Source: a virus
Strand: one strand, 5' to 3'
DNA length: 64,000 nucleotides
Virus record (IMG/VR): IMGVR_UViG_3300020281_000010
Shown here one piece after another: positions 1-64,000 of the stretch. The position numbers were made by a program, and so were the translations under genes. The first letter of the stretch is position 1. The number at the start of each line of letters is the position of its first letter. The notes beneath the pieces were generated by a model. It was given only the letters and a program-made list of their open reading frames with translations, was not told where the DNA came from and did no database searches.

Positions 1-1830
1 GTAGCAGGTAGAATATTAAGACCGTGGAAGATAGCAGGAGACATAGGCAAACTATCTAAACTATTCTCAGGAAACAGGAAGGCAGGAGTAAAACAGCAGC
101 GTGCAATCCAACAGCGCCAGATGAGAAATCAAGGCGTAAGACCAGGGGTAAAAGGCAAACCGATGAAACCTGGTGGTGGCGGCAAGTTGCTAGGTAAGAT
201 GGGTAAGTTCTTCAAATCTCCTGTCGGTGCAGGTGCACTGTCAGGTGTGTTTGCATTTGGATCTAGACTTGCTGCAGGTGACAAGTTAAATGTTGCAGCA
301 GGTGGAGGTATCGGTGCTGCTATTGGTACTACTGCAGTAACTGCACTGTTGGTGCCTGTCTTGGGACCATTTGCACCTCTTGTTGGTGGTGTCTTAGGTG
401 GATTCTTTGGAGATAAGATTGGAGCGTTCCTTGGAGAGGCAATAGAACCTATTCTGAAACCTATCGGAGATTTCTTTAAGAATGTTGCTATGCCAGTGTG
501 GAAAGCATATCTAACGCCACTGATCGAACCACTGAAAGATTTGTTCCCACCACTACAAGCATTCTTTGGTCTCCTTATTGATACGATTGCACCTATCGCA
601 AGCAAGGTGTTCCAAGGTCTTATGGACTGGTTGGTTGGTCCTATGGCGAAGGCAGCGTTGGATGGTATCATCTGGATTATTGAGAAGGCATCGTGGTTCA
701 TTAACAACGGTGTCAAAGTTGCACAAGGAACAGTGAATACTTTCACGAGAGTCTTTGGTTCTGACAGTCAGAAAAAATTGGCACAGGTAGAGAATGAAGA
801 CTATGATGTTCAAAATCTAACTAAGCAATTAGCAAAGATTAAAAAACGTCAACAAAAAGGGAAGGGTGGAAGTAGATCAATCTGGTTTGGTGTTGATGGT
901 GTCATCAGGACATCCAATGGTGCACCAGGTATGCATATGGGTAATGGTCACGGTAACCCACTTGGTTCAACTAACGATGAAAAAGCGAAGCACTGGGAAG
1001 AGGTTTTAATACCCCACGCTAAGAAGAAAGCAAGAGAAGCACACGAGGCAGCAAGTCAGATTGAGATGGCACAACCTCAAACTGATATGGTTTCCGATCC
1101 ATCTAAACTCAAAACAGAGACACCAGACAACAGAGCAGTGACTGCACAAGGAGGACGTTTAGATTTCCAAGGACACGGTGATGGTGCTACTGGTAAGTTG
1201 ACTCTGTATGATGCCAAGAATAAGAAGATTGGAACTTGGGAAGCAATCAGTGGTACATATGGTACAGCAGGTGCAACACAGAAACAAAGAAGAAACATAT
1301 CTGGAACCAACAATCCACTACCTGACGGCACCTATCCACTGGTAGGATTCCAACAGCACGAAAACATTAATAGGATTGGTGTTTGGTCTACCTTCGTCAA
1401 CAATATGCAAGGTAAGATTGGTAAGAGAGGGGAGATAATGATTCACAATGATATTGGTGATGATGGAACCGCAGGTTGCGTTGGTGTGTCTCTTGGTGGA
1501 ACAGCAAATACAAAGAAAGACAAGGATTTCCAAGAGAAATATAAGAGTGTGATGCCAACAACATTGAGAGTTTCTATTGGTAAGAATGCAAAGAAATTAT
1601 CCGCAGGTATTAGTAACAGTCCTGACAACCGTGAAATTACACCAACCGACCTAAATACTAAGACAAGTGCATTGACAGATGCATCTCAAAGACAAGACAC
1701 TGAACTCAGTTCAGGTGAGTCTTCACAGGTGGTCGTTATGCAACCAGTCATCAAGACAGTCAAAGAAACGGTCGGTGTTGACAACACTCAGATCATTCAC
1801 ACTGATCCTGGATTCGGAGCAATGTTCTAA
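1..1830 (+). CDS. Tail-associated (tape-measure/hub-like) protein with C-terminal Tlde1/DUF2778-like L,D-transpeptidase-fold domain; 5'-truncated by the window
   Basis: Frame +1 is open from base 1 (VAGRILRPWK...) into the 121 ATG. Gly/Ala-rich amphipathic N-terminal part; C-terminal PLPDGTY and IMIHNDIGDDGTAGCVGV motifs; lies upstream of the hub gene and gp5. Confidence 0.65.
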   Translation, partial: VAGRILRPWKIAGDIGKLSKLFSGNRKAGVKQQRAIQQRQMRNQGVRPGVKGKPMKPGGGGKLLGKMGKFFKSPVGAGALSGVFAFGSRLAAGDKLNVAAGGGIGAAIGTTAVTALLVPVLGPFAPLVGGVLGGFFGDKIGAFLGEAIEPILKPIGDFFKNVAMPVWKAYLTPLIEPLKDLFPPLQAFFGLLIDTIAPIASKVFQGLMDWLVGPMAKAALDGIIWIIEKASWFINNGVKVAQGTVNTFTRVFGSDSQKKLAQVENEDYDVQNLTKQLAKIKKRQQKGKGGSRSIWFGVDGVIRTSNGAPGMHMGNGHGNPLGSTNDEKAKHWEEVLIPHAKKKAREAHEAASQIEMAQPQTDMVSDPSKLKTETPDNRAVTAQGGRLDFQGHGDGATGKLTLYDAKNKKIGTWEAISGTYGTAGATQKQRRNISGTNNPLPDGTYPLVGFQQHENINRIGVWSTFVNNMQGKIGKRGEIMIHNDIGDDGTAGCVGVSLGGTANTKKDKDFQEKYKSVMPTTLRVSIGKNAKKLSAGISNSPDNREITPTDLNTKTSALTDASQRQDTELSSGESSQVVVMQPVIKTVKETVGVDNTQIIHTDPGFGAMF

Positions 1831-3872
1831 TGGCAGAACGTATCAGGTTATATAAGTTCGTAACACCACCCAAAGAGGCGGATGGTGCACAGATGACTGT
1901 GGGTAAAAAAACATTTACCACCACAGGTTTCGTCCCAACAGTTAAAGCAATTAATTCCCTAGGAGCAACTGTAAACAGCATTGGTCTTGCTCTGAAGAAG
2001 AATCAGGAAGCACAAGCACGGATAATGGAGGACCAGAGACGTGCTGCTGCCCTCCAAGCAGATAGACAAAGAGAAGCAGCGATAGAAGCAGAAGAAGCAA
2101 GTTCAGACAGCGCAATCAGAAACACCACTGGTTCCGCTATGGGTTTTATGGATTACTTGTGGAAATTCCTCAAGAATCTGTTGATCTTTGGTGCACTGGA
2201 CTTCCTCTCTAGGAAAGAGAATCGAGAGAAGATAGTAAAAGCGTTTGAGATGGTAAGTGGGTTCTTCAAGTGGATTGGAGACACGATAAATTGGTGGAAA
2301 GAGAAATATGGTGAGTTATTTGGTGAAAATAGCGATGGATGGACTAGATTCCAAGCGGCAGCAAAAATGCTTGGTGCAGGACTTGCTGTATTAGCAGGTA
2401 TTGCGTTCCTGAAGAATCCTATCGGAACTATCAAAGCATTTAGTGGTATTATCACCACTGTTGGTAAAGGTATTATGAATTTGGGCAAATTCCTTGGCGG
2501 GAATGCCCTTGGTCAGATGGCGATGGCGGGTGCTCAAGGTTATATGGCATACCGCGATGTAGCAGCAAATTATGAGGGTGCTGAAGAAGATAGGATGGCA
2601 GCAGCGAGAGGTGCAGGTGTTGGTGCTGCAGGTGGCGGTATGGCACTCGGTATGATCGGTAACAAGATTGCAGGTCCTATCGGTGGATTGATTGGTAACG
2701 CTGTTGGTGGATTACTAGGAAAAGAGGCAGGTAAGTTCCTTGGACCTATGGTTGGCAATTTCTTTAATACACTTAAGGAATTGTTTGATACTATGATGGA
2801 GTATTTGGACAATCTCTTCAAACCACTCAGAGAAGCGTTAACTGCACTTTTCGAGGCGATGGGTCCACCATTGCAGATGATCGTAGATGCGATAAAACCA
2901 CATCTACCTAAATTGATGTCATTTGCCGAAATGATGGGTAAGGTGGTATTCTTCCCATTGATCAAAATGGTTGAAGGGTTGACTCGTTTCCTCAAAATGA
3001 TCCCTGGGGTCAAACAGAGGATGGACGAAGCAGATACTACAGGTGAGGGCGAAGATCCACAAGAGATGTCAGTAGGTGGTCTGATTCAACCACAGACCGC
3101 AGTGTTGCCACAGAAGTCTGACGGTGGTTGGATCAGTGGACCACAATCAGGTTACCCAGTATCACTCGATGGTGGAAAGTCGGTTTCCTTTATCGGACAC
3201 GGAACTGAATATGTGGCACAAAGATCCTCTGGGGGATTTGTCATTCCATTTAATACCCCCCATACTAAGAGAGACCCAGGTCTGACTAGTAGAAGAATGC
3301 AGCAAGCGTCCGCTGCAGGATATAAAGTACCAAAATTCTCAAAAGGTGGTATAGTTCCATTTGACTTCGGTGGTTCAAAATCATCTCTCACATCACCCCC
3401 TGCATTGCCACCTACAAATTATGGTCAATATAAAGGATACTCATTTGGTGGATTTTTAGATAAACTTTCATCTGTAGCAGCAAACGCGACTTTACCGCCA
3501 CACGCATCAGCAGCGATGAAATTCATCAAACCTCATATCCAGTCTGCTAGTGAAAATATTGGTGGTGTCGTTAGCAAAGTTGTTGACATTATGCCTGCAC
3601 CTCTAAGAGAGAAAACAGGTCAAATTATCAATAAGACAGTTTCACAGATTAAGAGTCTTGCCACAAAAGTCAAGAGTCAAGACCTAAATGCTGCAGTTGA
3701 GACTATAGTTGCTGATGCTATTGTGTTGCCTACAGAGAAATCACAAACAAATGCAGGTGGCGGTGGTACTGTGGTTCAACCTAAGACTGCTCCAAATCCT
3801 GCTCAAGAGTTCCTCACCAGTAGATTTGGTCGAGTCGCTGAAGCATCTAGTTCTTTGAGTAATCTATTCTAA
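1830..3872 (+). CDS. Tail tape-measure/baseplate hub-like virion protein
   Basis: 680 aa; coiled-coil plus Gly/Ala amphipathic helices; GGWISGPQSGYPV..GHGTEYV motif; start overlaps upstream stop (TAATG). Confidence 0.55.
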   Translation: MAERIRLYKFVTPPKEADGAQMTVGKKTFTTTGFVPTVKAINSLGATVNSIGLALKKNQEAQARIMEDQRRAAALQADRQREAAIEAEEASSDSAIRNTTGSAMGFMDYLWKFLKNLLIFGALDFLSRKENREKIVKAFEMVSGFFKWIGDTINWWKEKYGELFGENSDGWTRFQAAAKMLGAGLAVLAGIAFLKNPIGTIKAFSGIITTVGKGIMNLGKFLGGNALGQMAMAGAQGYMAYRDVAANYEGAEEDRMAAARGAGVGAAGGGMALGMIGNKIAGPIGGLIGNAVGGLLGKEAGKFLGPMVGNFFNTLKELFDTMMEYLDNLFKPLREALTALFEAMGPPLQMIVDAIKPHLPKLMSFAEMMGKVVFFPLIKMVEGLTRFLKMIPGVKQRMDEADTTGEGEDPQEMSVGGLIQPQTAVLPQKSDGGWISGPQSGYPVSLDGGKSVSFIGHGTEYVAQRSSGGFVIPFNTPHTKRDPGLTSRRMQQASAAGYKVPKFSKGGIVPFDFGGSKSSLTSPPALPPTNYGQYKGYSFGGFLDKLSSVAANATLPPHASAAMKFIKPHIQSASENIGGVVSKVVDIMPAPLREKTGQIINKTVSQIKSLATKVKSQDLNAAVETIVADAIVLPTEKSQTNAGGGGTVVQPKTAPNPAQEFLTSRFGRVAEASSSLSNLF

Positions 3873-5245
3873 TGGCAGAAGATTCCACATATCAGGCAAA
3901 AGGTTATACTATCAAACAGTTCAATCTGTATATGACAGATAAGTATAATCCTTCAGAAACGATCGAAGAGATAGCACCTGAGGATGGTAACCCGATCGAT
4001 ATTAGAGGTATTTGCCCTGGATTTAAGTATATTGAATCTCTCACCTCTCCCTCTGTCAGGATGGAACTCGCAATGGCAGATACTATGGACCTGATTTCTG
4101 ATTTGACTGGTAATGAATTCATTCAAATCGAATTGGAGTCAGATAGTGCTCCAGATCAACCTCTGACAATCAGACAACGTATTTTCAAGATTGGTTCTGT
4201 AACCAAGTCTGAAAGAATGCAAGCATATGTGATATACACTGTTTCACCAGAAGCATATAATAATGAGACCAACAGAGTCTTTAAGTCATTCAAAAATAAG
4301 ACTGGTGTAGATCACGTAAAAGAGGTTGTCGAAAAGTTTTTGAAGTCTGCAGGTCGAGAATACTCGTATGAGGCATCGACAGGCAACTTCAATTTTATAT
4401 CTCCCTCTTGGAGACCATTTGATGTAATTGCGTATATCTCAGACAAAATTGTTTCTTCAGAAACAAAAAAAGCGGGGTATATGTTCTTTGAAAACAAGAA
4501 TGGGTTCTATTTTAACACAATAGACACCCTTACCAAGGGAGAATTGATGAATGTGGAGGGAAATATCCCGCAATTCACATATGAACAGTCAAATGTTGGC
4601 GATTCTGAGTTTAACGCTTATAATATAGAATCAATGAACTATCCAGATCAGGGAAACCATCTGGAGAAAATGAGAACTGGTGCATATGTAAACACCGTTA
4701 TTGGTGTTAAAGCACCTGCACTTACATCAGGAAATCTACCTACAGCAGGTAGTGGATCTGATGGACCCTCTGGTTCTATTAAAAAACCTGTTACTCAAAC
4801 CCTGTTACAGGTTTTCAGTGAGGCAGAAACGCTAAACGACGCATTCCCATTCCCTAAAATTAAGGAGGAATACTTCGACGAGAAAAAACCAACTCGTACG
4901 AAGATTCGTGCTTTGCCAGGGATGAAGAATGCAACCACCGCCCTTGACGGATCCGCATCCGCAGGCAGTATGGATACAGATACAGTTGCTGCTAGTGCAT
5001 ACGCTTATTCACGATGGCAGTTACTGAACTCTATCACACTTGACATAACCATCCCAGGTAATGTATCATTAACTGTCGGTATGGTTATTGAATGTAAAAT
5101 ACCTGCTTCTAAAAACGAAGAGGATAGAACTGTATTGGATCCAATTTATTCAGGACGGTATCTTATCACGGGATTGTTACACGATTACACTCCCACAGGG
5201 TTAACTACACGTTTACACCTATCTAAAGATAGTGTAACCTCATAG
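3872..5245 (+). CDS. Baseplate hub protein (gp27/gpD-like)
   Basis: 457 aa; GYMFFENKNGFYF and C-terminal LDITIPGN..VG..I...YSGRYLITGLLH motifs typical of myophage hub proteins; upstream of gp5. Confidence 0.6.
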   Translation: MAEDSTYQAKGYTIKQFNLYMTDKYNPSETIEEIAPEDGNPIDIRGICPGFKYIESLTSPSVRMELAMADTMDLISDLTGNEFIQIELESDSAPDQPLTIRQRIFKIGSVTKSERMQAYVIYTVSPEAYNNETNRVFKSFKNKTGVDHVKEVVEKFLKSAGREYSYEASTGNFNFISPSWRPFDVIAYISDKIVSSETKKAGYMFFENKNGFYFNTIDTLTKGELMNVEGNIPQFTYEQSNVGDSEFNAYNIESMNYPDQGNHLEKMRTGAYVNTVIGVKAPALTSGNLPTAGSGSDGPSGSIKKPVTQTLLQVFSEAETLNDAFPFPKIKEEYFDEKKPTRTKIRALPGMKNATTALDGSASAGSMDTDTVAASAYAYSRWQLLNSITLDITIPGNVSLTVGMVIECKIPASKNEEDRTVLDPIYSGRYLITGLLHDYTPTGLTTRLHLSKDSVTS

Positions 5246-5256
5246 GAGACATTCAA

Positions 5257-5484
5257 ATGCAAACACTAGAACAACACATCCAACACGATAAAGAGATTCT
5301 CGATAATCCACAGACAAGTCCTCAGACTCGTCGTCATATCGAGGGTGAACTTCACGAGTTGGAAACTTACGTTAAAAACCACAAGGCAGAGATCGAAGCA
5401 GGAGATCATCACGATCCTACTGCACTAGAACTGTTCTGCGAAGTAGAACCATCTGAACCTGAGTGTCTAGTTTACGACGACTAA
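5257..5484 (+). CDS. cp12: CP12 (Calvin cycle inhibitor), phage type
   Basis: C-terminal DPTALELFCEVEPSEPECLVYDD CP12 signature with Cys pair. Confidence 0.92.
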   Translation: MQTLEQHIQHDKEILDNPQTSPQTRRHIEGELHELETYVKNHKAEIEAGDHHDPTALELFCEVEPSEPECLVYDD

Positions 5485-5500
5485 TTTATCATCTATCATT

Positions 5501-6064
5501 ATGGCAGCAGTACAATCGTTTATTGCGGGTGGCAAAATAAAAGAAGAAATTATTGACGGTGTAGTAGATTTCTACAATACCTGTGATTATCTTGCCAAAG
5601 TCCCTGGCGAATATAGTGGTGGAACTGATCCACTCATTAAAAACTCCACGGATATGTCTGTGCCATCTTGGATTAAAGATCCGAGAATTACAAATTACTT
5701 GGATGAGGTACAAGCGTGCATTCAACTGTACGTTGATCAATATCCTTGGGCGAAAATGGCGGATTTGGAGGTTATCGAACCATTCAATATCCAAGAATAC
5801 GAACCAGGGCAAGCATTTTCACAACCCCACTGCGAAAGAGTGGGTTCAAATAAGACTACATCTTTCAGACATCTTGTCTGGATGACCTATCTAAATACAG
5901 TGCAAGAAGGCGGTGAGACCCAATGGGTGCATCAAGACCTCACGATTCAACCCGAAAAAGGATTGACATTGCTGTGGCCAGTTGATTGGACTCATATTCA
6001 TCACGGTGTTCCTGCTCCCAATGAAAAGAAACTTATTGTAACTGGATGGATTTCGTATGCGTAA
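5501..6064 (+). CDS. 2OG-Fe(II) oxygenase (prolyl-hydroxylase-like)
   Basis: HCE...YLNTVQEGGET...WTHIHHG...K...TGW double-stranded beta-helix motifs. Confidence 0.85.
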   Translation: MAAVQSFIAGGKIKEEIIDGVVDFYNTCDYLAKVPGEYSGGTDPLIKNSTDMSVPSWIKDPRITNYLDEVQACIQLYVDQYPWAKMADLEVIEPFNIQEYEPGQAFSQPHCERVGSNKTTSFRHLVWMTYLNTVQEGGETQWVHQDLTIQPEKGLTLLWPVDWTHIHHGVPAPNEKKLIVTGWISYA

Positions 6065-6722
6065 TGTCCTATTGGCGACATTGTTGAGTTTGAGTTTACC
6101 TGTAGCAAAGGCAGAACCCACTAAGGGTTATTTTACATACGATGCTATGGGATGTATGTTACTACAGGAGTGTACTGAAGATGTAAAAAGAGTCCGTAAT
6201 ACGGACCAAGTTCAAGAGATTTTTCCTAACCAAAACTTCGACGTAGTTAGAGAAGAATTCAACAGTATTTCAGAGTCATTTGACAAATTAGGAATAAACG
6301 TTTATATTGCTAGTCCAAGGTATTTTCCTGTTGGACATAGAGGTGTTTACCATACTGTTAGTAATAACTTCTATCTCAATGAGGCATATGTCAGTCGTCC
6401 TCACGTGTTTATGGCAGTAGTCAGACACGAGGGATGGCACGCTGCTCAGGATTGTATGGCAGGTACCCTTGACAATTCGCTTCTCGCTATTATCTACCCA
6501 GAGGACAAAGTTCCCGAAATGTGGCAGAATATGGCAGAGAGAACGTATTTTCAAAACCCTGCAGCAATTCCTTGGGAAAAGGAAGCATTTTGGGCAGGTC
6601 ACACAGCGGATCTAACTGCTGACGCACTTAAGGTGTGTGCATCAGATACTCCGATGTGGGAACATTATTCACCCACTCCTCTTACAAAGAAGTGGTTAAT
6701 CGAAAACAATTTTATTAAATGA
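6057..6722 (+). CDS. Exported HExxH (zincin-like) protein
   Basis: Signal-peptide-like N-terminus MRNVLLATLLSLSLPVAKA; VVRHEGWHAAQDC motif. Confidence 0.6.
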   Translation: MRNVLLATLLSLSLPVAKAEPTKGYFTYDAMGCMLLQECTEDVKRVRNTDQVQEIFPNQNFDVVREEFNSISESFDKLGINVYIASPRYFPVGHRGVYHTVSNNFYLNEAYVSRPHVFMAVVRHEGWHAAQDCMAGTLDNSLLAIIYPEDKVPEMWQNMAERTYFQNPAAIPWEKEAFWAGHTADLTADALKVCASDTPMWEHYSPTPLTKKWLIENNFIK

Positions 6723-6877
6723 AATGTTGGCATTGCCAGACTGAATTGATCTGGGGAGGAGACCATAGTCTCGATGAAGAAGACTATCCACTAACCTCCT
6801 CAGAATATTCTATGGTCACAAATTTGAGTTGCCCTAGGTGTAACTCGTTTGTTGAAGTTTATTATCCTAAACAATGA
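6719..6877 (+). CDS. Small Zn-ribbon protein (52 aa)
   Basis: Hand translation MKCWHCQTELIWGGD...LSCPRCNSFVEVYYPKQ; two CxxC motifs; ATGA overlaps at both ends. Confidence 0.7.
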   Translation: MKCWHCQTELIWGGDHSLDEEDYPLTSSEYSMVTNLSCPRCNSFVEVYYPKQ

Positions 6878-7032
6878 AAAAGAAACGTTGGCATCAAGTG
6901 AAATCATCACCTTACTATATCTTCTGGGGTCTTTGTTCTGTTGCTGTTGTAGCAGGACAGGTCTATATCGGAAGCGGTTATCACCGTATGGCAGACAGTT
7001 TCAACAATTATGTTGAGAGTCTTGCTAAATAA
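6874..7032 (+). CDS. Small membrane protein (52 aa)
   Basis: Hand translation MKKKRWHQVKSSPYYIFWGLCSVAVVAGQVYIG...; one hydrophobic segment; ATGA coupling. Confidence 0.6.
   Translation: MKKKRWHQVKSSPYYIFWGLCSVAVVAGQVYIGSGYHRMADSFNNYVESLAK
7026..7031 (+). promoter_or_regulatory. T4-type late promoter (TAAATA) for gp5
   Basis: TAAATA 22 nt upstream of the gp5 GTG start. Confidence 0.65.
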
Positions 7033-7052
7033 TAAAAAACCTATATTAAGTC

Positions 7053-9515
7053 GTGGCAACAGCAGCACCTATTGGAAAATCTGACGTAATGGGTCGTGAC
7101 GGGTTCACTTGGTGGTTAGGTGAAGTCGAATCGATCAAAGATCCTCAAATGCTTGGCAGAGTCAAGGTGAGGATCGTTGGGTGGTACACAGGTACTGGTG
7201 GTCAATCATATCTTGATCAAATTCCTACAGAAGATTTGCCTTGGGCAGTCGTTATGCTGCCTACTGATCAGGCAGGTATCAAGAATACTGGTACAAAGAC
7301 TGAACTGCAAGTTGGTGCTCAGGTATTAGGTTTTTTCCTTGACGGGGAAGAAGCACAACTCCCTGTTGTGATGGGATCTCTTCGTGGATTCCGTGGTCAA
7401 TCTGATCCTAAACAAGGTGACGATTCTGCCACTAGCGAAGAAGGAATTTCTGCAACCACTATCGCTGACAACACAGAGGCACTCACAGAGGAGGAGATGC
7501 CCGAAACTGCCAAGGACATTAAGGGGCAGGTTGTCAATCAGGGTAACAGTTTCGTTGTAGATGGAAGCGTTACACCTGGGGATGAGAACGGTGGTGAAGA
7601 GAAATCCAATGGTGTTCTATCGATTCTTGAGCAGGAATCGAATGGAAACGTGTACACGAACCCTACTGGTGTACCTCCAGATGTACAAGGCATCGGAAAT
7701 GGAGTGGTCGGTCCCAGTGGAGAAGGTTTTGAGAAAGACCTTAACAGGATGTTGACGGAGTTTGGACAACTTAGTGGAACTTTAGGCAGAGACCTAAATG
7801 GTAACCTAACTTCACTCATTACTGGTAAGAAGGTTTTCAACGATGTCGTGAATGAATCTCTGGCAGGTATCAAGAACTATGTTTCTTCTGCTATGAGCGG
7901 CATTATGAGTTCTCTAAAACAAATGCTCGCGAAACAGATCGAATCGTTGATGAGTTCGATTCTTGGTGCAATTAGTAACGTCGTCCCTACAGGTGTTATT
8001 AGTTCCATTATGAAACTTGCTGATTTCATCACCAATTTGTTCTGTAGTTTCGAAGGTAAATTTATTCTTGGACAACTTCAATCTGCAATGAGTGATATAT
8101 CGGGATTCGCCGAGGATATTGCAGGAAAAGTTGTTGACAAGGTAGTTGGTGGTTTCGCTGACAAAGTTACTGATACAGTAAACGGTGTTCTTAGTAAGAT
8201 TCAGAACGGTATCAGCAAAGTTTCTAGTGTTGCTAACACAATTACATCAGCAATCGGTGTTGCTCAGAAAGCAGCAGGTGTTGCACGTAAAGTCTCAGGT
8301 TCATTGAACACTCTATTTGAGTTTGACTTCTCAAAACTTGACTTTGCTTCAATCGTTTCTATTATTATGGGAATCATCGCAGCACTCTTTGGCAACAAAG
8401 ATTGTGGACGATCGATTAAACAACCGAAACAAAAATTCTGGTTACCCTTGTTGGGTACATCAACGTGTGAATCAGTACCAGAATTCTTGATGCAGGAGGT
8501 AACTCTGTATGGTGGGGGTAGTGTAGGTAAACCAAAACCAAAATCAAAGGGAGATTACTTCAAGTCTTTGATGAAAGATATTGATGTTTATGCTGTTAAG
8601 GCAGAGACATTCTTGAATGGTGCTAAGACTATCCAAGATAACACCCCAGGAAAAGAGAAAACTATTGTACAGCACGCAGGTGGTCAAACTGTAATCGCTA
8701 CTGCACTTGGTGATCAGCATACAAACGTCCCTGGAAATGATACAAAGATCATTGGTAGAGATGAATGTAAGACTATCAAGAAGAATAAAACACTGACTGT
8801 TGAAGGTGACTTCACTCTGAAGGTTATGGGTGATCTCAACCTTGAAGTTGGTGGTGCAATGAATACTCACCTCTCACAGAATGTTGAGACGGGTGAAGAT
8901 GGTGCTCCTGTATCAGGTGCAAAGCAGTCTAAAACTGCACAGACATTTTCATCAGACTATAACGTTGCTTATGAGGGTGACTATCAGATTCAAGCAGCAA
9001 ACATCAAGTTGAATGCTCACAACGAAATTAGTTTCAACGCATCTGCTATTAATAATAAGTGTGCAACGTTGATGAACACTGTCTCTGGTGAGATTATCAA
9101 TGAGGCAGCGTGGAAATCAGAATTTATTAACAACGTCATCTTCCAGAATGTCGGAGCACTTAACCCTATGCCTGGGTTGACTGGTAGATGCACAATGATC
9201 AAAGGTCTTGACCTTACTATCTGTGGATCAGGTGGTGGTACATCTGCTCTACCTGCTGCACACGTTCGTATTGCTGAGTGTACAGGACAACCTGGGGGTA
9301 TGGTGGATCTAGTTTCTGGTACAGCAGGTGGTCACTTGACTCTTGTTAAGACTCCTAAAGGTGGTATCGGAGAATTCGTTACTGGAGCAGGTGGTGGTAT
9401 TCTAAACACTGTTAGCAATGGTGTTGCTACCTACACAGTCGGTACAGGTGTATTTACAGCAGGTTGCACAGGTGGTCTAGCACAGTTCGTTGGACTACCC
9501 ATTATGCTGAATTAG
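7053..9515 (+). CDS. gp5: Baseplate hub/central spike gp5 (no recognisable lysozyme domain)
   Basis: N-terminal OB fold FTWWLGEVESIKDPQMLGRVKVRI...DLPWA...V.GFFLDGEEAQLPVVMG; C-terminal beta-helix repeats (DTKIIGRDECKTIKKNKTLTVEGDFTLKVMGD). Confidence 0.88.
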   Translation: MATAAPIGKSDVMGRDGFTWWLGEVESIKDPQMLGRVKVRIVGWYTGTGGQSYLDQIPTEDLPWAVVMLPTDQAGIKNTGTKTELQVGAQVLGFFLDGEEAQLPVVMGSLRGFRGQSDPKQGDDSATSEEGISATTIADNTEALTEEEMPETAKDIKGQVVNQGNSFVVDGSVTPGDENGGEEKSNGVLSILEQESNGNVYTNPTGVPPDVQGIGNGVVGPSGEGFEKDLNRMLTEFGQLSGTLGRDLNGNLTSLITGKKVFNDVVNESLAGIKNYVSSAMSGIMSSLKQMLAKQIESLMSSILGAISNVVPTGVISSIMKLADFITNLFCSFEGKFILGQLQSAMSDISGFAEDIAGKVVDKVVGGFADKVTDTVNGVLSKIQNGISKVSSVANTITSAIGVAQKAAGVARKVSGSLNTLFEFDFSKLDFASIVSIIMGIIAALFGNKDCGRSIKQPKQKFWLPLLGTSTCESVPEFLMQEVTLYGGGSVGKPKPKSKGDYFKSLMKDIDVYAVKAETFLNGAKTIQDNTPGKEKTIVQHAGGQTVIATALGDQHTNVPGNDTKIIGRDECKTIKKNKTLTVEGDFTLKVMGDLNLEVGGAMNTHLSQNVETGEDGAPVSGAKQSKTAQTFSSDYNVAYEGDYQIQAANIKLNAHNEISFNASAINNKCATLMNTVSGEIINEAAWKSEFINNVIFQNVGALNPMPGLTGRCTMIKGLDLTICGSGGGTSALPAAHVRIAECTGQPGGMVDLVSGTAGGHLTLVKTPKGGIGEFVTGAGGGILNTVSNGVATYTVGTGVFTAGCTGGLAQFVGLPIMLN

Positions 9516-9524
9516 TGCTATACT
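9516..9524 (+). promoter_or_regulatory. Extended -10 host-type promoter (TGcTATACT) inside an inverted repeat
   Basis: TG-C-TATACT 21 nt upstream of the ATG at 9546; flanked by CTGAATT (9507-9513) and AATTCAG (9526-9532). Confidence 0.5.
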
Positions 9525-9545
9525 AAATTCAGTTACAAGAATCCA

Positions 9546-9701
9546 ATGCCTAGCAGGAGTTACGAAGTTCTACTTCGTCGTCCTAACGGTCCTATCAAAC
9601 GTGTTATCATAGATGAGGTCTTCTCAGCACAAGAAGCACGTCAAACTGCAGCATCAATGTATGGTTTGCAAGTGATTGACTGTTACCCTACATACAAATG
9701 A
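9546..9701 (+). CDS. Hypothetical protein (51 aa)
   Basis: Hand translation MPSRSYEVLLRRPNGPIKRVIIDEVFSAQEARQTAASMYG...; ATGA overlap with the next gene. Confidence 0.6.
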   Translation: MPSRSYEVLLRRPNGPIKRVIIDEVFSAQEARQTAASMYGLQVIDCYPTYK

Positions 9702-9901
9702 CCGACGAGTACCTAGACCACCTTTACGTTGATTATGTTTGGATCGATTTTCCGAAACGCACCCTGTCCATACAAGTTAGTGATGGAAACATTGAAAAGA
9801 TTCGGTTTACATTCACCGAAGAAGGAGCAGAAGGATTCCAACAATCCGTGACAAATGTTCAAGGAGCGGTTGACACCGAGTCTATTCATTATTTGCTATG
9901 A
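9698..9901 (+). CDS. Hypothetical protein
   Basis: ORF track; translationally coupled on both sides. Confidence 0.65.
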   Translation: MTDEYLDHLYVDYVWIDFPKRTLSIQVSDGNIEKIRFTFTEEGAEGFQQSVTNVQGAVDTESIHYLL

Positions 9902-10044
9902 TTCATCATTACAACGCTGACCCCAATATCACATTCCCAATTTCTATTGGTGTGATTGTTACTATTATGGTACTATATGGTATCTACAAGGGGTTCTTCG
10001 ATAACGAGGGACTTGAGGATCCATTTGATGACCACGACCATTAA
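9898..10044 (+). CDS. psbN: PsbN-like small membrane protein (48 aa)
   Basis: Hand translation MIHHYNADPNITFPISIGVIVTIMVLYGIYKGFFDNEGLEDPFDDHDH; one TM helix followed by YxIYxxF...LEDPFDDH, resembling the PsbN C-terminus (LxDPFEEHED). Confidence 0.7.
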   Translation: MIHHYNADPNITFPISIGVIVTIMVLYGIYKGFFDNEGLEDPFDDHDH

Positions 10045-10049
10045 GAACT

Positions 10050-10310
10050 ATGATTAGAGTTACTATCGACGAAGCACAAGAAAACTTCGATTTCCTACTT
10101 AAACTTGTTGAGCGCGGTGAGAATGTTCTCATCGAAGCACCTAAAGGCAATGTTGTGATGACACAAGTTGCCCCAGGACGTAACATTGGTTCTGATGTTG
10201 ATCAACTTCTTCAGAACGAAGCACTGCCTAATTTGGATAACCTTCCTAGCGAGGCAGCACTTGGTGCACACGTCGCACAGGAAACTGCTGCTGCTCACAA
10301 AATGCTGTGA
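10050..10310 (+). CDS. Phd/YefM-like antitoxin-domain protein
   Basis: MIRVTIDEAQENFDFLLKLVERGENVLI matches the Phd/YefM N-terminal DNA-binding pattern. Confidence 0.7.
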   Translation: MIRVTIDEAQENFDFLLKLVERGENVLIEAPKGNVVMTQVAPGRNIGSDVDQLLQNEALPNLDNLPSEAALGAHVAQETAAAHKML

Positions 10311-10735
10311 TAGAAGAGTTTAAGAAACTACTATTTCATCCTTGGACGAACTTTCGTCAGGCACAAAACTCTCCTTCTCATTTCTCCCACGTTCACTATC
10401 AGTTCTGGGAAGAAGAGGGGGAGATTCATTCTGCTCAGTGGTATGACTGGAATGGAGAAATGTACCGAGAGCGTAATCATAAACTCTTGGACAAAGGTAA
10501 TCACCTTGAGTTGCAGACCTTTCGAAAGGATGGTACACAAGAACCTAGTATGATCTTTCAGAAGTCTGAAGATGGTTTTACTGGTAGAACTGAGGAAGGT
10601 GCTAAGAACAGTAAGGGTGATGATTGTTACTCTTATGTTACTATTACTGCTGACAAATTCACTAGTATTGACGAAGGTAAAACTTGGGGTAAAACCCCTG
10701 GACCATTCATATTCGAAAGGAAATATATAGATTAG
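10307..10735 (+). CDS. cpeT: CpcT/CpeT-like phycobilin lyase, paralog 1
   Basis: WTNFRQAQNSPSHFSHVHY...QWYDWNGEMYRERNHK...TSIDEGKTWGKTPGPFIFER; short phage T-type lyase pattern. Confidence 0.7.
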   Translation: MIEEFKKLLFHPWTNFRQAQNSPSHFSHVHYQFWEEEGEIHSAQWYDWNGEMYRERNHKLLDKGNHLELQTFRKDGTQEPSMIFQKSEDGFTGRTEEGAKNSKGDDCYSYVTITADKFTSIDEGKTWGKTPGPFIFERKYID

Positions 10736-10739
10736 ATCT

Positions 10740-11174
10740 ATGGAAAAGTTTCTTGATCACTTAGTCCACCACTGGCATAACATCAAGCAATGTCAATTAA
10801 ATCCAACGTCATTTGCTTACGTTCATTACGAGTGGTATTATGAGGACGATGTATTGAAGACTAAACAATGGTATGACTGGAACGGTGATGTATATCGCCA
10901 GAGAGATCATAAAGTTGTTATAGATAATGATCAGATCATCCTACAAACTTTCAAAGATGGAATCAACGTCAGTGATATGACGTTTACAGAAGTCAAAGAT
11001 TGTGTCTGGATCGGTAAATCTGAAAGGGTTGACGAACTAGGTAGGAGAGTTGAAACCAAAGCACGACTTACTAAGGACACGTGGGAAACATCCGATAAAG
11101 GATGGGACAAATCAGGAACCCTTCTATGGGGATCAGAAAAAGGACCTTTTCAGTTCGTAAAATGTACACGGTAA
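10740..11174 (+). CDS. cpeT: CpcT/CpeT-like phycobilin lyase, paralog 2
   Basis: WHNIKQCQLNPTSFAYVHY...QWYDWNGDVYRQRDHK...DKGWDKSGTLLWGSEKGPFQF. Confidence 0.75.
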   Translation: MEKFLDHLVHHWHNIKQCQLNPTSFAYVHYEWYYEDDVLKTKQWYDWNGDVYRQRDHKVVIDNDQIILQTFKDGINVSDMTFTEVKDCVWIGKSERVDELGRRVETKARLTKDTWETSDKGWDKSGTLLWGSEKGPFQFVKCTR

Positions 11175-11419
11175 ATTCAGACTACAGACTCATCGAGGGA
11201 CAGGGCATCGTTAAGATGTGGTACATCAATGGTATTCCTTTTACATTTGATGAAGTTGACAAACCAACAATCGAGTTGATTGATGCGTGTTCTGAAAAAA
11301 TGTGTTATACTATGGAGGATCTTTACAGGCATTCCCAATACCTGATTATGGAATCTTGCCACCCTATTGTCTTTGAGATGACAGATGTGGTAAAATGCGA
11401 AGAGGAATTGCCATTTTAG
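11162..11419 (+). CDS. Hypothetical protein
   Basis: Probable start at ATG 11162 (MYTVNSDYRLIEG...MWYINGIPFTFDE); 3' end overlaps the tRNA. Confidence 0.65.
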   Translation: MYTVNSDYRLIEGQGIVKMWYINGIPFTFDEVDKPTIELIDACSEKMCYTMEDLYRHSQYLIMESCHPIVFEMTDVVKCEEELPF

Positions 11420-11482
11420 CACAGCGGATAGTGCATCGCTTTTGTAAAGCGGAGGTCATCGGTTCAAATCCGATAAATGGCT
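11410..11482 (+). tRNA. trnT: tRNA-Thr(UGU), no encoded CCA
   Basis: Cloverleaf: acceptor GCCATTT/AAATGGC, D-arm GCAC/GTGC, anticodon arm TCGCT-TTTGTAA-AGCGG, T-arm ATCGG-TTCAAAT-CCGAT. Confidence 0.93.
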
Positions 11483-11498
11483 CTCATAAATTCTTATT

Positions 11499-11699
11499 AT
11501 GACACACTACAAACCTTACTCACCAGAATGGAACAGGAGACGCTATCTACAAGAAGCGTTGAACTCCTATATTGACGATAACGTTGATAATGAGGACATC
11601 TTGTCAGACATTATTGGTATCCTCTCTGATCGATCAGAGTCAGCATATGCTGAATTCACCAAGATCGATGCACTGAAGGAAATACTTAGTTCTAAATAA
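11499..11699 (+). CDS. Hypothetical protein
   Basis: ORF track; 66 aa. Confidence 0.6.
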   Translation: MTHYKPYSPEWNRRRYLQEALNSYIDDNVDNEDILSDIIGILSDRSESAYAEFTKIDALKEILSSK

Positions 11700-11717
11700 A
11701 CAAAACACTCGTAGACT

Positions 11718-12029
11718 ATGCTCTCAACCGCCTATCGCCTTCGATTGGAAGGGATTTGTTCGAAAATTTCTAAAGGTCAAGACGTGTCGCTAGACGATAT
11801 GATCTGGGCAGAGAAACTTGCAAAGAGGTTTACAACTGCTCGTGAATGGTTACGTCAAGCACGAAGAGCATCCAAGGGTATTGAGGAAGGCAGTACAGAT
11901 GATTTTCTGAATAGGATGGGACTAGGTGAACCCGACCCATCCGATCATAGAACAGGGTTCGGCACTGCGGATGACATCAATGATTGGTTCACCCGCGATA
12001 AACCAGACGATTGGAGACAACGTGACTAA
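11718..12029 (+). CDS. Hypothetical protein
   Basis: ORF track; TAAATA at 11693-11698 upstream. Confidence 0.65.
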   Translation: MLSTAYRLRLEGICSKISKGQDVSLDDMIWAEKLAKRFTTAREWLRQARRASKGIEEGSTDDFLNRMGLGEPDPSDHRTGFGTADDINDWFTRDKPDDWRQRD

Positions 12030-12252
12030 ACCAACTGAAAATTACGACCAACTTATCGCACGTTTTAATAAGCGTACAGAACAACTCACTGCTAGAAAGG
12101 ATGAGTTGCAAGGATGGTATGAAGAATACGTCAAGATCGAGAAAGATCTGGACAGATTGAAAGGTTCTCTTCAAGCAATCGAATACGTTGCCTTTGGTAA
12201 AATGCCTGGGGACGGTAACCACGACAAGTTCAAAGACCACAAACCTCAGTGA
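12022..12252 (+). CDS. Small coiled-coil protein
   Basis: Probable GTG start at 12022 within track ORF 11926-12252; heptad pattern. Confidence 0.55.
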   Translation: MTKPTENYDQLIARFNKRTEQLTARKDELQGWYEEYVKIEKDLDRLKGSLQAIEYVAFGKMPGDGNHDKFKDHKPQ

Positions 12253-12494
12253 CAGAATATGAAAAGAGAGCAGCGGATCCTTGTTGGCAACACAAACAAA
12301 AATGTGTCGCAATGTTCACCCTCGATTCACACAACACTTCTTACCTATATCGACGAGAAGATCGCACATATTACTGGCAACATTGTCGAAAAGATGAAGA
12401 AGACAGATTTGTAGACGTAGATAATTTACAGTTAGAACTGTTAGGTGATCCAGTATTGTCAAAAGAGTTTATTATGAAGTCTTTGTATGGGTAA
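12249..12494 (+). CDS. Hypothetical protein
   Basis: ORF track; GTGA overlap with the upstream stop. Confidence 0.6.
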   Translation: MTEYEKRAADPCWQHKQKCVAMFTLDSHNTSYLYRREDRTYYWQHCRKDEEDRFVDVDNLQLELLGDPVLSKEFIMKSLYG

Positions 12495-12518
12495 ATAGTA
12501 GTACCAAAAGGACGAGAA

Positions 12519-12758
12519 ATGATCCATCCACAAGCAGTTTTGTATAGCAATGGTTCACAAGAGAGCGAGAGAGCAGAACAGTTCCTCAAATCTCAAAATT
12601 TCGAGTTTACAACATATAAATTAGATCATCACTTTACACAGAGAGCATTTGAGCAAGAATTTGGAGAGGATGCTACATATCCACAGATTTCTATCGGATC
12701 CAAGCATATTGGTAGTCTGAAAGAGACGCTTCAAGACCTCTATCTCCAACGTGTATAA
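12519..12758 (+). CDS. Glutaredoxin-fold protein lacking CxxC
   Basis: VLYS...TYPQISIGSKHIG Grx motif; SQES occupies the usual CxxC position. Confidence 0.7.
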   Translation: MIHPQAVLYSNGSQESERAEQFLKSQNFEFTTYKLDHHFTQRAFEQEFGEDATYPQISIGSKHIGSLKETLQDLYLQRV

Positions 12759-12761
12759 ATA
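12756..12761 (+). promoter_or_regulatory. T4-type late promoter
   Basis: TATAAATA overlapping the grx stop, upstream of the structural gene at 12790. Confidence 0.7.
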
Positions 12762-12789
12762 AGATTGTATAAAATAGCGCCTGAGTTAA

Positions 12790-14115
12790 GTGGGAACAAA
12801 AAGAATTTCACAATTAGAAACTCTGGCAGATGCTGTCTTAACGGGTGAGGCAATCCTCCCCGTCGTGATTTCTGACCCGCTGATTCCGAATAGAAAAGCG
12901 AAAATCAATCAACTTTTCAAAGGTGTATCGGCAGGAAGTCAGTCCCAACCTGGACTTGCGTTCGATTTGGACAGGGATACAGGACTATACCAGAATGCAT
13001 ATAATGAGATAGGTATTGCTTTTGGTACATCGAGTATGTACTACAGGAAGCAACCTAACGCTGACGGTTCTGCTACGATCCGAATGATTGCGGGGGACAC
13101 TACAAGTGCCAACGTTAATATCGATATGCGTCCACAGGGATCTGGTAGATTCTTGGTGAATGGACCTGCTGAGTTCCAAGATGTCAACCTGCTCATTGCA
13201 GATGACCAGAACCCAGACAAGAAAGCAAAGTTTGAGATCTCTGGTGTTTCTACTGGTGCAGGTATTCGTACGTTTGCACTTCCTAGCACAGGTAATTTTA
13301 CATCAACAACTCTTCTTGGTAATGATACTGCTCAAACGATCAGTAACAAAACCATTATCATCAAGGATGGTGACTTAAGAGTTACTGGTTCATCTGACAC
13401 TGCTAAGATTGCACTCTTTGAGTGTGACTCTTGGGAGGCTCCAGGAACACATATTTACAGACTACCTGATTATGGTACAGGTGTTGCACAGTCAACACTA
13501 CTTGACACTATAACTGAACAAAACGTCAGTAACAAAAACTTTATCAACCCCTCAATTAGTAATATTGAGTCTGGTGATCCTAACAACCCGACACCTAAAG
13601 TTACTTTCCAATCTGGTGATGTAACTTCTGATCGTATTGTTACTTTCCCTGACCAGTCACTTACAGTTGCAGGTACTGAATCAACACAGGTATTTAAGAA
13701 CAAAGAGTATGCTGATCCTAGATTTGCAGACGGAACTGACGTTACCAAGCGTATCCAGTTCGATTTGTCTGAGATCTCTGGAACTACACTCTTACGTTAT
13801 GCATTCCCACATAACAACTTAAACGTTCCTATCTCCGAGAACAATATTGTTCTTACTGCTAAAGCACAGCAGGTTATGGAGAATAAATCTGCGATTGGTT
13901 TCCAATTAATCAGTGCAGATAACGATCAGAACAAGATCAATTTCCTCCTAGATAATGTAGAGGGTACACGTTCTATCAGATTCCCGAATGCTGATGCAAC
14001 GTTACTTTCAACCGAAAACGTTACAACACTTGGTGTTAGTTTCGGTGGTTCAATTTCTGCTCCCGATCTCGGTGGTAGACTAAGATTACAACAACACTTT
14101 TTCTCTGGTTTCTAA
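12790..14115 (+). CDS. Virion structural/fibre protein with about five internal ~50-aa repeats
   Basis: Repeated D...K..F......R...LP/FP......T....Q...NK units (e.g. PDKKAKF..IRTFALPS..QTISNK; TPKVTF..RIVTFPD..QVFKNK). Confidence 0.7.
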   Translation: MGTKRISQLETLADAVLTGEAILPVVISDPLIPNRKAKINQLFKGVSAGSQSQPGLAFDLDRDTGLYQNAYNEIGIAFGTSSMYYRKQPNADGSATIRMIAGDTTSANVNIDMRPQGSGRFLVNGPAEFQDVNLLIADDQNPDKKAKFEISGVSTGAGIRTFALPSTGNFTSTTLLGNDTAQTISNKTIIIKDGDLRVTGSSDTAKIALFECDSWEAPGTHIYRLPDYGTGVAQSTLLDTITEQNVSNKNFINPSISNIESGDPNNPTPKVTFQSGDVTSDRIVTFPDQSLTVAGTESTQVFKNKEYADPRFADGTDVTKRIQFDLSEISGTTLLRYAFPHNNLNVPISENNIVLTAKAQQVMENKSAIGFQLISADNDQNKINFLLDNVEGTRSIRFPNADATLLSTENVTTLGVSFGGSISAPDLGGRLRLQQHFFSGF

Positions 14116-14118
14116 ACA

Positions 14119-16038
14119 ATGACGGCAGGTAGACTCGCTGCATCCGCCCCTGCAGCAACAACAAATACTGTGCTGTACTCGTCAAACGTCACGACTACAG
14201 CATCGACAATTCTTCTAGCAGCAGAGAGAGGTGGTTCTGCTGCAACATATCGTGTTGGTCTCAAAGACTATACACAGAAACTGACTTTGGATGCCAGTAG
14301 TTACAAGTTCAATAGAGGTAACCCAGTTTCAACATATAAAGTTGAGATTGCACCTGGGATCTCTAGATCAGACGCAACCCCTGGTTTGACTATCAACTCA
14401 GGAGATTTTGCTAAGTCAGCAAACGTTTTGGACGTGGTTGTTGATACCAGTACAATTACAAACTATGTGAAGGTTAAGACATATACTTCTATTGGTATTG
14501 ATTCGAACGCTATCTCAGGAACATTTCAGGGCGGTGAAACTGTAACTGGTGGTACTTCAGGTGTAACTGCAACATTCCGTGGTATCGGGACCACGATGGA
14601 AATTGAGATCGCAGACATCGCTTCAGGTGACACTACACTGAAAGTATCTGATGGTACAGCATCTGTTGGTTCTTCATATTTCGTGCTATCTGATGGAGTT
14701 AACGGATATACTCCTGAGATTATTCTTGTTGGTACTCCTACTTTCTACAGTGGTACAACTGGTGGTGCTAACGTAACTGTCACAAGAGGACGGTTCGGTA
14801 CTTCTGCTGCTGCACATAGATCAGGACAGATGGTTTCCTTCTATCAGGATGCAGGTACAACTACCACTATCAACGAAGGTGCACAGTTTGCAGTAGCGGA
14901 CACTACACTGACTGTTTCTGACGCTACTGTGGTTGTTTCTGGTCAATACATTCGTGTTGACAACGAGATTATGCTTGTTACTGGTGTTACTGGTAACGAT
15001 CTCTCAGTTACTAGAGGTCAGTGGGGTACTACAGATGCTAACCACGCTGATGGTGCAACTGTAACTCCTATGTCACAAGGTTCTCAGGCAATGATCAACT
15101 GGTTTGATGCTGCTGAGACTCTTACAGGTGGTACTACAAACGCTACTGTGGACACTCAGTTCACTGCAACTTCAAGTGCTATCTACACAACAGGATTTGT
15201 TTGGGGTACTACTGCAGGTCAAGAAGTTGTTCCTACTTCATTCACTATGGATGTGGAAAGAACATACAGATTTGATCAGTCAGACTCATCAAACACTTCA
15301 CTTCCTCTTAGATTCTCTGATACACAAGAGGGTACAGGAGCAACTCCAGTTGCAGGTACAGAATATACAACTGGTGTAACGAAGTCTGGTACTGCAGGCA
15401 CAGACGGAATCATTGATATTGTTCCTACTTCACAGTCACCAAACCCATTGTACTACTATGCTGAGGGTACTCCTTCAACTGCAGGTAGTACAGTTTACTC
15501 TGCTAGTTTGACTGTTGTTCAAGATCCACAATACACAGAGATTCTTCTCTATGACGTGAAAGGAACTTGGATTACTGGTGATACATTCTTGGTTGGTACT
15601 TCAACAATTACTGTTGGTACTGTAACTGGTGGTAAGTATGGTTGGGTTGCAGATTGGACTGCCCCAGTGCTTTCAGTCACTCTTGGACCAGGGTCTGCTG
15701 CCTTCGCTGCTTCAGATACATTTGTGGATACACCACCTGAACAAGGTGCTGATAGATCAACTGTTACGGTCAACTCAGTTACACAACCTGCTGACCTTGA
15801 GACTGCAGACTACATTATGTACGATTATGCTATCGCTGCAAACGGTGCTAACAAACACAGTGGTATCGTTGTTGGACCTAACTCACACATTGTGGTTTAT
15901 GCTTCAAGTGCGGATTTAACATTCCAAGTGAACGGATTCGAGAACGAGGTTTCACCTCCCGACTACGCTCCTGATCAGTATAACCAAGCTGCTGCAGGTG
16001 GTGGTGGCGCAGGCGGTGGAGGCGGTGCTGCTCCCTAA
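14119..16038 (+). CDS. Virion structural protein (Thr/Gly-rich)
   Basis: Duplicated VTRG..GT....H..G..V motif; TYRFDQSDSSN..PLRFS..LYYY domain; follows a late promoter. Confidence 0.7.
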   Translation: MTAGRLAASAPAATTNTVLYSSNVTTTASTILLAAERGGSAATYRVGLKDYTQKLTLDASSYKFNRGNPVSTYKVEIAPGISRSDATPGLTINSGDFAKSANVLDVVVDTSTITNYVKVKTYTSIGIDSNAISGTFQGGETVTGGTSGVTATFRGIGTTMEIEIADIASGDTTLKVSDGTASVGSSYFVLSDGVNGYTPEIILVGTPTFYSGTTGGANVTVTRGRFGTSAAAHRSGQMVSFYQDAGTTTTINEGAQFAVADTTLTVSDATVVVSGQYIRVDNEIMLVTGVTGNDLSVTRGQWGTTDANHADGATVTPMSQGSQAMINWFDAAETLTGGTTNATVDTQFTATSSAIYTTGFVWGTTAGQEVVPTSFTMDVERTYRFDQSDSSNTSLPLRFSDTQEGTGATPVAGTEYTTGVTKSGTAGTDGIIDIVPTSQSPNPLYYYAEGTPSTAGSTVYSASLTVVQDPQYTEILLYDVKGTWITGDTFLVGTSTITVGTVTGGKYGWVADWTAPVLSVTLGPGSAAFAASDTFVDTPPEQGADRSTVTVNSVTQPADLETADYIMYDYAIAANGANKHSGIVVGPNSHIVVYASSADLTFQVNGFENEVSPPDYAPDQYNQAAAGGGGAGGGGGAAP

Positions 16039-16051
16039 TCCCAACCCCTAA

Positions 16052-16057
16052 TAAATA
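16052..16057 (+). promoter_or_regulatory. T4-type late promoter
   Basis: Intergenic TAAATA 28 nt upstream of ATG 16085. Confidence 0.7.
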
Positions 16058-16084
16058 ACCATATAGACAGGATTCCTATAGAAG

Positions 16085-19000
16085 ATGGCACTAACACGTC
16101 TTAAAAATATCATCACGTCGAGGACTGGTCGTATTATTTACGTCAACCCCGACGACTTTGATGCATCGGATGCTTACGACAACCGAGGTAACTCCGCTCT
16201 GCGTCCTTTTAAGACGTTGCAACGTGCCTTCCTTGAAGTATCAAGATTTTCATATAGAGTCGGTCTTAGTAATGACGAATTTGACGCATTCAGTATATAC
16301 CTATATCCTTCAGAGTACGTTCTAGATAACAGACCAGGGACAAGTAACTTTAACGAAATTACACCATTTGACGAAAATACAAACTTTGATCTAACTTCAC
16401 CTAACAATATCCTCTACAAATTTAACTCTGTGAACGGTGGAATCATCGTACCCAGAGGTTGTTCTGTTGTTGGATCTGACCTTAGAAGAACTAAGATCAT
16501 TCCTAAGTATGTTCCATATCCTACTATCAACGCATCACTTGGTATCACAGGTGCAAACGAACCTGCAGCGTCAGCAATCTTCAGACTGACTGGTGGTACT
16601 TATTTCTGGCAGATGTCCTTCTTCGACGGGGACAATAACGGGGTATATTATAGAGGAGATGTTGCAGATACTATTGCTCCTAACTTCTCACACCACAAGA
16701 TTACTTGTTTCGAGTACGCTACAACAACTGACCTAGATCTTTACTACCAGAAAATCTCGAAAGCGTATGCTACAATTCCTGATACCTCTGGAACTATCGC
16801 ACAAGACCAGTTGCAGGCAAGGGTCGAAGAAAACAGAATCGTTGGTCCGATTTCCGACGAATTCCGAGTCTCTCAAATTATTCGTAATGGTCAAACAGCA
16901 ACAGCATTTACAGTCGATATTCAGGATAACCCTGTCAATCACGGTTTCTCTGTTGGTGTCGCTGTTAATATCTCAGGGGTTACTGGACCAACTGAGGCAG
17001 ACGCCAACCTATACAACGGATCATTCCTCGTAACGTCAGCACAGGGTAACCAGTTTACCTATCAGATGTCAGCAGAACCGTCAGGTAATGCTATTGGTTC
17101 TAACGTACTGGTTAAAGTTGAGATTGATACTGTTGACTCAGCGTCACCATATGTGTTCAACTGCTCTCTCCGCTCAGTGTGGGGTATCTGTGGTATGCAC
17201 GCAGATGGTTCGAAGGCAACTGGTTTCAAATCAATGGTTGTGGCACAGTTCACGGGAATCTCTCTACAAAAAGATGACCGAGCATTTGTGCTGTATAACC
17301 CATCAACAGGTAACTATGAAGCACAAGCATCTGGATCTGGTGCACATATTAACGGTCTTTGTAAGTATCGTAAGGGATGGCGTCACGTCCACATTAAGGC
17401 ATCCAATGATTCATTCATTCAGGTTGTGTCTGTGTTCGCTGTGGGATTTGGTGATCATTTCTTCTCTGACAGTGGTGGTGACCTTTCTATTACCAACAGT
17501 AATAGTAACTTCGGAAATACGTCTCTTAGATCTAAAGGATTTAAGTCTGCAGCATTTACAAAAGATAAGGCAGGACAGATAACACACGTTATCCCACCAA
17601 AAGATATTTCTGACGTACCTGAGATCTCTATCAACTGGGTTACGTTTGATATTAACAAGATTCGTGCTGCAGCAGACCCAACTAAGTTATATCTCTACGG
17701 TTATACAAACGAGAATGCCAAACCACCCTCTAAGATTCAGGGTTATACCATTGGTGCTCGTAGAGATTCTCCCACATTGCCTGACAAGATCAATGTGTTG
17801 TTGATCGCATCTGGTGCAAACGCTCCTACAACACACACAGCAAAGATTGATCCTTCAGGACAAGATGTTACTGGTACATCCCCAGGTGATGACAACTCAC
17901 CTATCAAGTATGATGCCAACCAATCTAACTGGTATCTGCAGGTTGATTCTAACCAGAATGACATCTATACAACTCTAATTGCTAACAGTCAGTATCAAAA
18001 TCTTGGATTCACACCCACATCATTCATCCGAAGAGTTCCCGACGCAAGAGACCTTAAGGATAGAATCTACAGATTTAGATATGTATTGGACAAGGATGCG
18101 TTCCCGATTCCTAGACAACCCATTACTGGTTTCGTGGTACAACCTAGATCTTCAGAGACTAACTCACCTGCATACGACAAGACATATTACATCTATGAAG
18201 TAGAAACATATCAGGAGTTTGAACGTGGTGTTGCAGACGGTATTTACTATCTGACATTCTTGAATGCATCAGTTGCACCTTCAACTTCAAACTTTGATGA
18301 CTTCGCATTCTCACAGCAGACAGTTGATCTATACCCTGCATTTGACAGAGACAACCCAGTAGCAGACCCAGGTCCTGCTGTATCAGTCGCTGACAATGAT
18401 GTGCTTGGTGTTGTTACAACAACTGATGGTGCTACACCTACACCAAATGAAGATACTAAACTCTCTATCACTAAAGAGACAACTCAGTTCTTCTTACTTG
18501 AACAGGAAAACAACTTAGGATATAACACAACATCTAATACACTGAATAGTATTGTTGTTACTGCACGTCTTGGTGATGAAGAAGAGAGAAAGATTCCTCT
18601 GAAGTTGAACGCTGATAACTCTGTTGCTCCTATTCTATGTGAACTACGAAGATACTCCATTCTTAGAGCATCTGGACATACGTTCGAATATCTTGGATTC
18701 GGGCCAGGTAACTACTCAACTGCATTCCCATCTACACAGGTGGAAGTTCTAACACCTGCACAGGTCAGACTGTCACAGTCCCTGAAGGAAGCAGCAGGTG
18801 TGGCATATTATTCAGGTGTTAACTCTGACGGTGAACTATTCGTTGGTAACCAAGTTATTAACCCAGTTACAGGTCAGATCACTAACGAAGATATTGCACA
18901 GTTGAACGTTTTGGGTGAAGAAGGTACAACTATTGAGACCTTCTCTGAGATCGTTCTTACTGACAAACTAACTGTTATCGGTGGTGCATCTAACCAGTTG

Positions 19001-19660
19001 GAATCAGTATTCTCAGGTCCTGTTACATTCCAGAAGAGAATTACTGCTCAGGAAAACATCCAGACTCTGAAACTGACTTATAGTAACGACGATGGAACCG
19101 TTCTAAAGCAGACGTTCCTAGCAGAAGATGATGGATCAGGTCAACCAGATATTGATGCTGCATTGGCATTTAATGATGGTGATATTATCTATAACATTGA
19201 CTGGCAGGCAGGTGATTCACTTGGTTGGATCTATGATGCAGGTGTATGGTATAAGTTTGGTATGACAGACACCGCACCTATCAGTGCACGTAGGTTCTCA
19301 GGTGTTACTAACTATGGTATTGGAATGGCACCTGATGCTTCCAATAGAATGAAGATCAGTGGTAACACATTCATTTCTGGTGACCTTGATGTTACTGGTA
19401 AGTATGGTGCTGCTGATAAGTATAGACTTGCAACTGGTCTTGCTAACAATAACAACGGGGTCACATACAATGGTAACGGGTCAACATCATCCTTTGCTAT
19501 TTCCCCAGGGCATACATCTTACTCTGTTCTTGTGTTCTTGAATGGTGTCGCTCAAATCCCAGGCACTGACTATCAAGTTAGCGGCAACGCTGTTGACTTC
19601 TCAATCGGTACTCCACCCTCAACTGGTGATGTGATCCAGATCAGGGAACTAGTCATCTAA
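16085..19660 (+). CDS. Large virion structural protein (beta-helix, tailspike-like N-terminal region)
   Basis: 1191 aa; IIYVNP..FDASD....G....PFKTLQRA, VPRGCSVVGSDLRRTKI and YVFNCSLRSVWG motifs; C-terminal VLVFLNGVAQIPGTDY domain. Confidence 0.75.
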   Translation: MALTRLKNIITSRTGRIIYVNPDDFDASDAYDNRGNSALRPFKTLQRAFLEVSRFSYRVGLSNDEFDAFSIYLYPSEYVLDNRPGTSNFNEITPFDENTNFDLTSPNNILYKFNSVNGGIIVPRGCSVVGSDLRRTKIIPKYVPYPTINASLGITGANEPAASAIFRLTGGTYFWQMSFFDGDNNGVYYRGDVADTIAPNFSHHKITCFEYATTTDLDLYYQKISKAYATIPDTSGTIAQDQLQARVEENRIVGPISDEFRVSQIIRNGQTATAFTVDIQDNPVNHGFSVGVAVNISGVTGPTEADANLYNGSFLVTSAQGNQFTYQMSAEPSGNAIGSNVLVKVEIDTVDSASPYVFNCSLRSVWGICGMHADGSKATGFKSMVVAQFTGISLQKDDRAFVLYNPSTGNYEAQASGSGAHINGLCKYRKGWRHVHIKASNDSFIQVVSVFAVGFGDHFFSDSGGDLSITNSNSNFGNTSLRSKGFKSAAFTKDKAGQITHVIPPKDISDVPEISINWVTFDINKIRAAADPTKLYLYGYTNENAKPPSKIQGYTIGARRDSPTLPDKINVLLIASGANAPTTHTAKIDPSGQDVTGTSPGDDNSPIKYDANQSNWYLQVDSNQNDIYTTLIANSQYQNLGFTPTSFIRRVPDARDLKDRIYRFRYVLDKDAFPIPRQPITGFVVQPRSSETNSPAYDKTYYIYEVETYQEFERGVADGIYYLTFLNASVAPSTSNFDDFAFSQQTVDLYPAFDRDNPVADPGPAVSVADNDVLGVVTTTDGATPTPNEDTKLSITKETTQFFLLEQENNLGYNTTSNTLNSIVVTARLGDEEERKIPLKLNADNSVAPILCELRRYSILRASGHTFEYLGFGPGNYSTAFPSTQVEVLTPAQVRLSQSLKEAAGVAYYSGVNSDGELFVGNQVINPVTGQITNEDIAQLNVLGEEGTTIETFSEIVLTDKLTVIGGASNQLESVFSGPVTFQKRITAQENIQTLKLTYSNDDGTVLKQTFLAEDDGSGQPDIDAALAFNDGDIIYNIDWQAGDSLGWIYDAGVWYKFGMTDTAPISARRFSGVTNYGIGMAPDASNRMKISGNTFISGDLDVTGKYGAADKYRLATGLANNNNGVTYNGNGSTSSFAISPGHTSYSVLVFLNGVAQIPGTDYQVSGNAVDFSIGTPPSTGDVIQIRELVI

Positions 19661-19663
19661 ATA
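19658..19663 (+). promoter_or_regulatory. T4-type late promoter
   Basis: TAAATA overlapping the upstream stop codon. Confidence 0.65.
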
Positions 19664-19684
19664 GAACAGGAACGGTAGGATCCT

Positions 19685-20551
19685 ATGTCAACAAAGATTA
19701 ATGGTAATCAGATTCAAGCAACGACCAGAGGTTTGGTCGAAGCGTGGTCTATTTCCGAGCAGTTAAATCTCCCCTCTCTAAACCAATCACAGGTCAATGC
19801 TCTAGGTACACCCGCGTTTGGTACTTTGGTGTATAATAACACCGAGGATATGGCACAGATCTACAAACAAGATGCCAACCAAGGTAACCCTGGCTGGACT
19901 GATGTTGGTGGAGGTGGTCCTGCTATTGGTGAAGGTTCTATCATTAGAACGAACGGTACAAATATTCAAGAGAACTTAACTGTCGGTCCTACTGCAAACG
20001 GTGGTGTAGAGTTCACAAACGGATTCTCAGCGGGTCCGATCCAAATTGACTCAGGTTATACTGTTACCATTGAGAACGGTGCATCTTGGACATTGCTCGG
20101 TGACGATGACCTGTCATACGCTGAATTCGTTGATATTGAATCACAGCACGCTACATTCACTGGTACACTTCATTACGGTGAAACAAAAGAGAGCGTTTAC
20201 TATTACACAACAAGTGGTTCTCTAACTCACGATTACAATAATTCAAACTCTATCTGGATCAACAAAACTGGTGGTGGTAACTTTACTATCAGTTTCACTA
20301 ACGTTCCTACTGATGGTGCACACGCATATGGTATGACTGTTGCTATCAGAAACCAAGGTGGTGAGGGTATTCCTACCTCAGTTAATATTAACGGACAGTC
20401 AACAACAATCTACTGGTCAGGTGGTAACGAACCGTCTTGGGGTGATGATGACAACTATGTGGTTGTATCATTCGCATTGGTTTACACACCAAACACTAAT
20501 CAGCATTCATTCACTGTATTTGGTTCTGCTACTGGATATTATCCTGCATAA
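19685..20551 (+). CDS. Virion/tail-fibre-associated protein
   Basis: GTLVYNNT..AQIY..W and IRTNG..I.ENLT..NGFSAGPI.I..G.TVTI..GASW motifs common in cyanophage fibre proteins. Confidence 0.65.
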   Translation: MSTKINGNQIQATTRGLVEAWSISEQLNLPSLNQSQVNALGTPAFGTLVYNNTEDMAQIYKQDANQGNPGWTDVGGGGPAIGEGSIIRTNGTNIQENLTVGPTANGGVEFTNGFSAGPIQIDSGYTVTIENGASWTLLGDDDLSYAEFVDIESQHATFTGTLHYGETKESVYYYTTSGSLTHDYNNSNSIWINKTGGGNFTISFTNVPTDGAHAYGMTVAIRNQGGEGIPTSVNINGQSTTIYWSGGNEPSWGDDDNYVVVSFALVYTPNTNQHSFTVFGSATGYYPA

Positions 20552-20553
20552 TT

Positions 20554-21537
20554 ATGTCAACTAACATTGGTTATTCTGGGATGTTCAATCCCTTCTCATC
20601 CACACTATGTTCTCGTGGTGGTGGAGCAGGAGGTGGTGGTGCTATTAGAATCATTGCTGACGATAACGGAACTGTATTCGATCAAGCATATAACGGACTG
20701 AACTTTAGATTCCACAGATTTACAAGCACAGGAGATAATAGTCTATACATTCGTGGTGGTGCAGGTGCAACACTATACGTTTGGATGTGGGGTGCTGCAG
20801 GTGGCCGCGGCGGTCAAGGTGGTGCCAACGGTGGTGCAGGTGGTATGTCATATGGTGAGATTACAGTCCAAGATTCTTGGGTAAATGCAGGTGGAAGAAT
20901 GAGAATCTACGTCGGTGGCGGCGGTGGAGGAGGAAACGGTTGCTACGGATGTTGGGGTGGCGGTGGAAATGGATCCAATAATTCAGGTTATGGTTCAGGG
21001 GGACGTGGTACACACGCTTCTTGTAGAGGATGTTCAGCAGGTGGTGGTGGAGGAGGAGCAGCAACTATGCTCTTCTCACCTTTGGGTGTCAATATGAACG
21101 AAGGAAATATTCTCCAAGTCGCAGGTGGCGGCGGTGGAGGTGGAGGTCGTGAAGGTTGTGGTGGTGCAGGTAATGGTGGAGCAGGTGGACAAAGAGGAGC
21201 AAACGGACAGTGTGGTTCACAGGGTGGAGCAGCAGGTGGTAACAGTGACACCAACGGTGATGAGTGTGGCAGACCAGGGAACGACGCTTCTGGTGGAGGC
21301 GGCGGTGGCGGCGGTTACAACGCAGGTAACTGTGGTGGAAACCCAGGTTGTGACTGTAACGGTGCCGCAGGTGGTGGTGGAGGTAATTCTTGGATTTCTT
21401 CTCCATACCATATCGGTGGTTATATAAGTAATGGTGACTGGAATACCCCAGGTGATAACTCTTCTCAATTTAGACAGGGTTATGCACAACCTAACGGTGG
21501 ATCAGGCATCGCCACACTTGGTTATCTTGTAAGTTAA
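20554..21537 (+). CDS. Glycine-rich fibre tip/adhesin-like protein (Cys-rich loops)
   Basis: WGAAGG, YVGGGG, VAGGGGGGG and GGGGNSW glycine-rich-domain motifs; many Cys in the loops. Confidence 0.65.
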   Translation: MSTNIGYSGMFNPFSSTLCSRGGGAGGGGAIRIIADDNGTVFDQAYNGLNFRFHRFTSTGDNSLYIRGGAGATLYVWMWGAAGGRGGQGGANGGAGGMSYGEITVQDSWVNAGGRMRIYVGGGGGGGNGCYGCWGGGGNGSNNSGYGSGGRGTHASCRGCSAGGGGGGAATMLFSPLGVNMNEGNILQVAGGGGGGGGREGCGGAGNGGAGGQRGANGQCGSQGGAAGGNSDTNGDECGRPGNDASGGGGGGGGYNAGNCGGNPGCDCNGAAGGGGGNSWISSPYHIGGYISNGDWNTPGDNSSQFRQGYAQPNGGSGIATLGYLVS

Positions 21538-21539
21538 TT

Positions 21540-22073
21540 ATGGCAACAATTTACGACCCAAAAACAGCAGACGATCAATACGAAACGTATAATACTGCTG
21601 CTGTAGTCTTCGATTTGGGAGAAGACACAAGTATTGGTAGTGGATTCTCTACGATTAAATCTAGAGATGTCACTATTAAAATGAGCGTAAGGAAATTTGG
21701 AGAGTATAAACTTAGATGGGAGGATGGTTTAAGAGTTGGTATCTCAGTCTCTGAACCTTCTGGATACCAAATCTTTACGACACAACTTGATAACATTATA
21801 TCAAGTGACGATAAGTATCAGTTAACGGTATCGTTACCTGTGCTAAATACAGAGGTTAAGTACGCTGTTCAAATGTGGGCAGGGGACAACACCAAATCAA
21901 TGATCCACAGAGAGACGATTGAAGTTCCTGATTATCAGGATCCGTCTACGCAGAGAGAGAATCCTGCGAACACAGTTGTGTATCACGAAGGATACTATCC
22001 TGATGATGAGCAATGGGAACGAGACCAACCTTATCTCCCTTCTGGTTTCGAACGCCCTGTGCCACCTACATAA
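21540..22073 (+). CDS. Hypothetical (fibre-associated) protein
   Basis: ORF track; lies between two Gly-rich genes. Confidence 0.6.
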   Translation: MATIYDPKTADDQYETYNTAAVVFDLGEDTSIGSGFSTIKSRDVTIKMSVRKFGEYKLRWEDGLRVGISVSEPSGYQIFTTQLDNIISSDDKYQLTVSLPVLNTEVKYAVQMWAGDNTKSMIHRETIEVPDYQDPSTQRENPANTVVYHEGYYPDDEQWERDQPYLPSGFERPVPPT

Positions 22074-22077
22074 TGTA

Positions 22078-22083
22078 TAAATA
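22078..22083 (+). promoter_or_regulatory. T4-type late promoter heading the fibre-halogenase-oxygenase run
   Basis: Intergenic TATAAATA 28 nt upstream of ATG 22111. Confidence 0.7.
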
Positions 22084-22110
22084 ACTCAGAGGAAATTTTA
22101 ACAGGCTAAA

Positions 22111-22911
22111 ATGAGTACACTCAAAGTTGCATCTATTAGAGACCTGTCTGGCATTGGCGGATTTACCCTCGCATCTGGTAATATTACTGCTAATGGTACG
22201 CTGACTGTTAGTAACTTGACCGTTAACGGTACGATGTCAGGTTCATCTAGTCAGATTGTGCCTAGTGTCTCAGGTCAGAGTGGTAAGTTTCTTACCACGA
22301 ACGGTTCGTCAATGTCTTGGACAGACGTAAGTTCAGAAAACATTTCATCCCTACAGGTTTGGACAGGTAATGGTACTTGGAACAGACCAAGTGGTGTTAA
22401 ATATATCCACGTTCGCTGTCAAGGTGGCGGTGGAGGAGGTGCGGGTCACGGTGAATCAGGCGGTGCAGGAGGTTACTCCGAACGTGTGATGTCTGTGGCA
22501 AACATTTCATCCGTTGGTATCACTATTGGTGGTGGCGGTGGAGGTACTTGGTACTTCAACCGTGGTGGTGACGGAGGATCATCTTCATTCGGTCCTTATA
22601 TGTCAGCAGGTGGAGGACACGGTGCTGCAAGAAATAACGCACACTCAGGTGGTCTCGGCAGAAATGGTTCTGGTGGAGACTTGAACATCTGGGGTGGTGG
22701 TGGACAGTCCCACGCTGCTCACGGTGGTGGAACTGGTGGACCTTCTCACTTCGGTGGATCTGTTGCTGCAGGTTGGCCAAATGGAGGAAACTTCAGTCAT
22801 AATCACCAAGATCACTCAGCGTATGGTTCAGGTGGTTCAGGTGGTCACTTCCACTCTTTCCGTGGTTCAAACGGTAAGTATGGTGTTGTTACTGTTATCA
22901 ACTACAAATAA
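22111..22911 (+). CDS. Glycine-rich fibre tip/adhesin-like protein (His-rich loops)
   Basis: GTWNRPSGV..I.VRCQGGGGGG...GGAGGY..GG.GG.SSFG glycine-rich-domain pattern; GQSGKFLTTNG linker. Confidence 0.7.
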   Translation: MSTLKVASIRDLSGIGGFTLASGNITANGTLTVSNLTVNGTMSGSSSQIVPSVSGQSGKFLTTNGSSMSWTDVSSENISSLQVWTGNGTWNRPSGVKYIHVRCQGGGGGGAGHGESGGAGGYSERVMSVANISSVGITIGGGGGGTWYFNRGGDGGSSSFGPYMSAGGGHGAARNNAHSGGLGRNGSGGDLNIWGGGGQSHAAHGGGTGGPSHFGGSVAAGWPNGGNFSHNHQDHSAYGSGGSGGHFHSFRGSNGKYGVVTVINYK

Positions 22912-22920
22912 GGGGTTACG

Positions 22921-23439
22921 ATGAAAAAAGCATTGATGGATTTCACAGGGTATGTCGCTGACATCGTAGAACCAGGGGAGGAATACGCACTATTCCTTGG
23001 TCGTGGTTGTTCTCAGATGTGGGTGAATGCACCTGATGATATTACTAAAACTTGGACTCTTGAGTGGTCACCTTCAGCAGAGGATATGATCTGGGTCAAG
23101 AGAACTGAAACATATGCAGATCCTGCTACTACACGTAGAGTTGCATATGGTGAAATCGGGGCACAGTTGGATATGCTCTACAAAGACCTCGCAGCAGGAA
23201 GATCGTTGACAGCAGACGATGCTCTTTGGTATAATCACGTCAAGACAGTTAAAGAAAACACAACTTCACCTTCATCAGTTGAGGAACCAATGGATCCCAC
23301 GATGACAGAGGAAGAAATTGCAGAATTTATGTCTGACAATGTAGAACCTGCTACTAGCAGACCCTGCAAAATCTCAACACAAGAAAATCCTTGTTGGGAA
23401 AGATACTCTAACTGGGGAAGAACCTACGAAGAACTCTAA
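22921..23439 (+). CDS. Putative tail-fibre assembly chaperone-like protein
   Basis: RRVAYGEIGAQLDMLYKD..W...VKTVK motif seen downstream of phage fibre genes; 7 Trp in 172 aa. Confidence 0.5.
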   Translation: MKKALMDFTGYVADIVEPGEEYALFLGRGCSQMWVNAPDDITKTWTLEWSPSAEDMIWVKRTETYADPATTRRVAYGEIGAQLDMLYKDLAAGRSLTADDALWYNHVKTVKENTTSPSSVEEPMDPTMTEEEIAEFMSDNVEPATSRPCKISTQENPCWERYSNWGRTYEEL

Positions 23440-23445
23440 TTTGGT

Positions 23446-24918
23446 ATGCAACTACATAAAATCTGTATTGTCGGTGGTGGCAGTGCAGGGTGGATGACCG
23501 CTAGTGTTCTAGCGAAACATTTTGGAAATACAAAAGAAATTGTGTTGATCGAATCTCCAACTACACCTCGAATTGGTGTGGGAGAAGCGACAACACAATT
23601 TTTTAATACATTTGTACGGTATCTTGGTCTTAAAGATGAAGACTGGATGCCGAAGTGTGATGCAACGTACAAGCATAGTGTAAGGTTCGAGAACTTCAAT
23701 CCGAACGGTGTCTTTCATTATCCATTCGGGAAAACAGAAGGACCTGCATCTATTGCTGACTACTACACTTGGAGAAAGTTTGGAAAAATTGACAGTATGA
23801 CGTTCGGTCTGATATATTCAGACACAGTACGCGGTGCTGAAAATGGCAAACTTATCCCAAATCTCACTCATTTTAACGTTGGTTATCATTTCGACGCTAT
23901 TGCCTTTGCAGAATATCTAAAACACAACTATGCAATTCCTAAAGGTGTTAAACTTATTGAAGATACAGTCAGCGAGATTGAATCCTGCGTGGATGGGATT
24001 AGCAGAGTTCGCGTTCATAGTGGCGATTGGCACGATGCAGACCTTTTTATAGACTGCACAGGATTTGCTGCGATCCTTAGTAATGAAGTAGGATCCGAGT
24101 GGGAAGCGTGGAACGATGAATTGTGTTGTGACTCAGCGTGGACAACGAGAGTACCATATAAAGATAAAGAAAAAGAATTAGTTGCATACACAAACTGCAC
24201 AGGAATGAGCAGTGGATGGGTATGGAGAGCACCCACGTGGTCACGAATTGGAACGGGTTATGTATTCTCTTCCCGTCATCAATCCAAAGAGGATGCACTA
24301 ACAGAATTCAAACAGCATTTAGGTGTAGGTGATGAACAGGAATTCAGATTCCTTGAGTTCCCTACAGGTGTAAGGAAGGAGATATGGAAGAAGAATGTGG
24401 TATCTATTGGATTGGCAGGTGGTTTCATTGAACCACTAGAATCAGGTGGACTATATTCAGTACACGAGTTCTTATTTAATCTGATACAGGTTCTTCCTAA
24501 AGAGAGGGACAACTATAATGGTTTTATCAGAGAACAATTCAACTGGGGATCCAAGCGAAGACTGAAATCATTCAAGGATTTCGTGTTAGCACACTATTGT
24601 CTAAGTCCTAGGGATGACACACCATTCTGGAAACACTATAATCAAATGAACTTTCAATCAGAGTTCCCTGATGTGTTGACACAGAGATTTGAACAAATCG
24701 GAAATCTAAACTACCTATCTGAGGGTGCATTATACTTGCTAGGTGGGTATGAATATGATATAATTCCTGATAGGTTTGATGTCATCGCTGCACACGATGG
24801 TTACGAATCACCCGACTTTGACGATATGTTTATGGATCACCTTACTAAACGAGATCCAGACTATCCAACACCGTTCGAGTATTACAAATCTACCCTATAT
24901 AAGAAAGAAGATTCTTAA
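23446..24918 (+). CDS. Flavin-dependent (tryptophan-type) halogenase 1
   Basis: GGGSAG FAD motif, GVGEAT, ATYK (catalytic Lys position), YHFDA, FIDCTGF, GWVWRAP, GFIEPLES. Confidence 0.93.
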   Translation: MQLHKICIVGGGSAGWMTASVLAKHFGNTKEIVLIESPTTPRIGVGEATTQFFNTFVRYLGLKDEDWMPKCDATYKHSVRFENFNPNGVFHYPFGKTEGPASIADYYTWRKFGKIDSMTFGLIYSDTVRGAENGKLIPNLTHFNVGYHFDAIAFAEYLKHNYAIPKGVKLIEDTVSEIESCVDGISRVRVHSGDWHDADLFIDCTGFAAILSNEVGSEWEAWNDELCCDSAWTTRVPYKDKEKELVAYTNCTGMSSGWVWRAPTWSRIGTGYVFSSRHQSKEDALTEFKQHLGVGDEQEFRFLEFPTGVRKEIWKKNVVSIGLAGGFIEPLESGGLYSVHEFLFNLIQVLPKERDNYNGFIREQFNWGSKRRLKSFKDFVLAHYCLSPRDDTPFWKHYNQMNFQSEFPDVLTQRFEQIGNLNYLSEGALYLLGGYEYDIIPDRFDVIAAHDGYESPDFDDMFMDHLTKRDPDYPTPFEYYKSTLYKKEDS

Positions 24919-24920
24919 TT

Positions 24921-26573
24921 ATGCAAGTTAACAATGTAGTAATTGTAGGTGGTGGGTCATCTGGATGGATGACAGCATCTGCACTATTGAAACTATGCCC
25001 TTGGATTAGTGTTGTACTGGTGGAATCCAAGAAACACAAACCAGTCGGAGTTGGTGAATCAACTCTAGGACACTTCAATAAGTATTTGCGTGCACTCGGT
25101 CTTAAAGATGAAGAGTGGATGCCGAAGGTAGGAGCAACATATAAAAATAGTATCCAGTTCACAGACTTCCGTGAGAAAGGATCTACATTCCAGTATCCAT
25201 TTGGACCGCCAGATCTATATAATTGTAAGAACGATATTCAAGATTGGTTTGATCTTCAAAGATTATATCCTGATGAGTTCCCGCCAGAGTTGTTTGCTAA
25301 GTATTACTTGGCAGGTAACACCTGTATGGCAGAACATAACAAAATATATGGTAACAAAGATGGGAGGATTCGTGATTTTGACTTTGCTAGTGATACTGCC
25401 TACCATATTGATGCTGACCGATTCGCGGAATACTTGAAGACTGAGGTGTGTTATCCGTTCGCTGAACAGGATAGATTCACACACATCACAGGTGATGTAC
25501 GAGGGATGGTCAAGGATGTTATGGCAGGTGGATCTCCCGCCCAAAGTAACAGAATCATCAAACAACTTGCAGTAAAATTAGCAGCAGACAAAAAGACAGT
25601 TGGAGTTCAAGGCGATCTCTTCATTGACTGCACAGGATTCAAGGGTGCACTCATTGAGGAAATGATGGCAGTGCGACATATTAGTTTCGAGAAATATCTA
25701 CCAAACGATAAAGCATTCTTTGCTCGCATTCCTTACACATCACAGAAACAACGTAAGGAAAAGATGCACAACGTGACAGACTGTCGTGGTGCAAACAATG
25801 GATGGATGTGGACAATTCCACTGTGGGATAGGATCGGAGTTGGATACTGTTGGTCGTCACGTTTCGCTATGGAAAATGAGGCAAAACAGGAATTCGAAAT
25901 GTGGATTGATGAAGAGTTCGATCTTGAACCCGATGAGTATGAAATCAAATCCATTGACATCAAGCACGGATATAGAGAGAAAGCGTGGGAGTTGAATTGT
26001 GTAGCAATCGGGATGTCATATGGTTTCATTGAACCACTAGAGTCCACTGGTCTGTTGACAACTCACGAGAATATCCTTAGACTGGTTGATGTTCTTAATC
26101 GCCGCGAAGGTTATGTGTCAGGTATTGAGCGACAATGGTTCAATTATGCTGCACAACGTGAGGTGATTGGGTTCAGTCATTTCGTAGCAATGCACTATGC
26201 ATTGAGCAAACGAACTGACAATCCATATTGGAGACACGCATCACAAAGATGTGAGTATATGCTTGAACAGTTTGATGGTAACATCAAGGTGAACGATGAG
26301 TACGAGAGGATGGGAGATATTCTTGATCTTGGTAGACCACTCAGAGCAAACATTGCAGGTATGAACTTCATCGCTGCAGGTATGGGACTGAAACTGGGAA
26401 CTAGGTTCAATGGATATGGAAACGTTGAAGAACTCACTCATATCGGAAACGAGCGTCTCGACTATATCAAAGGTGTAGAAGAATTCATCAAGTCAGATGA
26501 AGTTCTTACTCATTATGAATTTCTAAAGCAAAAGATCTATGGTGAAGACAATGTTCAACTTCCTGAGGAATAA
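24921..26573 (+). CDS. Flavin-dependent (tryptophan-type) halogenase 2
   Basis: GGGSSG, GVGEST, ATYK, YHIDA, FIDCTGF, GWMWTIPL, GFIEPLESTG. Confidence 0.93.
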   Translation: MQVNNVVIVGGGSSGWMTASALLKLCPWISVVLVESKKHKPVGVGESTLGHFNKYLRALGLKDEEWMPKVGATYKNSIQFTDFREKGSTFQYPFGPPDLYNCKNDIQDWFDLQRLYPDEFPPELFAKYYLAGNTCMAEHNKIYGNKDGRIRDFDFASDTAYHIDADRFAEYLKTEVCYPFAEQDRFTHITGDVRGMVKDVMAGGSPAQSNRIIKQLAVKLAADKKTVGVQGDLFIDCTGFKGALIEEMMAVRHISFEKYLPNDKAFFARIPYTSQKQRKEKMHNVTDCRGANNGWMWTIPLWDRIGVGYCWSSRFAMENEAKQEFEMWIDEEFDLEPDEYEIKSIDIKHGYREKAWELNCVAIGMSYGFIEPLESTGLLTTHENILRLVDVLNRREGYVSGIERQWFNYAAQREVIGFSHFVAMHYALSKRTDNPYWRHASQRCEYMLEQFDGNIKVNDEYERMGDILDLGRPLRANIAGMNFIAAGMGLKLGTRFNGYGNVEELTHIGNERLDYIKGVEEFIKSDEVLTHYEFLKQKIYGEDNVQLPEE

Positions 26574-27336
26574 GAAGAAGAAACCGTGGTTGCGGTTCTT
26601 CTCTCTAGAACCAGGGTTGGTCGAGAACTATCCTTTGATACCAACGAGTTCGGTAAGAAGACGTTGGCAATCGAAAGAAGAACGACAAAAGAAATGCCCT
26701 TTCCGTGGATCTATGAATGTGGCAAATTGCCCAGGGTTGAAACAGATCACACGGATGGGTTATGTTGTAGTCGCACCAATGGATTTCATCATTCGTACAA
26801 ACGGTGATGGAGTTGGTTATGAGTATGAAATCCCTACAATGTTCACGAGACACGCGAACTTTATTGGGGATCACCCGCCAGACCAAACTGTACCCTTGGT
26901 GGACAGTCCACGTGAATCACTTGCACACATCATCAAACTCGAAACACCGTGGAGAGTGAGAGCAAGTGACGATATTATCTTTATGCAGACACCCGTGTAC
27001 TGGAACAATGAGTCCCGTTTCGAGGCAACTGCAGGGATCTACGATCCAAGATTTGCTATGCAAGTTAATGTGCAACTTATCTGGCACGTACTAGATGGTG
27101 AAACGCTGATCAAGGCAGGGACACCACTAGCACAGTTCATACCTATGCCTAGAGCAACACTTGACAAAGGTTGGTATGATATTCGTATAGATAATGCAAC
27201 GACTGAAGATTGGGATCTAGAAAATGCTTTCAATTATTCTTTGAAGGCAGAGTATCCCAACGATGATGATGTATCACACAAAGTCGCTAGAGCAATGAAA
27301 GCGATTAAACACCACAGCAACGGAATTGACCGATGA
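26551..27336 (+). CDS. dUTPase-fold-like hypothetical protein, paralog A
   Basis: CPGL...GYVVVAPMDF...IKLETPW...IKAGTPLAQFIP; start probably ATG 26551. Confidence 0.55.
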   Translation: MFNFLRNKKKKPWLRFFSLEPGLVENYPLIPTSSVRRRWQSKEERQKKCPFRGSMNVANCPGLKQITRMGYVVVAPMDFIIRTNGDGVGYEYEIPTMFTRHANFIGDHPPDQTVPLVDSPRESLAHIIKLETPWRVRASDDIIFMQTPVYWNNESRFEATAGIYDPRFAMQVNVQLIWHVLDGETLIKAGTPLAQFIPMPRATLDKGWYDIRIDNATTEDWDLENAFNYSLKAEYPNDDDVSHKVARAMKAIKHHSNGIDR

Positions 27337-27653
27337 ACATTAATGAATTGATTCAAAACTTTCACCTGCAGAAGGAGGAAGTTGACAAGATCATTGAAAA
27401 ATACGATACGGATTTCTCAAACAAGAAACTAAATCCGTATGGTGTCACCACTATTGAGTTTCAAAAGAGATCTGATGCATATGCTCAGAAATCTAGATTG
27501 GAGGGTGCTATCGATGCTCTCTTTATTGTGAAACGAGATATTATGGGTGAGGATGATGAGGTCGGGATGCCAATGGCAGAACTCGATGCTGAGGATACTG
27601 AAATGGAAATTATCGGAAACGTATCAGAGGAAAACCAAACAGAGGAGGATTAA
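27333..27653 (+). CDS. Hypothetical acidic coiled-coil protein
   Basis: ORF track; ATGA coupling. Confidence 0.6.
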   Translation: MNINELIQNFHLQKEEVDKIIEKYDTDFSNKKLNPYGVTTIEFQKRSDAYAQKSRLEGAIDALFIVKRDIMGEDDEVGMPMAELDAEDTEMEIIGNVSEENQTEED

Positions 27654-27823
27654 TGTCAACTTCATACCACGTTTACTACAACGGTAAAGTTTTGTTCAAG
27701 AACTTGAACGAAGAAGAATTTGATGTAGTCTGGGGTAGGATTTATCATTCATATCATACTGATAGTATCTCCTATGAGAAATGTGGCGAAGAAAATCTGG
27801 AAGGATGTGAGCAGTCTTACTAA
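27653..27823 (+). CDS. Hypothetical protein (56 aa)
   Basis: Hand translation MSTSYHVYYNGKVLFKNLNEEEFDVVWGRIY...; TAATG overlaps on both sides. Confidence 0.65.
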   Translation: MSTSYHVYYNGKVLFKNLNEEEFDVVWGRIYHSYHTDSISYEKCGEENLEGCEQSY

Positions 27824-28356
27824 TGCGTGTTATTCGTAATGTGATCCCAACTGTATATCAGATGAGGATCAAACAAATGATGGAAGATGTAGGATTCCCT
27901 TGGGGTTATCTTAAGGATGTCACATACAGAGATACTGACGAGGTGCGAAACCGATTCCCTAACGCAAATGGGAGTCAGGGGTTCGCACATTTGTTTTATG
28001 ATGCTGAAACAAATACTCACTCAGAGTTTTGTAATATCATAATGCCACTTCTCTTCTCATTTGTAGATACAACAGAGTATGATCTGTTTAGGATTAAAGG
28101 TGGTCTCCTATTGCCAACAGGCACAGGATATAATATGCCACACATTGATATGAACAGACCACACACAACTGCACTATATTATGTGAACACGAGTGATGGT
28201 GAAACCGTGTTCTTTGATGAAAACAGCAACGAGATCAGGAGAGAGAAACCAGAGCAAGGTAAAGTCGTTATTTTTGATGGTTCTATTTACCACGCATCGA
28301 GTTGCCCCACCACCACTACAAATAGAATGACATTAAATTTTAATTATGACTATTGA
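27823..28356 (+). CDS. 2OG-Fe(II) oxygenase
   Basis: MPHID...LYYVNTSDGET...IFDGSIYHASSCP...R motif. Confidence 0.85.
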   Translation: MRVIRNVIPTVYQMRIKQMMEDVGFPWGYLKDVTYRDTDEVRNRFPNANGSQGFAHLFYDAETNTHSEFCNIIMPLLFSFVDTTEYDLFRIKGGLLLPTGTGYNMPHIDMNRPHTTALYYVNTSDGETVFFDENSNEIRREKPEQGKVVIFDGSIYHASSCPTTTTNRMTLNFNYDY

Positions 28357-29059
28357 GATCTTTTACTATCAGTATGACGGTGGTCAGGACATTCTAAACT
28401 GTTGGGATTCACCTCTAAGTTTAGATGGTATTGGTATTGAACCAAAGAAAGTTATAGATGAGTACGAAGGAAACAAATTCGTACCATATATGCAATGCCC
28501 TGCTTGGACACACAAGAACTCACGTGAGTTTATTATGTACAGTCCGAAGGATATGACATTCACAATCTATGAGGGTGGAGTCAAGTGTAAAGAATTCAAT
28601 GATCAGCAGATTCAGAAATATCTCAAGGTAGAAGATCTGGAACCACCAATCAAAACTCTACAGATTTCGGTTCCACAGTTGTTGGTATGGACAAAGGCAA
28701 AGGGAGTATGGGTGGAAGCGAGAGACTATCCATTGACAAGTAGAAACAATAACTATACAATAGTAAACGGTTGGTTTAACCTATCTGATTGGTGCAGACC
28801 TATATCTTTTGGGATCAATGTTTGTGACCCCAATGAACAGGTCAAAATAAAACGAGGTGACCCAATTTATAAGTTTGCTTTCTACAAGGAAGGTGACCTT
28901 AGAGAGTCATTCAAGTTGACCAAGGCGGCACCGCCACAGGAAATGTTATTGAAGATGCATAAGCGTCTTTCAGTAAAACAATTCACACCATTTCTTGCCA
29001 AGGATATTATCTTTGGAGAAAAAGAAAAGAAATGCCCTTTCAGATGGTTTAGAAAATGA
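28346..29059 (+). CDS. dUTPase-fold-like hypothetical protein, paralog B
   Basis: QCPAW...FIMYSPKDMTF...IKRGDPIYKF...KKCPF; shares motifs with 26551-27336. Confidence 0.5.
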   Translation: MTIEIFYYQYDGGQDILNCWDSPLSLDGIGIEPKKVIDEYEGNKFVPYMQCPAWTHKNSREFIMYSPKDMTFTIYEGGVKCKEFNDQQIQKYLKVEDLEPPIKTLQISVPQLLVWTKAKGVWVEARDYPLTSRNNNYTIVNGWFNLSDWCRPISFGINVCDPNEQVKIKRGDPIYKFAFYKEGDLRESFKLTKAAPPQEMLLKMHKRLSVKQFTPFLAKDIIFGEKEKKCPFRWFRK

Positions 29060-29715
29060 AATTCGTTGAGGAGTATGTACCAACCATAGTCATCGATAAT
29101 TTTTTCGAGACACCCTCTTTGGTTATTAATCTAGCGAAACAGCAGAAGTATTGGAGATGCTTCGATCATCCCAATAAGGGGAATTGGCCTGGGAAAAGGT
29201 CAGAACTTCTTGATTCAGTTGACCCTGTACTTCACGAAATCATATGTCGTAAAGTAACATCGTATCTCCCTGCATTTGTAGGATTTGATATTGCAGATAT
29301 TGCATTTCACGTATGCGATGGTAAGAACAAACGTGGATGGATTCATTCTGACCCACCACACTTAGGTGTAGGTATGGTTATCTATTTGAATGATGGTGTT
29401 GTACCTAATCGTGGTACAACTATCTACGATGTGCCACCAAATTTTAGTGGGCAAGGTTTCGAAGATGAATTCAAGAAACAGTTACTTGCTCAGGATGATG
29501 AGGAATCGGCAGCAGCATATGAAAAGTATAAAGAAGAGTGTAATTCGATGTATCAAACGTCAATTAGTATTGAAAGTAGATACAATCGTTGCTTAATCTT
29601 TGATGGTAGGAAGTTTCACGGTGGTATGGATTTCTATGGAAATGATGTCAACGATGCTCGCCTAACTATTGTGGGTTTCTTCCACGGAATTACTCACGAC
29701 CTTGTAAACATTTAA
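29056..29715 (+). CDS. 2OG-Fe(II) oxygenase-like protein
   Basis: IVIDNFF...WPGKRS...IHSD...IYLN...GT...YNRCLIFDGRKFHG. Confidence 0.8.
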   Translation: MKFVEEYVPTIVIDNFFETPSLVINLAKQQKYWRCFDHPNKGNWPGKRSELLDSVDPVLHEIICRKVTSYLPAFVGFDIADIAFHVCDGKNKRGWIHSDPPHLGVGMVIYLNDGVVPNRGTTIYDVPPNFSGQGFEDEFKKQLLAQDDEESAAAYEKYKEECNSMYQTSISIESRYNRCLIFDGRKFHGGMDFYGNDVNDARLTIVGFFHGITHDLVNI

Positions 29716-29721
29716 CATAAA

Positions 29722-30375
29722 ATGGAAGTGGTTATTGAAGAGAAAATCGAAGAGTTCGCTAAGGGTAAACTTTGGCGAATTCGTAATGCATTATCACAGG
29801 AAACTTGTGAACATTTGAAGCACGAATTCATTATGATTAAAAACATAATTGAAGCGACAACTTCAGGTCCCACAAGCGATCCCATAATGCCAGGTGCCTT
29901 TGCAATGTACTCTCCAGTATGTTTTGAAGCAATGGGACAAGTAATTAAAAAACAGATTGAAGACACCGTTGGTTGTAAATTATGGCAGACATTTAGTTAT
30001 GCCAGAGTATATACTAAAGGCACTAATCTGGTTAGACACAGAGACAGAACAAGTGGTGAATGGGTTGGAAATATATGTGTAACAAGAGACGAAACTAATT
30101 GGCCATTTTATATCGAAATTGATGGTAAATCGTATGACTTGTTAATGAATCAAGGTGATATGATTATCTTCCGTGGACATAAAGATTTCCATTGGAGACC
30201 AAAGTATCAAGGAGAACTACAGATTCAAGCATTTGTATCTTACGTTGACCAAGATGGTAGATACGCTGACAATAAATGGGACGGTCGTCCGATGTTAGCA
30301 GCACCTTGGGAAACAGCGAGTCAAAGGATTCAGAATGAACAATCAATGATCAACACTTCACCCTACTACACATAA
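29722..30375 (+). CDS. 2OG-Fe(II) oxygenase-like protein
   Basis: TFSYARVY..G..LVRHRDR...GDMIIFRG..DFHWR...QAF. Confidence 0.8.
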   Translation: MEVVIEEKIEEFAKGKLWRIRNALSQETCEHLKHEFIMIKNIIEATTSGPTSDPIMPGAFAMYSPVCFEAMGQVIKKQIEDTVGCKLWQTFSYARVYTKGTNLVRHRDRTSGEWVGNICVTRDETNWPFYIEIDGKSYDLLMNQGDMIIFRGHKDFHWRPKYQGELQIQAFVSYVDQDGRYADNKWDGRPMLAAPWETASQRIQNEQSMINTSPYYT

Positions 30376-31019
30376 TGCATTCCCCTAAAGAATTATCTGA
30401 CGATTTTGAGAGTATCCAACAAACCAACGTGTATGGTTTGTTTATGAACCCCGTGGGAAACTACACAAATGAGAACCACGAACGGGACAAGAACGCGATT
30501 ACTAACTTCATCAATCAATGCACGAACGATGATCTACATCAATCTCCTAACACCTCTATATGCCACGGTGTGACGCAAATAGGAGAGAATAATGTGTTGG
30601 ATCATCCTTTGCTTGCAACGGTAAAGGAGACGATTCTGGACGCTGTTAGGCAAGTGAATGAAGGTTCAATGCAATATGATCTCTCAACTATGGAGTTGAT
30701 TGATTCACACATTGAAGTAGCATCACAGAACTCAATCTATGCACCACACGAGTTCTCTAATTGTTTGTACTCAGGTTGTTATTTCATTAACTACGACCCG
30801 ATGAAGCACGCACCACTCAGGTTCAAGAGAACTACACAGTCTACATTCTATCCAATTATGCAATGTAAACAGACTGGGATGACACCATTTAATTTGTTGG
30901 ACGCTACCGTACCAACAGCAGAGGGAGATATTGTTATCTTCCCAAGCAATATGACTCACGGATACGAGACAAATGGTGAACACAATCGTATCACCCTGAC
31001 ATTCAACGTGGCACCATAA
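30375..31019 (+). CDS. 2OG-Fe(II) oxygenase-like protein with degenerate triad
   Basis: HEFSNCLYSGCYF...EGDIVIFPSNMTHG...RITLTFN; the HxD/E/H position reads HEF. Confidence 0.7.
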   Translation: MHSPKELSDDFESIQQTNVYGLFMNPVGNYTNENHERDKNAITNFINQCTNDDLHQSPNTSICHGVTQIGENNVLDHPLLATVKETILDAVRQVNEGSMQYDLSTMELIDSHIEVASQNSIYAPHEFSNCLYSGCYFINYDPMKHAPLRFKRTTQSTFYPIMQCKQTGMTPFNLLDATVPTAEGDIVIFPSNMTHGYETNGEHNRITLTFNVAP

Positions 31020-31708
31020 TGAAACTAACAGTCAGCAATCCATTTGATACAGCATATAAGAAACTGGATGATGTGATCGTCTTCGATGATATTATCCCAC
31101 CAGTATATCAGGACTGGTTACTATTATGTGCGAACAATCCAGATCTTGCTTGGTATCGTAAGGACAAGGCAATCACGGACATTCCTGATTTTATTGATGA
31201 CCCCCGCAATGGGTTCGCTAACCTACATTATTTGTATGAAATTGAGTATGGTGACAAATCACATTGCTCAACACTCACAAATGGTTTTATGCCACTCGCT
31301 TTACAGTTCCGTGAAGCATTGAGTGCCGAATGCCTGCTACGAATGAGAATAAATGCAGTACCTGCTATGGGTTCTAATCAGGTACAAATGCCACACATTG
31401 ATAGTTACGTCCCTAATTCTTGGAACGTGATCTACTATCTGAATGACACGGATGGAGATACAATCATCTATAATGAGAGAACTCAGGATGCCTTTGAGTA
31501 CCCTGCAATGGTATCTAAGGATACTTGGACAGAAAAGCAACGTGTAACCCCTAAGAAGGGCAGAGCGGTTGCTTTCAAGGGAGATCTGTTTCACAGTTCA
31601 TCCTATCCAACAAAGGAACCACGTTTAGTGGTAAATATAAATGTGAGTGAGAAAACACCCACCGACCCCCGAACTTCTTACAATCCTAACTATGGCAACA
31701 TTACTTGA
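31019..31708 (+). CDS. 2OG-Fe(II) oxygenase
   Basis: MPHID...IYYLNDTDGDT...PKKGRAVAFKGDLFHSSSYP...R. Confidence 0.85.
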   Translation: MKLTVSNPFDTAYKKLDDVIVFDDIIPPVYQDWLLLCANNPDLAWYRKDKAITDIPDFIDDPRNGFANLHYLYEIEYGDKSHCSTLTNGFMPLALQFREALSAECLLRMRINAVPAMGSNQVQMPHIDSYVPNSWNVIYYLNDTDGDTIIYNERTQDAFEYPAMVSKDTWTEKQRVTPKKGRAVAFKGDLFHSSSYPTKEPRLVVNINVSEKTPTDPRTSYNPNYGNIT

Positions 31709-32366
31709 AAAGGGTGATGACTGGTCTCTATGGAGATCACCTTGCATCATCCACGAGAAGGATGAAATGATCACTCAACTTGGTAGGGCATATCGTCTAT
31801 TCAAGAATACATTTACTGGTTTCGATTCATCCCTGACTGATCAGGGTTTGACACTAGGCAATCTTCCTAGTCTATTCAATTATGAAGAGAAACGCAAGGA
31901 AGATGAGGAATTTATTAAGAATTGGGGTAAAGAACAGTATAGTGGGTATCGATTCTATAACATATTTGCACTTACATCCCCAAGTCCGCTATTCTGGTTA
32001 TTGAACAGAGATCTTCAAACTGTGGTACGCACCACGCTTGAAACTGACGAACCACTATGGTTTCAATGTTGGATGAACTATCACAATCCTAACAATGTCT
32101 TAAACTGGCACGACCACAAATTTGATTATCACGGTTATATTAGTATTGAACCGCACAATACTACAACCGAGTTCAGACAGGATGGCGAACCACTCTATTC
32201 TATCAAGAATGAAGTGGGCAATATCTACTTTGGGCCTGGGTGGGACAGGCAACACAGGGTGGTGGTTCACGAGGAATTTGAAACACCTCGTATTACACTT
32301 GGGTTTGATATTCACACCCAGTCCGATCTCCCTGACGATCAATTCTCACTCATCCCATTATTGTAA
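31692..32366 (+). CDS. 2OG-Fe(II) oxygenase-like protein
   Basis: Probable start at ATG 31692; FQCWMN...WHDH...HGYISI...HRV...RITLGFD. Confidence 0.7.
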   Translation: MATLLEKGDDWSLWRSPCIIHEKDEMITQLGRAYRLFKNTFTGFDSSLTDQGLTLGNLPSLFNYEEKRKEDEEFIKNWGKEQYSGYRFYNIFALTSPSPLFWLLNRDLQTVVRTTLETDEPLWFQCWMNYHNPNNVLNWHDHKFDYHGYISIEPHNTTTEFRQDGEPLYSIKNEVGNIYFGPGWDRQHRVVVHEEFETPRITLGFDIHTQSDLPDDQFSLIPLL

Positions 32367-32411
32367 ATAGTATTATCTTCGCTTGGGGGAGCGATGTTCC
32401 TAAAATCCAGA

Positions 32412-32582
32412 ATGCTTACTGACAAACAACAATCTGTTTTACGCAAAGCACTATTGTTGTATATTTCGTCTTCATATAGAAGACATCACCGAGGGCAAAT
32501 TAGCAAACAAGTTCTTGCTGATACACTTGCTGAAGTAGACGAACTTTCCGATCTACTACATTTGAAACACGTTTCAGAATGA
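32412..32582 (+). CDS. Small hypothetical protein
   Basis: MLTDKQQSVLRKALLLY...; TAAATA at 32364-32369 upstream. Confidence 0.55.
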   Translation: MLTDKQQSVLRKALLLYISSSYRRHHRGQISKQVLADTLAEVDELSDLLHLKHVSE

Positions 32583-32908
32583 CAACACCTCTCTTTTTAT
32601 CGGAGTCTATACCCTTGGAAATAAGGAACATACTAAAATCACTTGAGGTAGGAATGCCTGCAAGATTTGAACAGTTCGAAGGCACGATTGAATTTGTGTC
32701 TGAAGAATACATTACACTATGTGTTGGTACTAAACCTAATCCAGAGGGTTCTAGACAACCGATGAATAAGTGTTGTCTTTGTGTGTATCCACATCAATGG
32801 GATGATCTTGAAATAGATGATTCACACTTCAAAAATGTAAAGAATTATCAGGGAAAAACCAATGACCACCCAGGAAATGAGATGTTACCAGACGTGGAGG
32901 ATCGATGA
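32579..32908 (+). CDS. Hypothetical protein
   Basis: ORF track; ATGA coupling. Confidence 0.6.
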   Translation: MTTPLFLSESIPLEIRNILKSLEVGMPARFEQFEGTIEFVSEEYITLCVGTKPNPEGSRQPMNKCCLCVYPHQWDDLEIDDSHFKNVKNYQGKTNDHPGNEMLPDVEDR

Positions 32909-33158
32909 AGCAGTATAGTTTAGAATTATATGCTGAGATCGTCAAATATTATGAACAGCAATCAAATCTATCGTCAAAGGTACGAAAGTCTGTTAAGATG
33001 GACAAGAACACACATCAATCAAATGCAAACAACGTCACTCACACCTAAAGAACTATTGGGTTGTATGTCAGCGATGCAAATGCTTGACAACAAATCACAA
33101 CAGAACTGGGAATCACTTCTTGGTATCTCATTTAATGATCTTTATCACAAACTAGAAA

Positions 33159-33368
33159 ATGCCCTTGAGGAAACTGGTGAAGGTCACACCTAAATCTGAC
33201 CGAACAAAAAAACAATTTGTTGAACATATGAACAGCAATCCTATCTGTAATATTGAGGATAAGAGAGCGGACGGACGTATGTTTATGTCGTCACAACATA
33301 ATCCAGACTTTTGGATTTGGTCGGACGGTGACGATGACCCCCACTGGTCATACGAAAGGTTGGCATAA
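33159..33368 (+). CDS. Hypothetical protein
   Basis: ORF track. Confidence 0.55.
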   Translation: MPLRKLVKVTPKSDRTKKQFVEHMNSNPICNIEDKRADGRMFMSSQHNPDFWIWSDGDDDPHWSYERLA

Positions 33369-33369
33369 T

Positions 33370-33594
33370 ATGATTTCACAAAAAATGTCAGAACCAGAAT
33401 TCTTCAAACAAACGTCCGACTTGCCATATGACCGTCATTGGTATAAAATATGGTGCAAAGACAACTCAGTTAAAATAGTGGAGTCTTACGAGGAAGTACA
33501 AACCGCGTGGTGGAACTTCCATCAACACATATCACACATTGAGGTCATCGATGCAAAACGAAAGAAAGGAGGGAAAAGCAGGGGATTCGCTTAA
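33370..33594 (+). CDS. Hypothetical protein
   Basis: Probable start at ATG 33370, directly after the upstream stop, within track ORF 33253-33594. Confidence 0.55.
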   Translation: MISQKMSEPEFFKQTSDLPYDRHWYKIWCKDNSVKIVESYEEVQTAWWNFHQHISHIEVIDAKRKKGGKSRGFA

Positions 33595-33778
33595 AATAGA
33601 AGTGAATGAGGATGGTCAGGTGACTCTCGACTGGGACAGCAATGACCCACAATGGAACTTTTTATCAAAACTATCACAAACTGAGGTACAGGAATTTGTC
33701 AACAACGCAATCAACTACGGACTTGGAACTTCTGATCAGTCTAGCGAGACTGTTGAACCAGAAAGTGACGCACCTTGA
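33551..33778 (+). CDS. Hypothetical protein
   Basis: LKIEVNEDGQVTLDWDSNDPQW; start uncertain. Confidence 0.5.
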   Translation: MQNERKEGKAGDSLKIEVNEDGQVTLDWDSNDPQWNFLSKLSQTEVQEFVNNAINYGLGTSDQSSETVEPESDAP

Positions 33779-34007
33779 TTACACATCTTATTTGCAATCA
33801 CACTTGAACACCGTTATTTGTGAACTTGAACGACAACAAACCCTGCGAGAATCCGCTGACTTGCGATTCATTCAAGAGAACAATGGTGGACATATTAGGA
33901 AAGATCTCGATTCCCTCGGAGAGCGAATGTTCCCACTCGGATACGAAACAACAACAGACAACTATGAACACTCATCCTACTATTGGGACACCGATCGAAA
34001 CAAGTGA
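33765..34007 (+). CDS. Hypothetical protein
   Basis: Probable GTG start at 33765 within track ORF 33642-34007. Confidence 0.5.
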   Translation: MTHLDYTSYLQSHLNTVICELERQQTLRESADLRFIQENNGGHIRKDLDSLGERMFPLGYETTTDNYEHSSYYWDTDRNK

Positions 34008-34149
34008 AGATCTGTAAACTTGTGTTATGTTTCATTTAATTTTTACATAACTACGTTATGATTTACAAACACTTCTAAATAATCATAGAATCAAGGAGAG
34101 CGATGCAACCTTAATCTTCTACATTATGATTTAGTTACAGGTAAGGACA

Positions 34150-34308
34150 ATGCACAATCTTATAGCAAAGGAGCAGTTAGCAGAATGGTCTGAATCTCAC
34201 TCTAACGAGGAAATGGACTTAATCAATGACTATTTCGACTGTTTAATTGAATGCTCTATCGAACAACACCCACACGAGTGCAAACGAATATGTAAAGACA
34301 TATGGTAG
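34150..34308 (+). CDS. Small twin-Cx3C protein (52 aa)
   Basis: Hand translation ...DYFDCLIECSIEQHPHECKRICKDIW; TAAGGA RBS; TAAATA at 34076-34081. Confidence 0.7.
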   Translation: MHNLIAKEQLAEWSESHSNEEMDLINDYFDCLIECSIEQHPHECKRICKDIW

Positions 34309-34327
34309 AGTGACAGTTCAAGAAGTG

Positions 34328-34357
34328 ACCACCCGACACCCCCTCGGGTGGTTTTTT
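34328..34357 (+). terminator. Rho-independent terminator
   Basis: ACCACCCGA-caccccc-TCGGGTGGT followed by a T run. Confidence 0.85.
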
Positions 34358-34394
34358 ATGTGCTATGATATGTCTATCAATCACGGACAGACAT

Positions 34395-35660
34395 TTGAGC
34401 GTAAATCTTCGCAAGCACCAACAGAGAGCAGTTGACGCTATGAAGCGTAACAAGAAGGGACAAGTTATTATCCCTACAGGTGGTGGTAAGACAATGTGTA
34501 TGATCTACGATGCTTTGAGATCGCTCAATACTAACAGTAACAGCACTATGGTTGTTGTTGCACCTCGCATTCTACTTGCTAATCAGTTGTGTGAGGAGTT
34601 TATGCAGTTCCTTAAGGCAGACTGGGTTCACGTCTATCACGTCCACTCAGGTGAAACACATTATGAATCTGGTACTAAACCAGACAAACTTGCTCAGTTC
34701 ATCAAGGACAACAGGGCAAAAAGTGCAGTTGCTACCAATATTATCTTCACAACATATCATTCTTTGCGTAGAGTTGTTGAAGCGGTAACTAAGCATCAAC
34801 TTGACATTGATGTAGCATACTTTGATGAAGCACACAACAGCGTAACACGTAATTTCTTTGATTCTACTGAAGATATTAGTGCAATCGCTAAGCGTTGCTA
34901 CTTCTTTACAGCAACACCACGTGTAGCACGTAGGCATAACCGTGGTATGAACAACAGTCAGGTATATGGTCAGATTATTGAACAAGTACCCGCACCCGAA
35001 TTGATCGCGAGTGGTTCTATCATCCCCCCAACTATTGTTCCCTTTGAGCGTGACATTGAGCGTATCAAAAAAATGAGTTGGGATACTGATGCACAAACAG
35101 TTCTCGATGTACTAGAGAATCTCGATGACAAGAACGCTCAGAAAGTATTGTGTGCAGTTCCTAGTTCTAAGATCTTGGGACATATGCTCAGTAAGACTAC
35201 ATTGCTTGCTGAACTCAAGTCACGTGGATATGATGTTCTCCACGTCACATCTAAGTTTGGTGCATTTGTCAATGACAAGAAAGTGAACCGTGAAGAATTC
35301 TTCAAAACTATGGATGAGTTCGGACGCGATGATGATCGCAAGTTTATCATCTTCCATTACTCTATCTTGAGTGAAGGTATCAATGTTCACGGTCTGACTC
35401 ATACTATTTTGTTGCGTCAACTTCAGACAGTCGAAATGGCACAAACTATTGGTAGGGTTATTCGCCTACATAAAGAGGACGCTAAGCGAATTCGGTCTGG
35501 TGAGTTGACAGCAGGCAAACTTGATATGTATCGTAAACCAACTGGTTATGTGACTGTACCAACTTACACAAACTATGGTAAGCACATTGCACAGCGTCTT
35601 CAACGAGTTGTTGATTCAATTTTCGTCCACGGTATCCACCCCGAGTCGCTAGTTGCATAA
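34395..35660 (+). CDS. SF2 (DEAD/DEAH, ResIII-like) helicase
   Basis: LRKHQ Q-motif, PTGGGKT, DEAH, TATP, ILSEGIN, QTIGRVIR; probable TTG start at 34395 after an extended -10 (TGcTATGAT, 34361-34369). Confidence 0.9.
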   Translation: MSVNLRKHQQRAVDAMKRNKKGQVIIPTGGGKTMCMIYDALRSLNTNSNSTMVVVAPRILLANQLCEEFMQFLKADWVHVYHVHSGETHYESGTKPDKLAQFIKDNRAKSAVATNIIFTTYHSLRRVVEAVTKHQLDIDVAYFDEAHNSVTRNFFDSTEDISAIAKRCYFFTATPRVARRHNRGMNNSQVYGQIIEQVPAPELIASGSIIPPTIVPFERDIERIKKMSWDTDAQTVLDVLENLDDKNAQKVLCAVPSSKILGHMLSKTTLLAELKSRGYDVLHVTSKFGAFVNDKKVNREEFFKTMDEFGRDDDRKFIIFHYSILSEGINVHGLTHTILLRQLQTVEMAQTIGRVIRLHKEDAKRIRSGELTAGKLDMYRKPTGYVTVPTYTNYGKHIAQRLQRVVDSIFVHGIHPESLVA

Positions 35661-35697
35661 ATAACTCTATCAAGTACAGTTATTTCAGAGATTAACA

Positions 35698-36126
35698 ATG
35701 GCAACGACAGCAGTTAATGGGTGGGCAGATTTGCTACTCACTAAATTGTCAGAGAAGGCGAAGGCATACAGACTCGCTAATATTGACAAGAGAATTGCTG
35801 AGTCTGTAGGAACATCAACAGAACTCGCTAGACAAATCCACACCCACGTGAATGTCATTCTCAGTAAGAGAGACAAAGTTGTAGCAGGTGACAGTAGTGT
35901 CACGTGGACATTCGCTAAGGTAGATGATGGTGATGACATTAAGATCACCGCTACCGCACCACCCGACCGTGGTGGACACACTAAAGATTTAATGTGGATT
36001 GAAGGTTCTACAGGTAAATGTAAAAAACTGAAGAGCGATCTCTATAGTGTAGATGCCAACAGTATTGATGACACATACCGTGATGCATTCTTCGATAAAG
36101 TAACACATTTAGGAACATTTTGGTAA
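35698..36126 (+). CDS. Hypothetical protein
   Basis: ORF track; TAAATA at 35658-35663 upstream. Confidence 0.65.
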   Translation: MATTAVNGWADLLLTKLSEKAKAYRLANIDKRIAESVGTSTELARQIHTHVNVILSKRDKVVAGDSSVTWTFAKVDDGDDIKITATAPPDRGGHTKDLMWIEGSTGKCKKLKSDLYSVDANSIDDTYRDAFFDKVTHLGTFW

Positions 36127-36130
36127 CCTA

Positions 36131-36190
36131 TGTGCCAATTAAATAACTGTACTACTAAGACCCCACAGGGGTCTTTTTTATTGGTATATT
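36131..36190 (+). promoter_or_regulatory. Early palindrome-promoter element, copy 1 (degenerate)
   Basis: TGTGCCAAT-taaata-ACTGTACTA, 30 nt, TATATT. Confidence 0.6.
36157..36179 (+). terminator. Rho-independent terminator nested in the promoter spacer
   Basis: AAGACCCC-aca-GGGGTCTT-TTTT. Confidence 0.8.
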
Positions 36191-36195
36191 ATAAA

Positions 36196-36288
36196 TGTGG
36201 AAGGCAAGGGTGATCTCATCCCGACATTGTGGGTTAGTCCTACTAAGAGCATCGGTGGAAAAGATCTTTAAGTCGAACCTCTTCCACA
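36196..36288 (+). ncRNA. Candidate structured RNA/leader
   Basis: Closing stem TGTGGAAG/CTTCCACA, internal GATCT/AGATC, CCGA/TCGG and TTAGT/ACTAA; begins at the predicted TSS of copy 1. Confidence 0.4.
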
Positions 36289-36309
36289 CCCTAATTCATT
36301 ACCAAAAAA

Positions 36310-36468
36310 ATGACAAGAGTACAAGTCACATTACTAGTTGAAGTAGACACCGAGGACGATATGAATTGCCCTGACGGTGACCCTATCAACCAAAACGTAG
36401 TAGTCAACGCAGTTGACAACGGTTTTTTCTTAGACCCAGTTGAAGTTATTGATGCGAGAATAGTATGA
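36310..36468 (+). CDS. Small early protein (52 aa)
   Basis: Hand translation MTRVQVTLLVEVDTEDD...; ATGA coupling. Confidence 0.6.
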   Translation: MTRVQVTLLVEVDTEDDMNCPDGDPINQNVVVNAVDNGFFLDPVEVIDARIV

Positions 36469-36638
36469 TAACTTTATCACTCACTACAGGTCAATTCGAA
36501 GAGATTTATGATGCAGTCAGAGATCTACCTGACATTTATAAATCAGAATTAAAAGAAAATGGCGATGAACCTGACGCTGCACACATCGACCTATTCAATG
36601 CAGTCAACATAATGAAGGAGATTTATGAATCATACTAA
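36465..36638 (+). CDS. Small early protein (57 aa)
   Basis: Hand translation MITLSLTTGQFEEIYDAVRDL.... Confidence 0.6.
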   Translation: MITLSLTTGQFEEIYDAVRDLPDIYKSELKENGDEPDAAHIDLFNAVNIMKEIYESY

Positions 36639-36948
36639 CAACAAAAAAGAATTTACAATCGCTCTATCACGTAGAGAACTAGGATTATTGCATTACTATA
36701 CACGTGGACTAGTTGCACGTATTGATAGCGATGTAACTGACTGGGGTTCATCTTGTACTGGTCACGATACTATTGAACACGATGATTATGGTAAGGACGC
36801 GATCATAGGATTATTCAAACAAATTAAACCACTAGTTGAAGCAAACTATGGTACGGAGTTCGAAGACTGGAAAAAAATGACACTTAGTGCCAGTCCACAA
36901 ACTGTCACACCCGAACCACCAGACCTCGCACCGTCCTCTATAATATAA
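36625..36948 (+). CDS. Early hypothetical protein
   Basis: ORF track; AAGGAG RBS; 3' end contains element copy 2. Confidence 0.6.
   Translation: MNHTNNKKEFTIALSRRELGLLHYYTRGLVARIDSDVTDWGSSCTGHDTIEHDDYGKDAIIGLFKQIKPLVEANYGTEFEDWKKMTLSASPQTVTPEPPDLAPSSII
36886..36944 (+). promoter_or_regulatory. Early palindrome-promoter element, copy 2
   Basis: AGTGCCAGT-ccacaa-ACTGTCACA, 29 nt, TATAAT. Confidence 0.8.
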
Positions 36949-36971
36949 GAGTAAAGCAAACGGAGACAACT

Positions 36972-37190
36972 ATGCAACTCACATCAGGTTCAATGCAATG
37001 CGAGTTCCGTCCCCACAACATTTTGACTGACAAGTTTGTTTACACTCTCAAATTGAAGGGTGATACAATGTCAGTCAGATTGATGAACAAAAAAGAAATG
37101 AAGGAAACAATCAACGCACGTGTTGATATTGGTTATCAAGTGACCGATTTCCTGACTGAACCACAAGAGTATTTCCCCGCTTGTTGCTGA
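36972..37190 (+). CDS. Early hypothetical protein
   Basis: ORF track; GGAG RBS; first gene after copy 2. Confidence 0.65.
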   Translation: MQLTSGSMQCEFRPHNILTDKFVYTLKLKGDTMSVRLMNKKEMKETINARVDIGYQVTDFLTEPQEYFPACC

Positions 37191-37202
37191 TTCTATTACA
37201 AA

Positions 37203-37379
37203 ATGATTATGACACCTGATCTTGACTTGCTGCTCTCTTACGAGAATGGTACAATTACAGAGGACGATTTCTTTTACCTCTTCCAACAAATCTACGACAC
37301 TAAAGCATACAACTGGTTGCAGGGGCATTATGGTCGTACTGTTAAACTTCTACTCGATGAGGGACTAATTTACCAGTAA
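37203..37379 (+). CDS. Small early protein (58 aa)
   Basis: Hand translation ...LFQQIYDTKAYNWLQGHYGRTVKLLLDEGLI. Confidence 0.65.
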   Translation: MIMTPDLDLLLSYENGTITEDDFFYLFQQIYDTKAYNWLQGHYGRTVKLLLDEGLIYQ

Positions 37380-37383
37380 TACT

Positions 37384-37968
37384 ATGACAGTTCAACAAGT
37401 GGCACAATTAAATGCACAACAGGGCGATTCACCCCTTATAATAGAGGTATCGACAAACAAAAGAATGCAAGTGACCACACCCGAACAACAGTATCAACAG
37501 TTATTTGAGCAAATGTATGCTCTATGTGATCAGCACGGATGGGGAGACCCATTTAGTTATGCTAGGTCAAGAGAAATTCATCTAGCAGGTATATTAGGTC
37601 ACAAAGTTGCTGACGATTACTCAGGTGCAGATGCATTTGACCAGTCTGGCAATCCAGTAGAATATAAATCTACTATAGGTAAGAAATTAACCGCTACATA
37701 CAACGGTATTTCAGTCCAAGATACTTGGGAAGATCAAGTTAAGTATCTCAAGGAAGAAAAAATTGGTAAGTATAAAGATCACTTCTTTGCACGTTACCAT
37801 AATGGTCAAGTTGTTGAGGTCTGGCAAATGTCAGGCGATGACGTACTGAAATTGTTGCTACCTAGTCTTAAAAAACAATTTCATTCTAATACTGTTAGAA
37901 AAGACCCACGTCTAGGTTACACTATTCCAAACAAAGCAATCCAAACCTATGGAACAAGAATTCTCTAG
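37384..37968 (+). CDS. PD-(D/E)xK restriction-like nuclease
   Basis: SREIHLA...SGADAFDQSGNPVEYKS motif (E...AD...ExK). Confidence 0.65.
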   Translation: MTVQQVAQLNAQQGDSPLIIEVSTNKRMQVTTPEQQYQQLFEQMYALCDQHGWGDPFSYARSREIHLAGILGHKVADDYSGADAFDQSGNPVEYKSTIGKKLTATYNGISVQDTWEDQVKYLKEEKIGKYKDHFFARYHNGQVVEVWQMSGDDVLKLLLPSLKKQFHSNTVRKDPRLGYTIPNKAIQTYGTRIL

Positions 37969-38188
37969 AGAGATACACGAGTATCACGATCACGGCAATT
38001 TTACTGATCAAATGCAACAATCAATCGACACACTTGGTGAACATTATATGAAAATGGTCACCAGTCATATTGACGCGAACCGCTTTGAAGATGCTGACGC
38101 TATTTTTAAGGAATTCGTTGTAAATGGTATTGACCCTGAGGATGGTACCTATGAATGGATCTTTATGGATCACATCGGGGACAGTTAA
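37949..38188 (+). CDS. Early hypothetical protein
   Basis: ORF track. Confidence 0.55.
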   Translation: MEQEFSREIHEYHDHGNFTDQMQQSIDTLGEHYMKMVTSHIDANRFEDADAIFKEFVVNGIDPEDGTYEWIFMDHIGDS

Positions 38189-38235
38189 ATAACTGTCACA
38201 TCATATCACCATACATTACACATTTACATTATAAT
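38177..38235 (+). promoter_or_regulatory. Early palindrome-promoter element, copy 3
   Basis: GGGGACAGT-taaata-ACTGTCACA, 29 nt, TATAAT. Confidence 0.8.
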
Positions 38236-38545
38236 AATACTATAGACAAACAAACATTATGACAAACAAACAACGTTATGAGTCTTTCCTTAGATGGGAA
38301 AAAATGATAGCAAGACAAGTTGCTAGAAAAAAAGGTTGCACAGTTGCTGACCTTTACAAGAAAGTTGACACAGTTTACTGGCAGGAGGTTTAATCAATGT
38401 CAGTATCACATCACGCAGATATGTTAGAGACATTTTTCGATGAGGAAATGGAACTAATGGAAAAAACTGGGATGGATAAAATGTTCACCCCCGAAGCATT
38501 GCAAGAGCATTGTGAATATATCGCTCGCGAAAGATTCGAGGATAT

Positions 38546-38728
38546 GTGCCAATGATAAAAAATATATTTGATCAAGAAATTTGTGTTGACTGTGGTCAAG
38601 AGTGTCACATAGGTTCGGGTCGATTCGTCAACAGATATGCATATTATGGTGACGAGATCGAGGGATGGCGATGTGGTCATTGTGCAGAAGAACTTGACTC
38701 ACTATTAGAAGAACTACAAAGTGCATAG
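38546..38728 (+). CDS. Small early Zn-finger-like protein
   Basis: CVDC...RFVNR...CGHC. Confidence 0.6.
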   Translation: MPMIKNIFDQEICVDCGQECHIGSGRFVNRYAYYGDEIEGWRCGHCAEELDSLLEELQSA

Positions 38729-38739
38729 TCAAGTGTTTA

Positions 38740-38798
38740 TGTGACACTTATATAAGTGGCACAAACTAACACCATAGTCCACATACATTGACTATAAT
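38740..38798 (+). promoter_or_regulatory. Early palindrome-promoter element, copy 4
   Basis: TGTGACACT-tatata-AGTGGCACA, 29 nt, TATAAT. Confidence 0.85.
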
Positions 38799-38824
38799 AA
38801 GAACATAAGCAACACAGAAATCAA

Positions 38825-39046
38825 ATGAATTCTTTACAAACATTCCCTGATTCTACAGAACTCGAAGCACGCTACGGTTTTAGCATCGATGCCTTAGAAC
38901 AGTTCGAAAGCATTTTCAGATACCTTGATGAGGAAGCACCCGAGGGATTACTGGATGAAATTGTTACCAATAAAGAGGGTTTCGATCAGTTGGTTAACTT
39001 TGCAACAGAGTTAAGAGTATGTGACGGAGTTAACTACGATGCTTAA
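38825..39046 (+). CDS. Early hypothetical protein (acidic)
   Basis: First ORF after copy 4. Confidence 0.6.
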   Translation: MNSLQTFPDSTELEARYGFSIDALEQFESIFRYLDEEAPEGLLDEIVTNKEGFDQLVNFATELRVCDGVNYDA

Positions 39047-39308
39047 TATACCAGTTTCATTCGATCAGGCATATGAAATGATCAAATTATGGGATACTCT
39101 AAGAGATATGGATTATCCCCTAACAGACAATCAAACCGCAGTATTTGAGAATATTCAGACTGGGGACTATTTGGTAAAAACACATCCTAAGACACAATGA
39201 CAAGTGATCAGTTGTTGAAAATCTATCTTAAGGTAACAAAACCTAAGAAAGTGGTTGTATTACTCAAACCTATTAGAACACACTACAATATGAACTCATT
39301 TGGTTAAG

Positions 39309-39367
39309 TGTGACAGTTATATTAGTGGCACACAGTATAACTATTCTCGGCAATATGCCTTTATAAT
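39309..39367 (+). promoter_or_regulatory. Early palindrome-promoter element, copy 5
   Basis: TGTGACAGT-tatatt-AGTGGCACA, 29 nt, TATAAT. Confidence 0.85.
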
Positions 39368-39389
39368 AAGAACATACACAACAAAACAA

Positions 39390-39620
39390 ATGCACAACTT
39401 TCAAGAATTTCTACAATACATCGAAATGTTTTATGCACCATATCACGCAGATGTATTATACCCAATAGACGGTTTAACCCAAGGTGAGATAGCAATCGCG
39501 ATCTTAAAGTATCTCGATCTATGTGCATCAACTGATATTGAATTTGGTGATGGTGACTCACTAGACCGCGAAAGAGTGAGAGATATTATCATTGAGTCGA
39601 GGGCAATCGCATATGCCTAG
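39390..39620 (+). CDS. Early hypothetical protein
   Basis: ATG 39390 after copy 5 (MHNFQEFLQY...FGDGDSLDRERVRDI). Confidence 0.65.
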   Translation: MHNFQEFLQYIEMFYAPYHADVLYPIDGLTQGEIAIAILKYLDLCASTDIEFGDGDSLDRERVRDIIIESRAIAYA

Positions 39621-39831
39621 TTACAACACATACGAGACATTTTCAGAAATTAGTGTGGGTGATATAGTTGCCTACACTAATAAGGATGGCAAGAGAATCA
39701 TCGGGCAAGTTATCATAAGGTGGGGAAAATATGCTAATCCCCAACTTGAAATATGTAACGATGAATCAACATCAGGCAATTATCACCCAGTTTCAGATTA
39801 TACCAAATGCAAAGTATTAGAGCGATTCTAA
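39613..39831 (+). CDS. Early hypothetical protein (KOW/SH3-like)
   Basis: ISVGDIVAYT...G...IGQV; probable start at ATG 39613. Confidence 0.5.
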   Translation: MPSYNTYETFSEISVGDIVAYTNKDGKRIIGQVIIRWGKYANPQLEICNDESTSGNYHPVSDYTKCKVLERF

Positions 39832-39832
39832 T

Positions 39833-39892
39833 TGTGACAGTTGTATTAGTGGCACACACAGTAGTGAATAGTATGCAATCATCCTTTATAAT
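39833..39892 (+). promoter_or_regulatory. Early palindrome-promoter element, copy 6
   Basis: TGTGACAGT-tgtatt-AGTGGCACA, 30 nt, TATAAT. Confidence 0.85.
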
Positions 39893-39917
39893 AAGCATAT
39901 AAGCAACACAGAAACAA

Positions 39918-40304
39918 ATGCCACTAACAGCAACAAAAACAACCCCAAGGTTAGACACATACCAAAAACTTCTATTGGATGCAATCCGCACATATGGAAG
40001 TGGAGATTGGAAAAATGGTGTTTCAATTCACCATAAGCACGATCAAAGTATGTTTTCAAATATACTAATCGGCGGCGAAGTTGTTGCCAAAGTTGTATAT
40101 GAAGAAGCACACGATGATATTTCGATTGAAGAATATAGAGCAATTCACATCGAAAAAACTCAATTTGCTAGAGTCAGTTATATCGCATTTGGCGATGATC
40201 TCTCAGCATATCGCGATGACTATCAGGTTACCAGATATAAGAATGTTTTGAAAAAACTCGGTTTCTTGATAGTTAAAGTATCTAATAAGTGCATCGTGTA
40301 CTAA
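39918..40304 (+). CDS. Early hypothetical protein
   Basis: First ORF after copy 6. Confidence 0.6.
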   Translation: MPLTATKTTPRLDTYQKLLLDAIRTYGSGDWKNGVSIHHKHDQSMFSNILIGGEVVAKVVYEEAHDDISIEEYRAIHIEKTQFARVSYIAFGDDLSAYRDDYQVTRYKNVLKKLGFLIVKVSNKCIVY

Positions 40305-40317
40305 AGTCAACCGATGT

Positions 40318-40376
40318 TGTGACACTTTCATTAGTGTCACATACATCCCCCATAGTACCCACACATCCTTTATAAT
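40318..40376 (+). promoter_or_regulatory. Early palindrome-promoter element, copy 7 (perfect palindrome)
   Basis: TGTGACACT-ttcatt-AGTGTCACA, 29 nt, TATAAT. Confidence 0.9.
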
Positions 40377-40399
40377 AAGAACATACACAAAGAGGTTTT

Positions 40400-40573
40400 A
40401 TGACAACATACACTTTGACAGAAAAGCAAGATGCAGTTCTTGTTCAAATGCTTCGCTATTTCAATGAGTTGGGAGTAGGCGGCGATATGATCGAAGAGGA
40501 TTTCGATTCACTTGTTGATCTCGTTTGTAATACTGGTGACGATGTAGTTAAAGCGAGGATTTGGAACAAATGA
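40400..40573 (+). CDS. Small early protein (57 aa)
   Basis: Hand translation MTTYTLTEKQDAVLVQML...; GAGG RBS. Confidence 0.6.
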   Translation: MTTYTLTEKQDAVLVQMLRYFNELGVGGDMIEEDFDSLVDLVCNTGDDVVKARIWNK

Positions 40574-40716
40574 TTTTAACACTAACTTCAGCAGAGTATT
40601 CAGAGTTAAAAGATTATATCTCTAGGGCATACTCGTCAAATTATCGCAATGATCTTTATGACACAGAACCATTTGATTCACTTGCTGATAAAATCTATGA
40701 ATTAGAGGAGGATTAA
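40570..40716 (+). CDS. Small early protein (48 aa)
   Basis: Hand translation MILTLTSAEYSELKDYI...FDSLADKIYELEED. Confidence 0.55.
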   Translation: MILTLTSAEYSELKDYISRAYSSNYRNDLYDTEPFDSLADKIYELEED

Positions 40717-40815
40717 TTAATGACTTATTATAATAAACTTAAGAAGATTTTATGGAATCCTAAATTAACTCATAATGAGAGAGTTAAACTTATTAAACAA
40801 CTTAAGGAGCAATAA

Positions 40816-40893
40816 ATGATAATTTTTCTATCCTTATTGCTCATCGTAGCAATTTTAATCATTTTCTTAAACTACTACAATCCTAACAACTAA
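40816..40893 (+). CDS. Tiny membrane peptide (25 aa)
   Basis: MIIFLSLLLIVAILIIFLNYYNPNN. Confidence 0.45.
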   Translation: MIIFLSLLLIVAILIIFLNYYNPNN

Positions 40894-40894
40894 A

Positions 40895-41038
40895 ATGACT
40901 TTTTTGACCACTTCCGTCCCAACTTACGATTTTCCCCAGTCACCTATCCTGATTTTAGGGTTTTTGGGTATTCTAGTTGCAATCTTTACTCTTTACACAG
41001 TAAATAAGGCATATTTTAATAGTCCCCTTAATAAATGA
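40895..41038 (+). CDS. Small membrane protein (47 aa)
   Basis: ...PILILGFLGILVAIFTLYTVNKAYFNSPLNK. Confidence 0.55.
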   Translation: MTFLTTSVPTYDFPQSPILILGFLGILVAIFTLYTVNKAYFNSPLNK

Positions 41039-41068
41039 TAGATGAGACAGTTAAGACTGACCACTTTT

Positions 41069-41127
41069 TAGGACAGTTAATGAACTGGCACACCTAACCA
41101 CACAGGCGGGTTTTTACCCACTATAAT
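41069..41127 (+). promoter_or_regulatory. Early palindrome-promoter element, copy 8
   Basis: TAGGACAGT-taatga-ACTGGCACA, 29 nt, TATAAT; an extra near-copy GACAGT-taag-ACTGAC lies just upstream (41046-41061). Confidence 0.8.
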
Positions 41128-41158
41128 AAGAATATACAAACAAAGGAGATTTTTCAAA

Positions 41159-41356
41159 ATGGCAAAATGGAGAGCAACAAAAGCAGCAGTTCTCGCTCAG
41201 TTTCGTTATAACTGGAATATTGCAGTCGCTCAGAATCCTTCTCTCAAAGGTGACATCGTAGCGAAGAGAGAAGACTGGAATAATTTTGTTGATATGCTTA
41301 ATAAAGATGGATATGTATCCAACAGTCAAGCATACAACTGGAGCAACCCATTCTAA
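41159..41356 (+). CDS. Early hypothetical protein
   Basis: AAGGAG RBS; KREDWNNFVDMLNKDG...WSNPF. Confidence 0.7.
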   Translation: MAKWRATKAAVLAQFRYNWNIAVAQNPSLKGDIVAKREDWNNFVDMLNKDGYVSNSQAYNWSNPF

Positions 41357-41664
41357 TGTCACATATGAAAGATCTATTTCTAGATACACAAATTTTATTA
41401 AACAATCTCACAATCCAAAAACAAATGTCTAAAGAAGAATTTATTGCCGAGGTCTATGAAATAGCATTTGGAGAAAATGCCATAAATCGCGGATTTTCCT
41501 TTGATGAGGTCATCGAAGAATTAAGAGAGTTTTCAGATAATGCTCTCGCATTCGAAGAGAGTGGACTAACTCGCGAAGAGTTAGAAGAGATCGGAGAGAA
41601 TAGGGAAAAATCTTATCGCGATGGATTTCGCGATGCTCTCGCACACAAATCAACTTCACACTAA
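41356..41664 (+). CDS. Early hypothetical protein (acidic)
   Basis: ORF track; TAATG coupling. Confidence 0.55.
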   Translation: MSHMKDLFLDTQILLNNLTIQKQMSKEEFIAEVYEIAFGENAINRGFSFDEVIEELREFSDNALAFEESGLTREELEEIGENREKSYRDGFRDALAHKSTSH

Positions 41665-41672
41665 TTAAAACA

Positions 41673-41798
41673 ATGAGAATTGCATTTACTTTGATCATTT
41701 TTCTACTAGGTATTAATCTATTGGTAGAGTTAGCAGAGTCTAATCTCGTGGACGTATTCACAGAAAGAAAGAACACAATCGAGAGGTTAGTAAAATGA
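41673..41798 (+). CDS. Small membrane/secreted protein (41 aa)
   Basis: MRIAFTLIIFLLGINLLVELAES.... Confidence 0.5.
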   Translation: MRIAFTLIIFLLGINLLVELAESNLVDVFTERKNTIERLVK

Positions 41799-41977
41799 AT
41801 TGGAAGCAATTAATTGAACTTGATGGTTATATCAACCTATGGGAAGTAATACCAGAGGATAAACATTCAAAACTTGCTAATTTAATTTGGCAAGCACTTG
41901 ATGATGAGGGAATCACATTAACACAAGATGCAGAATTAAGCATCCGTGTTTATGACAGTTTAGAAAGTGGCACATAA
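41795..41977 (+). CDS. Early hypothetical protein
   Basis: ORF track; 3' end contains copy 9. Confidence 0.55.
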   Translation: MNWKQLIELDGYINLWEVIPEDKHSKLANLIWQALDDEGITLTQDAELSIRVYDSLESGT

Positions 41978-42009
41978 TAACACTATTCCCCAATATGTTC
42001 CCCTATAAT
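41951..42009 (+). promoter_or_regulatory. Early palindrome-promoter element, copy 9
   Basis: TATGACAGT-ttagaa-AGTGGCACA, 29 nt, TATAAT. Confidence 0.85.
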
Positions 42010-42036
42010 AAGAACATAAGCAACAAACATTTAATT

Positions 42037-42201
42037 ATGAAAAAAGGACTTAATTGCGATTTTACCCAAGGGCAGTATTTGATGTTATACAACATAGTCG
42101 TGAATGCTCAACCCAAGGATGCTAATCCTAATTTCGATATGCAAACCTACGAAAATTTAGTAGACGCTATTGTAAACGCTAACCAAACATACATCAAATA
42201 A
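42037..42201 (+). CDS. Small early protein
   Basis: Probable start at ATG 42037 after the copy 9 leader. Confidence 0.55.
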   Translation: MKKGLNCDFTQGQYLMLYNIVVNAQPKDANPNFDMQTYENLVDAIVNANQTYIK

Positions 42202-42203
42202 AA

Positions 42204-42470
42204 ATGTCAATTAAATCTCAAATCCTCTACTTAGAGCAAACACTAGAAGAGTTAAAAGCAGCACAGCGAAAAAACTACAAACGCGAAAAAAACCACCCAA
42301 GGAACATTTTTAAGTATGCTATTGTAGTTCCTAATCATCCCTTAGGAATTCACGAGCATTATACAGACTGTTTCGAGAATGCTAAAAAAAGTTGTCTAGA
42401 ATGGGCAACAGACTACGGTCGTGCATATGTTGAAGACAGTACACTAAAAACCGTCTATAGTGTGTGCTAA
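42204..42470 (+). CDS. Early hypothetical protein
   Basis: ORF track. Confidence 0.6.
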   Translation: MSIKSQILYLEQTLEELKAAQRKNYKREKNHPRNIFKYAIVVPNHPLGIHEHYTDCFENAKKSCLEWATDYGRAYVEDSTLKTVYSVC

Positions 42471-42529
42471 TGTGCCAGTACACAAAGTGGCACACATACC
42501 CGAGCAATCGCCGCTCAATCCATTATAAT
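42471..42529 (+). promoter_or_regulatory. Early palindrome-promoter element, copy 10
   Basis: TGTGCCAGT-acacaa-AGTGGCACA, 29 nt, TATAAT. Confidence 0.85.
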
Positions 42530-42560
42530 AAGAACATAAGCAACACAGGAGACAATCCAA

Positions 42561-42896
42561 ATGAGAAAGATCGAAACTCAAATGAACAAAGCAATCAGAA
42601 CTCAGTCAAACTGGTCTAACGCTAATACAACAGTTTTCACAACTGACAATGGTCTTGAGTCTACTGTTTACTTGCACGGAAATCACATCGCAACATACTT
42701 TCACGCAGAAAGAAAACTTCAATTATTCGATGGCGGTTGGCAGTCTAATACAACTAAGTCTAGACTGAATGCACTACTTGATGAATTCGCTTATGGTACA
42801 TTTGTATTTCAAAAGCAATGGGAGTGGTTTATTGGTAAGAATTTCAACCCATCTCAAAAAGTTGATTTCTATAGCGGTATTGAGTTGACAGTCTAA
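42561..42896 (+). CDS. Early hypothetical protein
   Basis: AGGAG RBS; MRKIETQMNKAI...VYLHGNHIA...DGGWQSNTTKSRLNALL. Confidence 0.7.
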   Translation: MRKIETQMNKAIRTQSNWSNANTTVFTTDNGLESTVYLHGNHIATYFHAERKLQLFDGGWQSNTTKSRLNALLDEFAYGTFVFQKQWEWFIGKNFNPSQKVDFYSGIELTV

Positions 42897-42913
42897 CACA
42901 AATCGCTTATAAT
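42885..42913 (+). promoter_or_regulatory. Consensus sigma70 promoter
   Basis: TTGACA-17 nt-TATAAT. Confidence 0.8.
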
Positions 42914-42915
42914 AT

Positions 42916-42942
42916 AAAGGACTCTCACACAGTCCTTTTTTT
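42916..42942 (+). terminator. Rho-independent terminator ending the early array
   Basis: AAAGGACT-ctcacac-AGTCCTTT-TTTT. Confidence 0.75.
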
Positions 42943-42954
42943 ATTGCAATCATT

Positions 42955-43299
42955 ATGAATCCATTCAAAAAAATTGATGATAATACCTATCAGGACACAG
43001 AGGGAACACTATACAAACCGATACCAAATTACGAAGACTATTATGTTAGTAACCTCGGGTTTATTTACTCTACTAAATGGGGTAAATGGAAAAAATTGAA
43101 AATTCATCTAAACGAAAATGGTTATCGGCGTGTTACTCTCAGACAAAATGGTAAGACCGTAGTAAGAAGAGTTGCGAAACTTACCGCACTTGCCTTTATA
43201 TCGGCACACTCAAGTGTTACCAATGTGTTACACATAGACGGAAACAAATTAAATGATCACGTCAACAACCTTAGACTAGATAAACAACCAATTTCATAA
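42955..43299 (+). CDS. NUMOD4-HNH homing-endonuclease-like protein
   Basis: KPIPNYEDYYVSNLG...NGY..VTL...VLHIDGNKLNDHVNNL. Confidence 0.8.
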   Translation: MNPFKKIDDNTYQDTEGTLYKPIPNYEDYYVSNLGFIYSTKWGKWKKLKIHLNENGYRRVTLRQNGKTVVRRVAKLTALAFISAHSSVTNVLHIDGNKLNDHVNNLRLDKQPIS

Positions 43300-43417
43300 A
43301 TGTACAAATAAATATATGTAAGTATTTTATTTAACGAGTAATCTACGGAGGAATTGCAACCTTAGACCCTAACATATCGATCGAAATCTGTCAACCATTA
43401 TGGGAAAATTGTAACAT

Positions 43418-43446
43418 TTGCCAAGTATCCCAAATTGGTATATAAT
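43418..43446 (+). promoter_or_regulatory. sigma70-type promoter
   Basis: TTGCCA-17 nt-TATAAT upstream of ATG 43472. Confidence 0.7.
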
Positions 43447-43471
43447 TCAGCAGTTCATTACACCCTAAGCA

Positions 43472-43636
43472 ATGGGACGCACATACAAACGTAACGATGT
43501 TTACCAGAGTAACAGAGCGAAATCACTACGGGAAAAAAGAAACAAACAGAATGAAACCCTAAGTAAGAAGAATTACCAACACAGAAACAAACACGCAGAC
43601 AGGTACGAATCACCCGAGGATTTTATCAATGAATGA
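43472..43636 (+). CDS. Small basic protein (54 aa)
   Basis: Hand translation MGRTYKRNDVYQSNRAKSLREKRNK.... Confidence 0.6.
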   Translation: MGRTYKRNDVYQSNRAKSLREKRNKQNETLSKKNYQHRNKHADRYESPEDFINE

Positions 43637-43763
43637 CCCAAGGACAAAAGACTGGATTGATTTACTACTTGACGAACCTGACGAGGATATGTTAGAATTA
43701 GACTATGAAATTTATGATGATGAATCAAATGATCTAGACCTCGATTATACTACACAGCAATGA
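43629..43763 (+). CDS. Small acidic protein (44 aa)
   Basis: Hand translation MNDPRTKDWIDLLLDEPDEDMLELDYEIYDDES.... Confidence 0.5.
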   Translation: MNDPRTKDWIDLLLDEPDEDMLELDYEIYDDESNDLDLDYTTQQ

Positions 43764-43936
43764 AGCGATTTGAATTTCTCAATGAGTTAGTCGAGTCCAA
43801 TTCTTGCCCACCTTCGGAGTTAGTGGAGTGGGGTCAGTTCTTGCTAGATACTGAACTACAACCGCACTTCACTAAGTATAACAAATTGCTTGCTTATCTG
43901 GTTAGCGAGGGGTTATGCTACCACGTCCCAAGTTAG
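43760..43936 (+). CDS. Small hypothetical protein (58 aa)
   Basis: Hand translation MKRFEFLNELVES...YLVSEGLCYHVPS; ATGA coupling. Confidence 0.55.
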   Translation: MKRFEFLNELVESNSCPPSELVEWGQFLLDTELQPHFTKYNKLLAYLVSEGLCYHVPS

Positions 43937-44064
43937 TTGTCAAGTAGTATTGCGACATATTAAAAAGGGAACCTAGTGTTAACCTACAACAGTATAGGAC
44001 AGCATATATTATCGAAATCCCATTTTGGGTCCCCCCATATATCAAAAATTTTTCCAGGTAAAAA

Positions 44065-44484
44065 ATGACCAAAAAGATCGATCAGTACCGTGAAGAGTAT
44101 GCTGAGTACCTCGGCAGAGAGTGGGGAGGTCAGAAAGGAGGGGGATGCTTCAAGTTACTCTACGACTATGGAGTGAATACTGGTTATCACGTCTGTAAGG
44201 AAGACTATAGTCTGAATCAGCGTGCATTCCTCAAGTCTATATGGGATGACGAGGGATGGTCCGCCATCAAGACTTCCGAGATGGGCGAAGAGTTCGGTAT
44301 CGAGGATCTGGAGAAGTTTGACATTCTTCTGATGAATTTAGATAGCAATCGCTTGAATCACGGAGCATTGTATCTTGGAGATGGATTCGTATTACATCAC
44401 AAAGCATTTGATGTGTCTAGGATAGAAAAAGTAAAACCCTATATACCACAGACACTATATGTGATACGAAAGAATGTCTCATAG
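44065..44484 (+). CDS. NlpC/P60-family protein
   Basis: GGGCFKLL (Cys), FDILL..LDSNRLNHGALYLGDGFVLHH (His). Confidence 0.75.
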   Translation: MTKKIDQYREEYAEYLGREWGGQKGGGCFKLLYDYGVNTGYHVCKEDYSLNQRAFLKSIWDDEGWSAIKTSEMGEEFGIEDLEKFDILLMNLDSNRLNHGALYLGDGFVLHHKAFDVSRIEKVKPYIPQTLYVIRKNVS

Positions 44485-44641
44485 ATATATTCTCACCATA
44501 GATGAGGATGACGTTACTGGTGAATTGCTTCTAAACCTTCCTGATGATCTATTAGATGAGATGGGTTGGTATTATGGTGACGAACTAGAATACTCCATCG
44601 AGGATGATCAACTCACTTTGAAAAAGTTCAAAGAACCTTAG
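44474..44641 (+). CDS. AbrB/MazE-like small protein (55 aa)
   Basis: Hand translation ...TGELLLNLPDDLLDEMGWYYGDELEYSIEDDQLTLKK; swapped-hairpin pattern. Confidence 0.7.
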   Translation: MSHRYILTIDEDDVTGELLLNLPDDLLDEMGWYYGDELEYSIEDDQLTLKKFKEP

Positions 44642-44642
44642 T

Positions 44643-44828
44643 ATGAATTGGAACAAGTTATCAATCGAACACAAACAGGTCATTTATGATGCTGTACGTT
44701 ACTATCAGTTAAATAAGATCGCAACACCTTCGGGTGAACGCTATAATAAGTGTGATGAGATCTTATCATCTCTCTATGGTACTTTGAAACGGTATGAAAT
44801 TGCGTCCGACTCCGACTGTGACATCTGA
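44643..44828 (+). CDS. Hypothetical protein
   Basis: ORF track. Confidence 0.6.
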   Translation: MNWNKLSIEHKQVIYDAVRYYQLNKIATPSGERYNKCDEILSSLYGTLKRYEIASDSDCDI

Positions 44829-44997
44829 AACTTGGACGATCACAGTGACAAAAGAAGAACGTCAACTGATCTGTAATAGTGCTGCTTGGGCACTGATGTA
44901 TAAACCACAAGTGTGTGGTGGCAAGGAGTTAGAGAAAGTACAAGCGTTACATAGATCCCTGAGAGAGAAGTTAGATTGTACTGAGGGATTTGTATGA
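44794..44997 (+). CDS. Hypothetical protein
   Basis: ORF track; the real start may be GTG at about 44818. Confidence 0.5.
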   Translation: MKLRPTPTVTSETWTITVTKEERQLICNSAAWALMYKPQVCGGKELEKVQALHRSLREKLDCTEGFV

Positions 44998-45575
44998 CAC
45001 ACGATGACAAGTTTCATAAGATGCAACGTCAGAGGGTAGTGGATAATTTCCTGCCTGAGGAAGAGTTCTCTGAGATGAGAGAGGCGATATGTGGTGACCA
45101 ATGTTTTCCTTGGTATTTGAACCACGCAAAGGTAATGCACGTGGCAAGGATGATTGACCCAGATTTACAGGCGAAGGAGATATATAATTGGCAGATGGTA
45201 CACAAGTTCTATGAGGGCGGGAGACCTCAGAGTCCACAGTGGGATTTGATCTTACCTTTGATCAATCGGATACAACCGAGAGCGTTAATACGTGTCAAGG
45301 CGAATCTGAACCATCACACAGACGAATTAATAGAATACGATTATCACACAGACTGTGGGGAGTATTATCCTGACGGTGGTGAGAACGTCTTTGCAGGCGC
45401 TACAACCGCTGTGTTCTATCTAAATGATAACGATGGTTATACGTTCTTTAAGGACGGTACCAGAGTTAAATCTAGGGCGAACAGGATTGTCTTCTTTCCA
45501 GTCAATACACCACACGCAGGTACATCAACAACAAACACTAAATTTCGATTTGTGCTAAACTTAAATTACTTCTAA
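44994..45575 (+). CDS. 2OG-Fe(II) oxygenase
   Basis: VVDNFLP...YHTD...FYLNDNDGYT...ANRIVFFP...PHAGTS...RFVLNLNY. Confidence 0.88.
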   Translation: MTHDDKFHKMQRQRVVDNFLPEEEFSEMREAICGDQCFPWYLNHAKVMHVARMIDPDLQAKEIYNWQMVHKFYEGGRPQSPQWDLILPLINRIQPRALIRVKANLNHHTDELIEYDYHTDCGEYYPDGGENVFAGATTAVFYLNDNDGYTFFKDGTRVKSRANRIVFFPVNTPHAGTSTTNTKFRFVLNLNYF

Positions 45576-45632
45576 GGTATTAAACATACTAAGACGTTAC
45601 CCCGCGAGCGTCGTAACTATTCTAAAACTACT

Positions 45633-46517
45633 ATGAAATACGAACTCTATACGTGGACCTACGATAGGAACTGGGACCAAAACTGGGTACCTAACTTTAC
45701 CCAACCTCTGAATACGAAGAACTCTGGTAATGACGTGCAAGCGCCGCGTCGAAAGGAATTGTTGGAAGAACTGGAAAGTAAGGGAGATAATGAACTAATC
45801 GAGGTGTTGGGTTTGAGGGGATGTCCGAAAGGGACTGTAGTAACGTGTCTGCCTGGTGAGATCTGGAGATGCTTGCGTCATTATGAATCTGGTAGGGAAG
45901 TTATCATACCGTACTACCACGTGAGCAATCTGGGGCGACTTGTGAGTCACGTGCATCATCCCAGTTATAATAAGAAGTTTAAGTGTAGTGATACGTGGTC
46001 TAGAGAATACAACTGTCTTGCTTTCGGTAAGATGAAGAGTACGAAAGGTCTGGACGGTAAGTGGAGAGACCGTATTCATTATAAAATTAAGTATCGTGAT
46101 GGCGATAAGTGGTACTTTGCTCCATTGCTTCTCCCAGAGGGAGTGAATGGTAAGAATGCTCCATTTGTAAGTGCTGCTGCAGAGCAGGGTACAAAGGATA
46201 TTGGATCACATCAGATCATCGCTGCTACATTCATTGATATATGTGAAGTTCCTCCTACCTGCAGGGACACTGAGTTCTTGAGAGACATTGGTTGGGATCG
46301 TATGTCCAAGAAGGGCAAACGTAAGATGGCATCTCTATTTGAGATTGATCATATGAACCAAAGGTGTTATGATAGTAGGTGGACAAACCTAGAACGTAAG
46401 AGGGGAGTTGATAACAACTTCGAGGCATTGATTGCTCGTGGTGGAAACCATAGTAATAGTCACGAAGAAGCATTCGTCTCTTCTAAAGAATCTGTACTTG
46501 ATCAATTTTTCGTATGA
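45633..46517 (+). CDS. NUMOD4/HNH-like endonuclease
   Basis: EIWRCL..YHVSNLGRL...SHQIIAATFI...EIDHMNQRCYDSRWTNLE. Confidence 0.65.
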   Translation: MKYELYTWTYDRNWDQNWVPNFTQPLNTKNSGNDVQAPRRKELLEELESKGDNELIEVLGLRGCPKGTVVTCLPGEIWRCLRHYESGREVIIPYYHVSNLGRLVSHVHHPSYNKKFKCSDTWSREYNCLAFGKMKSTKGLDGKWRDRIHYKIKYRDGDKWYFAPLLLPEGVNGKNAPFVSAAAEQGTKDIGSHQIIAATFIDICEVPPTCRDTEFLRDIGWDRMSKKGKRKMASLFEIDHMNQRCYDSRWTNLERKRGVDNNFEALIARGGNHSNSHEEAFVSSKESVLDQFFV

Positions 46518-46810
46518 GCATTGAATTTCCTGCTGAACAGCAACCTACCCCAGGTGTACCACAGTTCGAATCTTATGAAGAAGAACTGGAATGGCGATTT
46601 GAGAAGGTTGCTTCTTCTATTAAGAACCTTGCACACCGTGCAGCAACTATAGAAGCGTTCCTCCAGAGGGGTGCAGATATGATTCAGTACAAACCTGAGG
46701 GTCAAGAGAAACACTTGAACCTGACTGCACTGTTTGACAATCTGTTTGAGCGACTAAATAAAATTGAGGAAGATGTAGCCCAATTAAAGAGTGAGCATAT
46801 TCATAATTGA
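46514..46810 (+). CDS. Hypothetical protein
   Basis: ORF track; ATGA coupling. Confidence 0.65.
   Translation: MSIEFPAEQQPTPGVPQFESYEEELEWRFEKVASSIKNLAHRAATIEAFLQRGADMIQYKPEGQEKHLNLTALFDNLFERLNKIEEDVAQLKSEHIHN
46755..46760 (+). promoter_or_regulatory. T4-type late promoter
   Basis: TAAATA 31 nt upstream of the 46791 GTG. Confidence 0.55.
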
Positions 46811-49800
46811 AACGGGGAGAAGTTATGAGAATCCTATTGATTCTTATGACTACCAACGTCAATACACAACTGATGATCACCCGTCCTTTTCAGGTAATGA
46901 TGAGGATGGGAGACCGCTTGGGCAGATTCAGATTGAAGGTATGGGACCTGGATCCTATGCCTTTGGTCGTGATGAGGTATATTACATCGGTGTACAGAAT
47001 GAGACTTGTATTGCACACTGTGATGTAGAGAGAAGAGAGGTATATCGTTTTTATAGTGCACGTAGAGAGGATCATACTTATTGGTATGACACGGAGATGC
47101 CTGATAAGTCTCCACAGAATCCAAAGAGGTATAACAGAGAACCTAGGAATGGTATCTGGTCATTTTACTTAATGGCAGAGTCCCAGACTGGGACCAATCC
47201 GTTATACTTACATTATGATTCTGCAAACTTTAATTCTTATTTTTCTAGTTCTTCTAGTGGTGCTGTAGAACTGCTTGGACATATCTTCACTGGTAATAGC
47301 GCACCTAGTGATGTATTGAATCCAGGTGAGACACTACAACCTCTATATCACTATAGAAAGAACGTAAACGGTGATGTCGATGATTTCTACACCGTAAACC
47401 CTGCAGGAGAGGTCAATCTACAGATTGGTATCCCAGGAGTGCCTGATTCACCTCAACCTAGAGGACAGGAATATCAATATCAAGGTATCTATGGGTATGT
47501 ACTGAATGCATTTGCCCCTAGAAAGAGAGGAACCATCGTAGATACTGGTGGTCCACAGAATACTGGTGAAGTAGACCGTACTGGTTGGTATAATTACAAC
47601 TCAACTTACTCTAGAAGGAGATATGAAGACGAAACACTGACTCCTGCACAACAAGGATGGGGTGATCCTAATGCAGCAGACATTGCTGACAACAAAGCAA
47701 ACTTCGAATGGTACTTTGGTAAGAATGGAGCAGTCAAATGTGCACTGCCTAGGTTCTTAGGATTCCACGATGCCTTTGAAGGGCAGTTTGTGTACTATCT
47801 GTACAATACAGAGTATCCATTTGCGGGACCTGTCTTTGGTATTAACTTTACTACCACTGATGCCCCTTGTATTACTGGTAATAAGGCAGGACAGCAAGAA
47901 CCTGTTATCACATATAAGAGTATCTACTATAAAATTAGAGAAGATGCGTGGCAAACACAGAAAACACACATAAAAGTTGCTGCACCTAACGGAGATGGCA
48001 TCGCAGATTCATTCTGGGGGTGTGGAACAGACGATCAGATGCTGTTTTTCCGTTATACATCGTCAACTGGTGCATTTTTGATCGGTGATGAGATCAAAAA
48101 CTGGCGTATTAGTCAAGTTAGGTACTTTGGAGACGAACTTAGATGCGGTTATATGCGTTTAAGACAGAAAAAATCACGTAATGGTGGGACTTTTAGTTAT
48201 AATGAGACAATTACCGCCCCTGATGGTGCAACTGCACTCGCTTTGGCGGGTTATGGCATCAAAGATCGCGCTGCTTTCTTCGGAGTGTACGAATTTCCGA
48301 AAAAAATCAGTTATTTTAAGGTAGAAATTGATAATAGAGCGTTAATTCCAAGAAGAACACTCGATGAAGCGATTCTAGAGGCAACTATTGACAAAAAAGG
48401 GCGTGTTGGGTCGATTGAGATCATTAATGCGGGTCTTGGTTATGTCAATCCCGATGTTGTGGTGTCTATTCCCGACGAATTGAAGGAAGAAGGGTTCACA
48501 GATACCGCAGAGAACTCAGTTGAGGCATTTTCGAGCAGTGGACTCAATGATTACAACATAAATCTTGAAACTAGCGATGAATTTGAGTCTGGAGACAAAG
48601 CACCTCGTAAATTAGTGCGTAAAATTAAAAAAGAGAAGTTTATAACTGATGCAGGGTTCCAAAAAGAAATCAGACAGGCAAAAGCACGTATTACACTGAA
48701 TGAAGAGGGTGCTGTTAAGTCTGTAACCATTACTGAGAAGGGAAAAGGTTATACACCTGGGGATAAAGTTGCTGTTTACGTTGTAGAGAGGGAAACTGAG
48801 TCTAGACAAGACGATTTCATCGGTTCTGGGATGAAAGAGACTACTAAACGCTTCAATAAGTCATTTAATGACCCAGATATGCCGATGGTAGACACTCCTG
48901 CCAGAGTTCGGGATGAAAATGGCAATCTTGTGACTGTTTCTACCAATACTTTGTTTGATGACGCACAATCTGCCTATGCAGACGCTGTTGGAGAGTTTGA
49001 CGAACCTGTTACGACCACATATACGACATCTTATCTCAAAGCACACGAAAAGAGTGATACTGAGAAGTTGAAGTTCTGTAAAGATGTGATTCCTGTTGAA
49101 TGTTTAGACCCAGGAGTAGGTTCTGACTGGCATAAACTGTCAACTTACATCGATCCTTCAAAGATGTACGCGCAGGCAAAGCAATGGAATCCCGAGTTAG
49201 AGAAGGAAGAGGAGGCAATTTCTCGTCTTGTTACTGATAGTGAGGACAGTTCTGAGACAATTAACCGTAGATTGAACAATGGAATGAACGGAATCCTCGG
49301 TGGAGAGTGTCTTGAGGTGGCACAAAGCGTTTTATACGGTGTCAGACGCTTCTTTGACATCCCTTGTCCCGAAGTTAAGATGGGAAAGGACGGAGTTTCG
49401 CGTACTTTTGGATTTTTACCGTACAAATATTGCGGATCTAGCAGAGAACACGCACAAGTTAAGGTAACAATGGAGGTTGAAGGCAATGTAATGAAGAAAG
49501 GAGAGGCAATAAACACCGATTTTATCGACTTTTTGAAGGAATTACCCAAACCAACCCTTACTGCACCGCGTATTGTGGGTATTGCAGGTAAAGATAAGTC
49601 GCATTCTTGTAAGAGAGGGTCAAATGTGGAGGGTAAATGCTACGAAAGTGGTAAAGGTCAGTACACATTCGTCCCAGATTCGGGTGATGAGAACACTTTT
49701 GACTTCTATGGTACAGAATTAGAGCAGTTGGAGACGTGGTTAGGTGATGGAAACTTCAGTTCTTATGGTACAGGCACCTCTACGCACACTGTTACTACTG

Positions 49801-50222
49801 GTAATCCACCCACAACACAGACTTATACCCTTACATACAACACAATTCAACTCGCATCCTGCTCTGGAGGCAAGTTTCCGAATCCCTGTTGGCATAATTT
49901 TGTGGTAGATGGTGTATTAGATACCTATAACTCTTGGGATAACAGTGGAAATGCGAATGATGACTGGGCAAGTAACCTCTGTAGCGATGCTCCATTCAGT
50001 AATTACTTCACAAACTGTGCTGCATTAAGAAATGTGATCTATGCAACCATCGCTTTTGACCCAGGTGCGATCTCAGATATTGACAATAACATTGAACTTG
50101 CAGCGATTTCGGGTAGATTGAACTATACAAACTACTTGACAGGAGCAACTATCCTTATGGATAGGTCCCTAGATAACTTTGGGAACCCATATTTCGACGA
50201 ATGTGATCTAACGGAATACTAA
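46791..50222 (+). CDS. Large virion/baseplate-associated protein
   Basis: 1143 aa; repeated LY.[FHY]Y...D.FYT motifs and I.IIN.G.GY..P.V.I units; directly upstream of PAAR and gp25. Confidence 0.7.
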   Translation: MSIFIIETGRSYENPIDSYDYQRQYTTDDHPSFSGNDEDGRPLGQIQIEGMGPGSYAFGRDEVYYIGVQNETCIAHCDVERREVYRFYSARREDHTYWYDTEMPDKSPQNPKRYNREPRNGIWSFYLMAESQTGTNPLYLHYDSANFNSYFSSSSSGAVELLGHIFTGNSAPSDVLNPGETLQPLYHYRKNVNGDVDDFYTVNPAGEVNLQIGIPGVPDSPQPRGQEYQYQGIYGYVLNAFAPRKRGTIVDTGGPQNTGEVDRTGWYNYNSTYSRRRYEDETLTPAQQGWGDPNAADIADNKANFEWYFGKNGAVKCALPRFLGFHDAFEGQFVYYLYNTEYPFAGPVFGINFTTTDAPCITGNKAGQQEPVITYKSIYYKIREDAWQTQKTHIKVAAPNGDGIADSFWGCGTDDQMLFFRYTSSTGAFLIGDEIKNWRISQVRYFGDELRCGYMRLRQKKSRNGGTFSYNETITAPDGATALALAGYGIKDRAAFFGVYEFPKKISYFKVEIDNRALIPRRTLDEAILEATIDKKGRVGSIEIINAGLGYVNPDVVVSIPDELKEEGFTDTAENSVEAFSSSGLNDYNINLETSDEFESGDKAPRKLVRKIKKEKFITDAGFQKEIRQAKARITLNEEGAVKSVTITEKGKGYTPGDKVAVYVVERETESRQDDFIGSGMKETTKRFNKSFNDPDMPMVDTPARVRDENGNLVTVSTNTLFDDAQSAYADAVGEFDEPVTTTYTTSYLKAHEKSDTEKLKFCKDVIPVECLDPGVGSDWHKLSTYIDPSKMYAQAKQWNPELEKEEEAISRLVTDSEDSSETINRRLNNGMNGILGGECLEVAQSVLYGVRRFFDIPCPEVKMGKDGVSRTFGFLPYKYCGSSREHAQVKVTMEVEGNVMKKGEAINTDFIDFLKELPKPTLTAPRIVGIAGKDKSHSCKRGSNVEGKCYESGKGQYTFVPDSGDENTFDFYGTELEQLETWLGDGNFSSYGTGTSTHTVTTGNPPTTQTYTLTYNTIQLASCSGGKFPNPCWHNFVVDGVLDTYNSWDNSGNANDDWASNLCSDAPFSNYFTNCAALRNVIYATIAFDPGAISDIDNNIELAAISGRLNYTNYLTGATILMDRSLDNFGNPYFDECDLTEY

Positions 50223-50743
50223 TGGCACTAGGATTAAACAAACCAGTAGCGAATCATAACGGTTTACCTTGTACAGGACACGGTATTCCGATTCCTTCTA
50301 CAATTCACTCTACACAAGCGTGTAACACACCTCCTATTAGGTTAGGAATCGTGATGAAGAACAAAACTTGCTTGTGGCCACCTACTCCTTTGGTGCCTTT
50401 GACTGCTCTTAACCCTGCTAGGGCGATGGTAGTGGTCAATGGTCTGCCAATTATGATTAATGGTGATGCATTTACACCTCATTTGTCACCGACAACCAAT
50501 ATTATTAATTATTTGTGTCCTTGTGGTAAAGCAACTTGTATTATTCCGACTCCAACAGTCTGTTCACTTCTGACTGCTGAGGATATATCAGGTGGTCACC
50601 CTAGAGTCCTCTCAACGGGTACATATCAGTCTGTAAGGGCGTTCAAGATACCGATAGGTAGATTGGGTGATTCACTAGGTCCGAAGGGGTATCCGTGCTC
50701 TTCTAAGATCGCTTATGGATCTCCTAATGTCCTAGCAGGATAA
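50222..50743 (+). CDS. PAAR-like spike tip protein (gp5.4-like)
   Basis: CTGHG, VVVNGLPIMINGD, GHPR, VRAFKIPIGRLGD, CSSKIAYGSPNVLAG. Confidence 0.8.
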   Translation: MALGLNKPVANHNGLPCTGHGIPIPSTIHSTQACNTPPIRLGIVMKNKTCLWPPTPLVPLTALNPARAMVVVNGLPIMINGDAFTPHLSPTTNIINYLCPCGKATCIIPTPTVCSLLTAEDISGGHPRVLSTGTYQSVRAFKIPIGRLGDSLGPKGYPCSSKIAYGSPNVLAG

Positions 50744-50778
50744 ATGTGTTATAATTCTACGGTAGTCACACAACAATT

Positions 50779-50925
50779 ATGGCACGAGCAAAAGTAGGTC
50801 TCTCTGGAGGCGTCTTTATTGAGTCTGCTCCTAAGAGCACCCGTCAAGGAAGTTCTAAGAACACAAAATACTCAGCAACTTCCCGTAATAAGGCGAAAAA
50901 GAAGTATAGGGGTCAAGGTCGATGA
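50779..50925 (+). CDS. Small basic protein (48 aa)
   Basis: Hand translation MARAKVG...TRQGSSKNTKYSATSRNKAKKKYRGQGR; extended -10 TGtTATAAT upstream. Confidence 0.65.
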   Translation: MARAKVGLSGGVFIESAPKSTRQGSSKNTKYSATSRNKAKKKYRGQGR

Positions 50926-51080
50926 GACCTGAGACTCGCGAAGCGATGGAAATGCTCTGGGGTGCTAAATGGAATCTTCCTAAAGCAGCAGAGCATTGTG
51001 GTCTCACTAACAAAGAGATGAAGATTACATTCAATGAATATTGTGCTTTTCATCCTCCTACGTGGAAGGAATCTAAATAA
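50922..51080 (+). CDS. Small HTH-like protein (52 aa)
   Basis: Hand translation MRPETREAMEMLWGAKWNLPKAAEHCGLTNKEMK.... Confidence 0.6.
   Translation: MRPETREAMEMLWGAKWNLPKAAEHCGLTNKEMKITFNEYCAFHPPTWKESK
51074..51079 (+). promoter_or_regulatory. T4-type late promoter
   Basis: TAAATA overlapping a stop codon, directly upstream of the pseudoknot leader. Confidence 0.6.
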
Positions 51081-51086
51081 AAGCAT

Positions 51087-51115
51087 TAGTGATAGGAACC
51101 ACTATAAAAGTTCTT
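51087..51115 (+). promoter_or_regulatory. Candidate H-type RNA pseudoknot in a late leader
   Basis: S1 TAGTG/CACTA, L1 AT, S2 AGGAAC/GTTCTT, L3 TAAAA. Confidence 0.45.
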
Positions 51116-51137
51116 CATTTAACAACGGAGAACAACT

Positions 51138-51284
51138 ATGGTTAGGGTAGATCAAGCGGATTGGTTCATCCAATCTGGTATGAGACTAGTAACTGATCCT
51201 AGAGCTGATAAATACTTAAAACAAGTATCAGATCGTGGCGCGTTACAGGTTCAGAGCAGAGAAAAACCTAAGCAGACAGTTTAG
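51138..51284 (+). CDS. Small hypothetical protein (48 aa)
   Basis: GGAG RBS; MVRVDQADWFIQSGMRLVTDPRADKYLKQV.... Confidence 0.55.
   Translation: MVRVDQADWFIQSGMRLVTDPRADKYLKQVSDRGALQVQSREKPKQTV
51209..51214 (+). promoter_or_regulatory. T4-type late promoter for gp25
   Basis: TAAATA 21 nt upstream of the gp25 GTG. Confidence 0.6.
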
Positions 51285-51645
51285 GGACTTCAGTATTGGG
51301 ATGAAAGCAAATCCTAATACTGAAGATTTTTCTATTGTAAAAAACGAAAACGCAATCAAGCAGGCAATGAAGAACCTGTTGTTGACACAATTTGGTGAAA
51401 GACCTTTTCAACCAAAAACAGGTTCTCGTGTCAAATCGATGTTGTTTGAAAACTTCGATGTCTTTATGATTGAGGGTTTGACTGACGAAATCAGAAATAC
51501 ACTGAAACGTCTAGAACCTAGGGTGGCAGTTAATGATGTTCGTTGTAGTGTCGATGATACTAACGAACTAGCAGTGGAGATTGATTACACAATCATTGGT
51601 GAACAACTTGTTTACACTGTAGACTTCCTCTTAGAGAAGGCGTAA
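51235..51645 (+). CDS. gp25: Baseplate wedge subunit gp25
   Basis: VKNENAIKQAMKNLLLTQFGERPFQP..GS.V..LFE...I...EPRV. Confidence 0.92.
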   Translation: MARYRFRAEKNLSRQFRDFSIGMKANPNTEDFSIVKNENAIKQAMKNLLLTQFGERPFQPKTGSRVKSMLFENFDVFMIEGLTDEIRNTLKRLEPRVAVNDVRCSVDDTNELAVEIDYTIIGEQLVYTVDFLLEKA

Positions 51646-51648
51646 AAA

Positions 51649-53733
51649 ATGGCAGCAATTCCCTCAAATTTAACATCCCTAGATTTTACTGAAATCAGAG
51701 AATCGATCAGATCATATCTGCGAACGAGAGATGAGTTCACGGACTATGACTTTGATGGTAGTGCTGCGTCATATCTTTTGGACGTTCTGTCATATAACAC
51801 ATACTATGCTGCATTTAACGCTAATATGGCGATGAATGAGGCGTTTTTGGAATCTGCAACTGTTAGAGACAACGTTGTAAAGATTGCCAAGCAACTTAAT
51901 TATACTCCTAGATCTATCAAAGCGTCCAAAGCGTGTGTTAGATTCAGTGTGCAGACAGCATACCTAGGTGATGGCGTATCGTTCCCAACACAAGTCACTC
52001 TCCAGGCTGGAGATGTTTTTGTTTCTACTACTAATGGTGAACCATACACGTTCACTCTCCCTAACGAAATCAGAGCAACTGTTAATCAATCTGATGGTGT
52101 TGCGACGTTTGATAAAATTATCATCTATCAAGGTAACACTCTTGAGTACACTTACACAGTTGATGACGTTAACAAGAGAGAATACTTAATTCCTGCAGAG
52201 AATGTGGACACTACGCTGCTATCAGTGTCCATTTCTCCTAATGCACAGTCAACAGAAATCGATACTTATAATCTTGTACAGAATATTGTTGATGTAGACG
52301 GTACAACTCGTGGTTACTTCCTAGAAGAGACTGATGATCTACGTTATAACGTCATTTTTGGTGATGGCGTTATTTGTCGTAGGTTGATCTCTGGTGAGGT
52401 CATCCGTTTGAAGTATGTTCGTACTGATGGTCCCGATGCAAACGGATGTAAGCGATTTAACTTCATTGGTAGAGTTGTTGACAGTGAAGGACGTTTCATT
52501 AACAATGCCAGTGTCTCTCTAGCGACCATAGACGGGTCTCAAGACGGTGAGAACCTAGAGACTACCCTGAGCATCAAATATAACGCTCCTAGGGCGTTTA
52601 ACAGTCAGAACAGAGCGGTTACTGAGTCAGATTACGAATACATCACTAAAAAGGTGTATCCTCAAGCAAGATCTGTAACTGCATATGGTGGAGAGCGTCT
52701 AAATCCCCCAGTTTACGGAAAGGTGTACGTTGCTATCCGTACTAAGTCAGGCGCTACGCTGAATACCACAACTAAGAAGCGTATTAAGAACAATTTACAG
52801 AAATATGCGATTGCTGCTATTGAACCAGTAATTATTGATCCTATTTCACTTTATATCAGACCTAAGACTTGGGCATTCTTTGATGGTACTAAAACTTCAC
52901 TATCAAACAACGAAATTGCGACAACTATCCTCGGATCTATCGATCAGTACAATAATCAAGGTTCTTCTTCTAGATTCAGCGGTAGAATTGACATCTCTGC
53001 ATATCAGAGAATGATTGACGATTCAGATCCTGCTATTAGCGGTAATGTCACTCATATGACCCTTGGTATGAATATTGAAGGATTTGAGTTTGGTCAAACC
53101 TTCTCCAAGTGTGTTGACTTTGAAAATGAGATTGAGAATCCTAATGATCTCTCTGGTGCTCCAAAAGGAGGAAGTGGAGACGGTTCTGATGGACAATGTT
53201 TACCGAAGTATTCAAGTGTGAAGACTGGTACATTCTATGCTACTGGTTACACAGAAAACCTTCTTGCTATTCAGGGTACATCATCTAACTCTATTTCTGC
53301 TACATCATTCATTGATAATGACACATCAGCACTTCTTCCTGTAAATATTCGTGATGATGGTTATGGAAACCTCATTATGGTTACAAAACAGGATGAGAAG
53401 GAAGTTACCCTTAAATCTTCAGTTGGTACTGTAGATTACAAGTCTGGACAGGTTTGTGTTGGTCCTGTAGATGTACATTCTACTCCTGACGGAACACCTC
53501 GTATTCCAGTTACTGTGATTCCAAAATCACCAAATATCAACATTGGTTCTGGTGTTGACCCAACAATCTTTAACCCGATTGTAACAACCATTGATTACAC
53601 TATTGATGGCAGCAATATTGGCGCATTCGATCCGTTCGACTTTACTGCAATCAACTTTGACGGAACCGCACTAAATATCATTGATTATCCAAGCACAGTG
53701 TTTGAACTCCCCGAGTTCAACTCCTGTTTCTAA
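51649..53733 (+). CDS. gp6: Baseplate wedge subunit gp6
   Basis: LDF..I...L....EFTDYDFDGS...LLDVLSYNTYY...NEAFLESA..R.NVV..AK.LNY.PRS; APRAF.SQNRAVT..DY. Confidence 0.93.
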   Translation: MAAIPSNLTSLDFTEIRESIRSYLRTRDEFTDYDFDGSAASYLLDVLSYNTYYAAFNANMAMNEAFLESATVRDNVVKIAKQLNYTPRSIKASKACVRFSVQTAYLGDGVSFPTQVTLQAGDVFVSTTNGEPYTFTLPNEIRATVNQSDGVATFDKIIIYQGNTLEYTYTVDDVNKREYLIPAENVDTTLLSVSISPNAQSTEIDTYNLVQNIVDVDGTTRGYFLEETDDLRYNVIFGDGVICRRLISGEVIRLKYVRTDGPDANGCKRFNFIGRVVDSEGRFINNASVSLATIDGSQDGENLETTLSIKYNAPRAFNSQNRAVTESDYEYITKKVYPQARSVTAYGGERLNPPVYGKVYVAIRTKSGATLNTTTKKRIKNNLQKYAIAAIEPVIIDPISLYIRPKTWAFFDGTKTSLSNNEIATTILGSIDQYNNQGSSSRFSGRIDISAYQRMIDDSDPAISGNVTHMTLGMNIEGFEFGQTFSKCVDFENEIENPNDLSGAPKGGSGDGSDGQCLPKYSSVKTGTFYATGYTENLLAIQGTSSNSISATSFIDNDTSALLPVNIRDDGYGNLIMVTKQDEKEVTLKSSVGTVDYKSGQVCVGPVDVHSTPDGTPRIPVTVIPKSPNINIGSGVDPTIFNPIVTTIDYTIDGSNIGAFDPFDFTAINFDGTALNIIDYPSTVFELPEFNSCF

Positions 53734-53751
53734 GACCGCCGTACTTAAAAG

Positions 53752-56700
53752 ATGGTTGCACATAACACAGCAATTAAGGTCTCCCAGAGACTGAACAGTC
53801 AGATTCCTGCGTTTATCAAGGAGGATAACGACCAGTTCGTCAACTTGCTGACAGAATACTATAAGTCACAAGAGAAATCAGGGCGTCCATATGACATCCT
53901 AAACAATATACTAGCATATGTTGACATTGGGTCAGGAGAATTTAATCCTAATTTCTTGTCATCAGAGTCTGCTGTGTTGGAGGCGGTTGATCCTACGCAG
54001 AACAAAATTATTGCTGAGAATGTAAATTACTTCTTAGAGAAAGATGGTACTATAAAAATTGACAATGAAGTTCTATATTACGAGTCTGTAACACATTCTC
54101 CTGACATTGTTTTCACTCCAGGCGTTAATAAGCAAGAATTTGATAGAAAGGTTCAAGAATTCGAACCTATCAATAATCAGTTTAATAGTTCAACAACAGA
54201 ATTTAATTTAAGACTGTTAGGTAGACCTGTTTCACCTCAGTCTTCAAATCACCTTTTGGTGGTTGTAAATAACGAGTTTATGTTCCCTGATAGGGATTAC
54301 TTCGTTGAAGGTGACCGTATTCGCTTTGTAAACCCTCCAGAACCGACTACAGGGGCGTTGACAGGTGCAATCAATACCATTCGTTACCTTATCGGTTATA
54401 CAAGCGTTCCAGTCCGTTCTCTGGACACCATTACAGTTCCTCAGGATGCCACTGAGTTTTCACTGAAACTCAATACTCAACCTTACAGTCCTCTTTCTAC
54501 TGTTTCATCAATCGTTGTTGTTAACAGAGTTGAAAAGAGACCTTTTGAGGATTTCACAGTTTTTGAAGATAAACTCATCTTCAAGCAACCTGTCTCACAA
54601 AATGCTACAATAGATGTACGTTCTGTTGAACTCATTGCTCCTGAATTTGGTTCAGGTGCTTCAGCAGTATCTCAAATCGATGGCGGTGCTGTTAACGACA
54701 TCCTTGTTAAAAATGGTGGTTCTGGTTACAGAGTAAGTTTTGCTCCTAGAATCACTATCCAGTCAAATAAGGGTACTGGTGCAGGTGCTACAGCAGAAGC
54801 ACTTGTAAATGGTATCAAGAATACTCAACTCCTATTCTCTGGACAAGGTTACTCTTCTAACAACCCACCTATCGTAGTTGTAGATGCTCCTGCTGATGAA
54901 GAGGGAACCAGAGCACAAATTACTGCTATTGTCTCAGATGAACTCGAAGGTGTATCGGAATTGCGTGTCACTTCTTCAGGAAGTGGATATGACCGCATTC
55001 CTTCAATTAAGTTTGTTAATCCTGGTGGTGCTACTATATCAGATCCTACAGTTGAAAACGGATCAATCGTCGCAGGATCAATCTCAGTAACCGCTCCTGG
55101 TTCTGGGTACACAACTGCACCTTTGGTGTATATGGATCCTCCTACTGGGGATAATGCTATCAATGCAACTGCTCAGGCAGTCCTTGATGCTGAAGGTAGA
55201 GTTGAAAGAATTGACATCATATCATCAGGTCAAGGATATGAAGGTAACATCAGGGCAAGAATTATCGATCCTGTTGGTGCACAGATCCTTGATGTGTCTT
55301 GTACTGGTGGTAGAGTTACTAATATTGAACTACTAACTGGTGGTAAGGGTTATACAGATGCTCCATCTGTGTATATCGTTGATAATAGAAAGGATACCAA
55401 CGGTCAACCTATTGGTGGTACTGGTGCAACTGCTGTTGCTACCATTTTCAATGGTGAGATCACTGACATCAATATCACTAGTTTTGGTAGTGGATACTCA
55501 GATACAGAACCTCCTAAGGTCTTTATTGCTGCTCCTCCTGTTCCAGAAGCATCTTGTGACGTTGGTTTTGGAGAAATTACAGGTTTCACAATCCACAGTG
55601 CGGGACAAAATTACCAACCTTCAGCATTTGTTGGTGTAAAGCGCGGAGTTTCTGCTGTCACATCATATGATCAGAAGGGTCATCAAGTTTATAGTGGAGA
55701 ATCCAGTCTGGTACAGTCTTCTCACGCTGTAGGATCAGTAATTCACAATCTTGATAATCTTTTTGCTAAAGAATTATACAGAAGATTCGTAAATCAATAT
55801 CTTCCTAATGCGGAAATTGACTATAAAAAAGTCAACGCTCCGCAAATTATTAAGACTATTTCGGATTTTTACGCATCTAAAGGTACGAAGATCTCTACAC
55901 AGTACCTCTTTAAGATCCTTTATTCCGAAAATGTTGATGTTTCTTATCCTAAAGATGAGATTATCAAACCTTCTGCTGCAACTTGGAACGTAGATACGGT
56001 TCTTAGAGCAGATCTTTTGGAAGGTAATCCAGAGAATTTAATCGATTCACAGTTGATTCAGTATGTTGATGACGTTGATATTAACGTAAAAGGTGCATCT
56101 GCACTGATTGAAAACGTTATTGCTATCAATACTGGTGTTGGTACTGTGTATGAACTTGCAATTTCAGAAGAAACTCTGCAAGGTGCGTTCACAATCCCCT
56201 ACAAAACCACACTGGTTGAGGAACTTTCTACCACTGAATCAATTATTACAGTTGACTCTACGATTGGTTGGCCAGAAAGAAACGGTACTATCCGTATTGA
56301 TGACAACGAGGTTGTACAGTATAAAGAGAAAACACTGAACCAGTTTATTGAATGTACTCGTTCTAAGAACGGTGTAGTAGAAGATTGGGATGCAGGTACT
56401 ACAGTTTTCTCTGACATCTTCGTTTATGTCAACCGTGGTACTGAAAACGAGTGTAAGTTGCGTGTTCTTGGTATTGCTGATGCAGAATCTACAGTTCTGT
56501 CTGACAATGGTTCGTATTATCTTCCTGGCGACAAACTAAACGTTGCATCACTTGGTTCAACTTCTAACGATCAAAGAATTACTTCTTGGTTGTATAACGT
56601 CAAAAAACTAATCAATATCAACGAAATCGTCCCTGGTGGTCTTAATAATCAGACTGCAACTGTTACTTGCTCTAATAACCACGGTCTACTGGTTGGTGAC

Positions 56701-59700
56701 ACAGTTACTATCTACGGTGCAAACCCAACTGTGTTCAATGGAACCTTCTTGGTTACATCCCGTATCAATGCTACTCAGTTTGAATACAACATCCCTGCTC
56801 CTGCTCCTAATGCTCCACAGGGTAATATCCTTCTTTCTGTTGACCTGAACAAAGGTAAGTCTTCAGAAGAGGGTATCAGCGTTGCTATCAGAGACTTTAC
56901 TACCAACGTACAGAATACATTCTTCAACGATAGGTATGCATACATTGCATCCTCTGGTATTCCTAACTATCAAGTTGGTCCTTTTGTGGGATCTGCGCTA
57001 CTTCCTGGTAACCAACGTAAGTTGATCCGTATCCCTAGAGTTATCAATACAATCTCTAGACGTACAGATACAACATTTGGTCCTATCGGTGCTTGGGTTA
57101 ACGGTGTATCAACTTGGTCCTATAAGTCTGAGACTAAGATCAAGTTTGGTGGATTGACTGGTATAACTATTGATAACCCTGGTCAAGGATATGACGCTGC
57201 TAATCCTCCTATTATTGAGATTAATGGTGGCGGTGGATCTGGTGCTAAGGCAAGTGTTGTTGTTAACGGTGCTTTAAGTGAAATCGAAGTTTCTAACGGG
57301 GGTACTGGTTACACTTCTAGTCCTCTTGTTTCTATCGTGGGTGGTGGTGGATTCGGCGCTACTGCTACCGCTGTTATTACCAATGGTGTAGTATCAAAGA
57401 TTCTGGTTGAAACTCCAGGTCAAGGATATACATCACAACCTGACGTTTCTGTCTCTGGTGGAGGCGGTACTGGATGTACTGCGACTGCACAGGTGCGTGG
57501 TCCTATCCAATCTGTAAATGTAGACACAGCAGGTTCAGCGTACACATCTTCTCCTGACATCAAACTAAACTCTGGTGAGGGTGCTGTTGCTCAACCTATT
57601 ATCATTAACGGTAGAATCGTTTCTATCGCTATCATTGCAGCAGGTAGAGGATATACCACTGCTCCTGAGATTGTGATCAATGGAGACGGTTATGGTGCTA
57701 TTGCAAGAGCAACTATTGGTGCTGTTGGTGAAGATAGAGGTAAGGTTATCGGTGTTACTGTTGTAAACAGAGGTGTAGGTTACACTACTGGTAATACAAC
57801 TGTCCGTCTAGATGCGGTTGGTGAGATGGCAGAGTTCACTGCAACTGTGTTTGAGTGGACTAGAAACCTTCAAGATGAACTTGGACAGAACTTTGATACA
57901 GCACGTGGTTATGTGTTTGCAGGTTATAACACACAGTATGGTGGTGAATATGCACACCTTTCTGATCCTAAGCAACTAAGATACGTTCTTGGTGACAACG
58001 TATTCAAGAATCAGTCAACTCAGCAACTACAAGAACTTACAACTGGATACCAACACTCTCCTATTTTGGGTTGGGCTTTCGATGGTAACCCTATCTACGG
58101 ACCTTACGGTTACATTGATGCCACTGACCAGTCATCTGGTATTAGAAGAATTCGTTCATCCTACAGAATTAAACCCGCACTCATCTATGATGCTGCGACA
58201 AACTTGAATCCTGTTCGCGCAGATGGTCCTCTTCTTAGCGATTACATTGCAGGATCCTTTATTGATGACTTTGAATATGTGTTCCAAGAGGGTGATCTAG
58301 ACCAGTATAATGGTCGTTTCTGTAAGACTCCTGAATTCCCTGAAGGTGTTTACGCATATTTTGTATCAATCGATGCATCTGATGCAGGTAACCCTGTATT
58401 CCCATACATTTGTGGTCCTCAACTGTACTCCTCACCTGATGAGTGGAACTTCTCTCAGGATGCTGTACAGACAAATATCCCTGCTGACGTTGTTAGATTC
58501 CGTGATCCTTACGAGGATGTGGATATTGATATTGATCGTACACCTAACCAAGCAACTGACACTCTTGTTACTGAACTTGGTGAGGATCTTATCTTTGAAA
58601 TCGAAGATACTAACAGAGACGGTCTCATCAATAACGATGAAGCGACTACACCTATTCAGATCACTGAAGAACCCGTACTACAATTATTTGATTACTACCC
58701 TAAAGTCTCCACAAGATCTGTTGTTGACATCGATATTGAGACTACGACTAAGTTTGAAGACGCTAAAGTTGATGGATTTGTGGTTGAGAACCCAGGTGTC
58801 TCCTACAAAGTCAATGATAAACTCTTCTTTGATAACGAAGGAACTGATGGTTTCGGAGCCTCTGCAAAAGTTGAGGCAGTTAAGGGTCTAGACATTGCAG
58901 GTTATAGTTCATATATCCAGAATGATCTTCCATATGGACGCATCACTACTGCAACTGAGCACGAATTGCGTCTAGATGACCAGATCATCGTTACTAGTAC
59001 ACCTATTCTTGATGACACTAACAAGACATTCAAGGTAAAAGTTATCTCTGGTGTAGAAAGAGTTACTATTGATCAGGAAGGTCTTGGTTATTCTGAGGAC
59101 ATTCCTCCTAGTTACGAAGTTATCACTAACTCTGGACAAGACTTTAACATCAATATCAATAGAGATGAAGGTGGTGCTGTAAGAACTGTTGATATTATCA
59201 ACTCTGGTTCAGGATATGATAAGGACAATCCACCTCAAATTCGTGTTTCTCATCCTCAAAGATTTAAGAAAGCAAGTTATTTCCTCTCACTTCTAACAGA
59301 AGCAGGTTCTACTGTTACTATTAATGATATTAAGGTTGCTGATGATCGTACTTTCTATGTTGCAGGTCAAACAACGGTTGTAGATGGTAATACAGCAGGT
59401 GTTCTTGCTAAGTTCAATAGTGATGGTAGATTGCTTTGGAAGCGTACTCTAATTCCTACTGTTCCTGCAAACTCTGATAAGTCACTGTCTTGGAAGGCAG
59501 TTCACATTGAAAACAGTAATCCTCACAACATTTACGTGATTGGTGAGACTGTTCCTAACGTTGGTAATCTTACTCACAACCCTGACATTGTTGTTGCTAA
59601 GTATCAATCAGGTTTTGATAATGCTAACAACCCTGATGGTATTATTCAGTGGCAGCGTGACATTGCAGGTATCTCTGGTTCTACTAGAAGAGACTATGCT

Positions 59701-62700
59701 TCTGACATCAGACTTGACCAAGACGGTCGAGTGATGATTGCAGGTTATACAGACTCTAACTCTACTGCACCTGACGATATGTGGGTCGCATTGTTAGATC
59801 TTGATGGATCTATGATGGAGAAGCGTAAGATTGCTTCTGCTGCAGGTAGTGAGCATCTTCATAAGATTCAGTGGAGAACAGATGATACATTCCTCTTCTG
59901 TGGTATCTCTGACCCTGCAGGTGATGCTAACATTATTATTGGTGAGACATATTACGATACTGCTACTATCGAGGTTCAGTGGTCTAAGCAAATCGAATCT
60001 GGTGCTTACCAGTTTGCTGATCCTACCTTTACTATTGATGAATATGGTTCAGTTTATGTAACTGCAACTGCTATTGATACAAATGGTAAGAACTATGGCG
60101 TTCTCTACGCTAAGTTTGATAATCAAGACTATACAGCAGTATCTCTTGCTAAGATGTACGTTCCTACTGGAACTTACACCTCTATTAAGAATGCAGGTGT
60201 TTCTTTTGACGTATTTGGTAATATTGACATCAGTGCTGTTGTAGAAAGAGATTTCAACGCTGTTCAATCAATTACTGCCAAGATTTCTTGGAATACTGGT
60301 GCTGTTCTCTCTGCTGCTGAGGTAACAGAGACCAACGGTATTGGTTATCATCCAACTTGTGTTGCAAACGACAACTCTGGTGATACTATTGTTGCAGGTA
60401 ATAAGGTTGAAGCAGATCAACTTGCCATCTTCAACTGGAACACTGCAGACAATCTTTTTGATGAAACATATAATGACATCCTAAGAACTGGTTCAAATAA
60501 GCAGTGGGCTGCCTCAGGCAACGCTGTTATCGATAATACTAAGTTCTACAACGGTGCATCTTCACTAAAACTTGATGCTCCTAACTCAATGCTACTTCAG
60601 TACAGCACAACTGCTGATCAAAGTGTTGAGTGGACAATGGAAGGTTGGTTTGCTCTTGGTAATACTCAATATGCTGCACAAGCATCTAAACCAGAATTCT
60701 TCGGTATTGTCTCTCAGTTGACACAAGAAGTTAAGGTTGGTGTTGATGGTACCTCAAGTAGTGCTAATTTTGGTAAGATTTTCCTTGATTTGAATGGATC
60801 TACCTCATACTCTACTGGTACAACATTCTGGACTGCATTTAACTCTGAGGCGTGGGTTCATATTGCTATTTCTAAGGAACGCCCTGGTGTTGGTTCTTAC
60901 ATCTATCGTATTTACGTTAATGGTGTAGAGGCACATTCAGTTAACAGTTCTACTGTTGACGTTAACTTGATGCAGGCAACACTTGGTCCTATCTCAACTC
61001 CAAGTTCTACTAACAACTGGATTGGTTGGATTGACAACTTTGTTGTTACACCTTCTGCTAAGTACACAGATGCATTCACTGCAGGACTTGTTACTGGTAC
61101 AAACTCAGTATCTAAGGCATTCATTTATAAGATTGACAAAGATAAGACAAAACTTGGATCGTTCTCCCTAAACAATGTAGAGGCAGGACATACCCTAAAC
61201 GTCGCCGCAGGAAGCAATTATACGTTTAATACCCAGTCAGTTTCTGTTAACCCTTGGATTATGGGTCCTGCGGGTATTCAGATTCTTGATTACTCAGATG
61301 TTGTATCGACTCATATCCCTGGAGTCTATACTATTACATCTACTGATGAAGCATATGCAAGTAGAACTGCAACTATTCCTACACAAGGTGGTAAGAAACT
61401 ACTGCTCACCACTAAGGTTATTCCTAAGTTCTACATCAGAGATGCAAGATACTCAAGTATTGACCTTGTAAAGACTATTACATTCAACCAGAATGCTTCC
61501 TTTACTAAAGGATCTGTTCTTCAACAGTATTCTGTTATTGGTGGTAACGATGTTGTATCTGCATATGGTACTGTTGTTGAATCTGGATCTAATTCTTGTA
61601 AAATTGGTAAGATTATTGGTAACTTCGACACAACTAAACTGTTGAAGTCTACTGCAGGTGATGTGAACGAGATGGACAAAGAGTTCACCGTTCAAACTAC
61701 AACTCCTGTTTGGCAGCAAAATCAAAACTATGCTGTTGGTGATGTTGTTTATAACGATGGTAAGATCTATACATCTGGTACTGCTGCAACTGCAGGTGCT
61801 ATTGCTCCTACACATACATCAGGTACTGTCTCTGACGGTAACATCAACTGGGCGTTTACAAGCGTTGCAGGTATCTTCTCAGTAGATTTGGCGAATAGTG
61901 TACACGGATCTGGCACTCTTGCACAGTTTGCATCTTGGAAACCTTTCGATGCTGCTGACTATACTATCAAAATTCAGCAGATCTATCCTGATTCATCCTT
62001 TATTAAGGGTGACACCATTGACGCTGATGCTGTTAACTTGACATTTGAAGTTGATACAACTGGTAAGATTGCAACATTCGGTGGTCTTGTCGGTGTTAAG
62101 CAGTTCAATCTTCAGGCAAAACTTAACAAAGACGTTGTTCCTTCACAGGCACTGACAAATACTGATCTTGTTTACTGTTCTGCTACTAGTAGACATAACT
62201 TCTCAGCAAATGACATCATCTTTACTGAGAGATTTACTACTAATGAGTACAATGGTTCATTCTTTGTGGAAGAAGTATTCACTTCTAGAGACTTCACATA
62301 CAAATTAAGAAGCACTGCTGTTCAGGATCCTACATTCTCTGGACAAGGTTCTTCTGTTTCGAACATTAATATCTACGCTAAGCATCCTAAGTTCCTATTT
62401 GTTAGAGGACATCAGTATATCTTTGACCTTGATGACCCATCTAACCTTGGATACTTCTTATCATTCTCTAAAGATAACCAGTATAAACTGGAATATCCAT
62501 TCATTAACATCATTAGAGAGGGTACACCTGGATTTACTGATGATGATTCACCAACTCCGTTGGTTAAATTCATCATTAATGATGATGTTACTAACATTTC
62601 ATACTACTTTGACCCATCTAGAACCACAGCAGACGACTCTCCTGTTGGTGAAGGATCATTTATTGACGTTATTCAGTCTCCTTACCAAGGTACATTTACT

Positions 62701-64000
62701 ATTAACAGAGTTTCTAATGATGGATTGGAGTTTGACTTCCCACTTTTGGTTGAACCAGAGAAATCTAACGCTCCTGTCGGTAATGATGAGTTCGGAAACC
62801 AACGTTCCTTCTATTCTACAACCTCACTCAAGGCGATTGGACCTATTGCAACCATCAAACTGGTAAACCCAGGTGGATTCTACCAAAAACTTCCTATTGT
62901 TACCGATATTTCATCCAATAGAGAGATTGAAAAGGTTCGTATCCTGAATGGTGGTACTGAATATGTTAACGGTGTCTATTATAACGTTCCTATCGGTGGA
63001 GATGGTGAAGGTGCTTCTTGTAATATTACAGTTACCGATGATGGAGACTTCGAAGGTGTCATCACTGATGTTGTTTTGACATCAGCAGGTAAAGGTTATA
63101 CCACAGCATCTATCGACGTTGATGCTATTCCTGGCATTCTTGGACCTCTTCTTGCAGGTTCTGGTGCACAACTTGAGGTTGTGATTCCTTCTGAGGGATC
63201 TGGCGCATCTGTGTTCTTACAAGGTAGGTCAATCGGACGTATCAAGAAACTTAAGAACAATGAATTTGGTTTCGGTTATTCTCACGACTACACTCTGAGA
63301 CCTGAAATCACTTTCCCCGTGAACCTTCAGTTGTTTAATACCGCTATTCTTGCAGAAATCAAGATTACAGACCCTGGTTCTGGATATACCTCAACTCCTG
63401 CTGTTGTAATCGAAGGTGGTGGTGGAACAGGTGCTGAAGCAGAAGCAGTCGTCAAGAACAATAGACTTTCTGAAGTTATCATCAAAGATCCTGGTGCAGG
63501 ATACAGTTCTGAACCTTCAGTCACACTTAAGTCAGAATTTAACTACGTTGTTAACATTGACTTGGGTTACCTACAGTTTAACTTCCCACACGGTATTACA
63601 ACTGGTGCTGAAATTCAGTTGAGAGCAGAAGACCTTGGATCTACAGTTGGTATCCTTCCAAAACCAAGTTCTGCAGGTTTGGTTAGTTTGTCTTCTAGTC
63701 AGACTTATTATGCTATCGCAGGTGAAGCAAACGGTCTTGAATCTGACCAACTTCGTATCTCACTGACTAAACTTGATGCTGAATCTGGTTCTTACATCAC
63801 ATTCTTGACACAGGGTGAAGGTAGACAGATTCTCTTGACTGAAGTGTTTGGTGGTCAAGCAACTGCTATTGTTGAAACTTCAAGATTCCTTGAGGGTGAA
63901 CTTGTTTATCAGGGTTCATCTCTTGAACTTGCATCTGCAACTGGTTACGTTTCTACTAACCAAGGTTGGCAGATTGGACCTAGAATCCTGAAACTTGAGA
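53752..64000 (+). CDS. Giant baseplate wedge initiator-like (gp7-like) multidomain protein, 3'-truncated (>3416 aa)
   Basis: Absent from the ORF track because no stop occurs in the window. Starts MVAHNTAIKVSQRLNSQIPAFIKED..FV.LL.EYYKSQE after gp6; frame +1 was spot-checked open at 58021, 60601, 61681 and 63961; FY.SKGT motif and many GSGY..P / GGG.GA.A repeats. Confidence 0.85.
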   Translation, partial: MVAHNTAIKVSQRLNSQIPAFIKEDNDQFVNLLTEYYKSQEKSGRPYDILNNILAYVDIGSGEFNPNFLSSESAVLEAVDPTQNKIIAENVNYFLEKDGTIKIDNEVLYYESVTHSPDIVFTPGVNKQEFDRKVQEFEPINNQFNSSTTEFNLRLLGRPVSPQSSNHLLVVVNNEFMFPDRDYFVEGDRIRFVNPPEPTTGALTGAINTIRYLIGYTSVPVRSLDTITVPQDATEFSLKLNTQPYSPLSTVSSIVVVNRVEKRPFEDFTVFEDKLIFKQPVSQNATIDVRSVELIAPEFGSGASAVSQIDGGAVNDILVKNGGSGYRVSFAPRITIQSNKGTGAGATAEALVNGIKNTQLLFSGQGYSSNNPPIVVVDAPADEEGTRAQITAIVSDELEGVSELRVTSSGSGYDRIPSIKFVNPGGATISDPTVENGSIVAGSISVTAPGSGYTTAPLVYMDPPTGDNAINATAQAVLDAEGRVERIDIISSGQGYEGNIRARIIDPVGAQILDVSCTGGRVTNIELLTGGKGYTDAPSVYIVDNRKDTNGQPIGGTGATAVATIFNGEITDINITSFGSGYSDTEPPKVFIAAPPVPEASCDVGFGEITGFTIHSAGQNYQPSAFVGVKRGVSAVTSYDQKGHQVYSGESSLVQSSHAVGSVIHNLDNLFAKELYRRFVNQYLPNAEIDYKKVNAPQIIKTISDFYASKGTKISTQYLFKILYSENVDVSYPKDEIIKPSAATWNVDTVLRADLLEGNPENLIDSQLIQYVDDVDINVKGASALIENVIAINTGVGTVYELAISEETLQGAFTIPYKTTLVEELSTTESIITVDSTIGWPERNGTIRIDDNEVVQYKEKTLNQFIECTRSKNGVVEDWDAGTTVFSDIFVYVNRGTENECKLRVLGIADAESTVLSDNGSYYLPGDKLNVASLGSTSNDQRITSWLYNVKKLININEIVPGGLNNQTATVTCSNNHGLLVGDTVTIYGANPTVFNGTFLVTSRINATQFEYNIPAPAPNAPQGNILLSVDLNKGKSSEEGISVAIRDFTTNVQNTFFNDRYAYIASSGIPNYQVGPFVGSALLPGNQRKLIRIPRVINTISRRTDTTFGPIGAWVNGVSTWSYKSETKIKFGGLTGITIDNPGQGYDAANPPIIEINGGGGSGAKASVVVNGALSEIEVSNGGTGYTSSPLVSIVGGGGFGATATAVITNGVVSKILVETPGQGYTSQPDVSVSGGGGTGCTATAQVRGPIQSVNVDTAGSAYTSSPDIKLNSGEGAVAQPIIINGRIVSIAIIAAGRGYTTAPEIVINGDGYGAIARATIGAVGEDRGKVIGVTVVNRGVGYTTGNTTVRLDAVGEMAEFTATVFEWTRNLQDELGQNFDTARGYVFAGYNTQYGGEYAHLSDPKQLRYVLGDNVFKNQSTQQLQELTTGYQHSPILGWAFDGNPIYGPYGYIDATDQSSGIRRIRSSYRIKPALIYDAATNLNPVRADGPLLSDYIAGSFIDDFEYVFQEGDLDQYNGRFCKTPEFPEGVYAYFVSIDASDAGNPVFPYICGPQLYSSPDEWNFSQDAVQTNIPADVVRFRDPYEDVDIDIDRTPNQATDTLVTELGEDLIFEIEDTNRDGLINNDEATTPIQITEEPVLQLFDYYPKVSTRSVVDIDIETTTKFEDAKVDGFVVENPGVSYKVNDKLFFDNEGTDGFGASAKVEAVKGLDIAGYSSYIQNDLPYGRITTATEHELRLDDQIIVTSTPILDDTNKTFKVKVISGVERVTIDQEGLGYSEDIPPSYEVITNSGQDFNININRDEGGAVRTVDIINSGSGYDKDNPPQIRVSHPQRFKKASYFLSLLTEAGSTVTINDIKVADDRTFYVAGQTTVVDGNTAGVLAKFNSDGRLLWKRTLIPTVPANSDKSLSWKAVHIENSNPHNIYVIGETVPNVGNLTHNPDIVVAKYQSGFDNANNPDGIIQWQRDIAGISGSTRRDYASDIRLDQDGRVMIAGYTDSNSTAPDDMWVALLDLDGSMMEKRKIASAAGSEHLHKIQWRTDDTFLFCGISDPAGDANIIIGETYYDTATIEVQWSKQIESGAYQFADPTFTIDEYGSVYVTATAIDTNGKNYGVLYAKFDNQDYTAVSLAKMYVPTGTYTSIKNAGVSFDVFGNIDISAVVERDFNAVQSITAKISWNTGAVLSAAEVTETNGIGYHPTCVANDNSGDTIVAGNKVEADQLAIFNWNTADNLFDETYNDILRTGSNKQWAASGNAVIDNTKFYNGASSLKLDAPNSMLLQYSTTADQSVEWTMEGWFALGNTQYAAQASKPEFFGIVSQLTQEVKVGVDGTSSSANFGKIFLDLNGSTSYSTGTTFWTAFNSEAWVHIAISKERPGVGSYIYRIYVNGVEAHSVNSSTVDVNLMQATLGPISTPSSTNNWIGWIDNFVVTPSAKYTDAFTAGLVTGTNSVSKAFIYKIDKDKTKLGSFSLNNVEAGHTLNVAAGSNYTFNTQSVSVNPWIMGPAGIQILDYSDVVSTHIPGVYTITSTDEAYASRTATIPTQGGKKLLLTTKVIPKFYIRDARYSSIDLVKTITFNQNASFTKGSVLQQYSVIGGNDVVSAYGTVVESGSNSCKIGKIIGNFDTTKLLKSTAGDVNEMDKEFTVQTTTPVWQQNQNYAVGDVVYNDGKIYTSGTAATAGAIAPTHTSGTVSDGNINWAFTSVAGIFSVDLANSVHGSGTLAQFASWKPFDAADYTIKIQQIYPDSSFIKGDTIDADAVNLTFEVDTTGKIATFGGLVGVKQFNLQAKLNKDVVPSQALTNTDLVYCSATSRHNFSANDIIFTERFTTNEYNGSFFVEEVFTSRDFTYKLRSTAVQDPTFSGQGSSVSNINIYAKHPKFLFVRGHQYIFDLDDPSNLGYFLSFSKDNQYKLEYPFINIIREGTPGFTDDDSPTPLVKFIINDDVTNISYYFDPSRTTADDSPVGEGSFIDVIQSPYQGTFTINRVSNDGLEFDFPLLVEPEKSNAPVGNDEFGNQRSFYSTTSLKAIGPIATIKLVNPGGFYQKLPIVTDISSNREIEKVRILNGGTEYVNGVYYNVPIGGDGEGASCNITVTDDGDFEGVITDVVLTSAGKGYTTASIDVDAIPGILGPLLAGSGAQLEVVIPSEGSGASVFLQGRSIGRIKKLKNNEFGFGYSHDYTLRPEITFPVNLQLFNTAILAEIKITDPGSGYTSTPAVVIEGGGGTGAEAEAVVKNNRLSEVIIKDPGAGYSSEPSVTLKSEFNYVVNIDLGYLQFNFPHGITTGAEIQLRAEDLGSTVGILPKPSSAGLVSLSSSQTYYAIAGEANGLESDQLRISLTKLDAESGSYITFLTQGEGRQILLTEVFGGQATAIVETSRFLEGELVYQGSSLELASATGYVSTNQGWQIGPRILKLE

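Follow-up and report, generated by a model that had tools for sequence, protein, structure and literature searches.

An accessory cassette of predicted halogenases and 2OG-Fe(II) oxygenases adjoining the genes for the tail-fibre tip in a T4-like cyanophage

Why should a phage carry two halogenases and six oxygenases directly behind the genes for its tail-fibre tip? The question is raised by a 64-kb stretch of viral DNA (64,000 nt, IMG/VR record IMGVR_UViG_3300020281_000010; hereafter the window), in which an uncultured T4-like cyanophage has an accessory enzyme cassette attached to the genes for its tail-fibre tip (Table 1). An initial annotation had proposed that these enzymes tailor either virion proteins or a metabolite. 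We consider tailoring of a virion protein, with a fibre-tip protein as substrate of the joint mechanism, to be plausible, at a probability of roughly 0.4.

Table 1. Features of the fibre module and of the adjoining enzyme cassette in the window
Feature	Position	Strand	Basis or remark
Upstream fibre module	16085..22073	+	ORF map, composition
1191-aa fibre-like protein	16085-19660	+	First gene of upstream fibre module
g19685, g20554, g21540	within 16085..22073	+	Rest of upstream fibre module
T4-type late promoter octamer TATAAATA	22076..22083	+	28 nt 5' of g22111 start
Gly-rich fibre-tip protein g22111	22111..22911	+	Syn9 gp38/gp39 family
gp40-family protein g22921	22921..23439	+	phrog_1787; Atlas cluster 'Gp40 family'
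Flavin-dependent halogenase 1 (hal1), Syn9 gp41-like	23446..24918	+	PF04820 at 1e-103
Flavin-dependent halogenase 2 (hal2), VirX1/Syn9 gp42 orthologue	24921..26573	+	PF04820 at 9e-87
dUTPase-fold protein A, g26539, Syn9 gp43 family	26539..27336	+	Fold prediction
gp44-like small protein g27333	27333..27653	+	Helical N-terminus, acidic tail
56-aa Tyr/His-rich ORF	27653..27823	+	Confined to closest relatives
2OG-Fe(II) oxygenase g27823, PF13640 type, Syn9 gp51-like	27823..28356	+	Pfam 1.2e-6
dUTPase-fold protein B, g28346	28346..29059	+	Remote paralog of g26539
DUF6445 2OG oxygenase g29056, Syn9 gp52 family	29056..29715	+	PF20043 at 4e-13
2OG-type oxygenase g29722, Syn9 gp54 family	29722..30375	+	phrog_2954 at 1e-41
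2OG-FeII_Oxy_5/TIGR02466-like oxygenase g30375	30375..31019	+	PF13759 at 1.7e-7
2OG-Fe(II) oxygenase g31019, PF13640 type, Syn9 gp53-like	31019..31708	+	Pfam 1e-6
Cupin/2OG-like protein g31647, Syn9 gp47 family	31647..32366	+	phrog_2696 at 3e-45, phrog_81 at 2e-5
Six small ORFs closing the unit (32394, 32579, 32930, 33253, 33642, 34150)	32394..34308	+	
Intrinsic terminator	34327..34353	+	8-bp GC-rich stem + T6

The TAAATA at 22078, which had been taken for a late promoter, is part of a complete TATAAATA octamer, one of two in the whole window, and lies in a 37-nt gap that is the sole sizeable one. As described before, 14 plus-strand ORFs follow, with junctions of, in order, 9, 6, 2, −35, −4, −1, −1, −11, −4, 6, −1, −1 and −62 nt (negative values are overlaps); the last becomes −17 nt if g31647 starts at ATG 31692, probably its true start. 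The overlapping ORFs are probably translationally coupled. Neither a strong terminator nor a second perfect late promoter was found within this run, in agreement with the initial annotation; its end at 32366, however, had to be revised, as the unit continues for about 2 kb through six small ORFs, one of which (33253) matches DUF7441 at 6e-24, to a terminator that is the sole strong one from 15 to 36 kb. The unit thus extends from the late promoter to position 34353. Comparison with related loci upholds the late-operon layout: the octamer keeps its position in nine of 12 loci (L002, L004–L010, L012), and the terminator hairpin is maintained by compensatory stem changes (L004, L006, L007, L008, L012); P-TIM40 and S-RIM44 likewise possess a terminator directly 3' of the cluster. 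The closing small ORFs have the same order in L004–L012. Late control together with a single conserved terminator favours tailoring of a virion protein.

The upstream fibre module, with the same gene order in L004–L012 and a Syn9 counterpart gene annotated as tail fiber, includes a Gly/Cys-rich protein (g20554, 33.6% Gly). The description of g22111 as Gly-rich and adhesin-like is well founded: it contains 25.9% Gly and a His/aromatic-rich C-terminus, and matches PF21722 (Gly_rich_2, 4e-6) as well as the PHROG tail-fibre families phrog_863 (4e-56) and phrog_21412, the latter representing the C-terminal tip of a tail-fibre protein. Relatives carry one to four tandem copies. The next gene, g22921, had been called Trp-rich; Trp is enriched, but modestly (4.1%), with W34 and W159 invariant. 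Its N-domain of about 115 aa is conserved and its acidic tail variable. The nearest named Atlas clusters are tail-assembly chaperone types, with lead-level scores only, and by sequence the protein is possibly a fibre-assembly chaperone. In a survey of 80 viral loci, 59 of which were testable for the gene directly upstream of the halogenase, that gene was gp40-like in 41, and a Gly-rich gene occurred within 3 kb of the halogenase in 44 of the 59. Strong homologues of g22111 (E ≤1e-10) were confined to halogenase-cluster phages (12 of 12 records). Both this confinement and the linkage argue for a virion protein as substrate.

The two halogenases are confirmed by PF04820 and by their motifs. Both retain GxGxxG, the catalytic Lys, WxWxIP (altered in hal1) and the Glu of EPLES, the corresponding segments of hal1 being GGGSAG, ATYK, WVWRAP and GFIEPLES, and both are predicted from these motifs to be catalytically intact. 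Among relatives hal1 is optional and missing from L008–L011. Residues 2-542 of hal2 match VirX1 (PDB 6qgm) with an E value of 4e-149. VirX1 is described as a trimer with a large accessible, unusually open active site which halogenates many free small aromatics in vitro and has no known native substrate (PMC8407142), as the initial annotation had remarked of cyanophage halogenases. The statement that no flavin reductase is encoded is consistent with the lack of a PF01613 match in one complete close relative. Retention of the motifs, and the status of hal2 as full-length orthologue of an enzyme without known native substrate, favour virion-protein tailoring, while the in vitro activity on free small aromatics speaks against it.

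That activity rather suits the reading published for the homologous Syn9 cluster, namely secondary-metabolite synthesis (Iyer et al. 2010, PMC2938197), which itself weighs against tailoring of a virion protein. A free amino acid (Trp or Tyr, for instance), or else a small peptide or metabolite made by the host, would be successively halogenated and hydroxylated to a bioactive product, which would be freed on lysis or serve within the infected cell, and the fibre position would be an insertion site only. Many distant dioxygenase families accompanied by halogenases are typical of tailoring in biosynthetic clusters. However, NRPS, PKS, ATP-grasp and transporter genes were absent from the scanned ORFs of the unit, and these ORFs likewise revealed no conserved precursor peptide or resistance gene; the lack of scaffold and export genes favours a virion-protein substrate. 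Moreover, under late-promoter control a metabolite would have little time to aid a lytic phage, this reading leaves the strong positional link with the gp40 and tip genes unexplained, and the bacterial neighbourhoods of the published analysis were not recovered in a small sample, in which the DUF6445 gene of Methylopumilus stood among housekeeping genes. A small-molecule pathway and virion-protein tailoring appear about equally likely.

Two further genes had been claimed to be dUTPase-fold paralogs, and structure prediction bears this out. For g26539, which has 70 homologues, none with a Pfam domain, the AF2 model (pLDDT 90.6) retrieved dUTPases as all best matches with Foldseek and VIA (best Z 9.4). 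The protein has an invariant Cys64 and a Cys-Pro motif. Of 47 loci of the fibre type, 36 have a gene of this family beside the halogenase. The product of g28346 belongs to a large unnamed family (714 representatives) and has neither a Pfam domain nor a Syn9 orthologue; its model (pLDDT 92.9) gave a VIA Z of 10.3, the top 22 matches all being dUTPase or dCTP deaminase, and profile comparison with the g26539 family (hhalign) yielded a probability of 94% (E 1.3e-7). Restricted to near relatives among the related loci, it is predicted to represent a second dUTPase-fold family, new here. Similarity of both proteins to homotrimeric dUTPases and dCTP deaminases extends to an rmsd of about 3 Å over about 120 residues, and g26539 has apparent counterparts of motifs I–IV (Asp82, Arg139, Asp169, Gln199). 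In contrast to these enzymes, both proteins lack the C-terminal motif V, possess additional N- and C-terminal elements and the invariant Cys-Pro motif, and occur only alongside halogenases or oxygenases, not as general nucleotide-metabolism genes; the g28346 family also lacks the motif III Asp. The fold and motifs I–IV would suit binding of pyrimidine nucleotides, and some 2OG oxygenases modify nucleic acids (PMC2938197), so that the cassette might modify bases, e.g. by C5 halogenation or hydroxylation. This is very improbable in view of the missing motifs, a late promoter beside fibre genes that is ill-suited to modification of precursor pools, the lack of a kinase, transferase or polymerase partner, and the failure of any oxygenase of the unit to match AlkB, TET or JBP families in Pfam and NCBIfam.

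The six 2OG-Fe(II) oxygenases of the initial annotation were all retained. Four meet Pfam cut-offs, whereas g29722 (H106-x-D108 and H157) and g31647 (H155-D-H157 and H203) are backed by these invariant motifs, by PHROGs and by orthology to Syn9 gp54 and gp47. Invariant residues are H107-x-D109, H157 and R168 in g27823 and H97-x-D99, H188 and R202 in g29056; g31019, a paralog of g27823 (BLASTP 3.5e-17, hhalign 99.9%), has an invariant triad. The first motif of g30375 is non-canonical (PHEFSN), an HxD without the canonical acidic residue. The PHROG label "ferrochelatase" for g29722 is probably a mis-annotation, given its invariant motif and its orthology to gp54, which is counted among the 2OGFeDOs by Iyer et al. 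2010 (PMC2938197). The small gene g27333 has no Pfam family match; in Syn9, S-CREM1 and the majority of type-A loci, a gp44-like equivalent lies 3' of the dUTPase-fold gene. PF13640 we take to be the prolyl-4-hydroxylase type. Two oxygenases of this family, combined with the precedent of bacterial collagen-like and tail-collar proteins, argued to be substrates of co-encoded hydroxylases (Iyer et al., PMC2938197), favour a virion-protein substrate; the same source places related oxygenases alongside halogenases and TonB receptors in fibre-less bacteria, which counts against such a substrate.

Synteny of fibre, halogenase and oxygenase genes, which the initial annotation had suggested checking, holds in most of the 80 loci and spans at least five genera of Kyanoviridae, with the same gene order in Syn9, P-TIM40, S-RIM44, S-WAM1 and S-CREM1, but there are exceptions. 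S-B64 carries a halogenase with 42% identity to hal1 in its replication module, with none of the partner genes, and S-RIM2 has the fibre module but no halogenase. Likewise, the Gly-rich tip borders the cassette in type-A loci, but in type B the cassette is inverted and still abuts fibre genes, with an unrelated C1q-like tip. Two inverted cassettes, L090 and L096, come with a TATAAATA of their own, and in 11 of 48 type-A loci, as well as in L011, an extra octamer stands immediately 5' of the halogenase. That fibre adjacency survives inversion and a different tip supports virion-protein tailoring, although a substrate specific to the Gly-rich tip cannot then be general. Against such tailoring count S-RIM2, S-B64, the location of dUTPase-fold B and gp54-like genes off fibres in S-H38, S-CAM3 and S-T4 (psbA/tRNA or sugar-metabolism regions), and the fact that T4-like structural gene order is heritable without functional coupling. 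The small-molecule pathway gains from S-B64, from these AMG-region occurrences, and from the fact that, regardless of orientation or tip type, the halogenase keeps company with dUTPase-fold A and with the same oxygenase families.

The interval between fibre module and UvsW helicase might instead be permissive and have gathered genes without a common pathway, e.g. oxygenases drawing down 2-oxoglutarate or repairing DNA, both published ideas for cyanophage 2OG oxygenases, and halogenases in an unrelated role. The equivalent interval of S-RIM2, where a methyltransferase and one 2OG oxygenase sit among small ORFs, would fit, as would the differing oxygenase content of close relatives (g30375 in L007 only, g28346 in near relatives only). 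We regard this as unlikely: halogenase, dUTPase-fold A and gp44 follow one another in this order even where halogenases are only 34–68% identical to hal2, the families gp47, gp51/53, gp52 and gp54 accompany halogenases in both architectures, the genes overlap and are probably coupled, and Sullivan et al. do not include the region in their list of four hot spots.

If virion protein is tailored, the two halogenases would operate late in infection with flavin reduced by the host and with halide (Br-, I- or Cl-) from seawater, beside the six Fe/2OG oxygenases, which fall into about five families. An aromatic or peptidyl substrate made by the phage at that time would thereby be halogenated and hydroxylated in multiple steps. 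The leading candidate would be a protein of the adjacent fibre-tip module, either the Gly/His/aromatic-rich gp38-like tip or the protein of the gp40 family; the dUTPase-fold proteins, which bear a Cys, may serve as non-hydrolytic halogenase partners in substrate binding or presentation.

Among known systems, the S-SSM6a/P-SSM2 type cluster of cyanophages, for which synthesis or decoration of a halogenated compound has been predicted (Iyer et al. 2021, PMC7824862), resembles the cassette in combining an amino-acid halogenase with 2OGFeDO and cupin hydroxylases; its halogenase is only about 30% identical, its carbamoyltransferases, HemK-like methylase and HAD phosphatases have no equivalents here, and it is not described as fibre-linked. 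VirX1 (Syn10, PDB 6QGM; Gkotsi et al. 2019, cited after PMC8407142) aligns with hal2 over the full length with motifs identical in type and occupies the same syntenic slot, second halogenase followed by a gp43-like gene, but identity is about 47% (measured to Syn9 gp42). The gene cluster itself is not new: by sequence it is a member of the Syn9-type neighbourhood published by Iyer, Abhiman, de Souza and Aravind (Nucleic Acids Res 2010, PMC2938197), in which tandem dioxygenases of multiple families accompany two Trp halogenases and one protein of dUTPase fold that has a conserved Cys. Gene order matches Syn9 gp38-gp54, and tblastn recovered orthologues of most genes (g22111, gp38/39; g22921, gp40; hal1, gp41; hal2, gp42; g26539, gp43; g27333, gp44; g31647, gp47; g27823, gp51; g29056, gp52; g31019, gp53; g29722, gp54), at protein identities of just 34-61%. 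The cassette differs in having six dioxygenases instead of ten, no tblastn-detectable orthologue of gp49 (MINA/JmjC), and the second dUTPase-fold paralog; fibre-gene link, late promoter and terminator do not figure in the account of the Syn9 cluster given in PMC2938197. New are dUTPase-fold protein B, the promoter and terminator limits of the unit, the 80-locus survey and the inverted second architecture.

The window originates from a T4-like cyanomyovirus (Kyanoviridae), the best protein matches of its halogenase being to Synechococcus and Prochlorococcus phages at ≤44% identity; a megablast search of the region against phage records gave no match. Fourteen ORFs on the + strand, joined by overlaps or by gaps of ≤9 nt in the ORF map, run from the late promoter octamer TATAAATA up to 32366, as described in the initial annotation. 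The motif and terminator scan also bore out its statement that no terminator or other intergenic late promoter was seen within the run, since neither a strong terminator nor a further perfect late promoter was found inside it. The end of the unit, which had been placed at 32366, has to be moved: transcription is predicted to continue through six further small ORFs to an intrinsic terminator, and a UvsW-like helicase gene begins directly 3' of it. The terminator hairpin is conserved via compensatory changes in its stem, and in the phages P-TIM40 and S-RIM44 termination likewise occurs right after the clusters. Full TATAAATA octamers occur only twice in the 64 kb; the second probably serves as late promoter for the upstream portion of the fibre or baseplate genes.

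Features delimiting the predicted late transcription unit and its two halogenase genes
Feature	Coordinates	Strand	Remark
Fibre module	16085-22073	+	upstream of late promoter
Late promoter octamer TATAAATA	22076	+	in 37-nt gap after fibre module
Second TATAAATA in window	12754		36 nt upstream of gene 12790-14115
Halogenase gene hal1	23446-24918	+	
Halogenase gene hal2	24921-26573	+	VirX1 (Syn10)/Syn9 gp42 orthologue
Intrinsic terminator	34327-34353		only strong one between 15 and 36 kb

The octamer is infrequent, with only 89 occurrences in 1178 kb (80 loci, both strands). Among the compared loci (L-numbers), its position 5' of the tip gene is kept in L002, L004–L010 and L012, and L011 carries it 31 nt 5' of the halogenase gene. 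In 11 of 48 type-A loci, that is, loci with the Gly-rich tip and gp40 genes, an extra copy stands 3' of the last tip gene and 5' of the halogenase. In type B, where the cassette is inverted and the tip C1q-like, the cassettes of L090 and L096 each have a TATAAATA of their own, and in L053/L054, partly of this type, one is found 48 nt 5' of the gene for dUTPase-fold protein B. Judged from these motif positions, late-promoter control is predicted for both architectures. A 7-of-8 match, TATAAATG (31624-31650), situated inside the 3' end of the oxygenase-type gene g31019 just 5' of the start region of g31647, might act as a weak late promoter within the run, or may be due to chance. A perfect sigma-70 consensus (TTGACA, 18 nt with extended -10 TG, TATAAT) at 23206-23235, inside the gp40-family gene g22921 and 210 nt before hal1, is kept in L004, L005, L007 and L012; it was rejected as a conserved internal early promoter because it is lost in L006 and L008–L010.

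The region is partly represented by contigs of four RNA libraries, and one marine metatranscriptome covers all of it at near-identity. Such contigs indicate presence only, without timing or strand, stretches lacking coverage carry no information, and DNA carry-over is possible. In the RNA-library run X4, a contig over 33817-34310 had a depth of 74, as compared to 3–6 for other X4 contigs. It spans the 3' end of g33642 and a Cys/His-rich 52-aa ORF (34150-34308), reads into adapter at 34310, 17 nt 5' of the terminator hairpin, and may stem from a stable 3' fragment present in large amounts, or from a small RNA at the operon end.

The products of hal1 and hal2 are predicted flavin-dependent (tryptophan-type) halogenases with intact catalytic motifs. 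They match PF04820 with E values of 1e-103 and 9e-87 (Pfam), and VirX1 (6QGM) with 4e-91 and, over the whole length of hal2, 4e-149, respectively. Both contain the GxGxxG FAD motif at residue 10 (GGGSAG in hal1, GGGSSG in hal2), and when they are aligned with orthologues, among them Syn9 gp41/gp42, the Lys of ATYK and the Glu of GFIEPLES prove invariant; the former we take to be the catalytic Lys, K79 in VirX1/PrnA numbering. The WxWxIP motif reads WMWTIP in hal2 and is replaced by the conservative variant WVWRAP in hal1, and Syn9 gp41 (WVWNVP) and P-TIM40 gp46 likewise carry variants of it. No PF01613 flavin reductase is encoded in a complete 187-kb close relative, in agreement with the initial view that reduced flavin must come from the host. 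VirX1, which is in use as a biocatalyst, has an unusually open active site and is active on small molecules in vitro, while its natural substrate is unknown (PMC8407142).

The count of six oxygenases given initially was confirmed at the level of oxygenase-type genes, four of which pass the Pfam cut-off (PF13640 twice, PF13759, and DUF6445); g29722 and g31647 were recognized by invariant His/Asp signatures and by orthology to Syn9 gp54 and gp47. An HxD/E...H triad followed by a distal Arg/Lys is invariant in the families of g27823, g29056 and g31019. The protein of g29722 has an invariant H106-x-D108...H157 and that of g31647, which is cupin or Oxy_5-like, H155-D-H157...H203; g30375 shows PHEFSN, without an acidic residue at +2 (two sequences only). 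Among the six, only the pair g27823–g31019 is detectably related by BLASTP or hhalign. The families of g27823, g29056 and g29722 are labelled 'DNA endonuclease V' (phrog_274), 'minor coat protein' (phrog_1644) and 'ferrochelatase' (phrog_2954) in PHROGs, and RefSeq uses these labels in Syn9 and S-WAM1 as well. These are probably propagated mis-annotations, as the proteins bear 2OG-oxygenase triads. A match to the NCBIfam 'FlmC family 2OG oxygenase' (E 2e-11) was discounted, since it scored 44 bits against a cut-off of 240 bits; the sole paper found on FlmC describes the Caulobacter protein as cytidylyltransferase-like.

The run also contains the genes of two dUTPase-fold proteins. Protein A, encoded by g26539, is the orthologue of Syn9 gp43 (46% identity, tblastn), whose S-CREM1 counterpart is annotated as dUTPase-like in the genome paper of that phage; it has 70 homologues and no Pfam domain. 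Its AlphaFold2 model, built from a 43-sequence alignment, reached a mean pLDDT of 90.6, and dUTPases ranked top both in Foldseek (E 1.6e-4) and in the Foldseek-independent VIA (best match Z 9.4, rmsd 2.8 Å, 119 residues), dCTP deaminases coming next. For protein B (g28346; model pLDDT 92.9), the 22 highest VIA matches comprise only dUTPases and dCTP deaminases, the best at Z 10.3, and the match that comes next falls below Z 5. Its family, with 714 representatives (E ≤0.001; 50% clustering), is a large unnamed dUTPase-fold family related to gp43, which we define here. Shallow alignments revealed no significant relation between the families of A and B; with a 56-sequence alignment, hhalign gave a probability of 94% (E 1.3e-7, 129 columns), and in view of this result and of both folds the initial designation as two dUTPase-fold paralogs is correct. 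Homotrimeric dUTPases share five conserved motifs, of which motif V is Gly-rich and lies at the C-terminus. Upon inspection against these textbook motifs, motif V was absent from both proteins, the C-termini of which are helical; the motif III Asp is missing in family B, and neither protein has a Pfam dUTPase match. Neither of them looks like a working dUTPase on these sequence features, and nucleotide modification is an extremely improbable function of the cassette. Both families possess an invariant Cys-Pro motif (invariant C64 in g26539).

The first gene of the run, g22111, codes for a protein with 26% Gly. In Pfam it scores above the cut-off for Gly_rich_2; in PHROGs it aligns with tail-fibre families, one of them a tail-fibre profile of 1452 positions, which it matches at the C-terminal tip. 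Strong homologues in phage records are confined to halogenase-cluster phages (12 of 12 records), a count for which relatedness and the low-complexity filter are confounders. The adjacent g22921 belongs to the 'Gp40 family' (Atlas); its nearest named clusters are of tail-assembly chaperone types, at lead-level scores only, and the HHpred analysis by the S-CREM1 authors tied its orthologue to an SPbeta 'stress response protein'. Profiles of g22921, g22111 and four oxygenase families gave no significant match against PDB sequences. A second unusual Gly-rich protein (33.6% Gly, Cys-rich, with long poly-Gly runs) is encoded in the fibre module 5' of the late promoter by g20554 (20554-21537).

The first 12 loci compared, nine from IMG/VR and three from annotated phages, all show the order tip gene (1–3 copies), gp40, optional hal1, hal2 and g26539, and vary in the downstream oxygenase set. 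Eighty further viral loci, with 34–68% identity to hal2, were taken from at least 581 viral contigs matching the halogenase profile, and were scored by family HMMs. Of 59 testable loci, 41 have a gp40-like gene directly 5' of the first halogenase and 44 a Gly-rich gene ≤3 kb upstream; dUTPase-fold A follows the halogenase directly in 36 of 47 fibre-type loci, and at least one oxygenase gene occurs ≤9 kb downstream in 38 of 56. The recurrent core consists of the tip gene, gp40, halogenase, dUTPase-fold protein and gp44. Type-B loci (L086, L089, L090, L096, L100, L101, L105, and partly L053/L054) contain 3–4 halogenases, 3–4 tandem dUTPase-fold A genes and about eight oxygenases, and family HMMs detected neither a Gly-rich nor a gp40 gene in them. 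Their cassette is convergent to three tandem paralogs of ~320 aa with 40–43% mutual identity (e.g., L096:14645-17538, - strand), one of which matches Pfam C1q (E 5.9e-6). Since these paralogs are preceded by homologues of the genes located just upstream of the Gly-rich genes in type A, the fibre module is shared, with the tip type swapped and the cassette inverted yet adjacent.

The linkage of fibre, halogenase and oxygenase genes across cyanophages, listed as a check in the initial annotation, holds for the majority of testable loci but has exceptions. In S-B64 the halogenase gene is located in the replication module, behind SbcCD, and all the partners are missing, and in S-RIM2 a tip and a gp40-like gene are followed by small ORFs, one oxygenase, a methyltransferase and a helicase gene, with no halogenase. 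Moreover, in S-H38, S-CAM3 and S-T4 the genes for dUTPase-fold B and for gp54-like proteins are located in regions of psbA/tRNA genes or of sugar metabolism. These five phages argue against a fibre-tip protein as substrate, and adjacency might reflect inherited gene order. That the cassette is unrelated hot-spot cargo is distinctly improbable.

With regard to the substrate, we infer that the halogenases and oxygenases would act on a phage-made protein or peptide of the fibre-tip module; to virion or late-protein tailoring as the function of the cassette we assign a probability of roughly 0.4. In a more specific version, which we consider rather unlikely, VirX1-type halogenases and oxygenases would halogenate and hydroxylate the receptor-binding tip proteins or gp40 post-translationally, with Cys-bearing dUTPase-fold trimers docking. 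A fibre-tip protein is favoured by the late-promoter control predicted for either architecture, by the close and common association with gp40 and tip genes, and by the fact that the cassette still adjoins the fibre module after inversion; the open active site of VirX1 and the presence of PF13640-type oxygenases also speak for it. A substrate specific to the Gly-rich protein is disfavoured because the tip type is swapped in type B. A small-molecule pathway is only slightly less likely than tailoring: for the Syn9 cluster, Iyer et al. (2010; PMC2938197) propose the synthesis of halogenated, hydroxylated, amino-acid-derived secondary metabolites. The in vitro activity of VirX1 on small molecules (PMC8407142) supports such a pathway and, together with published bacterial neighbourhoods without fibres, speaks against a fibre-tip protein. 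However, searches of the scanned ORFs with Pfam, PHROGs and NCBIfam revealed no NRPS, PKS, ATP-grasp, RiPP precursor with partner, export or resistance gene, and the lack of scaffold-forming and export genes counts for the fibre-tip protein; the scaffold of a small molecule could be host-made. The tailoring of virion proteins envisaged in the initial annotation is a reasonable but unproven alternative to the published reading, secondary metabolism; the late-promoter architecture and, for most testable loci, the fibre linkage hold.

Marine cyanomyoviruses commonly encode flavin halogenases together with several 2OG oxygenases, as indicated by the number of contigs matching the halogenase profile. 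Antibiotic protection, 2OG modulation and DNA repair have been proposed speculatively as their roles, each enzyme type being treated singly. If virion tailoring were true, the native substrate of VirX1 would be found, and seawater halide would help to determine how the phage adsorbs or which hosts it infects; to our knowledge, it would be the first halogenated virus particle. Naming concrete candidate substrates and partners sharpens the question of what VirX1-type halogenases act on and makes it testable in the cultured phages Syn9, Syn10 and P-TIM40.

According to PMC2938197, proteobacteria carry gp52-like oxygenases alongside genes for halogenase, SapC and TonB, without fibres. We did not reproduce the co-occurrence with a halogenase among six genome hits, a sample too small to contradict that paper; two of them were phage contigs assigned to the wrong bin, and at the Methylophilaceae loci no halogenase gene lay within 8 kb. 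A contig placed in an Acidimicrobiaceae MAG (L020, CAYVOK010000041.1) contains the whole cassette in the order of the window, i.e., tip, gp40, halogenase, dUTPase-fold and oxygenase genes, and one placed in a Rhodopirellula MAG (L021, NZVD01000053.1) its oxygenase part in the same order; both are almost certainly mis-binned cyanophage fragments. A separate halogenase cluster of S-SSM6a/P-SSM2 is predicted to make or decorate a halogenated product (PMC7824862).

Most genes of the window are one-to-one orthologous to Syn9 gp38–gp54 (tblastn), and the region is therefore a new member of the known Syn9 neighbourhood. No window protein matched the MINA/No66-type JmjC protein (Syn9 gp49; L003 15633-16343) in tblastn or a JmjC family in Pfam. 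This member is variable and not essential: L004–L012 have the gene set of the window, and S-CREM1 has a JmjC-annotated ORF. In common with the Syn9 neighbourhood, the region has tandem, mutually distant dioxygenase families, two tryptophan halogenases and a Cys-bearing dUTPase-fold protein.
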